64,000 bases of DNA from Azolla caroliniana (lineage: Eukaryota; Plantae; Polypodiophyta): NCBI GenBank assembly GCA_043228905.1, contig JBHGNT010000006.1, positions 8,246,001 through 8,310,000 of the forward strand, in the 5' to 3' direction. Shown here piece after piece: positions 1 to 64,000 of the stretch. A program made the translations under genes and the position numbers. The notes under the pieces were generated by a model. That model was not told where the DNA came from, searched no databases, and saw only the letters and a list, made by a program, of their open reading frames with translations. Numbering within the stretch: the stretch's first letter is position 1; the number at the start of each line of letters is the position of its first letter.

Positions 1-1796
1 ATGTAAATATGTACATAATACATACAATAAAATTACATATTACATACATATATACATACACAAATGCATATATACATACAAAACACACAAAAATAAATTA
101 CATATTATATATATGTATGTATACACATACACATACATATTAACACCTAAAGGCTAAGATTACATACTATATATATACAAATCTTCATACTTACAAACAA
201 GTTACATATATTACATATATATATACACGTGCACACACATAAATAAATTAGATATTACATAGCATATATTACACAATATTCAAATTTAGACATACATAAA
301 TTACATATATACATATATAGATACATAGATAGATATACATATTACATATGTACATACATATTCCACATATCACCATATATATATATGTATAGATTATACT
401 AGACCATACAAACCACAATACTTATATATATACATACTACACACACACACATTAGATATCCATATGTATACTTACACATAAATAAATTAGATATTACATA
501 GCACATAATCCATACCTATTACACAATATACAAATTTACACATGCATAAATTACATATATACATACATAGATATATTACATATGTACATACATATTCTAC
601 ATATCACCATATGTATAGATCATACTAGACCATACAAACCACAATACTTACACACACACACACACATTAGATATATGTATACTTACACATACATTGGATA
701 TATACATGCATATTACATACATATTACAAACATACATCCATATACGAGCCATATACATATGTACTAAACATGAAAATATCCCAAAAATATAGATACATAT
801 ATACACGTACATACATTCATACATTTACATATATATGACCACATACACACACATACATACATACATTAGATATATATGCACATATTACAAACATATTCAT
901 ACTCATTAAATCATGTATATTGACATATACATATATGCATACACATACATACATATTCCACATATCACCATATATATATGTACATATGCCTACAATGTTA
1001 AAAGTTTTACAAACATACATCCATACACATATATACATACATTACATGCATGCATACACATAAATATGTTACATACACATACATACATACATTTCATCAC
1101 AAACTACAATACATACATGTATGCTTACACATACATAAATATTATGAACACACTCATGTATGCATAGTACACTATTACACATACAAACATACATGCATTG
1201 CATATTACATATATATACATATGTACATGCATACATGTACATTCATGTGTCTACATACATACATTGCATATGCATATATTACAATCACATTCATATACAT
1301 TGAATCATGTACATTGTCATATATATGCATACACGTATGTACATTCATACATGGACATACCTATATTCATTTATATATTGCTACTGTCTACATATACATA
1401 AATTAGATATATACATAAATATTACAATCACACATCCATACACATTGAATCATGTACATTGTCATATGGATATATGCATACACATACATACATACATGTA
1501 TGTATACATACATACATTAGATATGGATATATGCATACACATATGTACATTCGTATATGGACATACATATCTTCATTTATACATTGCTACACATACATAC
1601 ACATATATACATCAGATATCTACATAGATATTGTGCATATATTACAATCACACATCAATACACATTGAATCATGTACATTTGCATATGCATATATGCATA
1701 CACATACATACATGACATATGCATATATGCATACACATATATACATTCGTACATGGACATACATATAGTCTTTTATACATTGCTACATGTAAATAC

Positions 1797-1828
<32 letters not shown>

Positions 1829-2642
1829 TAGATATATACACACATACGTATATATATATACACCTACATATAGTCTTCTATACATACACACACATTACAT
1901 ATGGATATATGCATACACATATGTACATTCGTACATGGACATACATATATTCATTTATACATTGCTACATATACATACACATATATATACATAGATATTA
2001 TGCACATATTACAATCACACATCCATACACATTGAATCATGTACATTTGCATATGCATATATGCATACACATACATACAATCTTTTATACATTGCTACAT
2101 GTACATACACATACATACATATTACAAACAAATATCCACACCCACACACACACATACAAATATACATACATTACATATTACATATGTACATTCATGTTTA
2201 TTCATTGAAGCATACATATTTTATGCATACATTACATATATATATATTCATTCATTCATGCATGCATGCATACATTATGTGCACATACATACATAACATA
2301 CATTCATACTAAACATACATTCAAATATTCATGTTTTTTTATTTAGATATTTGTTGCCTCCTCCTTTGCTCCCTCCTCTTCTCTGCTCATTTCTGCGATT
2401 GCTTCTTCTCCCCTTCTTTTTGTCCTCGTTTTGCCGCCGCCTCTGTTCTCGTTTTGCCGCCGCCGCCGCCGCTCGCCTTGTCGTGCCGCTTTTGCTCACC
2501 ATTATTCTCTGTTGGGGCTGCCACAACTACTCTACAAATATTTTACAGGTACACATAAGTACAAACATAAACCAACACATAAATTCTTAGCCACACACAC
2601 ACACGTACATACATACATACATACATACATACATACATACAT

Positions 2643-2708
<66 letters not shown>

Positions 2709-3020
2709 GCCATACATACAATAAACGAAATTAATACATTACAATACAATATGTACATATATACACACATACCTATATACACATACATACACATTTACAC
2801 ATATAACACATACATACAATACAATATGTACACACATACATACATACACATGGAATACAAACAATACATACATAAACACACAAACACATGTGTAGAATAC
2901 ATATACATACACACATGTACACACATATATGTTGTATGGAACATACATACACACATACCTATATACACTTACATACATACACATTTACACATATAACACA
3001 TACATACAATACAATATGTG

Positions 3021-3090
<70 letters not shown>

Positions 3091-3678
3091 AAGAATATGC
3101 ATACACATATGGACACATATATATGTTGTATGGAACATACATACACACACACAAACATAACACACAACACACACATGAAATACATATAATAAATGCAATT
3201 AAATAAAATGCAATACAATATGTACATAATACACACATACCTATACAACATGCATACAATCCATACAATACCTATATACACATATAATGCACACATACAT
3301 ACATACATAAACCAACACATAAATTCTTAGACACACACACACACACGGGCCATACATACAATAAACGAAATTAATACATTACAATACAATATGTACATAT
3401 ATACACACATACCTATATACACATACATACACATTTACATATATAACACATACATACAATACAATATGTACACACATACATACATACACATGGAATACAA
3501 ACAATACATACATAAACACACACACACACATGTGTAGAATATACATACACACATGTACACACATATATGTTGTATGGAACATACATACACACATACCTAT
3601 ATACACTTACATACATACACATTTACACATATAACACATACATACATACACATTTACACATATAACACATACATACAT

Positions 3679-3739
<61 letters not shown>

Positions 3740-3975
3740 GAATATACATACACATATGGACACATATATATGTTGTATGGAACATACATACACACATACC
3801 TATATACACATATATACACTTACATACATACACATTTACACATATAACACATACATACAATACAATATGTGCACACATACATACATAAACACACACACAT
3901 ACGCACACGTGTAGAATATACATACACATATGGACACATATATATGTTGTATGGAACATACACACACACACACAA
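1..3975. repeat. Low-complexity CA/TA/CATA microsatellite-like field with larger duplicated blocks
   Basis: Dominated by ACAT/CATA/(CA)n; long (CA)n runs near 2645-2706, 3028-3087 and 3681-3735; block GGGCCATACATACAATAAACGAAATTAATAC recurs at ~2707 and ~3347. The H/T/Y/I- or C/V/M/Y-rich ORFs here are repeat artefacts. Confidence 0.9.
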
Positions 3976-4297
3976 ACGTATTGTTGAGGATGGGACTGTG
4001 ATTAAGCAGAATGTTAAGTGGGATAGCTCAAATGATTTACTTTTGGGTTTTTGTGGGCTGAAGTCATCCAATCATCAATGTGTCTCATCATGTATGATAA
4101 AGGTGGGTGACTCTAATGCTGGTTATGAAACCATTGTTAGCTCCTTTAAAGACTATGTGGTTGGACACTATGCTAGGGTGTTAATTGCGAATCCTCTTCA
4201 CCCTAAACTTCCACGAGTAGTATTGGTTGTACAATGTACATGTAATTGCTTTGATACAGATTTTGTAAAATGCCAATGGAATGAAGTGGAAACTTTA
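3974..4297 (+). pseudogene. P-element-like DDE transposase, 5' fragment (interrupted by LTR retrotransposon)
   Basis: Translates RIVEDGTVIKQNVKWDSSNDLLLGFCG...QWNEVETL, similar in pattern to the first-catalytic-Asp block of P-type transposases (DExxIK...D...GF). Ends exactly at TSD CTTTA and joins 13568 in frame. Confidence 0.7.
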
Positions 4298-4754
4298 TGT
4301 TACCCGGACCCGGACAGTCAGTTTTACCGAACTGGTGGGAAAGCGTCGAAAACAGAGTCGGTTCGGATCGACTGTTCGGATCAATGACTCAGCAGTAAAA
4401 CGAAGAGAACTAAGTTAGTTAGATAATTTTGTAAATCTTGTTAGGGAGTAGGAATAGTTCTTGATGAGAAAAGACCTTCGGTATACCTATAAAAGGGAAC
4501 CAAAGGCATTGTAAGAAAGGTCGTTTTATTTAGTAATATAAGTTTAAGTTAGGAATATCTTGTACGGATTCTGTGTTTCTCTGTTGTCTATGATCTTAAG
4601 TGCAAGCTTCCTAATTTATAACTAAGTAACGATCACGGTAATTACCGATTAATATAGCATAATTCCGTTCGTAAAACACAATTCCTTGTTAGAACGTTGA
4701 GTAGCGACGTTCACTCTTCTGTATCGGTAATAGTTAGTAATTAGCCGATTAACA
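4298..4754 (+). repeat. 5' LTR of element 1
   Basis: TGTTACCCGG...GATTAACA; TATAAAA at 4488-4494; I see only one mismatch to the 3' LTR by eye (ACTGG vs ACAGG). Confidence 0.97.
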
Positions 4755-4765
4755 CAGAAGAATTT

Positions 4766-4778
4766 TGGCACGCCCGGT
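4766..4778 (+). promoter_or_regulatory. Primer binding site, tRNA-Arg-like (TGGCACGCCCGGT)
   Basis: Starts with TGG, 11 nt after the 5' LTR; resembles the TGGCACGCCC tRNA-Arg PBS known from Tat-type elements (tRNA identity from memory). Confidence 0.7.
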
Positions 4779-4813
4779 TACATCTGCAATTAAGCAGAGA
4801 ACAATTCGAATGG

Positions 4814-7363
4814 ATGTCGTATGAAGAGGAGGCACCGGTCAGTTGTAAGCGCCCTCGTACAAGGTCAGTTACGAAGGTAGTGCAGCAAGCGTTCATTACG
4901 CAAGAACAGCCGGAATCGAGCACAAAGTGGTCGAAACTTCCTGACTTATCCGATCAATTACCTTCAGACGAAAAACAGACGGAAGAGGTATCGTTTTACG
5001 ACATTTGGGACGATATGCCTTATACTTATTCTAAGTTCCGGGAAGGAACAGATGCGGAAGCACATGTTAGGGATTTCTTAACGACATGGGAGATTAACCA
5101 TGGAGCTCAGCGATTGTCGGCAAATGCCGAAGATAAGTCAAAAATCGCTGAGTTTGTCTTATCATTAGACGGATATTCCGCTAATTGGTTTGCGCAGAAC
5201 GGTCTTCAAGGATTTCCATCCTTCGAAGTATTAACTAGTAAATTTTTACAATTATTTCATCAACAAATTCCGCAGAAGGATTTGATTGCGCAATTTTATG
5301 CGTTATATCAAGAAAAAAATGAAACAGTATCTCAGTTTGTGATACGATTTCAGAACTTACAGCTTCAGATTTCAAGACCGATTCCGGATAAGGAATTAAA
5401 AGAAGTCTTTCTAGAAGCTGTAAAAGAACCATTAAGGACGACATTGAAAGTGTTCGATTTTCGAAATCAGACTATCGAACAAGTCATTGATAAAGCAATA
5501 GAAATGGGTCGACCACCGGTCAATGTTCAGAGTATGGACATGTCGGCATTACACCGTACATTACCAACAATGGAGGAGTTACAATTTCGACAAGCAGTTC
5601 AATGCACCACTTGTTTAAATACGGGGCATTCGGCAATTGACTGTACGTTAAGAACACATTGTACAATATGTCATTCAAAATTACATTCCGTAGAACAATG
5701 TGAATATAATCTGCTTAATAAGACTACGGCGTCAGTACGACAAATTTTTGCTGACAATGGTTACCAAAATAACACTAATCTGTTCAATGGTTATCAAAAT
5801 AATAATTTTTCACAAAATCAGCAAAATGTACAACAGAACCCGGTTCTACAGCCAAATCAGATCTTTTCACAACAAAATATGCAACCCACTCAAGTGACTC
5901 AAGCATTTCAACCAGGTTTTGCTCAATCCAACCCACCATTCGTACAGAATCCGAATCAATATTTTCAACAAAATAATCAAAGTTTCCAACAAGGTAATCC
6001 ACCATTTCAAGGGTTTCAACAGAACTGTCCGAATGTGCAACCGAATTCTACATTTCAACCAAATCCGGCATTTCAACCGGGTAATATGACTTTTCAACAT
6101 AATACTCAAACTGTTCCACAAAATAATCAAATGTTTCAACAGAGTAATTTTCCGCCAAATCAGGAGTTCGGGATACCACACAATATAGCACAACCAAATG
6201 ATAATACTGAACAATTTAGGCCGAATAGGTATAAAAACAAGAGATTTTACAAACCAAAAGCTACACGTCAATACCAACAAAACCCGAATGGTAATGAAGA
6301 GCAGCAATTTAATAACGGGCAATTTGCACATGGAGAGACCAGTGCAACATTTGTGCCCACTTGTTACATTTGTCGACAACTAGGCCATTATGCTAATCAA
6401 TGTCCGGTTAAAGGAAAGGGTCCAGCAGTTAATATGGTAATACCGGAAGTTCAGCAAGTAACGACACGCAGCAAAAGCAAACAATCAGAGTGGGAAATTC
6501 AGGAAGAAGTTCGGAAGGCGGCAAAGGAATGGGTGGATGAAGCAAATCAAAGTAATGTGAATCGAATGTTACAAGACAATAACATTGACCAGGACATCGC
6601 TGTACAACAGTCATTGGAGAATAAGGAACAGGAAGAAACTTGGAAACTGTTGGCTGATTGCCAAGTGTCATTACCACTTAAGGGCTTACTTAAGTTAGTA
6701 CCAAGGTTTACAGAAAAAGTGGCAGCATTAATTGCATATAAAGGTTCCGAACAAATAGCAGTACACTACAATCAGCCAAGTAATAACCCTTCGATCATGG
6801 ATGAACAGAATCCGTCTATTAAGGTAATACTTTACGGGCAAGAAATCGGAAATGTGATTATAGATGGAGGCTCGGGTGTTAATGTGATTAACAAAACTAC
6901 ATGTGAAAAACTGGGAATCACGGAATGGGAAGCATGTCCGTTTTGGTTACGAATGGCAGATACAAGTACGGTACGACCGATTGGTTTGCTTCGACAACTG
7001 GATGTAATAATCGGGGGACACAGTTTTCAGATTTCGGCAGTAATTTTGCAGTTAGAAACACAGGGAGCATACCCCTTGTTATTGGGGAGACCATGGTTAA
7101 AGACAACTAATATTAAACAAAATTGGAAACAAAATGTGCTAACATTTAGAAAAGGAAAAAACAAGGTCAGGATTCCGACGCACAACAAAGTGACAACAAG
7201 CAAACAGAGTTTACCTGTATATGCAGAAGCAGTTAATATGATGGAAGGATTGGACGAGGAAGAAGAAAGTCAGTATTTTGATGATAATCAAAAAATCATC
7301 CCTCTATTTGAGGTAGATATTTTGCAAGCATTAACACCATATGTAGACTCACACCATATGTAG
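4814..7363 (+). CDS. gag: Gag-protease polyprotein (849 aa)
   Basis: Retrotransposon gag core (LYQEKNETVSQFVIRF); three CX2CX4HX4C knuckles (CTTCLNTGHSAIDC, CTICHSKLHSVEQC, CYICRQLGHYANQC); aspartic protease IIDGGSGVN...LLLGRPWL. Confidence 0.93.
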   Translation: MSYEEEAPVSCKRPRTRSVTKVVQQAFITQEQPESSTKWSKLPDLSDQLPSDEKQTEEVSFYDIWDDMPYTYSKFREGTDAEAHVRDFLTTWEINHGAQRLSANAEDKSKIAEFVLSLDGYSANWFAQNGLQGFPSFEVLTSKFLQLFHQQIPQKDLIAQFYALYQEKNETVSQFVIRFQNLQLQISRPIPDKELKEVFLEAVKEPLRTTLKVFDFRNQTIEQVIDKAIEMGRPPVNVQSMDMSALHRTLPTMEELQFRQAVQCTTCLNTGHSAIDCTLRTHCTICHSKLHSVEQCEYNLLNKTTASVRQIFADNGYQNNTNLFNGYQNNNFSQNQQNVQQNPVLQPNQIFSQQNMQPTQVTQAFQPGFAQSNPPFVQNPNQYFQQNNQSFQQGNPPFQGFQQNCPNVQPNSTFQPNPAFQPGNMTFQHNTQTVPQNNQMFQQSNFPPNQEFGIPHNIAQPNDNTEQFRPNRYKNKRFYKPKATRQYQQNPNGNEEQQFNNGQFAHGETSATFVPTCYICRQLGHYANQCPVKGKGPAVNMVIPEVQQVTTRSKSKQSEWEIQEEVRKAAKEWVDEANQSNVNRMLQDNNIDQDIAVQQSLENKEQEETWKLLADCQVSLPLKGLLKLVPRFTEKVAALIAYKGSEQIAVHYNQPSNNPSIMDEQNPSIKVILYGQEIGNVIIDGGSGVNVINKTTCEKLGITEWEACPFWLRMADTSTVRPIGLLRQLDVIIGGHSFQISAVILQLETQGAYPLLLGRPWLKTTNIKQNWKQNVLTFRKGKNKVRIPTHNKVTTSKQSLPVYAEAVNMMEGLDEEEESQYFDDNQKIIPLFEVDILQALTPYVDSHHM

Positions 7364-7372
7364 ACTCACACG

Positions 7373-10190
7373 ATGGAAGAAGTGCCAATCGATAAGCAAA
7401 CAATAAAAGAAATACGAATGCAACAAGAAGCTACAGATAAGGAATTGCAGGTATCTCAGAGAGTGCAAGCCTCAGCATTGGAGGAGATTGATTTGGCAGG
7501 AGTAGAGGATGCTGAAAGAAAAACAATCTTGATTGCTAGAGATTTGACGGTAAATGACAAACAGACATTAACAACATTACTATTACAATATAAAGATGTT
7601 TTTGCATGGTCCTTTGACGATATGAAAGGTCTGGATCCCGCTTTTTGTCAACATCAAATCAATTTGCATAAAGATGCAAAGCCAGTACAACAACGCAGGT
7701 ACAGGTTGAATCCGAATTATGCTATCAAAGTAAAAGAAGAAATCGATAAACTCTTAAAAGTAGGATTTATTCGACCCGTCAAAAAATCAACATGGCTGAG
7801 TCCGATAGTAGTAGTCCCGAAAAAGAATGGGAAAATTCGTGTATGTGTGGATTACAGAAAATTGAATGCAGCGACAATTACGGATGCGTTTCCGTTGCCA
7901 TTCACAGATGGGATATTAGATGCAGTAGCGGGACATGAAATTTATAGTTTCTTGGATGGGTTCAGTGGGTACAACCAAGTACGGATGAATCCGGAAGATC
8001 AGGAAAAGACAGCTTTCGTCACAGAATGGGGTGTCTTTGTGGCAGTAGTCATGATGTTCGGTTTAAAAACAGCTCCAGCTACATTTCAGCGGGTAATACA
8101 GGAAATATTCGGGGAATATATTCCAGCTTTCATGCAGGTGTTTTTAGATGATTTTGCAGTATATAGTCGGAAAGCTGATCATTTTGAGCATTTACGGCTA
8201 TGTTTAGAAAAATGTCGAAAAGGGCGTCTTAGTTTAAATCCAGCCAAATGCGCATTCGGAGTAATGAGTGGTACATTACTTGGGCATATTGTCAGTCAAG
8301 AAGGGATTGCAGTGGACCCAGATAAAGTTAAAGCAATTATTGAGGCAACACCACCAACAAATGCTAAAGCTCTAAGTAGATTTTTGGGTCAAATTCGGTG
8401 GCACAGTAGAATGATGAGATATCTAGCAGACATTGCTATTCCGTTACACACAGCAGTACACAAAGTTCCTTTTATATGGACAAGTATAGAACAAGATGCG
8501 TACGAATGTCTCAAGAAGATGCTGACGAAGGTTCCGGTAGTTCAACCACCGGACTGGAACAAACCATTTCATGTTTTCGTCGATGCGTCGGACATTGCCA
8601 TAGGCAGTGCTTTAATGCAATTATCCGAACCAAACTGGTATAGGCCGGTATACTATGCCAGTAGGAAACTTTCGTCGGCCGAAAGAAACTATTCAACAAC
8701 CGAAAGAGAAGCTTTGGGAATGATATATAGTGTGAACAAATTTCGACATTACCTTTTGGGAGCACAGCACGCGATTGCTGACTATCTCAGTCGGCTTGAG
8801 TCTGGAGAAGAAGCGGTTGGGGTTAAAGATGATTTTCCAGATACTCAATTATTTCGGGTGGAGGCAGTAAAAGCACATGAAGTGAATGAGGAAAAAGAGG
8901 ATGAATGGATTTCCGAAATGACGATATTTCTATCAACAGGAATTCCGGCCGAACACATGTCGACAAATGAAAGAAAAAGAATTGCAGTACGAAGTCGGAA
9001 TTTTTGTTTATTTAATGACATGTTGTATCATAAAGGAGCGGATGGAATATGGCGAAGGGCAGTACGAAAATTTGAAAAATCAGCCATATTAACAGAGTCA
9101 CATTGTGGAATTGCTGGCGGTCATTACGCAGGAGAAGCAACAGCCAGAAAAATATGGAATAGCGGGTTATGGTGGCCAACGGTGATGAAAGATGCTAACG
9201 AGTACTGTAAGAAATGCGATTTGTGTCAAAGAATGGGGCAACCAACCGAAAAGGATCGAATGCCTTTTCAACCGGTTTTACCTCTTGAGCCATTTCAGAA
9301 ATGGGGCTTAGATTTTGTTGGCCCATTCAAACCAGCAGCTGCAAGAACCGGTAATCGATATATCATAATTGCGACTGACTATTGCACAAAATGGGTTGAA
9401 GCAAAAGCTCTCAGGGACAATACGGCAGCATCCACAGCAAAATTCCTGTATGAGTATATATGGTGTCGATTCGGTTGCCCAATAGAATTGGTAAGCGATC
9501 AAGGCACTCATTTTATTAACAAGTTAATTAACGAATTAACCAATTACTATGCCGTAGTTCATAAGAAAAGTACGCCTTACTATCCCCAAGCTAATGGATT
9601 GGCAGAATCGACAAATAAAACAATTCAAACAATTTTAAAGAAGATAGTGAATGAAAATCGTACTGATTGGGATCAAAAGTTAAATAGTGCATTATGGGCA
9701 TATCGTACTTCGTACAAAACATCCATTAAATCAACACCTTTCCGAATGGCATTCGGACTCGAAGCCGTTATGCCAATCGAATTTCAAATTCCGACACTTC
9801 GTATCCAAGCAACGAATAAGTTAAATGAAATAGAATCGGAGCAGATACGCAAAGAGGCTTTATTAGTATTAGAAGAAGAACGGATTCAATCAATGTCAGC
9901 ACTAGAACACAAGCAGAGACAAATCAAGGCATTCGTAAATCGACATCGAAGGAAATCGGAAGAGCAATTCGAAATTGGGAAACCGATATTGGTATTCCAG
10001 ACGAGAATGGGACTTATGCCTGGGAAACTCCGGTATAGATGGACAGGTCCAGTATGGATAATTAATAGTAAAAATGGTACGTACCAACTGGGATCATTAA
10101 CCGGAGAGGTTTTACCAAAATGGGTAAATGGATTTCGGCTTAAACCGTATTTGGGAGATATGCCGGTAAATCCGTTTATTCAAACGGAAG

Positions 10191-10195
<5 letters not shown>
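7373..10195 (+). CDS. pol: Pol: reverse transcriptase, RNase H (internally deleted), integrase (940 aa)
   Basis: RT motifs CVDYRKLN, LDGFSGYNQ, MMFGLKTAP, FLDD; RNase H VDASD...EREAL; integrase HHCC and WGLDF...SDQG...NGLAESTN. Confidence 0.95.

Positions 10196-10234
<39 letters not shown>
10194..10234 (+). repeat. Poly(A) tract (~41 nt) starting in the pol stop codon
   Basis: Uninterrupted A run beginning within TAA. Confidence 0.9.
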
Positions 10235-10236
<2 letters not shown>

Positions 10237-10415
10237 AACTAACTCACTCAATAGTTCTTGTCAAATGCAGAAATACAATCTTGCCATAACAGTATGAATC
10301 GACTATAAATAGAAAGAGGAATTGCATGATTATTAGTAACAAGTACAACCACTACACGTAGAGTGAATACTAATTAATTCCTACATTAATAGCAATTACT
10401 ATTCTTTAAGTCATC

Positions 10416-13061
10416 ATGCATAAATTAATATCTTTAAAGCATATTTCTGTATCGTCTGTATCGCCAAAACAACAGAAACGAGTGCAGATATCGAAACAGT
10501 CTGAGCCTCCTTCGTGCCCTAGTTCGCCCAAACTCTGTTTTTCTGATTTTCATCGCTACAGAAACTGTGCAGATCTGCAACTGTCATCGACAAGTGATTC
10601 AGAACAAGGAAACACAGAAGTCATGCCGATTCCTGTATCGGAAGAACTGCGATTGTGGCTTCATGAGAGAAACTTACAAGGTTTCATCAAAGTAGCAGAA
10701 GCGGAACCTCATCCGCAGGCGGAAGAATTGGTACAACAAATAGACATCACCAAAATCACCACAAAGAAAATACGAAATGCATTACAGATGCCAAGAGGAG
10801 GTTTTGAGGCAGTTAAAAAACCTTCATCAGAAGCACTCCAATCGTATTTCGGGGAATACTCACCCTCGGCAAAAGCATATCAGACTTATGGAGGTCGGGA
10901 TGAGTTTTTTCATGAAGTGGCGAGGTTTTTACTAGAGGTGGGATTTGTCAGTCCTCGTTTTTATTGTATGCCGAAAAAAAGGGCTGGGTTTATTATAGCC
11001 GCATATGAAAAAGAGGATTTCAACTGGCCACTATTGTCGGGGGAAGCTCTGAGAGAGCAGCTACAAGGGGTAAAAACAGGAAAACCGATGAAGCAAATTT
11101 TTGGTCGTTGGTTATCAGTATTGTTTCCGATTCAAGAATCGGAAACTCCTGTTCAGTCAAGAAGACCACCGATAATACAAGCACCACGAAGACACCGACA
11201 GCTAGTACATGAAGAATGGATAGAAGAAGAATCGGCACATGCCGATAATATACAAACAAATATGTCTCAGTCGGAACCACCTAGACCAGAGAATTCCGAA
11301 AACAGACAACCAGAAACAGTTGACAATTTGAGAAACAAGCAACAGCCGACAGAAAATCGACAACAAGCAGAGAAGATGAGACAAAGAACAAGGATTAAAC
11401 AAAAGGCTAATCGGCAATTCCAACCAGAAAACAGTGAGGGATCAGCACCGAAAAGGCAACGCACAAATGAAAAGTCGAATACGCCTGTGGTAACAGAAGT
11501 ACTAACACCAGGGGATGAGAGCATTTCGACACAACCTCACCAAGGACAATCTTCAAAAGTAGCCATTCGGGAAGCACATGGATACTTGGATATCCCACCA
11601 GCAGCACATGAATTAGCTGCCATTTTGCAGTTCGGAACTTCATACGAACTGGTTGAATGGTTGGCTAAAAGATTGACAGAAGTATCAGAACGGCTGGCTC
11701 AAGAACATAATGACCGAATAATGATACAGAAAGCCCTACGAGGAGTGTTGGAACCTCAAGAAAAAGCAGAGATAGAGAAAATAGGCCGGAAAAGAAGTGC
11801 ACAGCATAGAGGGGAGGCTATTGAAATGCCACCATTACATGAAGCACTGGTCGAAATTCATAAAGAATATGAAACGGCACGCAAAGCAGCCAGTGATATG
11901 GCTGAAAGATACAAAAGTGTATCAGCATCGGCGGAGGTGCTGAAGCATCAGTTTTGTAACATACAAGCAGAAAATAAAGAACTAAAGGAAAGTCTAAACA
12001 AATGGGAAACACAGGCACGGCTTATGGTGTCGGAGTCAGAATGGCAACAGAAATTAGAGGATGCTGAGAAAGCACGACAAGCAGAAACAACAAGGGCCAA
12101 CAATGCAGTATTTCGAACTACAGAATTAGAAAAACAAATAGAAACCATTCAGAATGGTCAATACAAAGCTCTCGAAGAAAAAAATCAAGTAATAAACGAA
12201 TTACAGAAAAATCTAGAAGAAGCTAAGACGGCCAATCATACATATACCGAACAAATTGAAGAATTCGAAAGGTATATAGTGTCACAGGAAAGTCAATTGA
12301 CAGAAAAACAGCAGAGTCTTGAAGAAGTCAACAGAAGAATGACGGAACAGCAGGAGGAATGGAGTAGAGAGAAATCGGCATTCGAACAACAACTGGACGA
12401 AATTCGGAAGATAGCGGAACAAAGACGACTGGATATATATGTAGTCGAATCCAAATTAATGCGAGCTGAAAGTGAGAACCGAACCACTATTACGGATTTA
12501 CAGAAAGAGTTGCAAACCGCCCAATACGTCGCAAGCATCACTAGGGACAAAGTGCACCACATCATAGGTAAACATCGAAACCTAGCAAAGAAACTGATCG
12601 ATGAATCCCTTGCGCAAGGATGGAAGTTATGGACAGCACAAGCGGCGGAATTACAGATATTGCGTGCCGACAAAAATAACCGTCAGGTACAAGGTGCAGG
12701 TTTTTTTAAAATGGCACAAAAGGATATTGACAATATCCAAGAGGATATCATGAAAGATATGGATGAAATTGCGGCATTTTACAGAGAAGAAATTCAACGT
12801 ATTATGCAAGAATTCGACAAAAATGATATAGGCACTTCCGTCCAGTTGGATAAAATCGAAGCCGAAAGAACCAGCAAGACTCCTGGTATTCAAGCTTCCG
12901 GAAGAAGTGAACCAGAGCAGCCAACCGAATCACAACCTGCTCCGGAGGACTGTGACACAGACGAAGATGAAGAGGAAGATATAGGTGGAATACATCCAAG
13001 GCCAGATGAGCCTTCGATTTTTGATATTCTGAACGATTCGGATGAAGAGCTACAGGAATAG
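10416..13061 (+). CDS. Accessory ORF3 of element 1 (881 aa): globular N-terminal region, disordered middle, long coiled coil, acidic tail; function unknown
   Basis: Intact long ORF between pol and 3' LTR; E/K/Q heptad-rich segment ~aa 480-790; no obvious transmembrane segment; TATAAATA at 10304-10311 upstream. Confidence 0.85.
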   Translation: MHKLISLKHISVSSVSPKQQKRVQISKQSEPPSCPSSPKLCFSDFHRYRNCADLQLSSTSDSEQGNTEVMPIPVSEELRLWLHERNLQGFIKVAEAEPHPQAEELVQQIDITKITTKKIRNALQMPRGGFEAVKKPSSEALQSYFGEYSPSAKAYQTYGGRDEFFHEVARFLLEVGFVSPRFYCMPKKRAGFIIAAYEKEDFNWPLLSGEALREQLQGVKTGKPMKQIFGRWLSVLFPIQESETPVQSRRPPIIQAPRRHRQLVHEEWIEEESAHADNIQTNMSQSEPPRPENSENRQPETVDNLRNKQQPTENRQQAEKMRQRTRIKQKANRQFQPENSEGSAPKRQRTNEKSNTPVVTEVLTPGDESISTQPHQGQSSKVAIREAHGYLDIPPAAHELAAILQFGTSYELVEWLAKRLTEVSERLAQEHNDRIMIQKALRGVLEPQEKAEIEKIGRKRSAQHRGEAIEMPPLHEALVEIHKEYETARKAASDMAERYKSVSASAEVLKHQFCNIQAENKELKESLNKWETQARLMVSESEWQQKLEDAEKARQAETTRANNAVFRTTELEKQIETIQNGQYKALEEKNQVINELQKNLEEAKTANHTYTEQIEEFERYIVSQESQLTEKQQSLEEVNRRMTEQQEEWSREKSAFEQQLDEIRKIAEQRRLDIYVVESKLMRAESENRTTITDLQKELQTAQYVASITRDKVHHIIGKHRNLAKKLIDESLAQGWKLWTAQAAELQILRADKNNRQVQGAGFFKMAQKDIDNIQEDIMKDMDEIAAFYREEIQRIMQEFDKNDIGTSVQLDKIEAERTSKTPGIQASGRSEPEQPTESQPAPEDCDTDEDEEEDIGGIHPRPDEPSIFDILNDSDEELQE

Positions 13062-13103
13062 GCGTGGGTTCGCCGGACAAGGTCCTGGCCCACGGTCGTG
13101 CCA
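13062..13103 (+). other. tRNA-3'-end-like hairpin at the position normally occupied by the polypurine tract
   Basis: GCGTGGGTTCG-CCGGACAAGGTCCTGG-CCCACGGTCGTGCCA, then AG, then the 3' LTR TG. Confidence 0.65.
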
Positions 13104-13105
13104 AG

Positions 13106-13562
13106 TGTTACCCGGACCCGGACAGTCAGTTTTACCGAACAGGTGGGAAAGCGTCGAAAACAGAGTCGGTTCGGATCGACTGTTCGGATCAATGACTCAG
13201 CAGTAAAACGAAGAGAACTAAGTTAGTTAGATAATTTTGTAAATCTTGTTAGGGAGTAGGAATAGTTCTTGATGAGAAAAGACCTTCGGTATACCTATAA
13301 AAGGGAACCAAAGGCATTGTAAGAAAGGTCGTTTTATTTAGTAATATAAGTTTAAGTTAGGAATATCTTGTACGGATTCTGTGTTTCTCTGTTGTCTATG
13401 ATCTTAAGTGCAAGCTTCCTAATTTATAACTAAGTAACGATCACGGTAATTACCGATTAATATAGCATAATTCCGTTCGTAAAACACAATTCCTTGTTAG
13501 AACGTTGAGTAGCGACGTTCACTCTTCTGTATCGGTAATAGTTAGTAATTAGCCGATTAACA
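13106..13562 (+). repeat. 3' LTR of element 1
   Basis: Direct repeat of 4298-4754, followed by TSD CTTTA. Confidence 0.97.
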
Positions 13563-13567
13563 CTTTA

Positions 13568-15525
13568 TGGGAAAAACACCTCTCCACAAGTATTGGGCCA
13601 ATTGTTGGACATGCATCTGATGGAGATAGTAGGAGAAGAAAGATTATGCTTCAAGATTACTTAACCCCAAGCATATGCTTAAGATATAAATTGCCTTGGG
13701 ATGGTTGGATCTTCACAGGTCAAATGCATAATAATATGGTAAGTTGTCTTCATGATCAAGATTTCATCCATAATGGAAAGAAACTTGTGAATGCACTAGA
13801 TAATCCCTCAAGACAATTAGTAATTGGGGATGTATGGATCACATTGAATCATGTGTCTTTGGTATATAATAACTTCTCTATTGATGCACATGGCTTAAGG
13901 GAATGTGATATTACGAGAGAAGATAGACAAAATTGGGCTGGAGCTCAAAGAATTGCAAGTAGAAATGTTACTAATTGTTTAAAGATGTTATACCAAGGTG
14001 GAGAAGGTGTCAAAGTAAGAGAAAGAGGCGCTTTGGGAACACATGTATACTTGCATATATTAGGTGACTATATTGATATTTTTCTATCCCCTCATGAGAG
14101 CTTATTCAAGTGTGTGGTACTTGCATCTAAAGTTGCATTCTTCTTTCAAATATGGAGATTATGGAGTCTAGATAATCCAATTTATAACTTAAAAAGTAAT
14201 TTCATTAGTCGAGAAACATTTTTGGATGTACAAATATCTTGTCACTTTGTAGTTTTACTTATAAAAATGTTTCGTGACTTTTATCCACAACTAGAATGTC
14301 CATTGCATCTCACAGGGTCTGATGGAGCTGAGATATTTTTTAGTAAAATAGGGGGAATTATTGGTATGGAGCGTGCGTTTGATATACCAGATGTTTTGCA
14401 TTGTAGTGGAAATGTAAACAAGCTTGCCAAATTTGAGTGCATTGATAATGGATTGGTTTTTCCAAGAGCTCATAAGAAGCAAGAATCAATACGGTCTAAA
14501 CTCAATTTCATGCATGACAAGCCTCTTGCAAACTTAAAAAACTACATTGATATCTCAAATGATGATCAACTTGTTTTTGCACTTAAAGAAGGTTTAAAAG
14601 AAGCCCAAATTTTATGTGAGTCGTTAAATATGAAGCCTAAACACAATGGGCAATGGTGGAATTATCCCGGGATTGAGACAAAACAATCCTTGAGTTATAT
14701 ATATGGAGAGAAAGATGATGAAGAATGTGTTGAACACAATAAAAACTTCACAATGCATGAATGTGTGGAGAATGATGATGAGATTGTAATAAGTGAAATT
14801 CGTCGTGAATTAGATGCTATATTGGATGACAACAATGTGAACTCTAAAGTCTCTTCATTTGTTCAAGTGGATGATAAGATTATATTTAAATCAACACTTG
14901 TGAGTCATCTAAATGGTAATCCAACATTGTCAAAGGATAGACTCACATGTGTAAGAGAAGGCGTCTTCTACTCATGTGAGAATGCAAATGATTTCCTAAA
15001 TGGAAATGGGAACCTAATTGGGATTGGTTTAGATTGTGTTGTATTCTTTACTAAAGAAGATGTTAATTCAACAAGACTGAAAAGAAAAGGAATATCAAAT
15101 AAAAATGTTGTTTGGTACTTAGGACGAGTACAAAGGATGCGAAGAAAGATTGGAAATAAATTTGTGGAGTATAAGAGAGGAATTGACTTGATGGATAGGC
15201 TTGAAGATGTTCAATTACAACTTGGTTGGTATAGGAAGATTAAGGGGAGTAGATTATTTGCATATGATTTGACAGATATTAAAATGGTTGACTTTGAGTC
15301 AATTATTGGATTAACGAACCTCACATATAATGCAAAATGTGATAACTATCTGTTAGATGAAAGCGATTGTAAAGTTTTCAACGATTTTATTTTGGAAATG
15401 AAATCCAGGTATGTATGTATAAGTTGTTTTGAATATATACTTGCATACATGTACATATATAATATATATTAAAGTAACTTAATATTTATGCTTTTTATTT
15501 TAACAGGAAAAGGAGAAAAGAGTAG
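13568..15525 (+). pseudogene. P-element-like DDE transposase, 3' portion (open frame 13568-15408; probable intron 15409-15506; short last exon to TAG 15525)
   Basis: Motifs GHASDGDSRRRK (2nd Asp), DQDFIHNGKKLVN (DxxHxxK), DRQNWAGAQRIAS and LTGSDGAEIFFS (catalytic Glu block). GT..AG splicing would end the protein KSRKRRKE. Confidence 0.75.
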
Positions 15526-16631
15526 AAACCAAATATAAACCTACGGTATTCCAAATATATTTTTTGATTTCTTTACTTCCATGTATATTAAGATTTCTTG
15601 CTTTTGTTGTTACATTTTATGATATAGGTCCAATGTTGAAGATGGAAACGACATGAAATTTACAGCCTAAAATGAACTTCTTAGGGTTTTCTTTTTATAT
15701 ACTCAGTCTTTATAAGGGTAACCTTTCTTGTAATAAGTTTTTTAAGTAGATATTGCAATAACAAAATGATTTATTTTATTTCATTTTGATTTGGGTAAGA
15801 GTATGTGAATAGATGATGTCTTACATTTTAAATGGAAATATGAAGTAGGTTGCCATTTGTTTGATCAATGTGTTTGAGAAAAAATAATATTATGGCTTTA
15901 TATGAGTCTATATCCATGAAACCAAACATAATGTTGATTTGTTAGTAATTTCATTATTGATATGCATTTTGGATTGTTCCATATGTGCTCTTTGAGATGT
16001 ATGTGTTAAGTTCAAGATTGTTTTATTGTAAATTACATTGTTTTTTATTGCTCAATGTTCTTCATACGTCTCAATAAACTAAAAACAAAAACTTATATGT
16101 GGCTTGTATATGTTATACCTGTAGTGTTTTTGGGTAATGTTTCCTAACTGTGTGTACATTACTTTGTACTACACATTGTGTTTTCAATCTATGTGGCACT
16201 TAATGAAGCATTTCTAGGAATTTGCATATGATGTTTAATGTCGATTCATAATTTTGCGAGTCATCAATTGTAAAGATGGTCATTGATCCCTTCTAGGATT
16301 GCAACCTATGTGTGCATGTATATTTTATATGTAAGGGTATTTAAAATGGGTGGTTATCAAAAAATATATTGGTAATAAGGGGTATTTTTATTAATATTTT
16401 TTCTATAGAAGGGTTACTAAAATAGTAAAAACCATACGTATAAGGGGTTTATAAATGATGTCATGAACGCACGTGATACAACCTTCTTATATATAGTGGA
16501 GTCCCCGGGGTGATGGTTGAGGAAGAAGAGAGATTCGGCACGCGACCGGATTCCGAAGACTGAGAGCTAGTAAGCTTTCCGGACGAGGAGGGCATGGCCC
16601 AAGCAAGGGCCGAAGAATGGTATGACGGTAC

Positions 16632-17087
16632 TATTAGAGATCTAGGTACTAAAGTAAGCTTAAGATAAGGATAAACTAATGATAGATAGAAAGGAGAAAG
16701 AGAAAGAAGGGTGCCGATCCACCCGACCACCCCTGAGCGAAGGGATCGAGACAGACTCGAGCCTCGATCGGCGTCCCATACCACCGTCGTGGCGTCGAGT
16801 CGTACCCGGTGCTGGCGCGCTCGCTACAAGAGTTGACCCACCATAAGAGCAGAGTCTCGATGTAGTAAAAAAGATGATGAAATGAGGGTAGCTAGGCCTC
16901 TTATTTATATTGATACCCAAGGCCCCCAGGCAAGTTCACACTTTACCTAATGGGTTTTCTCAATCCCGAGGATTAAAAGTAATCCTCCCCTTCTTTACAC
17001 TCTCGTTTAACCCTCACACTTATCCACGTGTATAGAATACTACGGTAAATTCTCACCACGGGATATTAAATGGTCATGCCCGTAACA
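16632..17087 (-). repeat. 3' LTR of element 2
   Basis: Minus strand TGTTACGGG...CTCTAATA; preceded by PPT AAAGAGGGGGAG (~17090-17104). Confidence 0.95.
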
Positions 17088-17089
17088 TA

Positions 17090-18365
17090 CTCCCCCTCTT
17101 TAAAACATTGCACTCTTGCAATGGAAAGTTAGAGAAGTTAGTTCTAAGAGTATTTTTGCGTTCCCATGTGGCATCTTTTATTGATTTATCCATCCATTTT
17201 ATTTTAAATTCTCGGATTTCTTTAGTATGTAATTTTTTTGTTTTAACATCGAGAATTCTTTCTGGTACATGTGGTTTAGAAGATAATTCTTCAGAAGTAA
17301 CTAGAGTTTCAGTTGTAACAGTATTGTCGCCAGACCTAGAAGTTCTTTTAGACGACTCACATGAAAGACTGGATGAATTCCGACACCATCGGGAAGAGCG
17401 AGACGATAGGTTGATGACCCAATGCGTTTGAGGACTGTAAAAGGTCCACAAAACCGTGGGGCTAACTTAGCGCACTTACCCATAGACAATGTCTTAGAAT
17501 TGTGAGGTACACGTAAAAATACCTTCTGTTCAGGGTTGAATACACAAGGTTGCCTATGATGGTCGGCATAAAAACGCGCTCTATCTTGAGCTGTTTTTAT
17601 ATTATCTCGTGCAATATGCAACATATCTTGCATATCCCGAAGAAAGTTTTGCGTACTTCGCAACTCATCATGATGTATATTAACATCAATCAGGGCTCGT
17701 GGCTGAAAACCATACATCAACATAAAAGGACTATATCCCGTCGACGTATGCTTGGAGTTGTTATAAGCCAACTCCAAAATTGGTAGATAACGTTCCCATT
17801 TTGTTGGTTTTGCACCAACGTATGCTCGAAGCATGTCCTCAATAATTTGATTTACTCGTTCTGTCTGTCCATCGGATTGAGGATGATCCATGGAGCTCAT
17901 GCTCAACGTAGTTTCTAACTTCTTAAAGACTTGCGTCCAGAAGTCACTAGTAAACTTTGGATCTCGATCACTCACGATATCCATCGGTAACCCATAAAAA
18001 CGAAATAATTCGTCAACGAATTGGTAAGCCAATTCAAGAGTTGTTACCGTGGTTTTAGTAGCAATAAATCTGGCCATTTTAGTTAGTCGGTCAAGCACAA
18101 CCCAGATGGCATCATGGCCTTTTTGGGTGCGAGGAAGGCTAACAATAAAATCCATGGATATGCTTTCCCACTTATTATTGGGAATGTCCAAGGGATGTAA
18201 AAGTCCTGCGGCTTTAAGTCACTCGGCTTTGTTAAGCTGACACTGGTGACATTTAGTCACATAGCTATGTATGTCAGGACACATCTTAGGCCAATAAAAT
18301 TGAGTGGAGATGAGAACGAGTGTACGATGTATTCCAGGGTGCCCTGCTGAGGGTGCATCATGGCA
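17090..18365 (-). pseudogene. Integrase plus type-II chromodomain of element 2 (frameshifted)
   Basis: WESISMDF...SDRD...DGQTERVN; GPF motif; IHPVFHVSRLK; in another frame PERILD...EFKIKWMDKSIKDATWE. Confidence 0.9.
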
Positions 18366-19700
18366 TTAAAAAAGAATCCTCTTTTTGACCTCGGGTAAAT
18401 CTGGAACACAAACCTTCCCATTACAGTAGAGCAAACCGTTAGCAATGTGGAAGTATTCCTTCGAGGATGTGGTGGTGTCTGTTCCAAACTCAACTCGTGC
18501 CCAGTATTTTGCAAAATAACTGTCATCATGATACTTTCCTCGAAGGTGATCACAAAGATCTGATGTTATTTCAGTGAAGCTAAGCATGTTAACTTCACGG
18601 ATGCGACTTAGTGCATCAGCGACAGTGTTCATGGAACCTTTATGATATCTTATGGAAAAATCAAAGTCCTGGATGAGATCAGCCCATCGTGCCTTATGAC
18701 CTTTCAGGTCTTGTTGGTCACAAAAATATTTCAAGGACTCGTGGTCCGTAGTTACCACAAAGCGATTTCCATAAAGATAATGGCGCCATGTTTTGAGCGC
18801 ATGTATAAATGCAAATAATTCCTTTTCTTGAACGGTATACCGACATTGAGCAGAATCAAGTTTCTTACTCTCGAATGCTATTGGTTTACCATCTTGATAT
18901 AAGACAGCACATATAGCATAATCGCTTGCATCGGTTTCAACCTCAAAAGGTTTTGAAGGATCAGGTAAAAGAAGTGAAGGAGCCTTGCAAACCAGGTCCT
19001 TGAGTTCCTTAAAGGCGAGGTCTAGTGTAGCATTCCACACAATAGGTTTTGTAGACTTACGCGTTTGACCTTTTAAAATATCAGTAAACGGAGTCGTCAA
19101 TTGGGAGTAATTACGAAGAGACTTTCGCAAAAACCCGACAAAACCAAGGAATGATCGAACTTCTCGAATATTCCGAAGAGTGGGCCAAAGCTTGATTTTC
19201 TCAATGCGAGAAGGATTAATTTCAACTCCTCTAGCGCGTACGAAATGTCGTTTTAGGAACATCGTCCTCACTTATTCATATTTGATGGTAGCTAGTACGG
19301 AGATCAAGTTTCGTAAAATACAGAGCTCCCTGGAGACGGTCAATTAGATCGTCAGCCCGGGGCAATGGGTACGAATTCTTGATCGTCACTTTATTCAAGC
19401 GTCGGTAATTAATACACATACGCCATGTGCCCTCTTTCTTTTTTACCAAGAGAACTGGTGCACCCCATGGAGATTTACTATAACGTATATAACCCATTCG
19501 TAAATAGTCCTTGAGTTGCTTAGATACCTCATCTTCTTCGGATCGACTTAAGCGATACGGAGGTATACTTATTGGTGCAACACCAGGTACAATATCTATA
19601 CGATGGTCTATATTACGTTTAGGAGGTAAGCCATCAGGTAGTTCACTTGGAAAAACATCATGAAAATCATTTAAGATTTCATCAAGTTGTTGTTGTTCAA
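18366..19700 (-). pseudogene. RT (core deleted) and RNase H of element 2
   Basis: [11 protein letters not shown] and [11 protein letters not shown], then a junction near 19235 directly into the connection region with no YxDD block; RNase H ETDASD, EKELFA, TDHESL. Confidence 0.9.
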
Positions 19701-19841
19701 AATATGTTAATTGAACCGAGACATTATCGATATTATAAACGTGAATGTCCAGATCAAGTACTCAATAAAATAGAGTAGAACAAGACAACTCGGATATTGA
19801 TGGACACGAGGAAACAATCGAGATGGATTGTTTTTTACACA

Positions 19842-21101
19842 TTAAATAAAATGAGTACAATCGTTCAGTACAAATATAATTGAATGATGAACCCAATCAA
19901 TAGATAAAGAAGAGTTTTTATTATAAAACCAGGGATAACCAAGTATTACATCGGTGGTACAAAGACTCATTACATGGAAGTCTACTTCCTCTATATAATT
20001 ATCAATAGAAATTCCTAATGAATGAATCGCCCCGTTGATGTATTGTACTCTTCCATCAGCCAAGTGCACCGTGTAGGTGTGATCACTTACGGTGGGTTGG
20101 ATTCCCCATATCTGAACCAAACGATCATTCACAAAATTGTGTGAGCTTCCTGAATCAAATAAAAATTGTACGGGAGAGCCATTGATATACCCGTTTGCAC
20201 GTAGTAAATCATTAGGACCCAATACATAGTGAGGGAAAGAACATTGACAATTACTTAAATGATGTGTATAGACCTGAAGGACATTAGGAATCTGACCTTT
20301 ATGGTCTGCAGCTTTAGCTTTGTTGTTGTGCTCTTTCCGTTGGAGCTTTCGACATTGATCTTTTGTATGACCCTTCTTTTTGCAGAATACGCAAAAAGGA
20401 TGTTGTCGCTTACAATCGCGATCCAGGAATTCGTTGGGTGTCTTGCGTTTCCCAACGAATTGCGACTGCTTAGTCCCGGGCGCTTCGTTGGGTTTGTTGT
20501 GGTCCTTCTTCGAAGTGCGTTGATAGCGAAGAACTATTTCAACGGCCTCTTCGAAGGATTTTGGATCCTTATCGTGCACTATCCAATGATAGTCTGAATT
20601 GGGGATGCCATTGACAAAACAAGCTATCAACCAATTGTCCCCTTCTAGACCCGATTTTTGGATTTGGGTTCTAGCATGGTGAACATAGTCTTCTAGCGAG
20701 GAAAATTTCCTGCTAGAGAGGTTCATTAAAGCTTGTGTTGCCTCGGTTCGAGAGGGAGGTTGCAGAAATTGGCCCTTAAAAACCGTGACAAAATCTGTCC
20801 AGGTATCGGGCAATTTCCCCATAGTACGGAGCCCACGCCACCAAGCGGCGGCCTTACCCCCGAGTTCTCGGCCGACATATGCAATCTTCGTACTATCTGG
20901 CGTGGGATAGAGCTCAAAATGAGACTCCCATCGTCCCAGCCATGTGCAGATTGCTTCTTCGGTTCTTTCCTTTTTGTCTCCCGTAAATGGCTTAACGACA
21001 AATGATGGTTCACCTTGTCGCTCATCAGGTTTATTAGTCTCACGTTGTAGACTAATGACACGTGCCTCAAGAGCACTCTGAGATTGCCGAAGTTCGGTCA
21101 T
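19842..21101 (-). CDS. gag: Gag-protease of element 2
   Basis: Gag core (AAAWW), CVFCKKKGHTKDQC knuckle, protease LFDSGSSHNF...DVILGYPW; ends in a premature stop. Confidence 0.88.
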   Translation of the reverse strand: MTELRQSQSALEARVISLQRETNKPDERQGEPSFVVKPFTGDKKERTEEAICTWLGRWESHFELYPTPDSTKIAYVGRELGGKAAAWWRGLRTMGKLPDTWTDFVTVFKGQFLQPPSRTEATQALMNLSSRKFSSLEDYVHHARTQIQKSGLEGDNWLIACFVNGIPNSDYHWIVHDKDPKSFEEAVEIVLRYQRTSKKDHNKPNEAPGTKQSQFVGKRKTPNEFLDRDCKRQHPFCVFCKKKGHTKDQCRKLQRKEHNNKAKAADHKGQIPNVLQVYTHHLSNCQCSFPHYVLGPNDLLRANGYINGSPVQFLFDSGSSHNFVNDRLVQIWGIQPTVSDHTYTVHLADGRVQYINGAIHSLGISIDNYIEEVDFHVMSLCTTDVILGYPWFYNKNSSLSIDWVHHSIIFVLNDCTHFI

Positions 21102-22849
21102 CTGTTGAGCGGTGAAACTAAGGTATTAGGTTATTTGTGTCAAATACATCTCAGTGGACATTTGTCCAAGAGGATTCCCTTGAGTTCCTTCCGCTTGAGC
21201 GGATGACATCGGGTCTTTAATTTGAGCCATTAAAGATTATTTCTGGAAAAGAAATAGGATAAGGTCAGAGAGATAGTCATAACATCATGTCGTGATGTAA
21301 ACATATCATGGGCAAACATTAATCGATATCATGATCTCACGTCAATACCCCTCTAGACATATGAGATGAGGTTCAAGATCAGGTTACTATGGTAACACAA
21401 AGGTGTTTTAAAAACCATGGGGGTGACAAATAAATGTCTTTCCCTGATCTCTATATCGATTTTTTCATGGTGGCTCCCCGAGGCTCAACCATGTATGTTC
21501 ACGTCATGAATAGTTTATACACGAAAAAAATGTTAACAATAAACTATGTTTCGGTGCCCACATATGTGGTTTCGGCCCTTTAAGTCCTATTACGAGGACC
21601 CCGAGGTGCACTTAGACCTTAAGTCTAAACATGTGTTATAGTCATATGTATCAAGGATGTTGTATGGTCTTGGTCATATTTGAACTCGAGACCTCGAGAA
21701 CAAATACATTAAACACTTGAGCCAACCAAGTGAGTTGCTCTTCTCGAATGCTTAATGCGTATAAGAGATATGCGAGGCATTTGATCATTTTTTTTTTTTA
21801 AAAGAACATATATGTCAAGGGTCCTTATTTCACCCTCATTTACCAAACTATGTTGGTACGTTACCTAACCTCAAGTCTCGTAATTACAATGGCATACGTC
21901 AAAGTGCAACCTAATGGTCAAGCCAAATGAGTCCTCGTTTCGTAGTAGGCCCACGTGGCCCATCACATGGTCACGTCATTACGAATGCCTCTCGTAAGAA
22001 TGAGCTCATGGTGGCATCGTATCCATGTAACGAGGGAGGGATGTTGGATACGTGTGTCATTGGAGCAACCTCACTTGAAGTGGGTCAAGCCCTACGTACT
22101 CAACATCATTATGACTATAGGCGTTTCTTTACGTAACGAAATCGGGGTCATCAACGGGGTTGTCAACAATAAAAAATTGTTGAAAAGGTATGGTGACAAC
22201 GCCATTCTCACAAAAATGTGAGGACGGCCACCAACATCCTTTTCCAGACAAGGACAACTTTCGATATAATCACGTAATAACGAATATACACATATGTTTA
22301 CTTATCACATATATACGATCAAATACATATATACGTGACCACATATGCCTATATTAAACATATCGTTATATTAAATAGCCACAAATGATGTGATCGAGAT
22401 ACGTAATCGAGGTAATACCTTTACGCACACGAAACATCCACAAATAAGAGATCATCGTAATACGCAACTCATCAAGGTATTAAACTCATACGCAAACGTA
22501 CCATATGTTCGTGAATGTAATACGTAATTGAGGTATTAACCTCGTACGCATACGACACTCATCACATATTATTTATATGTCAAACAAGTTATTGACCTCG
22601 TGCACATATGTAAACGTTTTAGATAATCAATTAAAGACCACTACAACATCATTGACTTAATGAAAAAAATTGACATATAAACTAAACACATGATTAGATG
22701 GGAGAAGAGAGAATAGAAAGAAAAAAATTTATTACGGAAAGAGTTGCCGAAGTTCTTTGTTGATCGTTGTCTGGATCAAGGCCGGCCACACATCAATCGA
22801 TCACCATCAATCAAAAGACAAAAGACAAACAAAGAAACATTAGTACATA

Positions 22850-22861
22850 GCTCTGATACCA
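22850..22861 (-). promoter_or_regulatory. PBS for tRNA-iMet (TGGTATCAGAGC)
   Basis: GCTCTGATACCA on the + strand, 2 nt from the LTR edge. Confidence 0.95.
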
Positions 22862-22863
22862 AA

Positions 22864-23319
22864 TATTCGAGAACTAGGTACTAAAGTAAGCTTAAGATAA
22901 GGATAAACTAATGATAGATAGAAAGGAGAAAGAGAAAGAAGGGTGTCGATCCACCCGACCACCCCCGAGCGAAGGGATCAAGACGGACTCGAGCCTCGAT
23001 CAGCGTCCCATACCACCGTCGTGGCGTCGAGTCGTACCTGGTGCTGGCGCGCTCGCTACAAGAGTTGACCCACCACAAGAGCAGAGTCTCGATGTAGTAA
23101 AAAAGATGATGAAATGAGGGTAGCTAGGCCTCTTATTTATAGTGATACCCAAGGCCCCCAGGCAAGTTCACACTTTACCTAATGGGTTGTCTCAATCCCT
23201 AGGATTAAAAGTAATCCTCCCCTTCTTTACACTCTCGTTTAACCCTCACACTTATCCACGTGTATAGAATACTACGGTAAATTCTCACCACGGGATATTA
23301 AATGGTCATGCCCGTAACA
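22864..23319 (-). repeat. 5' LTR of element 2
   Basis: Direct repeat of 16632-17087. Confidence 0.95.
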
Positions 23320-26300
23320 GGTACCACGGGAGAGGGTGTGGAGCAAAATGCCCTGTCGACTTGCGGAGAAAGACCGGCCAAGGAGGAGGTCGGGAGCGGA
23401 GAAGAGCCCTCCATGCGGATTCCGGAGACTCCGACAATCGAGCCTGTGTGCCGACACAAGACTGGAGAGATGGAAGGCGCAAGCGAGGAGTCTTGGCACG
23501 ATGCCAGCGAAGATGGATGGGAAATGGCCTACGAGGAGGTCGAGGACAAAGCCGGCGTGGCAATGTGAGACCGAAAGAGAAGGGAGATGGTGGGGAAGCA
23601 CAAGGAAGGAGATCGACGGCGTCCAGAGAAACGAAAGAGGCGGTTGACTGAAGTATGGGTCCTCCACACTCGTTCCCAAGACTTAGGCGATTGCGTCTGA
23701 GAACCAATGGAAGGCCTACGAGACGGAGAGTGGCAGCGAGGACGCGGAGGTCGCGGCCAATACAACCGATCCGGAAGAGGTGGAACGAAGACCGGTCCTA
23801 TGGGTCACCTCACACTAGGCTAGAGACTTCGGCAGTTGGCATCAGATCCGACGTAAGACCAAGATACTGACGATGGCGGCATGAGAACGGGCCCCGACAA
23901 TTCAGATAGTGATGGACGGACCTGAACGAGAACCAGGCAGAGTGGACTTTTGGATAACTTATCTGGAAGGGAGGGAGAGGAAAGCCTACAGGAAGGCCGG
24001 AACGCGGTACATCGGTACCACGGGAAAGGGTGCGGAGCAAGCTACCCTCTCGACATGGGGAGAACGAAGACCCGGGATAGGGTTGGAGAAACGAGAGGCC
24101 CAAGGAGGATCCTTCACACCGGATCTAGAGACTTCGGAAATCGGCAACCGAACCGACATAAGACCAAGAGACTGACGGTGGCGGCGAGAGGACGAGGCCA
24201 AAGACAGCAGATGGGCGATCCTACGACGATCCTCACACCGATCCGGAGACTCCGGTGGTCGGCCCGAGAACCGGCGTGAGACCTAGAGAGAAAGATGGTG
24301 GCGGCAGATGAACGAGATCTCGAGATATGGCGTAGAAGTATGGATGGTCGATACTACGGTGATCCTCACACTGATCCAGAGACTCCAACAGTCGGCCCAA
24401 GAGCCGGCGTGAGACCTAGAGAGAACGGCGGCGGCAGCAGGTGAACAGGATCCGACAAAGCAAAGGCCAAAAGAGAGGAAAGAGGTATCAGGCCAGCGAC
24501 ACGGCCACGAACCGTATACGGACCCAACCGGAAGAGTCGGCAAGGCAAAGATCAGGCGCGCTTGGTACACGATTCGGTGACCCAACAAATCAGAGGCCCA
24601 AGAAGGATTCTCCGCACCTATCTGGAGACCTCGGTAGTTTCGCCGACGTGGCAACGTGAAACCGAGGGTAATGGGAGGTGGCGGCAAGGGGACGAAGGCG
24701 GCAACAGCAGAAGCACCGAATAGCCAAGGCGTCACGTGAACGAAGGAGGCCATGCGGGCTGGAATGCGGCGAGGGTGATCTTCCGGTAAGCTGCCGGGGG
24801 CACCCGGTCAAGGAGCGGTGCGCCACGCCGGAAAGGCACACCCGAAAGCGGATCGGAAGACGTGTGTGTGGCCATCGAGGGCCAAAGCAATGCACGGGTA
24901 AGGGACGGTGTTCGGCACAGGAAGACGGCACACGGCGGTGCCGGGAACGAGAGCACAAGTGCGTAAACAGACTACGCGGAATGGACACCGAAAACAAGAT
25001 CGAGGGCCGGAGAAGGTTCCTCCACACCCGCCTCGGAGATCTCGGCGGCTCAGTCGGAGTGGCAACGACTGACCTGGCGGGCCAAACCCGAGATAACAAG
25101 CTGGTGGGGGCGAGGGGACGACGACAAGCGGAAGGCTCCAAACCGGTGGCAACAGCGCAAGAAGAAAGTGGCCAAGCGGGCTACTACGGGGTGTTCCTCG
25201 GACGCGGAGAAGCGGCGGCACACGAACTGACCGAGTGAGGGCCGACAACGTGTGCATGGGAAGTAATTGGAGTTCGGCACGGGCGGGGCCGAACACGAGA
25301 AGGGCATGCGTGGCACACAGAGGTGCTAGAACAGGAACACAGACGCGAAGATGGGTTGCCAGTCCAGGTGATCTCGTGTAAAGGGCCGGCGAGGGATCCT
25401 CCACACTGGTTCCGGAGATCTTGGCAGTTCGGCCGTCGTGGCAACGTAGGACCACGGAGAAGGTAGGTGGCGGTGAGGGGAAAAAGGCGATGGAGATCCG
25501 GGTGGAACGAGAACCGGGACAACGTAGGCCAAGCAGGCCATCACGGGTGCTCCTCGGACGAAGGACACCACGTATCCAAAGTGATGAGAATCGTGCATGC
25601 GGTTGAAGGAAGGGCCAACGGGAAGCACGCACACTACGGGATCGCGGTGAATGACCTATCGACGGATCGAACCAGCCTACAGGGATGCAAACATGGAGAA
25701 GGAACCAGAGCCAACGATTCGGGCCAACGAGGCCAACGTGCAGCCAGAATGCGGATTACGGAAGACCGGTTCCTCATCGGCCGAAATCTCTCACCCTTCT
25801 CCGAACTTGGCACGTGGACGTGCGGTTAGGTGGGGGCGGATGTCGTGAAGATTCTGGGCCATAGTGAGATACCGGGGAATATCGGAAGAATCGACGGAGT
25901 GCATCATGTGCACTTATCCTTGTTTAAACATGTGAATAATAGGGGTGCCTTTATGGCGCGGAGTAGGAGTCAAGTCGGGGCAGAGAATCCCATGTAAATC
26001 AAGATTTATCCCACATTGTTACACGCCTACCTCTTTGTGCTATAAAAGGAAGGGAGGATCCCTGGTAAAATGGTTGCCCATTTTGAGTTAGGAGGGTATA
26101 CTATTAGGTTCAAAGTAAGTTATTTTTTCTCTCTTTATTTTCTCTTTGTTTTAGGGTTTCATCTTGGTAGTATTCTTCTTCTTCTTATTCTTCGGTGTCG
26201 TGTGGGTGGAGACTTCTTGTTCGTTTAGGGTTTAGTTTGGTGAAAAGCGTGTATATTCGTGGGGTTGGCTTCTGATTAGTTTCCTGTGCAAGACCCTACT

Positions 26301-26671
26301 CGGCGCGTCGAGCCCGAGAGCTCCTCGATCGGCGGCTTGGCAGTAGACCGATGTTGTAACCTAACCTACCTTGGTCCGGCTCGAAGCCAGGGTTGTATCT
26401 TCCCCTCGTAATATATATATATTCATATCTGTTTGTGCATATTGGTGTCCCTGACGGTGTCGGGTGCATAGCTCCCCTCCTTTGTTCCTGTACATAAGAG
26501 TCGGTCTTGCGTGCGTGCTCTCTCTCTCTCTCTCTTTTCCTCACTCCCTCTCTCTCCTGTTCGGTGGCCTCTAGTACGTGTCCGGAGTCGGTTTCCTGGC
26601 ATCCCTCTCTTTCTCGTTTGAGACCCCCGTGGTCCCGCCCTTTTTGACACGCACTCGCGGACAACCGCGAC

Positions 26672-27121
26672 AACGTCTACCTCACAATTCTAAGACATTG
26701 TCTAAGGGTAAGTGCGCAAAGTTAGCCCCACGGTTTTGTGGACCTTTTACAACCCTCAATCACATTGGGTCATCAGCCTATCGTCTCGGGATTGAGACAA
26801 CCCATTAGGCCAAGTGTGAACTTGCCTAGGGGCCTTGGGTATCACTATAAATAAGAGGCCTAGCTACCCTCATTTCATCATCTTTTGACTACGTCGAGAC
26901 TTTGTTTCTCGGTGGTTCAACTCTTGTAGCGAGTGCACTAGCACCAAGTACGACTCGACGCCACGGTGGTGGTATGGGACACCGATCGAGACTCGAGTTT
27001 ATCTCGATTCCTTCGCTCGAGGTTGGTCGGGTGGATCAACACCCTTCTTTCTCTCTCTCCTCGTTATCTAGATCTATCTTTTATCCTTATTTTATGCTTA
27101 CATTAGTTCATATCTCTAATA
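26672..27121 (+). mobile_element. Deleted remnant of the element-2 family in opposite orientation (integrase fragment fused to a partial LTR)
   Basis: 26672-26788 matches the reverse complement of ~17400-17515 (PHNSKTLS.GKCAKLAPRFCGPF); 26789-27121 matches the distal LTR and ends CTCTAATA. Confidence 0.88.
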
Positions 27122-28940
27122 GCAAGGGTCATCTCAACATTATCAGGACTTCAAGTGGCAAGATGGCTTACTCTTCTACAAGAATGTCCTTTACATCCCT
27201 AATGGATCACCCCGACTTCAAGTGTTAGAACATTGTCATGATGCCCCCATGGCTGGACATTTTGGTATTGCAAAGATCATTGGGCTAGTGAAACGTTCGT
27301 TTTGGTGGCCTCACATGCAAAAATTTGTCAAAGATTACGTTCACACATGTGACACTTACTGTCGCGCCAAAATACCCACACATCATCCTTATGGCTTACT
27401 ACAACCATTACCACGTCCCAGCAACCCATGGCCGTCTATTTCTATGGATTTCATTACGGATCTGCCACCTTCCAAAGGCTTTGATAGTATTTTAATAGTA
27501 GTGGATCGGTTCATAAAGATGGCACATTTTGTATCGTGTGTAAAGCCCATTAGTAGTGAAGAAACTGCAGATCTCATTATGCGTGAGGTGTTTCACCATC
27601 ATGGTCTCCCAAATGATATTATTAGCGATTGAGGTCCTCAATTTAACTCACACTTTTGGAAGCCCCTATGGGCAGGCCTCAAAATCTCCTGCAAACTCTC
27701 TTTGGTTTATCATCCACAAACTGACGGAAAAACATAGCACACAAATCAAACACTCGAGCAGTATCTTTTACATCTTGCCGAGTTTGCATACAACAACACG
27801 GTACACTCTTCTACCAAAGTTACACCTTTCTTTGCCTACACTAGCAACCACCCTAGATGGTGTATCCTGGACCTTTCTTTGCCTACACTGGAAACCACCC
27901 TAGATGGTGTATCCTGGATCTCCCTGAGGTGTCACGAAAACCTAGTGCAGTGCATCATTTCCACCGACCACAACAAATCCAGTTTCAATTATCTTCACAT
28001 CTTCAAAAAGTGCAAGCACACCATAAGACCAATGCCAATCGGCATCGTCCTTAGTCTCCTTTTAAGGTTGGTGACCGAGTATGGTTGCTTTGTCGTCACA
28101 TCAAGACTATCCGCCCATGTGCTAAGCTCAATTATCAATGCTTAGGTGCTTTTGTCATCACAGCATGGATTAATGATGCAATATTTCGTCTTAACCTTCC
28201 TGCACATATGCGACTTCACCCAGTCTTCCAAAGCTCTCTTTTGGAACCTTGCCGCACCTCTTTAATTCCTAATCGGTGTCGTACCACCACCGCCTTCTGT
28301 CCAACTGGTTGACAGCTCCGAATATGAGGTAGCTGCTATTCTTGATTCTAAGATTGTGCACAATAAGCTTTATTATCTAGTTGATTGGCTTGGCTATCCT
28401 CCGAGTGATCGCACGTCGGAACCTATGCTCAAGCTCTTGTCGATGACTTCCATCCCCACTATCCAAACAAACCCGGCCCTACAATGTTAACGTCGACTTC
28501 CACTCGGTGTTCTTGAAGGAGGTATAGTGTCATGAACACATGACCATTATGGCGTCACCCGGACTTGAACCTCGAATCTTGTAATCCATAATTGAAAACC
28601 TCAACCATTAAGATATCTTATTGTCATATGAGAGGATAAAAGCTACTCTTTATATTATATTGATTATTGTAAAAACTCTCGATCATTCTAGAATGTCCTA
28701 GAACATTCTAGAACATTATAGAAATCTCTAAGCTATTCTATAGGAACCTATAAATAAATGCATACATGTATTCTCAAATCAATTCGAATTAATACCAGTC
28801 TTTAGCTCTCATTACATATCTTGTATCCATTCTCTTTCTTTCTCTATCATAATACGCCCATTCTTCTCTTAGCATTTCGTTCCTTTCTTCTCGTGTTCCC
28901 TTATATCCTTCTTCCATCACTCTATCTTTTATTCCTAACA
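27122..28940 (+). mobile_element. Truncated chromovirus remnant (Tf2/Tcn1-like integrase, chromodomain, PPT, 3' LTR ~28528-28940)
   Basis: HD.PMAGHFG, WPSISMDFITDLP, LHPVF; chromodomain EYEVAAILDSKI...YYLVDWLGY; GAAGGAGG then TGTCATGAAC at 28528. LTR end is tentative. Confidence 0.85.
28686..28723 (+). promoter_or_regulatory. Heat-shock element array in an LTR, ~25 nt upstream of a TATA box
   Basis: TTC-TA-GAA-TG-TCC-TA-GAA-CA-TTC-TA-GAA-CA-TTA-TA-GAA, then TATAAATA at ~28748. Confidence 0.65.
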
Positions 28941-29224
28941 CTAATCGTATAAAGGCCAAGCAGACGATAAGGCAGCCAAAGCCAACATCGAAACGAAGGA
29001 GTAGACAGGTCGAGCAGTGCCGAGGTCATGACAACGAGGGAGCTGAGAAGGACTTGACGAGCAAACAAGCCGACCAAAGGGGTCGAGGTGCGTGGAACCG
29101 GAGGGATCAAGAAGGTTCGTGGAACGCATGACCAGACTGGACGAGGAGGGTGAGCAAGGCGAGAAGATGTCAGGAGGAGCCAAAAAATAGAACCCGGTAG
29201 AGTAGGAGTAACCTCAAGTTGAGC

Positions 29225-29612
29225 TTGAGGGGGAGTGTTGAGAAGCAAGCTCAACATGGCCCGGATCGGCTAAATAAGCCGAGAGCTGGATCGGAGAACC
29301 GGATCTGCGAGGAGCCGACAAACCGTTAGACGCATACACTCTTAGTTTAGTAGGTAGTTATATTTTTGGGAGTTAGTGTTAGAGGCTCTTTGTCAATACT
29401 TCTTTCGATCCTTTTTAAGAACTTGTATAAAAGTGTTCTCAGCGCATTTGTATGTACAGAGCATATTATTGTTTTTGAATTGAGTTTAGTCTTCTACTCT
29501 CTCTGTCTCTCCCACATACTACGTATTTCCATTGTTTCTCTGTGTTTTCTCTATTGTTGTCCGGCTGAGCCAGTTGTATTTTGTTTAGCTTCTTCACGTA
29601 AATCGTTTCACA
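29225..29612 (+). mobile_element. PPT plus probable 3' LTR of a copia-type element
   Basis: TTGAGGGGGAG immediately followed by TGTTGAG (29236); TATAAAA at ~29426; likely ends ...TTTCACA. Confidence 0.55.
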
Positions 29613-31076
29613 CTATTTATAGAAATGGTCTAGACCTAGTGTGTCAAATGGGATAGTGTGAATGTGACCATTATATACCCGTATTCAACAATAATCTCAA
29701 TTGGAACAATATGTTTTCTCTCCCTAATAGAAAAACATTAGACTCTACATCACTATGTAGTCATTACTTAGGTCAATATTCTTAGTAAAGAATTGAGAAT
29801 GCAACACTATTTTTCCACATTCATATCCCATGGACTTTCAACCAAGTGATAACTGTTACATGACGCAAACGCTTTTTGGATTTGTTCACACCTCTCATCA
29901 TGTTTCCAAGTATGATTAGAAACTAATTATGAGATAGTGTGGTCTCGGTACATTAGAGGAGGATAATTATTCCTTCTATGTGTAATCTAGATGGGGAAGA
30001 GCATTTAAACCTTGTAAATTTGTAGGAACTTAAAATTATAGGGAAATTGTCCAAATGCAAGTAGGTTATTTATAGACCTTTCTCCTTGAACAATAACCGC
30101 AATTATGCAACAAAGTTATACTCCCAATTTCTTGAAATTTATAGAGGGAACATTGCTCTTGTGCATTTATGTTGGCATTGATGAACGAGCTAATCAATGT
30201 ACTTACAATTTTTACTATTATAATATAGATCTACAAATATTTGTGAAACCTATTATGGGATAATAATGCTTCTTGATCTTGTTGAGTTGGTTGATTGGTC
30301 AATGCAATAGAATCAAAATCTATTAGGTGCAATTGTGTAGGTTAAAATCCTTTAGTCAACACAAAATTATTAATATGTAAAATGATAATTAAAAGATGGC
30401 AAAACCTTAAATAAAATAGCAGTACAGTAAACAAAAAAGTTTAGAAATATGTAAATATGCTTCATCTCTACGTGAATCCAATATGCCATAAAGCTCAATC
30501 CATTGAAATGTGCTTCTTTCCTATAGTAATTCAGATGCTCGTTAATGGCATTTACATCTAGGGAGTTTACGATAAGCTCAATCACATGCTAATTAATGGA
30601 CACTTCATCCTTGGTATTAATTTTAAAATGTGGTTTCACCTATGACAAGAAGTGCCTCATTGGTTTGCTTTTGCAAGAATCAAGTGGTGTAACATTCTAT
30701 TGTTAGTAAGATGGTTCAGAGAAGGTGTCAAGCACTATTTAGTATATTGACGAAGTGAACTAGCCTCACAAGTAAATTGTCCTCTCCACCTAACATTGAA
30801 ACCTTACTTAGTTAAGTTTAAATGTAATTATTGAAGGACTTCATTAATTGAGGAAGACACAAGAAATCCATACAACACATGCTTATTAATCAATTTGTCA
30901 TCCATGGTCAATACAAGGTGGAGCTTAAATACCTAAGGCAAAAACTTAGGGTTTGACCTCTTATATAAATTGAGGGTTGAAGCTTAATTAAGGGGTGAGA
31001 GGGAGGGAGGGAGGGAGGGAGAACAAAAGTGATAAAGTGACCAAGAAACTCAAAAGAGCTCTAATTTTACATTATT

Positions 31077-31548
31077 TGTGGTGTCACTAAGTTGTCCCAA
31101 CACCAATCTTAGTTGGGACTCACCACAGGGCCAGCTCTAGTGCCAAAGAAGGCACCACCTTGGGTTGGGACAACCTAGTTCCAATTGGGAATCCCAAGGG
31201 GAACTTCCCAACGGCTAGTCCAAAAGGCCATATTTGGCCTATATAAAGAGGATTACTCCTCATTTGTAACCATTCCCATATTCTGAGATCCATTCTTTCA
31301 CACTCTCTCATTGTCATTCTCATCATCTTGGCTTTAAGGTGCTTTCTCCCCTTTGTGGTTTTTGGGGAGTTGTCCTGACTCGTCTCGACTTGTCCCAATT
31401 CCGACTGGTGCATCGTGGTTTGTCTCAATTTGAGACAATTGTAGGCTTTTGTATTCATAATGAAATATAACTATGATTTGTGTCCTAATTGGTGTCCCAA
31501 CCGTGTTTTCTTGTTGTTTTGAAACCCCCATAATCTAGGGGCATAACA
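31077..31548 (+). mobile_element. Solo LTR (472 bp)
   Basis: TG...CA bounded by 5-bp TSD TTATT (31072-31076, 31549-31553); internal TATATAAAG at ~31240. Confidence 0.8.
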
Positions 31549-32956
31549 TTATTTGAACCTTAGTTTAACACTATCCCATGTGACCAATATGAATTAGACA
31601 CACCTGTTTTCGTCTATTGCCTTCCTTTTTCTTGCCTCTAGAGTGTTATCCTTTACTACCAATGCTATGACCCTTTTCTTTATCTTTCTTCTAGACTTAT
31701 CTCTTTACTACAAACTTTTACAGAATGTCAATCATCTAGACTATCCAAGTTTACTTGCCATTCACTTTCAATCTAGTGCACTACTGCATACACACATTCC
31801 AATGATCCCACTTGCAATTCCACTCTGAATTGAGATGTTCATTACCAAAATTCTTGAATATGGAGTCACGTAATTCACATTTGACCTGCAACAATAATAA
31901 AATCAAGGGAAAAGTACCGGGAAAAGATCAGAAATATATATTTTGAAGTATTAAAAGGAGTGTAGTATCTGCATCACTCCTCTCACGTAAACGAGGTTGT
32001 GGCTTTAATCAAAATCACGAAAAATTGGCATGAAATCATTAACCAACATCTAGGAATTGAACTATTTATATATACATCCATCTGTCCATCTATACTATAT
32101 ACATATAATATACATAGGTTGTCATCCTCCATGCTAAACATTTCTCACAAACACGTGTTAAATAATGACCAAATCACGTTCGCACTACAACGTAAGCCCG
32201 ACAAAATTGATAAAATCATACGTACACCAATCAATACAGTTGGAAATTACAATACTGATCTCATCAATGAACACTATGGTAACACCTTTTTATTGAAATT
32301 ACTGGCAATAATATATTTATTGCATTATACACTCTCAAGTATATACATAATACACTCTCATGTAGTTAACAATATTGAAATTGGCAGTCAAGAATCAGTG
32401 CAATTCACTATGTTTTTGAATCGTGATCAAATCAGTGATGGATAGTTCCCAAAAATTTACTTCCATTATTTTCTATTCGGTAATATAAAATAGACTTATA
32501 AACCACAAGAATCAGCGCTCACTCTGAATCATGAATATGGTGATCAGAGGATTGCGATGAGCCTCCCTAAAATCTAGTGTAAAATTATAACTGGTACAAG
32601 AATCAACAGTCACTCTGAATCACGATCAAATCAGAGGATTGTCATGAAATTCCCTAACTAATATCTACTGATCACTAGTATTCATGGCCTAAAATAATCA
32701 TGAAACTTAGTAGCTAGAATTTTTCCGCATCAGGAACAAGAAATATTCATGAAATCAACATGATCAAGCGTATAAGAAGCAACTGAACACAAGAATCAAC
32801 ATATTTCAGCCTCGATCATGAAATGGTCGAAGGATTGTACTGAAATTCAATGTTTAATTTATTCAGGCCTCCGAGTGTAGTATAATAATTTATCTAAGGC
32901 AGTCTATTCAGACTGTAAATCATGAATAGCAAGAAGTTAGCCCTTAATATATAAGT

Positions 32957-33685
32957 TCAGTTGTCATCCATATCATGAAGAATATTTATGGATAAGTGGT
33001 ACCTCTCTCTGTAGTATTGCTCTAATTCTTGCATGCTGAGGTCATTTGAAGGAGGATCACCATGGCCAATAAGCCAAAGCAAACGTTCGAAAGGATCAAG
33101 TTCAAAAGGAAGGTTGAGACCTCCTTTCTGACTAAATCCAAACTCTTCTTTCGATTTTTCGAGAAGAAGACGAAATGCAGGATGATTCAAGTAAGATGCA
33201 GGGATGACGAAACGTTTCCTTTCTCGTCCTGCATAAACTGACACAAAACCTTGTGGGGCAATATAGCTGTGATTAGAGGTTTGACAAGATTCTGAAGCAC
33301 GATACATATTGTCACCTTGTTTTATTATAGCATCACAAGATGAAGAATAAGAAGGATCTGAGCAAGAAGAAATCAAGCGTGGAATCCATCCATGTAATAT
33401 ACTGCTGACGACATGGCCGTCAGAATATACTGATCTTGCTACTGGTGTTTGATCTTCGGATATTCTTCCCGAGGAGGATCTACTGCTAATATTGCTGCTC
33501 ACAACGACTGCTTTCTTCAGTTTGGAGACGAACTTCTTGACAGTAGAGATATTAAGGCGATGGGGAAAGCTATGCATATGGCCATGTTCATGGTCATAAC
33601 TATGGTTATGGCTAAAATGGTCATTGTTGTGGTTATAGCTTTGGTTGTGGTTATGGTTACGGCGAGGTTGCTTGAGAATCGCCAT
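32957..33685 (-). CDS. SAUR: SAUR-family (small auxin-up RNA) protein, 242 aa, intronless, His/Asn-rich N-terminal extension
   Basis: APQGFVSVYAGRERKRFVIPASYLNHPAFRLLLEKSKEEFGFSQKGGLNLP is the auxin-inducible domain; first ATG at 33685 (the track start at 33760 is a GTG). Confidence 0.92.
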   Translation of the reverse strand: MAILKQPRRNHNHNQSYNHNNDHFSHNHSYDHEHGHMHSFPHRLNISTVKKFVSKLKKAVVVSSNISSRSSSGRISEDQTPVARSVYSDGHVVSSILHGWIPRLISSCSDPSYSSSCDAIIKQGDNMYRASESCQTSNHSYIAPQGFVSVYAGRERKRFVIPASYLNHPAFRLLLEKSKEEFGFSQKGGLNLPFELDPFERLLWLIGHGDPPSNDLSMQELEQYYRERYHLSINILHDMDDN

Positions 33686-36600
33686 GATGAAGATAAGGAA
33701 AAAGACTAGAAACTGTTCATTACTTGATGGGGGATAAAAGTTATGATTTCTTGCAAACACAATCCTTGAGAAACATCATGAAGAGGGCAAGGAAGAAGAG
33801 GTCATTACTAGACCGTTGATCACCACTTCATGCAGACGAACGTTATGGTTTTGGTTTATCGTATCTCATAAAAGAAATCCTTTTCCTGTTGTCTACTGAT
33901 TCGGTTGGCTGTATCACTTGATTTTGCGAATGTGATGATGCTAAATAAGAAACGGTTGATGAAGAAGCGTAACGGAAAGAGAGAGACAGAGACATAATGA
34001 GAAACATAAAGCGAGAAAGGTCATAATTTCTTTCAAATCAAAATTTATTCTGTCTGAGAGAAATAGCTGATGCAGTATGGTTGTGAAGACGCTGAATGAC
34101 AGTAATAAAAACAAAATGTTTGGATATGAAAAGGAGGAAAGGTTTCTTATAGAGGAAGAGGTATAGTCATTATGATCTTCTAGAGAAGATTTATCATTCT
34201 AGACTAGTAGCATCATTATGATTCAGAAGAACATACAGATTAAGATGAAATCAGAGACCGTTCAAGGAAAGATAGTTAATTTTTTTGTGACAAACAGAAG
34301 CTAAATCCATCGCTTGCAAATTATCTGATACTTGGAAACAGGTGAACGGTTACTGTTGGATATTGAAGGCCATGGTTCGTCTTCATGGTAAATCCTTTCT
34401 GATCTTTCTCGTTGTTTTTTAAAGTAACGACCTCGGACCGAATGTATTAACAAATATCGTTGCTAAAGATTAATCTGCTGAGACAATTTAATGCGGACGG
34501 AGAGGAGATGACCACAATCAGGTTGAAAGGAGTGACTGAGATGTTCTGCGAAAAAGGAGAAGAAGAAAGAGAATTTCAAAAGCAAATTAACGAATGAGAA
34601 GAAGCAGAAGAAGAAACCATCGATTCTTTTGTACGCTCTTTTTTTTCTTTCTATAAAAAAGAAGATGAAGATGTTGATTATGATAAAAATCTAAATTTAA
34701 ACGAAGAAGAAGAATCAACAGACAGACACCATGATTTATTGCTTACGTTTTCTCTTTCTTTCGTGCGGCGAAGGATATGACGACGATGACAAAGTTTGAT
34801 GAAAAAAAGAAACTTCAAACGCAGAAGAAGCAGAAGCCATGGATTTTACATCTTACCTTCTTCCTTTCTTTCTTGTACTTCACAGTGATGATGACGACCC
34901 CGACAAAAATATAAACCAAGAAGAAGAAGAAGAAGAAGAAGCCATGGATTCCTTCTTTCTTTGATGTTACAGAAGAAGTCTGAAGAAATACGAAGCAAAG
35001 CAACTCAAAAATCAAATAAAATATCAGATGCGGCTCTCTCCACTAATTATTAATTACTAATTAATTAAAATATTATTCCCGCCGCTTTTTCAGAAATAAT
35101 AAGTGGAAAAATATATTCAAAAATAAATTTGAGAGAGAAAAATAGATTCGTACACTGAAAAATAAAAATAAAACTTTTAGATATAAAATGGAAAATAAAT
35201 CAGACGAAATATCTCCCAAGATTACATGATAAGAGTTTTTTTTCTTTAAAGAAAACAAAAAACTTTTGAGTGGTCTAGACTCTATTCTTCTGCAGGATGG
35301 CAAAAAATAGGAAATAAAAAAGGCCTAAATCAGATTTGCTAGAGCTTTTAGCGTTTCTTTTTTTGCACTAGCTTCAGTATTTTTAGTAGCATTTTTACCT
35401 TTTGAGATCGTATTTAGTCAAGAAACCCAAAAGTTTGGCGTCAGGACTTTTACTCTCTCTTTTTCTCTTAAACAAAAAGTCCATGTACCATGACCCAAAA
35501 CATAGTATGAACCATACGTACCCTAATTGCATTTACATTCGAGAATGTTTCAATCATTCGAGTATGGTTAACACCTTGGAAGTATGGTAAATACCATACT
35601 TCTGTATTCATTATTTATTATAAAGTAATTTTGTTTTTTAAAGTAAGAAATTTAAGGTTTAAAATGTAATTAAAAAAAACCATAAGAATGTTTTGATAAC
35701 ATACGCATTCGTTTTCGTTCGTATGGAAAAGAATGTGCTGATGCATTCGAGTGTATTACGTACTATGAGCCCAAAATATGTTGGCCCAACCCTAAACCCT
35801 CTTTCTTGGCCAAATATGAATCATTCTACGTGCACATCACATGGTTCATATTTGCAAACAAAACACACAAGCACCTATGTCGAGTTCAAAGCAGGCACAC
35901 ACTATACTCATGCACCAAGGGATTGGGTGCTTGTAAGTTGTAACATAACCGTTAATCGAAAGGACTTGTTTTGTTCCACGGTTTTCTTAACATTAATTTC
36001 GTTTGTAAAATTGGATTGTGCATTGGACCAACATATTTGGTCAATCTCTCTTTCCTCCTCTCCAAATGGACTCTCAGATTTTCTTCTAGTGCCATGAGGA
36101 GGAGGAGGACTCCCTTGTAAATGCATGCTATATAAACATTGGAGATGCATTATACTCAAATTGATTATTGCACCGTGTCATACAGTTTGTGTTGTTTTTA
36201 GATCATGAAGCAATTGCTTCACGACAATGAAACAATCACTAACCAAAATATGTCCACTACCTACGTTTTGGTCACCATACAAAACTTAATTGTGGGACAT
36301 TACATCACATTCTTGTAACGCCTTCTTTCACCTCCTAAGATTGGCACATCCATGTAAAATCTTGTTCCTCTTGTTCATAATATAGATTCATTTTCTTCTT
36401 GCTCTCTATCCTAGTTCAGTCCAATTTTTCAATTCAACTTGTAATAGTTTGAAATAATGATTTTTAATTAGAGAATACCTTCTCTATATGTTGCGCACCA
36501 TTGTGTCTGGTTGTCACTTGGCCATCATGCATAACTTAGGAGTTTCACAATAGCTATTGTGTAAGATGTTATGATACATAATAGTATAAAATATTATTAT

Positions 36601-37269
36601 ATATGAAAATTTTTAAAGCATTGCCATAATAGCCTTTTGCTCGAGCCTTGGAATTGTAATATAGAGGTCATTATGACCTTTTGTGATATGACACTTATTG
36701 GACTATCATAGTCTATTGTAGCTTTTATTGGGAGGAACTTAAAACTTCCATTGAACTTGTTTGAAAACAAGATTCTTCCACTATCGCAAGAAGAAATAGA
36801 TAGTGATCAATAAAGTTTATCAAATGCTAATAAATAAAGTGCAGCTTATTGACCCAAGAATCTAGTTCGGTGTGTATAAATCAATGCTACTTAAATTACT
36901 CATTCAATGGGGATATCGAATTGTTTGTGTTTTAAGTCACTAGTGCAAGAGGCTATTGCCAATATAATGTAACAAACTATGAGTATAGATTATGTGAATT
37001 GTTTGTGTTTTAAGTCACTACAAGGCAAGAAGATATTGCCAATGTGATGCAAACTATGACCATGAATTATGTAATTTTAGCTCTTCTTGGACTATATTGC
37101 GATCTCCCATATAATCTTTTATACATATGGTTTGTGTATTTTTCATATGGACACATGGCAAAATCTATGTGCTATTTCATTTTATTTTTATTTTCATGTG
37201 GGGATGTGGGGGTATCACATAACTCAAATTGCTTCCATGCAATCAAACTTGTCATGATCTTCGATATGG

Positions 37270-38350
37270 TTTTATGATCCTGACACACGTAAGGTCTTCA
37301 TTGGTCATAGTGTTATTTTTTATGAGGTTGTTCTGAATGCTACATCATTTAGAAAGTACACTAATATTTTTCAAAGATCATGATCCAACCCATGCTCCAA
37401 TTTTAGATGTTGCCAAGGGAAGTAGATTGTCATGTTGCTAATATTTTTGAAAATGCAAAAGTGCCTCATACAAATCATGATAGATTTGATGATGATCTAG
37501 AAACAATCTTCAAGGAAATTGTATAAGAGAATGAATGTTTTTCTATGTTCCATTGGTTTTAAATCATTGCAGTAGGGTTCTAATCTTATTTCATTTTCAT
37601 TGTCCTCTATGATCTTGACAATATTCTTGGATGTAATGATACAAATCTTCTAATTACTGCTAAGACATAACTAGCATCAACATTTGAGATGACCCATCTT
37701 GGATATTATATCTAATTTTGTCTTGTCTTCACCACTAATTGTGACCATGATTCAAATGGATGGGTGCATTCCAATCACATAAATGCCATCCTAAAGATTG
37801 TGGACAAGTTTTCCCTATCACAATGCAAAGTAGTGGCATCCCTTTGATTATTTATTTAACAGATTTACATTTGCTTAACTTGCATTTTCCTGAAATGAAT
37901 CAAGAACAAGATATAATGAAATATATCTCCTACGCTACCTTGGTTAATTTAGGTCTTGAATATTTTGCTCATGCCTTTCATCTGAATATTTCATTTTCTA
38001 CTAGTCTTTTGGGATAATTGATACCTTAATGTTGGATATATATGTGCAGATTAGGCAAGATTCGATCATTAAATGTGATCTAAAAGTGAGAATTGTTACT
38101 ACCATTGGATTGTCTTTGGTCTCTTCGGCATGGAAGAAACAAAATTATGTTGTGATTTCTATTACAAAATCAAAATACATTGTGGCTTTCTTTTCTTCTC
38201 AAGAGTTAGTTCGGTTGACTCTGTGTGCAAATTTTGGATTTCCACCACCTCAATTTGTTTGATAATCAAGGTGCTAATCTATTTGTGAATGATCAACCAC
38301 TAAATTCTAAATATAAACACATAGAGATGCAGGATCTTTATGTTTGGGCA
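37270..38350 (+). pseudogene. Highly degenerate Ty1/copia RT-RNase H remnant
   Basis: Residual KKQNYVVISITKSKYIVA, DNQGA and KYKHIE motifs in broken frames. Confidence 0.6.
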
Positions 38351-38359
38351 TAAATTAAA

Positions 38360-38619
38360 GGGAAAAGTACCAGGATCCCCTGGAAGTTCGTCTATTTACA
38401 AGAATGCCCTTGGAAGTTCCAAATTTACCAAACTACTTTATAAAGTAATTATACACTCAAATCTACAAGCCCTATTTACCAAAGATGGAAGAAATGGACC
38501 CGAACTAGCCCTATTTACCAAAGATTTAAGTGTATAATTACTTTATAAAGTGTAATTTTTTGGACATAGCGGTAGTTTGGTAAATTTGGAACTTCCAGGG
38601 GTATCCTGGTACTTTTCCC
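38360..38619. mobile_element. Mutator-type MITE (260 bp)
   Basis: TIR GGGAAAAGTACCAGGAT...ATCCTGGTACTTTTCCC; perfect 9-bp TSD TAAATTAAA. Confidence 0.9.
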
Positions 38620-39269
38620 TAAATTAAAAAGGGCACTGTTAAGATTAAATATTATTCTTCACATCTAATGCTTTTTTATATGTAAATTTACAAAGCACTT
38701 AGTGACAAGCCATTATCTGAACATAGCACTTGTTGATATGTCTCTTACTTAGCTATATTTCTAATAGTTTTTTTCACAATATTTCAGTGCCTTGAGGGTA
38801 ACCATCCTCACAAAGGATAAATCTCCATCCTTCCTAAATCTCTCGACCTAAATTGTCGTTATAACAAAGACTATCAACAATGGTTAGCAACTCACTAATT
38901 GTCACTAGCCTTATGGAGAAAGACTCGGCTCTAGCCAGAAGATTGAAAGTCTTCGACCTTATGGTGGTCGGGAATACTTCCTTGGACAAATTCATGGTGT
39001 TCTCTCTAGAGAAAAGGAACAATGGCATAAGTAAGTAAAAGAATATTCACATTAGGGAGGTATATTGACTTGTGATCAGTTAGAAGAACATGCCACATTT
39101 CTATTAGGCATAAGCATCTATACAATGGAATGCTAGATGAATCAGTGTCTTACTGCAGTAACACACGATGTGACTCCATATGAACACTATAATTTATCGG
39201 AGGAAGCTAGATATATCACATCCTTAGCATTTAGATCATCCCTGCACCTCATGGGACCTTGCTTTCTTA

Positions 39270-39905
39270 TTGTTATTACATTTTGAACTGTTGAAATTTG
39301 GCATGAAGGATCACAAGCCAATCATAACACTTCTCAACCATAGCTTGAAGATACAAATTGAATCGAGCTTCATATTTAGCAATCAAACACAATGTCGACA
39401 AATACTTAGAAGTCTTACTTACTTGAAATTCAATTGCCCTAACCTTAACTACAGAATCAAACTACATGAAATCATGCAACCATCAACCTTACTTGAAGGC
39501 TACATAGAAGCCAATTGGATTGGTATCTTAGTGGATCACCAATCAACGTCAGTCTTTGTGAAATATTGTGGTGTAGCCATCACCATTCATGAGGCAATGT
39601 GGATCAAAAGGATCTTTAAAGACTTTTACATCCCAATCAATGGTTGATCAGTTCATCTAAAATATGACAATTCTAATAGTTTGCCATTGTCATGGAACAC
39701 CATGTTCCAATGCAAGGATGAAGCACATTGAGGTGCACTACCACTACATACAAGAGAGGATTGTCTCCGTAGACATAAATCTCCAACATATTTGTATATA
39801 TTGATGAATGTTTGATATTTGTAGCTTTAGTGCACATCTTTGGGCAATTTTCAACGGCTTTTAGCCTTTTCACAAGATGGTTTCCTTAGCTCGTTTAAGG
39901 GAAGG
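39270..39905 (+). pseudogene. Degenerate Ty1/copia RT-RNase H remnant
   Basis: EANWIG..DHQSTS, EAMWIKRI and HARMKHIEVHYHY motifs. Confidence 0.65.
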
Positions 39906-42900
39906 ATCAATGGTTGGTCATTGACTTTGACAATTTGGTTTGGAAGTCTCTTTGGTTTCCTTTCCATCTACTTCGTATGTAACTATAGTCAATACACCTT
40001 TTTCTAACTAATGGAAGGATAATCTTTTTTGGGGAAAAAAATGTGAAGAAATTCGAAAACGGTTATTGTAAAGTAATTATCACAATGTAAAAAATCAACA
40101 GGATATTAGTAAATAAACATTACAATTGTTACCTCTATCCTTCACCTTACAACCTTAACCCAAAACAATGGTGACAAGATGGCATTGACCTTTATCTTTA
40201 TACTCTGAACTAGAGGGAGCACAAGCAACCCTAATGTAGTCATATAATTTCGTATGGGTTTATGCTAATTTCATGAAATATTGCATTGGTATTATGTTCC
40301 ATATCATTTTCATAGTGACCATAGCTACAAAAAATATCACCATGCATACCAATATTTGCAAATCCACCGTATAAGAACTAACTAAAACAATGTAAAATGG
40401 AACATACTCGTGGTCAAAGTTTGAGGAGTTGTTCAAACAATACAATCTTCCTTCTTGCCTAAAATGGTGGACATTGATTAAGACAGCTAACAAAGTATTG
40501 TTTATCACCAGACTTGTCATGATTTAGTTGGAGACTCACAAACGTGATGACTACAAGATTTGAACAAATGCAAATGATGCCCACTAGATTTCGAGCATAT
40601 TGCCTTGGCAACTCAAATTAGTTATCGAGTTCCTAGAATTTAGTGATGGTTCATGTCTAAGAAATCATGAAACCCTTCAAATAATATGAATAATGAAGAC
40701 CAAACAAATGCACTTATACAGACAAACTTTGAGAACATTACCCACCCACTCCTCTTGGTTCTAAAAATGTTGTACATACCATCGATGGATAGTGGCTTCT
40801 TTCAAGGATCGATACCAAATCAAAGATAACTTTTTTTCTAAATATTATAAGTGACAACAAGGTTCACTTGATGTAAAAAACAATACAAAGTGCAAAACAC
40901 TAATTGTAGCCAAATCATTAATGCCAATTTCCATTTGTTCACATCGAGGGTATCTCTAGACACATCTAATAATTGATGTTTCACACTATCCAACGCTACC
41001 ATGGGACTTAGAAGAAGCACTCTAAAATTAACAACTACTTGGTGTAACAACTAGATATCTAAGTGATGTTTAGGTGATGCATGAGCTCGAGACAACCAAT
41101 CTCTACTTGAGAAACAAAACTTTAATACGCCGATCTCATGTTGGGATGTCCTCACCTTGCATTATTAAATTCATAATCAAATTTGAATTTCTAGTACAAA
41201 CAAAATAAGGAAGGTAGTGCTAGAAATAGAATGTTTTGTCTTCCAACTCTATAAATTATCGTATTGTGTATACGTATAGAATAGAAACACGAAAAGATAT
41301 TGCATTTGAACTTTTAGGTCTCTACCTCTAAAAGCCTAGGTTTGCAAGTTGTGAATCATGCATGTTGACTTGATTGGATGTACTATTGTTTTGACACATC
41401 TCGTGTTTTAAAAATCGTTGACAAACTTGATTTGTTCTTACTTATCAAAATTATGTGAAACATCTCAACAAATACACATATCTCTTACCTATAGTGAGGT
41501 TTGGTTTGGAAGGTATCCCAAATTATGTTATCAAACATTCTCATCATGACTCACAACTTTGCCACATGTGCCAATTTATGTATTTTTAAAGAGAAATAAC
41601 TTGATGATGAACATGAATTGAGAATTAATGTTAATCCATGCAAAAGGCCATAAATGATATACCATATACATACTTCACTAAGTTGTACTTATAGATAGAA
41701 TACCATCACATATATTAACCTCGGAAAGAAAACTTTGTGCAATTGGTATCCTTTCCTCGAGGGTTTCTCCTTTGCCCACGAATCTTCGCTGGAAAGGTAA
41801 GTATATTTTCTATATAAATATTGTAGAAAACAAACCATATGTATGATGGGAAAGCAACAACCACAATTTTTAAATGAAAATAGAGAAACGTATGCATATC
41901 GTTATGTCGCGAAACTTAGTGTGGATAATTGTACATCTTCTTCATTAGCTAGTTGAAATACTTATGTTCACTATGGCCACACATCTAACTCACAATACAT
42001 TTGGAGGTTCTCATAGTAACTTATAGTTGTTCACAAGTTAGAAGTAACAAAATAAAATAGAATGATATGATTAGATATAGTTTGGTTGATGTCATGCATT
42101 ATGCAACATATTTTCATCCTCTCAACCATTTCACTAATATCAAAAAGTTTAACATGATATTCTTAGACCTCACTCCTTCGACAATTATCCTACATGTGCG
42201 AGATTTGAACATATGTGAGTAATGTCCAATAGATTTCAAGCATCTTGCATTAATTGCCCCTCAAGGTGGTTATTTGCTTCCGAAAATGGCTTTTCTACAA
42301 CGGTTTATTGATGCTTCATGTTCAAAAAGTTAGGAACCTTCACCAATTATAAGAATACCTAACAAGTTCTTGGGAACTCTATCACTTGCATATGAATGGG
42401 CTTCCAATATATTTTCCCCCCAATTTCTCATGTAAATTGATTTTTATGGCTAGCGTATTTTGTGCATATATATCCTATCAATATGACATGGCAAAGCCTA
42501 TACACCATTTCCTTTTTTCTTTGGCATATGTAAACTCTATTAGTTCGCATATGGATAGATGGATGAGCCCCTTAACATTGATTATGATTCTTGGTGTGCT
42601 TTCATCTTACATTTGTTGCGATAATCCCTACAATCATTGAAGTCATACTGTTGATGGCTTGTGAAGGCATAACAACAAAAGTTATTGATTGGTTTCAACA
42701 ACAAGGTTTGGATTTGTACGTCGAAGGAAGGCTTTATTTATATGAAACGACAAATAATTAATAAAGTGGAGAGTTATTGTAGTGTCGAGACTAATCCACC
42801 CAATTAACTAATCAAACATCATGAAGGAGTGATTAAGAAATAACAAGAGAGGCCCCAATTGTTGCAAAGCCTTTAATAGTTTAGGCCACATAAAAAATCC

Positions 42901-43713
42901 CCAGTAGGAGCCAAATTTGGATTGGGTATTGCCAGCTTGATCAAGGATTTTTAGAGCAACTATATGTTTTCAAGTGCTAACGTGATGTGTGCCAAAAACC
43001 GTGGTATGTTCAAGACTCAGGGGAAAAAGTTTTTCTGGGCAGGAAAGTCTCAACTCCCAAGTCATGGGCCAATCGATGTGGAATACACAAGCAAGTATCA
43101 GCCTTACGTCGAAATGATGTTTCTTCTCGAGACCAAAAAGCGAAGATACCAAAGAACGCAAGCCCAAGGTCCCCTGCCTCCTTTAACAATCATGGCAGAA
43201 GGCCCGTGTGGGTCTTTTTATCGGCCGGATTGCAAGTGCGATGAGATACGAGAGATGGTGTGATCCGATCGGAACATCGAGAGATACAGAGAGGTTTGTT
43301 TTTTAATATATGTAGACGAGACCGTGGGCTCTCTTGGACAAAACGTTGGCCCAAAAGGATGGCTCCAAATAGCCTGGTCCTTGGGCGGACATTAGAGACA
43401 GTGAAAAGGCGCGGTCCGTGTGAAAACTACTGTTCCCTCTGTTCTTCTTCTTGTTGGCCTACCAATGCTCTCTCTCTCTCTCTCTCTCTGTTCCCGTCTC
43501 CCTCTCTCTCTCTGCTGATTCATCGCCATTGAATCTGCCCGTTTTCTGCTCCTCGATCCTCCTACCCCCAATTGCACATCGAACGATATGCCAAATTGTT
43601 GATGGTACTCTAAAATTGCCCGAAAATCGGCCAATTCCCGACGATTTAATCCTTCTTTGGAGGCCCTAAATCAAAAGAAAGTTTTCCCTTTTTGGGGCTC
43701 AAGATTTCATCCC

Positions 43714-45876
43714 ATGGAAACTCGGAGAAGAACTGTAAAGTTCGAAGAATGTGATGGAGAAGTGGAAACTGTTCATAGAGAGGTCTTATCTGGAAACGTT
43801 ACGATGGATGGAGAACAGAGCAAAGTGTGGAAGAAGAAGATAGTGAAGGATGAGTACAGGTTGTTAGGGTATCATGATTTACCTGATTATCTCAAGGATA
43901 ATGAGTACATTCTTGGATACTATAGAGCTGATTTCACATTTGGACAAGCTCTTGGCAGCCTTTTCAAACTTCACAATGAGACTGTCAATATATGGACGTA
44001 AGTCTTCTTTTTGCCTTTCGGTTCTGGTTCCATGAATGCATGTATGCATAGCTTTTGGTGGAGATAATCTAGGTAAACATGCAATGCGATCTATGTATGC
44101 ATCCGTGCATCAATTACAATGCACAATCATGAGTCCGATGCATATGCATAAATATATGCATAGATTAGGCGATGAGGTATATGCATGAATGTATACATAT
44201 ACTAGACCATGATCCATATTCATGAATGTATACATGGCTAGACATGATACATATGCATGAATGCATTCATAGGCTAGACATATGCATATGCATGAATGAA
44301 TACATACGAGATGCATTTGTAAGTCTAGACTATGATGCATATGCATGAATGCATACATATGAGATGCATATCTATGAATGCAGGCATAGGAGATGTATAT
44401 CCATGAATATAAACATGAATTTCAGGAGAAGTAACTATTTATTTCTGAAGGTCACATGAAATTTGTCGTTAATATTTATTGATAATTGCTAATACCTTGA
44501 TCTCCATGAGAGAGAGATTGAAATTCTTCAACATTTTGCAGACATTTGTTAGGGTTTTTCCTTTTTCTTTGGTTGACATTCTTGATGGTGATTGAGTTAT
44601 GGGAACTGCCAGCTTCAATTTCCTCGTGAGTATATTTTTCGTACTTTCTTCTGTTGAAGTTGCCACATGCGAATATGTATTATGTTATGTGTGTATGTGC
44701 TTTTATATGTATGTATGTATGTATGTATGTTGTATGTGTCTATATATATATGCTGTATGCATGTACATATTTTGGGCAGTAATTGGATAGAAGTTGATAT
44801 TAGTATACCTTATTTTGATGAAACTCTATGGCTCATGGAATGTATACTTCGTTTGGTAGGTGTTTCTGGGCTCCGAAAGTTGATGGAAATACCTCTCAGC
44901 ATTGTCTACTGGTATGGACTACATCTAATTAGCTCAAGTTTGATATAATGTTGGTAAAGCTATGCGCTTAACTTCATGTTCTTGACATTGCCCCTGAGAT
45001 ATACATTATTGCTTACATGCAATTCGGAGCATTATTTTTGGAACCCTAGCTTTAAAACTAAGAATCCATACAATTTACCACGATATAATATCACCTACAC
45101 ATTTTCTTTTGTTTATTTTGTGTATATTTATAACTTCCTAATGGACCCTTAAAGATAATAATGCTTTAAAACATGGAATCATGACTTCGGTTTTCTGTTT
45201 TTCTCCTTTGGGATTTCAGCAAATCATGAAGAAAGAGGCATCCAAAATGGTGGATCCGATGTTGAACAAAACCAAGACAAGGTGGCCGTTCTTCGTGTTC
45301 ATGGGCGGGTCAATGTTTTGTCTTCTTGCAAGCACAGTGTGCCACCTTTTCACATGCCACTCAAAACATGTGGCAATATTGCTCATGCGAATTGACTACG
45401 CCGGCATAGCTATCATGATTGCAACCTCATTTTTTCCACCCATTTACTATGTATTCCAATGCACACCTATATGGCAATGGGTCTATTTAGGTTCTATTAG
45501 CACAATGTCTATACTAACAGTGGCATTGTTGTTTGCTCCTGTTTTCCAAGGGGGAGAATATCGGGCGTTTAGGGCCATGCTTTTCTTGACAATGGGTATG
45601 TCAGGTTTAATCCCAGCTGTCCATGCAGTGGCCACGAACTGGCACGAGCCTTTCTGTGCTGTCACGATTGCACATGAAGGTATTATGGGTTGTTTCTACG
45701 CTATCGGGGCGATGATCTATGTAGTTAGAATTCCAGAGAGGTGGAAGCCGGGTGTCTTTGATCTAGGTGGGCATAGTCATAACTTGTTCCATGTGTTGGT
45801 CATTGCCGGTGCTTATACTCATTATAGAGCTGCCCTCTTGTTTCTAGAGTGGAGAGATTTGAGGGCATGTCCTTAG
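43714..45876 (+). CDS. HHP: Heptahelical transmembrane protein (PAQR/adiponectin-receptor/HlyIII family); exons 43714-43997, 44542-44625, 44860-44911, 45220-45876; 358 aa
   Basis: LPDYLKDNEYILGYYR, HNETVNIWTHL, SxxCH, RIDYAGI, RIPERWKPGVFDLGGHSHNLFH; all introns GT-AG and phase-consistent. Confidence 0.93.
44030..44420. repeat. Degenerate ATGCATGAAT-type tandem repeat in HHP intron 1
   Basis: Repeated ATGCAT/CATGAAT words. Confidence 0.6.
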
Positions 45877-47964
45877 AACAAACCAAGAAAGGATGGAAGA
45901 AGTTAAGGGAAAAGGATTTCTCCACATTGTGTAAGGCCTATTCAAACCTTGAAAGGAACTTTTTGGGTGAAACCTTCAAACAAATTGATTGAAGCCCAAA
46001 GAAAAAACATATTCATGCTTTATACATGATGCTGTCTTCAATGGTCAACAATGATTTTTTTGGGTGTGAAACCCGTGATTTTTGGATGCAAGTTTTCAAT
46101 GAAGCTCAGCAAAAAACAAATACAATCAGCACTTTACAAACCTTAATGATCATACGATGAAATGTCTGAGTTTAGATGCACAATATGGTTCTTATTGAAA
46201 AGAGAGAGAAAACCCAATTTTTATTCTCTCTCTGACTCTTGGGGAATTTATTATAAATTATAAAAAGAGAGAAAAAACCCAATACAAGGCACTTCTTGGG
46301 GAATGTATTTTAAATTATAATCATACCATATATATATCAATCAATAGAAATTGCCTATGTTACTTGAATATGTTAGCGTCATGAGAGTCACAAATAAACT
46401 GATAAAAGAATGCCAAATTCCAATTAGTTTCAATAAATAATCTACAAGCTATCTTCATGTAATAAATTGCACGTATGCTTAAGATAGATCATGTTAAATA
46501 AATTTTGAAATTACATGATGCATTGTCTATCTCACATCCACTTCATTATGCTATAAAATTTGATCCTCTCCATGGGCTACATTTTGTCTCCTAGATCACA
46601 ATTGGCCTCCCATAGATGTTAAAAAGATCTCTCTTTCACTAGGTATAACTTTGTTGATTTCATGAGAGGAAGACAATAATGAAGAAAATATATGGAATTG
46701 AGTTTATGATAGGTCAGGGTTATAGTCAAAGAAATCGCAAGGGCGAGTTGGATTTTGATGTGAATTAAACCAACAAAAGATGTATGTAGTTCAATCGACA
46801 AGAGATAACCCTTAGGATGATAGGATGTAAGTGTTTGAATTTGCTAATGGAAGATAGGAAGAAATGATAATTTACAATGTACACCATATAGGAGGGATGA
46901 ATGTGGTACATTGAAAGGAGGAATCCCCATTTTGCAAAAGCTCACTATCGGGGATAAGTGGCAACTCATGTTACAACTGACTATTTTGATAGATGAGCTC
47001 TTAAAACCTATAGATGGAGAAGGAGAGCTCATTCCCAAGGATTTGACATTTTGAAGGATATATGGTTTATTGCGGGATATCAAATCAAGAGGATGTGCAG
47101 GAAACCTATGACGACAAGAGACAACGTGACTATCAACCATAGACTTGTACCAAAACTCGAGGATCTCCTCCCGACAATTGTTTGATTTCTTTTCACTTCA
47201 ATATCCCAATCCCTCATGTTGAATGTATCGGGGTTAATCTTATTTGTGGCAAACAATTGTATCTTGGGTTTACCCACTTAGAATTATTGCATTAGGGTTG
47301 ATCTTTATTAAATGAATTGTATCATGACTCTAAGCCCTTCAAGTGACTAATATAATTTCTTGAGGATTTCATTGAAAATTTATGTATGCATCTTTTGTAA
47401 TCTTGACTTTTTTAGAATTGTCATCAAACAAGGATTGTAGTGGAATTTTCAACTCGAAAACCTAAGTATGGAGAGTGAGTCTACATGTCAAATCGCCTTA
47501 ATTTTGGCAAAAATCAGATTTTGGATCTTATTACGAAGTGATCTATGTGTCGATGCCTCTAGGATTCCACAAAGTTCGTCAGGAAACTTACAGATTGAAA
47601 TTTTGAGTTGTGGACAGAAAATTACAAGAAAAAGAAAATTAATATGATAGATGAAAAGAGTCGAACCCGCAACTTCAAGCTTGGAAACTCAAGTGCCCAT
47701 CTACTAGACAATGTTCATGAAAAATTTGGAATGGTTTGTGTGTTGGACCCACGAAAGTCCAAAAACCTTTGTGGATTGAAGAGATCCACTATTCCCTAAA
47801 TACCCTTAAGTTATCAACGTAGTTACACATATACTACCTACATTTCCTGTTAGCCTACACACTAAGATAAACATACTCAATCACATAAGCATACAAACAT
47901 AAATATTCTAACATATATACCTAGGGCAAATATCACACACACATCATTAGACTTGTATATAAAA

Positions 47965-48277
47965 GGGAAAAGTACCAGGATACCCTTGGAAGTTCGTCTA
48001 TTTACCAGAATGCCCCTAGAAGTTCCAAATTTATCAAACTACCCCTATGTCCAAAAAAATACACTTTATAAAGTAATTATACACTCAAATCTACAAGTCC
48101 TATTTACCAAAATACCCTTCTAACAGAAATTGCTTTACTTAAGAGATTCTTTGGGTCCTTTGTACTTACTTTATAAAGTGTATTTTTTTGGACATAGGGG
48201 TAGTTTGGTAAATTTGGAACTTCTAGGGGCATTCTGGTAAATAGACGAACTTCCAAGGGTATCTTGGTACTTTTCCC
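47965..48277. mobile_element. Mutator-type MITE (313 bp), same family as 38360-38619
   Basis: ~110-bp near-perfect TIRs beginning GGGAAAAGTACC; 9-bp TSD TATATAAAA/TATATAAGA. Confidence 0.9.
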
Positions 48278-51178
48278 TATATAAGAACCTATGTACATAA
48301 ATATACAAACACGTCCATGTACACATATTCAAATAAGTACATACAATCCATGTATATACACCCATCACATTTCTACATACAAATGTATATGTACACTTCC
48401 GCCTACTACTACATATGTACATATATACAAACACATACACATCCATATATACATATGCACACACACACTCACACTCATTCATTCACTCACTCACTCACTC
48501 AAGTATACATACATGTCTTGCACATTTTCATTTATATAAATATTTACATAGACATATATATCCAAAAATACTCTCATATAATTAGGCAATCTTAAACCCA
48601 CACATTTACTGAAGCACCTATGGACACTTAGATACATTATCAAAGTTTACCAAAGACATTTGAAGGAAGCTCCGAGCTACTCTAACTTACATTTACAATG
48701 ATCCCGAAGTCATTAACTTGGTCAATCCCATCTTCTCTGGTCTAGGTCCTCAACGGTGTTGCTTGCATATTGGATTCACATGTGTTAACTTCGCGATAAT
48801 GTATTGGCAAAACTAGGCTACGTATTGGTTGGCAATTGCGTCTACCATTTAGGCTATATGATATAGGGTTTTGAATATGTACATATATATGGTTAAACAT
48901 TTAGGCAACCCCATCCTTAATTCAAAAGTATATTGATGTCATGGGAAGGATTTTTAGGAAGCTCAAATTCTATATTCAAATTTAGCCTAGTGAATGCATC
49001 CTCACTTCCTTAAAAATAATGCACTTTTTATCATTAATTACACTTTTTTGTCTACTCTATATGGATTATTTTTTAGAGAAGTGGTCAAACTTGAGAACTC
49101 CTAGATGATGGCTAAACTACCTCAATACATCCTTCACTTACTATGTATGTATGTGTGTGTATGTTGTTCTGATCTTTAAAGCTTTGGTTCATTTTGTTAT
49201 AGTTGGGATGGTGTGACTCTTGATTTATTATCCAAAACTTTGTTCCCTTGAGATGTGGTGCTTGTTGGAATTAGTAATATTCAATCAATAATGACAAGAA
49301 TGAACAATTTTACAAACATTATAAATCTAAAAACAAAGTTAACCAGCTTGTTGTCTTACTATAGGATTTTTCAATAGCAAACTAAATGTCAAAAAACGCA
49401 ACGTCTTTTTGCAGAAATTCCCTCATCTTGAGAGACGACACTAACAAAGGGATATGAATATTAGATCTAAATGCTTCCAATTAAAAAAATGCTCAACGAT
49501 CTCGTACTATTTTATCAACAAACGTAATCTATATTCACAAGGAAGGAATAAATAGGATGTTCTACCACTTGTAATCACTCAATTAATTTGGATGCAATCC
49601 AAGAGTATTTGTGATAATTAATGGAATCACTCATTTAAAATTGTTGGGATGGATTGCTTAATATATAACGCACAAATTTTGAAGAATCGCCCAATCTTGG
49701 GGTAAACTGAAGTGTTTAATGAGCCTAGAGAAACATGAACATTACATTTCACATTCAAACAATGTGTAACGAAATTGAATAACGTGGAAAAAGAAGACAC
49801 AAACATGGGAAATATCACAATAGTGTGAATGCAAAACTTAGCACAATTGATTACATCTATGCTAGGCATGTTACTTAATAGTCAATGAAATAGATTGGAG
49901 AATGTGCACATGGTTCAATCATATATTTCACTTTGTACATAGTATCACAAATGTCACGTTGCACGATAGAATCTTAGCTTTGAGGTTATCATCAATAATG
50001 TACTTATTGCAATGTAGATAATGAATAGTTACGCATATTTTTTACACAATTGTAGTTGTATTTCCCTCAAATGTTATGAACACAAAAACATCTTTCTTAT
50101 ACCTCTACCAATAATGCAGAATGAAAAATTAACAACATTCATCTATAATATTTATGAGCAATGACATATTATGTCATGAATGAAAACACAATAACCGTAA
50201 AAACTTGACAAAAAGAGGACACTTAGACTCAATAATTTAAACTAACAATTCAAAAACCCTATTCACCATTTTAAGCAATTTAAATGCTCCAATGTGTCTT
50301 GTATACATACAATATTGCTCTTCCTTCGAGGTCCTTTACATGGAGAATTATGAACAAATAGTAAGTGTGCATATTTCCTTAAAAGGTATGCATGCCATTG
50401 GTGAGGTCTCCACTCGCAATCTTCGCCATCTTAAAATATAGTCCTCCTCCAAAATTTTGCATTTAACCTTCTTCACCCTAGAATTCCCAACATAACCCTT
50501 ATATTTGTATGAATGGAACAAGTTATGGCAACATTGAGCTCATGGTGGAATGCCTTTGACTTACACCGTCAACTATGCGCACAAAGTATTGTGCCTTGTC
50601 TTGATTATGTGTTTTGATCTTCTTCTCTTGCATTCTTCATTTTTTCTCTCAATCAAGCAAATGAACGATGAAATATAAATCATTTGGTCTTTAGAGACAT
50701 CAATACACTTCTTCTCCTTCTATCATCTATGATTAGGTTGGTACTTTTAAGAGTCATATTTTTGTACTTTTTAGGGTCTCAAGAATGAAACATCACACCT
50801 TTATATCATGTATAAAAATTTATGAACCCTTTTAGATGCACATAGTTAATATTAGAAGAACATATACATGTTATGAAACATAATAATGTCTTCGCTTTCA
50901 TTAGAATCAAGGTTGCATCGAAGAATATGGGATCATGTACATCCATAAAAAATGAATGATCTTAATCCACCCACACACAATGCGTGTGTTTATTCCTAGT
51001 AAAGTTCAACTTTTGGGTTGATCATGATGAGACATTCATAAGAGCTTCAACCACTTCAAACAAAACTTATGGTTTATTATTTCATCAATGAAAAAAAAGA
51101 AAATGAAGTTTTCTTAATGTGATAGTTTAATACACCAATATCAAAGTTATAGATACAATATGTAGCCCTTTATGAGGA

Positions 51179-54100
51179 TCAATGTTTTGTGGCATGATGA
51201 AGGATGTCGATTGATGTTGATAGGAACCACAATATTTGGTTGCGTGAGTACAATGGAGAAGGATAGACAAATGATAAAAGGAGCTCAGAATCATTAACAA
51301 GTGTCTCCGATACCAAGAAACAAGGACCCACAAAGTGCACTGATGTGAGAGGTCCAATTGCTCCCACAATTCGGGTTTTCTCAATACCCCATGATTCTTT
51401 TAAAGGCTCATTGGTGTCCATTGAAATTGTAAAAAGTGTTGTTCTACATGATGAGTTGGGAGTCATGGATGGACGTTTGAGCACCTAGAAAGAGAAAATG
51501 AAGAGCCTTAATGTGATTAGAAAATAACCAAAATATATTTATGTTGTGTAAAAGAAAAAATTGCTCAAATATAATTTTGTTCATAACCAAAATATATTTA
51601 TGTTGTGTAAGTTTGTGATTGTTATGGTAAGTTCATGAGAAGATTAAAGTTCTTGGGCCGAGTATCTAGGAAGGACTTTATGTCTAATAGCTTTGCTTGC
51701 AAGCCAGAAAATGATTGATTTTTAAAGGCCTTAAATATTTGACATGGTGTTTTGATTTTATAACCGAACAAAATGATTGTGGACATATACCTGAGAGAAG
51801 AGCATATTGAGGAGAGGCATCTTGGATAAATGTTTGCCTTTGAGAGCATCATTATGTATGGATGATGCCACTTGGCGAGCAAGGTTCCAAAAGTCAACGT
51901 TTTCATCCTTGATCTTGGCACTTGTAAGTAAGGCAAGTGTGTAGTTTCCCATTACACCTTCATCAACTTTAGGCTCTAACATTGCCCGGCAATCCATCAC
52001 ACTAAAAACAACAATACCTAAATACTTTAACTAAACATACAAAAGAAAAGAAATACATATTTATATAATGACTCGACAACTTTCAACCAATACATTGAGT
52101 ATGTTAAATAAGAGTGTTAAGTTTCAACTTGTGCTTCATTACATGGGGATAGTTTATAAATTATGATCATAATCTAATATTTGGCAAAAAATGTGTATGA
52201 ATAACAATAGTATAGGAATTACCAGCTAAATGAGAATTCATCGAGCTTTTCGCCTTTGGAACCCTTGATGGTCGCCGCAGTCTTTAGAAAAGCGGTTGCA
52301 AGAGCTACCCCTAGCTCCATCCCTTCCCTCTTGCATGATGCTAATAGCGACGTCGTTCCTACATGGGCACATTCATGCTTATAAATTAATATATCATGAC
52401 AACTTTGCTAGAACTTTACTTCTAACCAAACTCACTACACACTAGTCAAATCTTAAAATTGTGGCATATTAATAAAATACAATTGGGACTAGTAATTGTG
52501 GGCATTTAGCCCTTACACTTTGACATGTTGAGTCTTGACTCAATCTTCCATGTAACCAATGAACCACAACTCTAGGGTTGGGTTCACACCAAACAATATA
52601 GTTGGTTCACACACTAACCAATTTACGAATATTTTATATTAAATGTATATTAGGTAAAAGGGGTCTGATGTCAGATAAAAGAATATTTGGGGTGTTGTTC
52701 AAGCATATAAGACCATGAAATACCATGCGTGCTAAAAGTGAATGAGCAAGCATCATGACTAAATGAGTAGATTCTTACATGTTTGGGTACAAATTGTTGG
52801 ACCAAATACATCAAACGTTTTTCTTTAGTATAATTTAAAAAACATAACATAGCTTGGAAAATCCATTATCCATACAACAAGACCATTGTTATGAAGACGA
52901 GGAATTGAATCAACGCCACACGATCTTTATAAGGTATTATAATAATGTGACCGACAATGCACGTGAAAAGAGATTTATAATGCTCATTATTGTATATGTT
53001 TGTACATGTAGAAGCTCGACTAGCTCATAGGTCTATTGTTTTTTTTCTGTAAATAGAGTCATTTCCGTACAGAATTACAAAGCTTTCGCTTTAGAGGATG
53101 CGTTCGCATAGGTAGCCAAGACCAAGGCTCACTATTTGGCATAGGTACTTATAACTAGGGACTGACTAAGGTCTAGCTTTTCTTTCTCTATTGGGGGAAA
53201 AAAACTTAATATCCTAGATTCAAAAGGACTTGGTTAGTTACATATGCTCTAATATCTATTTTAATGGGAATGTGAGTGTAAATGACATACATAAACTCTT
53301 TGGGAGGTTTCACATTTTCCAAAAGAAGAAAAAATATTTAAAAGTAAAAGTTTAAGAGCCTTTTTTCCAAACTTCAGTCCAACTTTGAATTTCAAAGTTT
53401 AGGACATTGCAAGTGAAAATGACATCCATGTTAATTCTTTTAAACATAGTGTGGGTTCGCCAAATCCATTTTAAGACCATGGGTATTTATTGATCATTGA
53501 TTTTGTGGATAGCCAATAAAAACCAACCCTATTGGATGGAAGGAAAAGGGTATACATGTCCCAATGTGAACCTTGACATGACTCATCACTTGATGTTTGT
53601 CGGAGGAGGCACTGTGACCACTCAACGACTATTGTTCGACAACAATACATGAGCCAAAGAATTTATAGGCATCTCATCCACCTATTTCTCAAGGATTGAA
53701 TGCTAACTAACTAGGTTAGGAGTAATGACTTGTAATGTCTTGCACTAGGGATAGATCGAATGAATTGGATTGTCCATTGCATAACTAGATCTTGTAATTT
53801 CTTGTCCTCCTAATATAACTAGAACATTTGTACTAGGGATAGATCCAATGAATTTGGATGGATAGTCCATATTTATAACTAGTTCTTATAATGTCATGTC
53901 CTCACAAATGTTCCCAATGTGGTGAGAGCAAGGTGTCTACAAAACATATAGTTTAATGGGGTCCATACCTTCTTTCCCGAGGCTTCGACATGCGAGATCG
54001 GATCGGAACGATGGCCGGATGCTGTTGTTGACAAGGGTGGGTAGGGTATGGAACGGCAAAAGCCGCCAATTCTTGGCCTTCATGATGTAGCTCGCGGTAT

Positions 54101-54249
54101 CCATCCCTTTCTTGAGCAAACTCTTGGGCTTGGTCTTGGGCAAGAGCTCTTCGATGGGCAAAGGGAGCCTAGCATGGGTCCTAGGGGTCATTGTCATGTT
54201 AGATGTGGTTATCGTTGCCGGACGGGTTGTTGTCGCCGGATGAATCCCC

Positions 54250-54295
<46 letters not shown>

Positions 54296-55124
54296 CAATG
54301 GTACCGGTGGGTGTACCGGCCCTAGCCATGGCGGATCGGAGCTCCTCCTCCCCATTGCCATTCATTACGGATGCGATCGCCACGAGCAGGTCCCGCGCGA
54401 TGAGCCTCATCGATGCCGGATCAAAGAGTGCGTTATGCAAGCGCAGGACTATGCCTTTGAGCTTGAGCTCGGGCTTTCCGGGGCCGGGATGTTCCGCAGA
54501 GTTCTTCGTGGTGGTGGTGACGGCGGTGCATGCGGAGCGATAGAAGCATGCCTTGAAGAGATTGACAGGAGTGATGGTGATAGGATCTAGCCCTGCATTG
54601 CTGCCATGGAATGGCAGATTCAGCTCCTGGACTAATGCTCCATGGAGGAAGCCATGGCTATCCTCACAATGCAGTACAGCTAAACCTCCTGCGCCTTCTT
54701 CTTCACCATTGTGGTGATGAAGCTGTGGCCATGGCTTCTCTTCAACCACATTGGATGAAATCTTGGTGTGATGATTGGAACCCATTTGCACACACATTAT
54801 GTTCTTCTTCCTGTTATGAGTCCCCACTTTATTGGTAGTGCCTGTATTGACAGTAGTGGTAGTAGTACTGTGTAATATAGAGCCTGTGCTGCTCCCTTCT
54901 ACAATCTGTGCCCCCAGCAATGGATGTTTCTTCATGACAAGATCTATGGCTTTCTCCACATGCTCCACCTCCATCTCTTCTGACTCCAGTAGGATCCCAT
55001 ACACTATTATCCCACTACCCCCTGCTGTGCTCTTTGCATAGTTCTCCTCAAAGGAGCTCAATGCCCTTATTTCATACTCATCCACACTCGCCTCAACATG
55101 ATGAGGATGGTGAGGATGATGCAT
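51179..55124 (-). CDS. CoA-dependent acyltransferase / condensation-domain (alcohol acetyltransferase-like) protein; exons 55124-53969, 52358-52223, 52001-51791, 51484-51179; ~602 aa
   Basis: RALSSFE start motif, KKHPLLGAQI, LRLHNALFD, VMDCRAML...GNY, FWNLAR, SFVYPSPLYSR; GT-AG introns with consistent phases. Confidence 0.8.
54250..54294. repeat. (GAT)n microsatellite encoding poly-Ser in exon 1
   Basis: About 15 GAT units; minus-strand ORF reads a Ser run. Confidence 0.9.
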
Positions 55125-55134
55125 GGTTAAAAGC

Positions 55135-55820
55135 AAGAGATTAGTGATGTGGGCAATGAGTTTAATGTGAGGGATTAGTGTTGTGTGTGTGTGTGTGTGC
55201 GTGTGTGTGGGCAGGGAATTAGTAATGTGGGCAGCTTGTTAAGGAAGAGATTAGTGATGTGGGCAATGAGTTTAAAGTGAGGGTTTAGTGATGTGTGTGT
55301 GTGTGGGCAAGGGAATTAAGCAAGAGATTAGCAATGTGGGCAATTAGTTAAGCAAGATTGTAGTGATGTGGGTTAGCTAGTTATGTTAGAGATTATGGTG
55401 ATGAAAGAGGATAGTTAAGCAATAGTGATGTGGGTTAGCTAGTTAAGCTAGAGATTATGGTGATGACGGAGGGGAGTTAAGCAATGGTGATGTGGGTTAG
55501 CTAGTTAAGCTAGAGATTATGGTGATGAAAGAGGATAGTTAAGCAATAGTGATGTGGGTTAGCTAGTTAAGCTAGAGATTATGGTGATGACGGAGGGGAG
55601 TTAAGCAATGGTGATGTGGGTTAGCTAGTTAAGCTAGAGATTATGGTGATGAAGGAGGGGAGTTAAGCAAGAGATTATAGTGATGTGGGCAGCTAATTAA
55701 GTCGGAGATTATGGTAGTGTTTGGGTAGTTATTTATGCAATAGATTAGTGATTTGGTTTACTTTTAAGCAAGAGATTAGTAAATATGGCTAGTTAATTAA
55801 GCAAGAGATTAGTGATAATG
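55135..55820. repeat. Minisatellite with a 62-bp core period immediately upstream of the acyltransferase-like ATG
   Basis: GTGATGTGGGTTAGCTAG recurs at 55363, 55425, 55487, 55549 and 55611, with degenerate flanking copies. Confidence 0.9.
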
Positions 55821-57699
55821 ATTAAGTTTCCTTCAAGAGAGATTGGATCAACAATGACGAAAGATAGATGAAAAATATATAGAGAGAAGAAGAGCAAGGT
55901 AAGTGATGGGTCTTATAGCTAGTTCTCTCGAGTGTGAACACTATTTTTATGCCTTGGAGTTTCATGGCTCGACGATACAACTTTTCAATTTCCGTAAATG
56001 TAATTGCGCTAATCTCGGGTTCTTTTGGTTTGTTTTTTTGTTGTTGGAACATATACATGATCCCCCCCCTATCTTTCTCTCGAATGTTACTATGGTTGTC
56101 GTTTATTGTGTGCACAACCACCACCCTTTATCACTTTCACACGTCATACTTCTCAATCAATCCGAACATTTGTAGTCTCATTTGAAGCTTTCTCGCTTTG
56201 AATTTCATTCTCATTTCTCATTCCGATCGATGACTTTCCATTATCCATCGTGTACTTTTTCATGGACTTTGAGAACCCATGCGTTCAACTTAATGAAACC
56301 CAAGGTGAGTTTTTTCAAGATAAAAAAAATAAATTCAACAATTCAAAAGTCGAGAGCTCCATTTGTGGGCTTTTGTTATGCAAATTATTAGTTTTTAACC
56401 TGTTGCTTTAGTTTCAGCCTTTACACCTTCAAAGATATTGAATGGGAACTAGAATTGTTTAATCTAGCGAACAATAATTTGTTCTCGATGGTGTATTACA
56501 ATTTACAACTTGTCACCTTGTGCTTTTGTATGTAATGTTTTTTCCTTTATTCCTTTTGATTGTATAAGATCATTTGACTTGGACAGAAATAATTTTCCAC
56601 TCGATTGTCTTTCTCAGTTTTTTTCACATAGATACTAAATACCCATCACAAAAATTGAATGTTTGAAAACAAGCTTCGAATAATCTCAAAGGGGTTCAAT
56701 TTTAAGTGTTGTCGAGAACCCTTTCACTTCCAAGTTCCTTTATAAAAGTGTGTTACCACCTTGGAGAAACTAAAGAACAATAATGTCACTCCAAACTTCA
56801 ATTGGAATTTTTATTCATGATGTGATGGAGCTTACTCGAGGAACTTCACATCGATTTTATGTATGACATAAAAAGAATCCCTTGAAACGTGTGAGTGATT
56901 AACTACGACTTAAATATGGATTCTATTCAAACACATAATCTATCCCTAGGAATAAGGATGAGAAATGAAATTCCCACTTTACTATAACTTTAATTAATCA
57001 CTCAGTCAATTTATAAGGAATGCTTATGTTCAAAGAGAACCTATTATTTACATTTCACTTTAGATTTGTTTATTCCCCTAACTTAAGGTTATCGATACAG
57101 TATTATAAACCTAAAAGAAAAATCATACACACCTGAGTCTAGTACCCCCCCCCCCCCTTCCCAAAGTCTTTTTAATGCACCATGATTAAATGTCCACTCT
57201 ATCCGTTGCTCAAGTATGCTTGACATAGTTCCACATTAGCATTTCAAAAATTTTAGGATAGTACCATATATCCATAATCCATGGTTATTCACTTGGGTCT
57301 CAAGATGAACCTCAAGGTTTTCTCCTTGGATTCCATGTGATTGTAACTAGCAACAACATGAAGGCTCAAAGCAACCCCTCCTTATTTTGAAAAATGATTC
57401 TTTATGACTAGGGCAATATCTTTCCTTTTAGAAGAAGTCACCTTTTCCACATTGTTTCTTAATTGTCTATTTCATCTTCTATTCCAAAATCACCTACTTA
57501 TCATCATGAATATAACATATAGATGTTATGATATTTTATGTTTGTACAATAACATAAGAGGTATTATGAGCTCTTTGAACATTTGTATTAAAGTTGAGCA
57601 AAACCAGTTGGGACTTGAAACGAAGAAGATGCATTGTCAATGAAGGGTTGCATGAAATGATATTTGTGATGTGGTTCAGCTCGACAAATGTGTGCACAT

Positions 57700-58200
57700 G
57701 TGAAAACTGTCGAGTAAACCTCTCGCCTAAAAAGCCTTTGGGTAAACATTTCGCATAAAGCCCTCAAGAAAACTCTTCGGATAATCCCTTCATGGGTTAA
57801 ATGCCATCATGGATTTGCTTATGTAAATTCTTTGGGAAAGGCCTTCATGTAAAATTGTCACATGATTTGCTCACGAAAATGCTTCACGAAAATCTCTTGT
57901 GGACTTGCTTCATGTAAATGCTTCAACGAAACTCCTCTAGGAAAATCTTGTTGGGGGGAAAGCCTTAGTGAAAAATTCTTTCATGGCCTTATTTAGCATA
58001 AACCTTTTGTGCACATATATTTGTCAGCTAAATCTTTGTACGATTCTCTCATGCAACGGCTTCGAGAAAACTTTGTTGTGAAAACATTTGTTTGATGTCC
58101 TCATAAAAAACTCTAATGTAATTGGTTTATGTGAAGCCTTCATGTATATCCTTTGCGTAAAACTCTCACGAAGTCCCTTCACACAATTCACTTCAGAACT
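57700..58200. repeat. Degenerate short tandem repeats (CTTCATGTAAA/CTTCACGAAAA-like), possibly DNA-transposon subterminal repeats
   Basis: Recurrent CTTCA(T/C)G(T/A)AAA words. Confidence 0.4.
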
Positions 58201-61200
58201 TAGCCAAGCCATATTTTGTTTTCTTAAATATTTCACGTGCCCTTATTTTTTGCTTTTCTCAAAATCTCGTCATGAACCTCTCCCGCACCATAACAAGAAA
58301 AAGAAGCAAAATCCCTTAAATACAACCACAAAGAAGGAAACTCCACTCTACAAAACACAACAAAGAAGAAGAAGAAGAACACTAACCCTCACAAGGAAAA
58401 AGAATTTTTAAACTCTCCAACGCAACACCTCAATTTATTTTTGAACTCATAACATCACAATCATCACATGGACACCTAACCTTAGCAAATATCCATTGTT
58501 GTGTTCATATTTACTGTTAATATAATTGATGCCACTTACACATTGTAGCTCACCTTTTCCTTTCATTAATTGCCCCGAGTAGGTTTCTAACCTTTGAACC
58601 ATATTATTCAAGAAGCTAGCTCTTAATTTCGAGCTATGCTCATTTGTATATTAATCTTGTCTCTCTAACATTTTCTTCCAATGACTTCTTTGTCTAGAAT
58701 CTTGATCTATTGCAAGATTTCACTTTTATGGCTCTTTCTCCCTTCACAGCTACCAGATCATGACAATTAGCTAAGAAAAAGTTATATGAACTACCTTTTT
58801 TTTGTTATTTGTAGTCTTAACATGTTCAGTTTTAACAACGTTACATAATATGATGAGGGAGAGTTGGTAGAACTTTCACCACCATCAAAAAATCCTTGCA
58901 TTGTTCATGCATTATCAAATGATCAATCACGTTAGGGTGCGACACATGTTATGGTGCCAATTCATCATGGTATTTTATGTTATCCAATTAGTACACATTT
59001 GTCTATTGTGAGTCTTAATTACCAAATATCTCGAAAGATTGAGGATGATTCCATGCATTGGAAGTCACAAGCTTGACCTTTTCTTGTAAGACATAAATTG
59101 ATACGATCCATTATTATTCCTTTAGTTTCATATATCTATCACAGTTACTATGGTCAAGAAAGCTTATTGGAAATCTAACAATCTCAATGTCATTCACATT
59201 ACAAAGGAGAAAGGGAAAAGTGGGTCTCATTTTCATGGCATGAAATCACATGTATTTGGACTCAAAATAGACTTGATGCTGTTGTGTTAGCTACCTAGTG
59301 AAGGATAACGGTGTTTTGAATAATTGGGACCTGATTTGGTATTCGTAGGGGATATCGACAAATTTGCTCAAAGATGCATGGATTAATAGTTTTGGACTGC
59401 TTGATTGCAAATGTGCAAGCAATAAGAGTCATGCCAAATGTTAACTATCTGTTATACATAACATTGTCGTGAAGCAATTGCTTGACAATATAAAAATAAA
59501 TTCAAACATTATATCAAGTGACAATTGTGAGACTTGAACCTATAACCTTGAATATAAAGCACAAAGTATAAACCATTAGCTTCATTAATAATAAATTAGA
59601 TGAGCAACATGACTATCTACATCACATGTAACACATGTGAGGGTGCATTGCATGGATCTAATGCACCCTCACATACATCATACGCATGTGAGCACTTGAC
59701 GAAATCAAGGGTTCAAGTTAGAGTTTGGTAGAGATAAAGGTATCATCTTTACAATTGACTATTGTAACTTAGTAAATCTTGTATTCTCAATATAATAAAG
59801 CTTGTTTTTATCATATACTCTTGCTTCTTGATTTATACACTATGCCCATCTCTTGTCCATGCTTGTCTCTCACCATTTTTGTTATGAACTCTCCTCGTAC
59901 AAAACCTTGGCGGTTCAATACATCGACTATGAACTTTACGATAATGTTACCCATGACGATGTTGGCATCACTATGGATACTAAATCAAATGCAAGACTAG
60001 GAAAGAGGGGGGATAAAACAAGTCTATGCTTCTAGAGCTTAAATTATGCCAATGAAAGGAGGCAAACCTTTTTGTCAATTAGCTATTAGCTCTTCTTGAT
60101 CCTTGAGTTTTCTCTCCCTGCCTAACCTAAAACTAGAGCTTTTTTCCTCTTTCTTTGTCATAAGACTATAGTGAGTTGAGTGTTTAAGGTTAAGTGCTAC
60201 TTAGCTACCGTACTCATTCCTTTCGTATGTGTTTTGTAGACTTCCCTAGTTAGTTGAAATGTGCTTATATGTGCCATTGTTTAACACTTAAAGCTTTCAT
60301 AAGACATTGGTTGGCTTTTTAATCAGAGTTGTCTTAAGAAAGTGTGAGTTAGAAATTGTAAGGTTACAATTTGTGAGGCTAGTGGATTTGAGAGCGGTTA
60401 GGATTACTCTTGCCTATTTTCCATGAATAGGTTAATGCCAATCTAGACCCCTCGGCCAATGATACCAGTGTGGAGATGTAATTTTGCCAATATGAATATG
60501 TTTGTTGGGGGTGAATGCCTAGAGCTGACACAAAGTAAAATAGTGTCACTTATAAATTAATTATAATTATAAGGAGAGGATTATAAAAAGGGCGTTGCTA
60601 TTTTCCATTTCAATCTAAGATGTTTATCTACTAGGTTATGGTTGAACACATTGTTGGTGTAATGTGTTTGTTTTACAAAAGTGTCAATGGAACAAGTAGC
60701 CATCACTTCGTCCCTTGTCTATTGGAAAAATCAAATTAGACACATATATATGTAGTGTTGGCTTCTATATTTAAGGTTTCAAAACCCCAATCCAATGGAT
60801 TTTTGCACAAATGGATTGTCCAAGTTTGGATTGCTTTCACCATAGTTTAAAACAGTTTTGAAGGGGACGTTTTGTTTATTTGAGAGAGGGAGGGAGGGAG
60901 AGAGATAAATAGATTCTATTACCGTCTTTGGAGGTCAAACATGACCTATGAGACCAAAAATATTACATTTCACGTGATCCATGTGAAAGTGAGTAGCGAC
61001 TCTCGATGTTCAAGAACTTTACAAATGAATGTTGCAATCAAGAGTGCACATTGTGGTTGTGAGAGAAATTTGTGGAAGGGTTGGGCTCGGTCGAAGTTGT
61101 GTAGAAAGCATGGTCGAATATGATCAAAGGAAAAGCATTGTATCAAAGTGTGATACTCAGACTTGTATCAAAGTGTGACACTCAGACTCTCAAAATTGTG

Positions 61201-61290
61201 TTAGGGCAAAGTGTGCATAGTCGACCACTCTCATCACTTGTGCCCCAATGCCCCATCTCACATTGCAATGCACGTGAGCTAAATTGCATG

Positions 61291-61294
<4 letters not shown>

Positions 61295-61342
<48 letters not shown>
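61295..61342. repeat. (GA)n microsatellite at the 5' junction of the LINE
   Basis: About 24 GA units. Confidence 0.9.
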
Positions 61343-61345
<3 letters not shown>

Positions 61346-64000
61346 GTTGGTGTGTATGCATCGAATGTTTCACAAGAACGAAAGTTGTTATGGAGATCTC
61401 TAAACTCAGTGCTTGATAATGGTAGACCGGGTTTATTGATGGGAGATTTTAATGTTTGTTGTGAGACAATTCAATCAACATTTATCCACTCTATTATGGA
61501 TGGACCAGAGGCTCAAGAATGGGGAGATTTTGAGATTGGAGTCATGTTACGAGATGTATGGAAATGGATCAAGCGAGATGAACTTGGTTATACCTTTCAA
61601 TCGGCTCAATATAAGGACACATGGAGTAGGTTGAATCGAATGTATGTAATGCATACCGAAGGATTTTTACCAGAGATTTGGGATATTTCAGTGTCTTATG
61701 GGTCAATTATATCAGATCATTTCCCATTAATTTTTGAATTCACTCACCACTCAATTAGAGCTTTTCATGAGTTCTTAGGAAAACCACAGTTGATTTTTAA
61801 TTCATCATTTTTGGATCATGAGGTCTTTGATGCCTATATGTGTCAATTGATTGATGCATTTACCTATCGTGTTCAATTTGATGGGTATGAAGCGTGGGAA
61901 GTATTTGTTGCAAATGTTCAGAGGTTAACTAGGTATTATGGAATTCACCATGCTTTTAAAAAGAGAAAGAAATTAAGTTTCCTAGCTAATTTTCTTGATA
62001 AATGCAACTCATTGTTAACTTATTGGCCAACGGATGTAGAGTTGATGGGATATCAAGAGGTATTAATTTCTGCGATGCGTGATCTTATGGCAAAAAATTA
62101 TCAACATGCTAAACTACATTGTCTAAGACAAGAAGTGGAGGATGCTAATTGTCAATCACATAAGTTTTTTCATGATCTTCATGAATCACATGCACGTCAT
62201 AATGTGGTAAGGTTAGAGGAAAATGGTATCATGTGTTCCGATCCTGAAGAAATTGTGAAGAAATGCATAGAATATTATACATAATTGTTGGATATACAAG
62301 TGTGTATCGATGATAATGTTAAAAAAGATAGAGATGTATTTTTTAATGGAGTGAAAATCATGTATCGCATGATGTGGCACAATCATTAGATGCCAATATT
62401 TCAAAGGATGAAGTGGAACATTTCATGTCACATCGTGTTAATGATAAGAGTCCTAGGCCGACTGAGAGTTTAATGATGATTTGGTTTAATCTGATTTCTA
62501 TGCTACAAGGTAAGTTTGACAGCCTTCAGGGGCCCTCTGATGCGAGTGAAGAAGCTAGGTACCGCTTCCTTCTTAAATGGAGAGGTTCTCCGATGTTACA
62601 GATGGTGGATGACAATGCAAAGTGGATATATTAGCCACCCCGATGGTTGTTCCCTCCTAGGGTACCAAACATAGAGGTAGGTGTTGAATTGTGAAGTGAT
62701 TGGAGGGTGTCTTTGCTGAATGTGGGTTGTGTGAGGCTCATGTTGATGGGAGTCAATCGAGTAATTATGTGACGAGGCTTTGTTGCATCATTTATACATG
62801 ATGTTTTCTTGTAGCCATTGCAAAGTGGCTTGTAACATATGAGTTGTATATTATTCTATGTACTTTTTCTTAACTAATGGAAGTAGAAATTTTTTGGAAA
62901 AAAAGAGTCCTGGGTTGGATGGATTAACACATGAACTCTTTAAAAAATATGTGATTAAGTTAAAGGGGCCTTTTATGGTTTTATTTCAGAAGGTGTGGGC
63001 ATCAGGGGAAATGCCTCATCCTTGGAAGATTGGTTTGATAAAGCTTTTGCCGAAGGTGCCTTCTCCATCTTCCTTTGCTCAATGGAGGCCTATTTCATTG
63101 ATGGGGGCAATGTACAAGATTTTTGCAAAAGTGATGGCCAATAGGTTGCATAAGGTTTTACCTTCTATTATTCATAATGCTCAATATGGGTTCTTAGCAA
63201 AAAGAGACATTTTACATAATATTTTAAATGTTCAAATGGCAATTGACAATGCAAAGGAGTCTAAACAAGAATTAGTGTTGCTACAATTGGATATCGAGAA
63301 AGCCTATGATAATGTGGCTTGGTCATTTATAAATCATATGATGTCTGATATGGGTTTTAGTGATCGTATGTCTAAGTTGATATACACATTAGGGAAGGGT
63401 TTGGTTTCACATGTGATGTTTAATGGAGGAGTAACACAACCAATTTCTATTCGGAGGTCAATTAGACAAGGATGCCTTGTAAGTCCTTTACTATTCACTA
63501 TTGTGACACATCCTATTCTTGTTAAGTTACACAATATGGCTATAGAGGAAGAATTGCTTGGACTAAGGTTGCCATAAGGGAAGCCATGTATTGTTCAAGC
63601 TCTCACAGATGACCATATTATGTTTTTAGCACCTAATCGAGAAAATATTAGTAAGACAAGAGATGTGTGGGAATTGTTTTCAAATGCTTCAGGGTTAGGA
63701 ATTAATATGCATAAATCTATCCTCATTTAATGTACAGAACAAGATGTGTTGGGGTTGGGGTGGTCAGGAAGGATAGTACATCGTGGTATGATTTGTCGTC
63801 ACCTTGGATATCCAATTGGGGTGGAAGTTTCTCGTGTGAAATTTATTGAGTGGGTATCCAAAAAGTTGGAAGATAAGCTTATGTATTGGAGGTCTCAATT
63901 TTCGCCTTTTCATGTACGCCTTAAGGTGATTCAATCAAGTATGGTCGCTATGGTATCTTATTATCTTCCTTTGCTCCCATGGTCAAATCAAGCTCTTGAA
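61343..64000 (+). mobile_element. 5'-truncated, decayed L1-clade LINE ORF2 (APE endonuclease plus RT), running off the window
   Basis: VYASN, MGDFN, SRLNR, SDHFP (endonuclease); KSPGLDG, WRPISL, QYGF, QLDIEKAYD, RQGCLVSPLLF (RT); several stops and frameshifts. Confidence 0.92.
62458..62902 (+). mobile_element. Short LINE 3'-end copy nested inside the LINE
   Basis: Flanked by AAGAGTCCT(A/G)GG at 62446-62457 and 62903-62914; ends in an A run; splits the KSPG motif; encodes an ORF2-C-terminus-like peptide ending PPRWLFPP. Confidence 0.75.

Follow-up and report, generated by a model that had tools for sequence, protein, structure and literature searches.

A split tRNA-Arg-like 3′ end in place of the polypurine tract of a young Ty3/Gypsy element: a likely new route of plus-strand priming

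How can an LTR retrotransposon start its plus strand when no polypurine tract (PPT) adjoins its 3′ LTR? The PPT is a feature that annotation tools score. According to the available text of PMC12789967 and PMC5371799, plus-strand priming is taken to rely on the PPT throughout the retroviruses and LTR retrotransposons; PMC12789967, a review from 2025, ascribes a PPT to all retroviruses, and in the extract of PMC6317226 it is present in most of the elements surveyed. The question is raised by the element at 4298–13562 of the window (that is, of the whole stretch of 64,000 nucleotides from Azolla caroliniana analysed here), in which this canonical feature of LTR elements is lacking beside the 3′ LTR. 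By its LTRs, its target-site duplication and its domain order, the element is a young Ty3/Gypsy LTR retrotransposon, and its features are as follows (L002 and L005 are related metagenome loci).

4293–4297: target-site duplication CTTTA, left copy (sequence and LTR comparison)
4298–4754, plus strand: 5′ LTR, 457 bp, TG...CA, with a TATA-like box at 4488 (sequence and LTR comparison)
4755–4765, plus strand: spacer of 11 bases from the LTR to the primer-binding site (5 in L005, 7 in L002; sequence)
4766–4778, plus strand: primer-binding site (PBS) of 13 bases, the same in L005, of tRNA-Arg(UCU) type by proxy
4745–7363, plus strand: ORF1, stop to stop, with Gag (PF03732) and a zinc knuckle (PF00098) (Pfam)
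7364–10195, plus strand: ORF2, with RT, RNase H and integrase (Pfam)
10410–13061, plus strand: ORF3, 883 aa stop to stop, no Pfam family
13063–13073, plus strand: motif part 1, copy of the 5′ strand of a tRNA T-stem and the start of the T-loop
13072–13089, plus strand: hairpin GCC-GGAC/AAG/GTCC-T-GGC, whose core (13074–13086) is a 13-base insertion
13087–13103, plus strand: motif part 2, 3′ strand of the T-stem and 3′ strand of the acceptor stem with CCA
13104–13105, plus strand: spacer AG of 2 bases before the 3′ LTR (2 bases also in L005 and L002)
13106–13562, plus strand: 3′ LTR, 457 bp (LTR comparison)
13563–13567: target-site duplication CTTTA, right copy (LTR comparison)

The domain order given by Pfam is Gag, followed by RT, RNase H and integrase; a protease-like motif near the end of ORF1 was read by eye and has no Pfam match, and neither a chromodomain nor an archaeal-type RNase H was matched by Pfam in the element. 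Gag and pol lie in one frame with a single stop (7361–7363) between them, as in some Athila and Retand elements, and readthrough or splicing is possible. ORF3 has 528 fragmentary relatives and is 30% identical to the matching ORF of L005; no family was obtained for it from Pfam, its best Atlas match (0.86) is unnamed, and a weak Atlas lead points to DUF1985 (0.81). The N-terminal region of ORF3 (70–270) is the best conserved part among the 528 relatives, and its middle is charged, glutamine/glutamate-rich and coiled-coil-like by eye. The element is inserted into a long ORF (13553–15472), which has no Pfam match and is transposase-type by eye, and the insertion junction or the empty site is present in several public runs.

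An earlier interpretation, made from the letters of this stretch and called here the sequence-only reading, had pointed to near-identical LTRs and an intact target-site duplication, and both are there: the two LTRs differ by 1 mismatch in 457 positions, and CTTTA stands on both sides. It had concluded that this copy went through reverse transcription recently. The copy is indeed recent, but its RNase H is broken: relative to the protein P0001, there is an in-frame gap of 44 residues at pol residue 466/467, which takes out one active-site motif despite the near-identical LTRs. Since the copy is recent and its RNase H broken, it was probably mobilised in trans by an intact relative, or damaged later. 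The active-site residues are kept in the intact relatives, so the lineage of the element has not lost RNase H.

At the left end, the PBS starts 11 bases past the end of the 5′ LTR, that is, it does not adjoin the LTR. The spacers between the 5′ LTR and the PBS are long and variable (5–11 bases: 4755–4765 in the window, 5512–5516 in L005, 918–924 in L002 and about 7565–7575 in L026), so that unusually long end trimming is implied in this group. Ten terminal bases at the PBS pair with the proxy tRNA-Arg(TCT), which is phage-borne and not the host tRNA. Beyond the tRNA match, the window (4766–4782) and L005 (5518–5534) also share the 4 bases that follow the 13-base PBS.

At the right end, the stop of ORF3 (13059–13061) is followed by the motif CGTGGGTTCGCCGGACAAGGTCCTGGCCCACGGTCGTGCCA at 13063–13103, then by AG, and then by the 3′ LTR. 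The bases before the 3′ LTR had been described as not purine-rich, and this was borne out, the purine share of the last 10, 15, 20, 30 and 44 bases being only 50–53%; the nearest purine run of at least 9 bases ends at 12979, within ORF3. A second LTR element of the window (16632–23319, minus strand), which serves as a control, carries a textbook purine tract at the equivalent position. The motif as quoted earlier, its CCA 2 nt from the LTR and its exact complement at the PBS (4765–4772) were all found: CGTGCCAA, at 13097, is the exact reverse complement of TTGGCACG, at 4765, over 8 bases, and occurs once in the element. The chance of a 7-base match to the start of the PBS is about 2.5e-5 at one place and 1.2e-4 within 5 places of the LTR.

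As for the rest of the window, the control element has LTRs that are 97.4% identical, matches to a Ty3 capsid and a Tf2-like SH3 domain, broken frames and a textbook PBS, and a partial LTR element at 26673–27890 is its kin in the opposite orientation. A match of the hairpin pattern at 20910 lies within the gag frame of another element and was set aside as chance. Positions 1–4000 hold about 4 kb of degenerate repeats that derive from AC/AT microsatellites and have higher-order units, and two host-type genes are found, one with an auxin-inducible (SAUR) domain (32957–33775, minus strand) and one for a Haemolysin-III/PAQR-like membrane protein (45142–45876, plus strand).

What, then, does the motif copy? 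Positions 13063–13103 resemble the last 28 bases of tRNA-Arg(UCU), interrupted in the T-loop by a hairpin of 13 bases and short of one base, and the same single tRNA base is absent from part 2 of the motif in all three elements that carry it (the window element, L002 and L005). A match to a tRNA 3′ end, which the sequence-only reading had proposed, was found in the form of a phage proxy: two viral loci matched a pattern derived from motif and PBS, and ARAGORN calls one of them as tRNA-Arg(TCT), a phage-borne stand-in for the tRNA of the host. Its 3′ end, GTGGGTTCGAGTCCCACAGGGCGTGCCA, follows the motif base by base, save for the 13-base insertion and one deletion, and the window motif has mismatches to it at one base of the T-loop and at a place 8 bases from the end. 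In the tail of the L002 motif CTA stands where the others read CCA, and in L005 a T of the T-loop motif is changed to C. In the motif itself, ARAGORN found 0 tRNA genes and Rfam gave no tRNA match at E up to 10; only the split 3′ third of a tRNA is present, and there is no full cloverleaf.

A phage tRNA-Arg(TCT) in L107 (298–391) is 94 bases long, with an apparent insertion after the anticodon arm. A tRNA gene search in 49 of the 76 metagenome loci described below found none. Matches of the motif pattern, 28 in prokaryote genomes and 2 in viral contigs, were treated as chance, the viral two having neither hairpin nor LTR, and protein scans of viral contigs gave no relative.

When the proxy tRNA end is co-folded with the minus strand, the gains for the three motifs are −22.1, −32.3 and −26.5 kcal/mol, whereas the shuffles average close to −7, and for each motif 0 of 300 shuffles reach the real gain; these figures are partly circular, the proxy having been found by a motif-built pattern, and RNA:RNA energies are used in them for an RNA:DNA hybrid. 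In the predicted co-fold, both arms pair with the last 28 bases of the tRNA, the inserted stem loops out so that a three-way junction is formed, and one tRNA base is bulged.

In the genomic RNA, a tRNA is unable to pair with a sense copy of itself; the complement exists only on minus-strand DNA. Read on that strand, the motif is a PBS that lies 2 bases from the LTR end, where the plus strand must start. The explanation that we favour, with a confidence slightly above even, is that on the minus-strand cDNA the motif forms a putative second, inverted PBS, at which host tRNA-Arg, or a 3′ fragment of it, would prime the plus strand. Annealing of a host tRNA, probably Arg, to minus-strand cDNA was one of the possibilities named by the sequence-only reading, and it has become the best-supported one through the conserved place of the motif, the match to the proxy tRNA and the PPT of the outgroups; it is the site that is observed, whereas the priming is what we infer from it.

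The course of events may be pictured as follows. The minus strand would begin at the normal PBS; RNase H would clear the template RNA, after which a second tRNA would anneal at the motif, probably aided by the zinc knuckle of Gag; RT would extend the CCA end of this tRNA across the 2 spacer bases into the LTR; and finally the tRNA would be removed by RNase H and the 2 bases trimmed by integrase. A tRNA:DNA hybrid is a substrate of RNase H, so protection must be assumed if a tRNA is to prime here, and the bulge and the hairpin may protect or orient the hybrid. The motif would be inherited via RNA and never recopied from a tRNA, and hence be free to drift; such drift would account for a motif less exact than the PBS.

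The same geometry can be read in another way, namely that the motif is a PBS for an antisense transcript from the 3′ LTR, or a target at which host 3′ tRNA fragments silence antisense RNA. It is true that the minus-strand reading gives textbook PBS geometry, 2 bases after the LTR end, and that 3′ tRNA fragments target PBS-like sites in mammals according to the extract of PMC7472051. However, the plus strand carries all three ORFs as well as the TATA-like box, the minus strand has no purine tract before the 5′ LTR, and the silencing version would leave the plus strand primerless; very little credence is given to this reading.

The hairpin bears on a further alternative. The fold of the motif proposed by the sequence-only reading is possible, but it is no more stable than shuffles, the 42-mer folding at −16.7 kcal/mol with a z of −0.05 against its own shuffles, and folding energy alone is uninformative. 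With respect to covariation, which had been put forward as a check, the 7 pairs of the hairpin are all paired in all three sequences, and two compensatory pair changes are found in the relatives; 68 of 500 shuffles of these 3 sequences do equally well, which is not significant, and the covariation across the three elements is no more than suggestive. The tRNA-like arms keep their resemblance to the tRNA, whereas the inserted stem changes in compensatory pairs; such a pattern would follow from pairing of the arms in trans and of the stem in cis.

It could also be imagined, and we regard it as rather unlikely, that the element makes the primer by itself: its own RNA would survive RNase H, and a T-arm-like hairpin with a tail of 10–12 bases still on the minus strand would mimic the tRNA–PBS complex. 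When the plus-strand RNA is folded, all three elements show the outer stem CGTGGG/CCCACG; the PBS pairs with only about 13 tRNA bases, so that the natural start complex would keep a folded T-arm like that of the mimic; and two T-loop-equivalent bases of the window have left the tRNA sequence with the cis pair kept. On the other hand, the tail of a self-made primer need not have the sequence of a tRNA, yet here it stays tRNA-Arg-like across families that cannot be aligned. Besides the unexceptional stability of the fold, the T-to-C change of L005 breaks the T-loop consensus, and a tRNA could still pair there on the minus strand.

For comparison, 76 metagenome loci were gathered by alignment of 23 pol proteins, i.e., by protein and not by motif, and the integrase tree has 38 rows (the window, 19 of the 76 loci and 18 proteins). 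In this tree the window element forms a clade with L001, L002, L003, L005, L006 and P0001 with a support of 100/100. The closest named proteins are those of the fern Adiantum and the liverworts Riccia and Marchantia, beside whose elements it stands in a supported clade of its own. The clade is set apart from the seed-plant elements, the rows containing no labelled Athila references, and is separate from the Tat-like loci, whose labels were inferred from their PBS.

Only two of the close loci, L005 and L002, extend to an LTR, and in both of them the motif stands 2 bases before the TG. Their pol DNA is 70–72% identical to that of the window, and their LTRs give no meaningful alignment with those of the window (best E 0.025). 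An HMM of the three motifs, searched against the 76 loci and the window, matches only L002, L005 and the window. The sequence-only reading had considered that sister copies might have a normal PPT here; there is none at that spot in L002 or L005, and the motif is conserved. Among the more distant loci, the two outgroups with an inferable LTR start, L020 (54% integrase identity) and L026 (52%), have an ordinary purine tract before it, the LTR starts being inferred from collapsed single-LTR contigs, like the LTR edges of L002 and L005. Since the outgroups carry an ordinary PPT, the motif looks derived from a PPT-bearing ancestor. Judged from these comparisons, the motif is real, conserved and lineage-specific.

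The relatives also bear on whether the motif serves the genomic RNA, by pairing with the PBS so as to join the two ends or to gate tRNA loading, with some other RNA fragment priming the plus strand. The sequence-only reading had offered such pairing as an alternative; the 8-base complement is real and perfect in the window, the predicted duplexes reach −23.1 kcal/mol in the window and −37.1 kcal/mol in L005, and end-to-end bridging through the tRNA is known in Ty3 according to the available text of PMC5371799. However, the idea is weakened by L002, the PBS of which is not complementary to its own motif tail: the PBS, identical over its 13 bases in the window and L005, has a different sequence in L002, while the motif stays. 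Pairing of this kind would also make the 5′ part of the T-arm and the hairpin superfluous and would provide no primer at the LTR edge, and we hold it to be very improbable. That L002 keeps the motif despite its different PBS counts in favour of tRNA priming, with the reservation that L002 and L005 are collapsed single-LTR contigs in which the combination of PBS and motif could be chimeric. The complement of the L002 PBS matches 52 phage loci, 36 of which have a tRNA call there (27 Arg-TCT, 4 Asp, 3 Trp, 1 Ser and 1 Glu); because these calls are mixed, the claim is limited to a difference in PBS sequence.

Contigs from 8 public DNA runs (6 studies, with four organism labels and two metagenomes, one run being perhaps the source of the window itself) were also compared, and the motif is covered by contigs of all 8 runs. 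Dozens of contigs match only about 13063–13117 and diverge on both sides, those running on unlike the window on the two sides numbering 22 and 22 for X12, 31 and 13 for X16, and 14 and 15 for X6. That is to say, other families share the motif without its flanks. Positions with a variant at 2% or more amount to 7 of 43 in the motif against 5 of 12 just upstream (13051–13062), and only contigs at least 80% alike were compared, so that the variation is understated. In the loop, the third base (13081) varies freely. Position 13096, a T in the window, is often A, which is the majority in 4 of the 8 runs, about half in 2 and the minority in 2; with A, a G-T wobble with the tRNA would form on the minus strand, where the T of the window gives a mismatch, and this is a weak hint that pairing with the tRNA on the minus strand is favoured.

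Against the motif being a neutral relic of tRNA or PBS capture, with unspecific RNA fragments priming the plus strand, stand its fixed spacing, the compensatory changes and a conservation far better than that of the LTRs and flanks; the copies are imperfect, as a relic would be, and we consider this origin highly improbable all the same.

A displaced PPT deserves somewhat more attention, and is still improbable in our view. A purine tract just upstream would prime, and the motif would be a 45-base extension of the cDNA end which is trimmed at integration, like the PBS spacer of 5–11 bases, whose length implies long overhangs at the right end. Purine-rich sequence just upstream of the motif is indeed found in several families, which counts against tRNA priming: among the single-contig loose ends listed in X1 and X10, 4 of 5 are purine-rich upstream of 13063–13067, and in L002 a run of 7 purines stands 7 bases before the motif. 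L005, however, has no purine tract beside the motif, and the runs of the window are only 5–6 bases long, form the acidic end of ORF3 and vary among the sisters. The upstream runs may represent codons of ORF3 or what is left of the ancestral PPT, and a displaced tract leaves the tRNA match and the fixed spacing of CCA plus 2 unexplained.

In summary, we think it on balance probable that the window element belongs to a non-seed-plant Ty3/Gypsy clade without a PPT, in which host tRNA would prime both strands and a DNA three-way junction would unwind the tRNA through its T-arm and shield it from RNase H. The tRNA-primed plus strand is likely a new priming route; no description of one was found in the literature searched, most subscription journals and the Repbase reports lying outside that search. 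If true, it would add a third way of starting reverse transcription in LTR elements to PPT priming and minus-strand self-priming, and a successful clade of many families without a PPT would show that plus-strand priming can be rewired to host tRNA. It would offer a natural test case of how RT distinguishes primers from RNase H substrates, and a second step of replication would come under the control of tRNA supply and of 3′ tRNA fragments. The site is short, with 41 bases, and the predictions (primer identity, start point and hairpin) are sharp, so that it lends itself to direct tests with oligonucleotides and RT.

Among known systems, the Mauriceville and Varkud retroplasmids are RT elements with a self-encoded tRNA-like CCA end, which lies at the 3′ end of the template and starts the minus strand; unlike these, the window motif is internal and abuts an LTR. 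The motif is like the bipartite PBS of Ty1 and Ty3, in which two separated segments bind the acceptor stem and the T-arm of the tRNA; however, as described in the available text of PMC5371799, those sites have the tRNA complement in RNA and serve the minus strand, whereas the complement of the window motif is present only on minus-strand DNA, at the start of the plus strand. Sequence derived from tRNA within an LTR element is also known from the Helenus TRIMs, but according to the extract of PMC10886601 these are non-autonomous and non-coding, carry the tRNA copy inside the LTR as a promoter and have a PPT, and the window element differs in all of these respects; for the Helenus copy no complementarity to the PBS is reported in that extract. 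In a Culex element, tRNA copies stand at the PBS region as an insertion (PMC3286476, in part).

With regard to plant lineages, the available text of PMC6317226 permits a comparison with the non-chromovirus groups Athila, Tat/Ogre/Retand, Phygy and Selgy, which share with the window element an extra ORF and the lack of a chromodomain; the lack of a chromodomain after the integrase also separates the element from chromoviruses. By the same source, tRNA-Arg priming is common in Tat, Ogre and Retand, yet the element does not belong to the Tat group (TatI–III, Ogre, Retand), as it lacks the additional archaeal-type RNase H. The 5-bp target-site duplication is shared with Athila, whose PBS is dominantly of tRNA-Asp/Asn type and not of Arg type as here, while Phygy and Selgy have 4-bp duplications and a tRNA-Trp and a tRNA-Ala PBS, respectively (PMC6317226, in part). 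In its LTRs, its PBS for tRNA, its Gag-RT-RNase H-integrase order and its 5-bp target-site duplication, the element follows canonical LTR replication as outlined for Ty3 (PMC5371799) and retroviruses (PMC12789967) in the portions available; unlike canonical LTR elements, it carries a split sense copy of a tRNA 3′ end in the place of the PPT.
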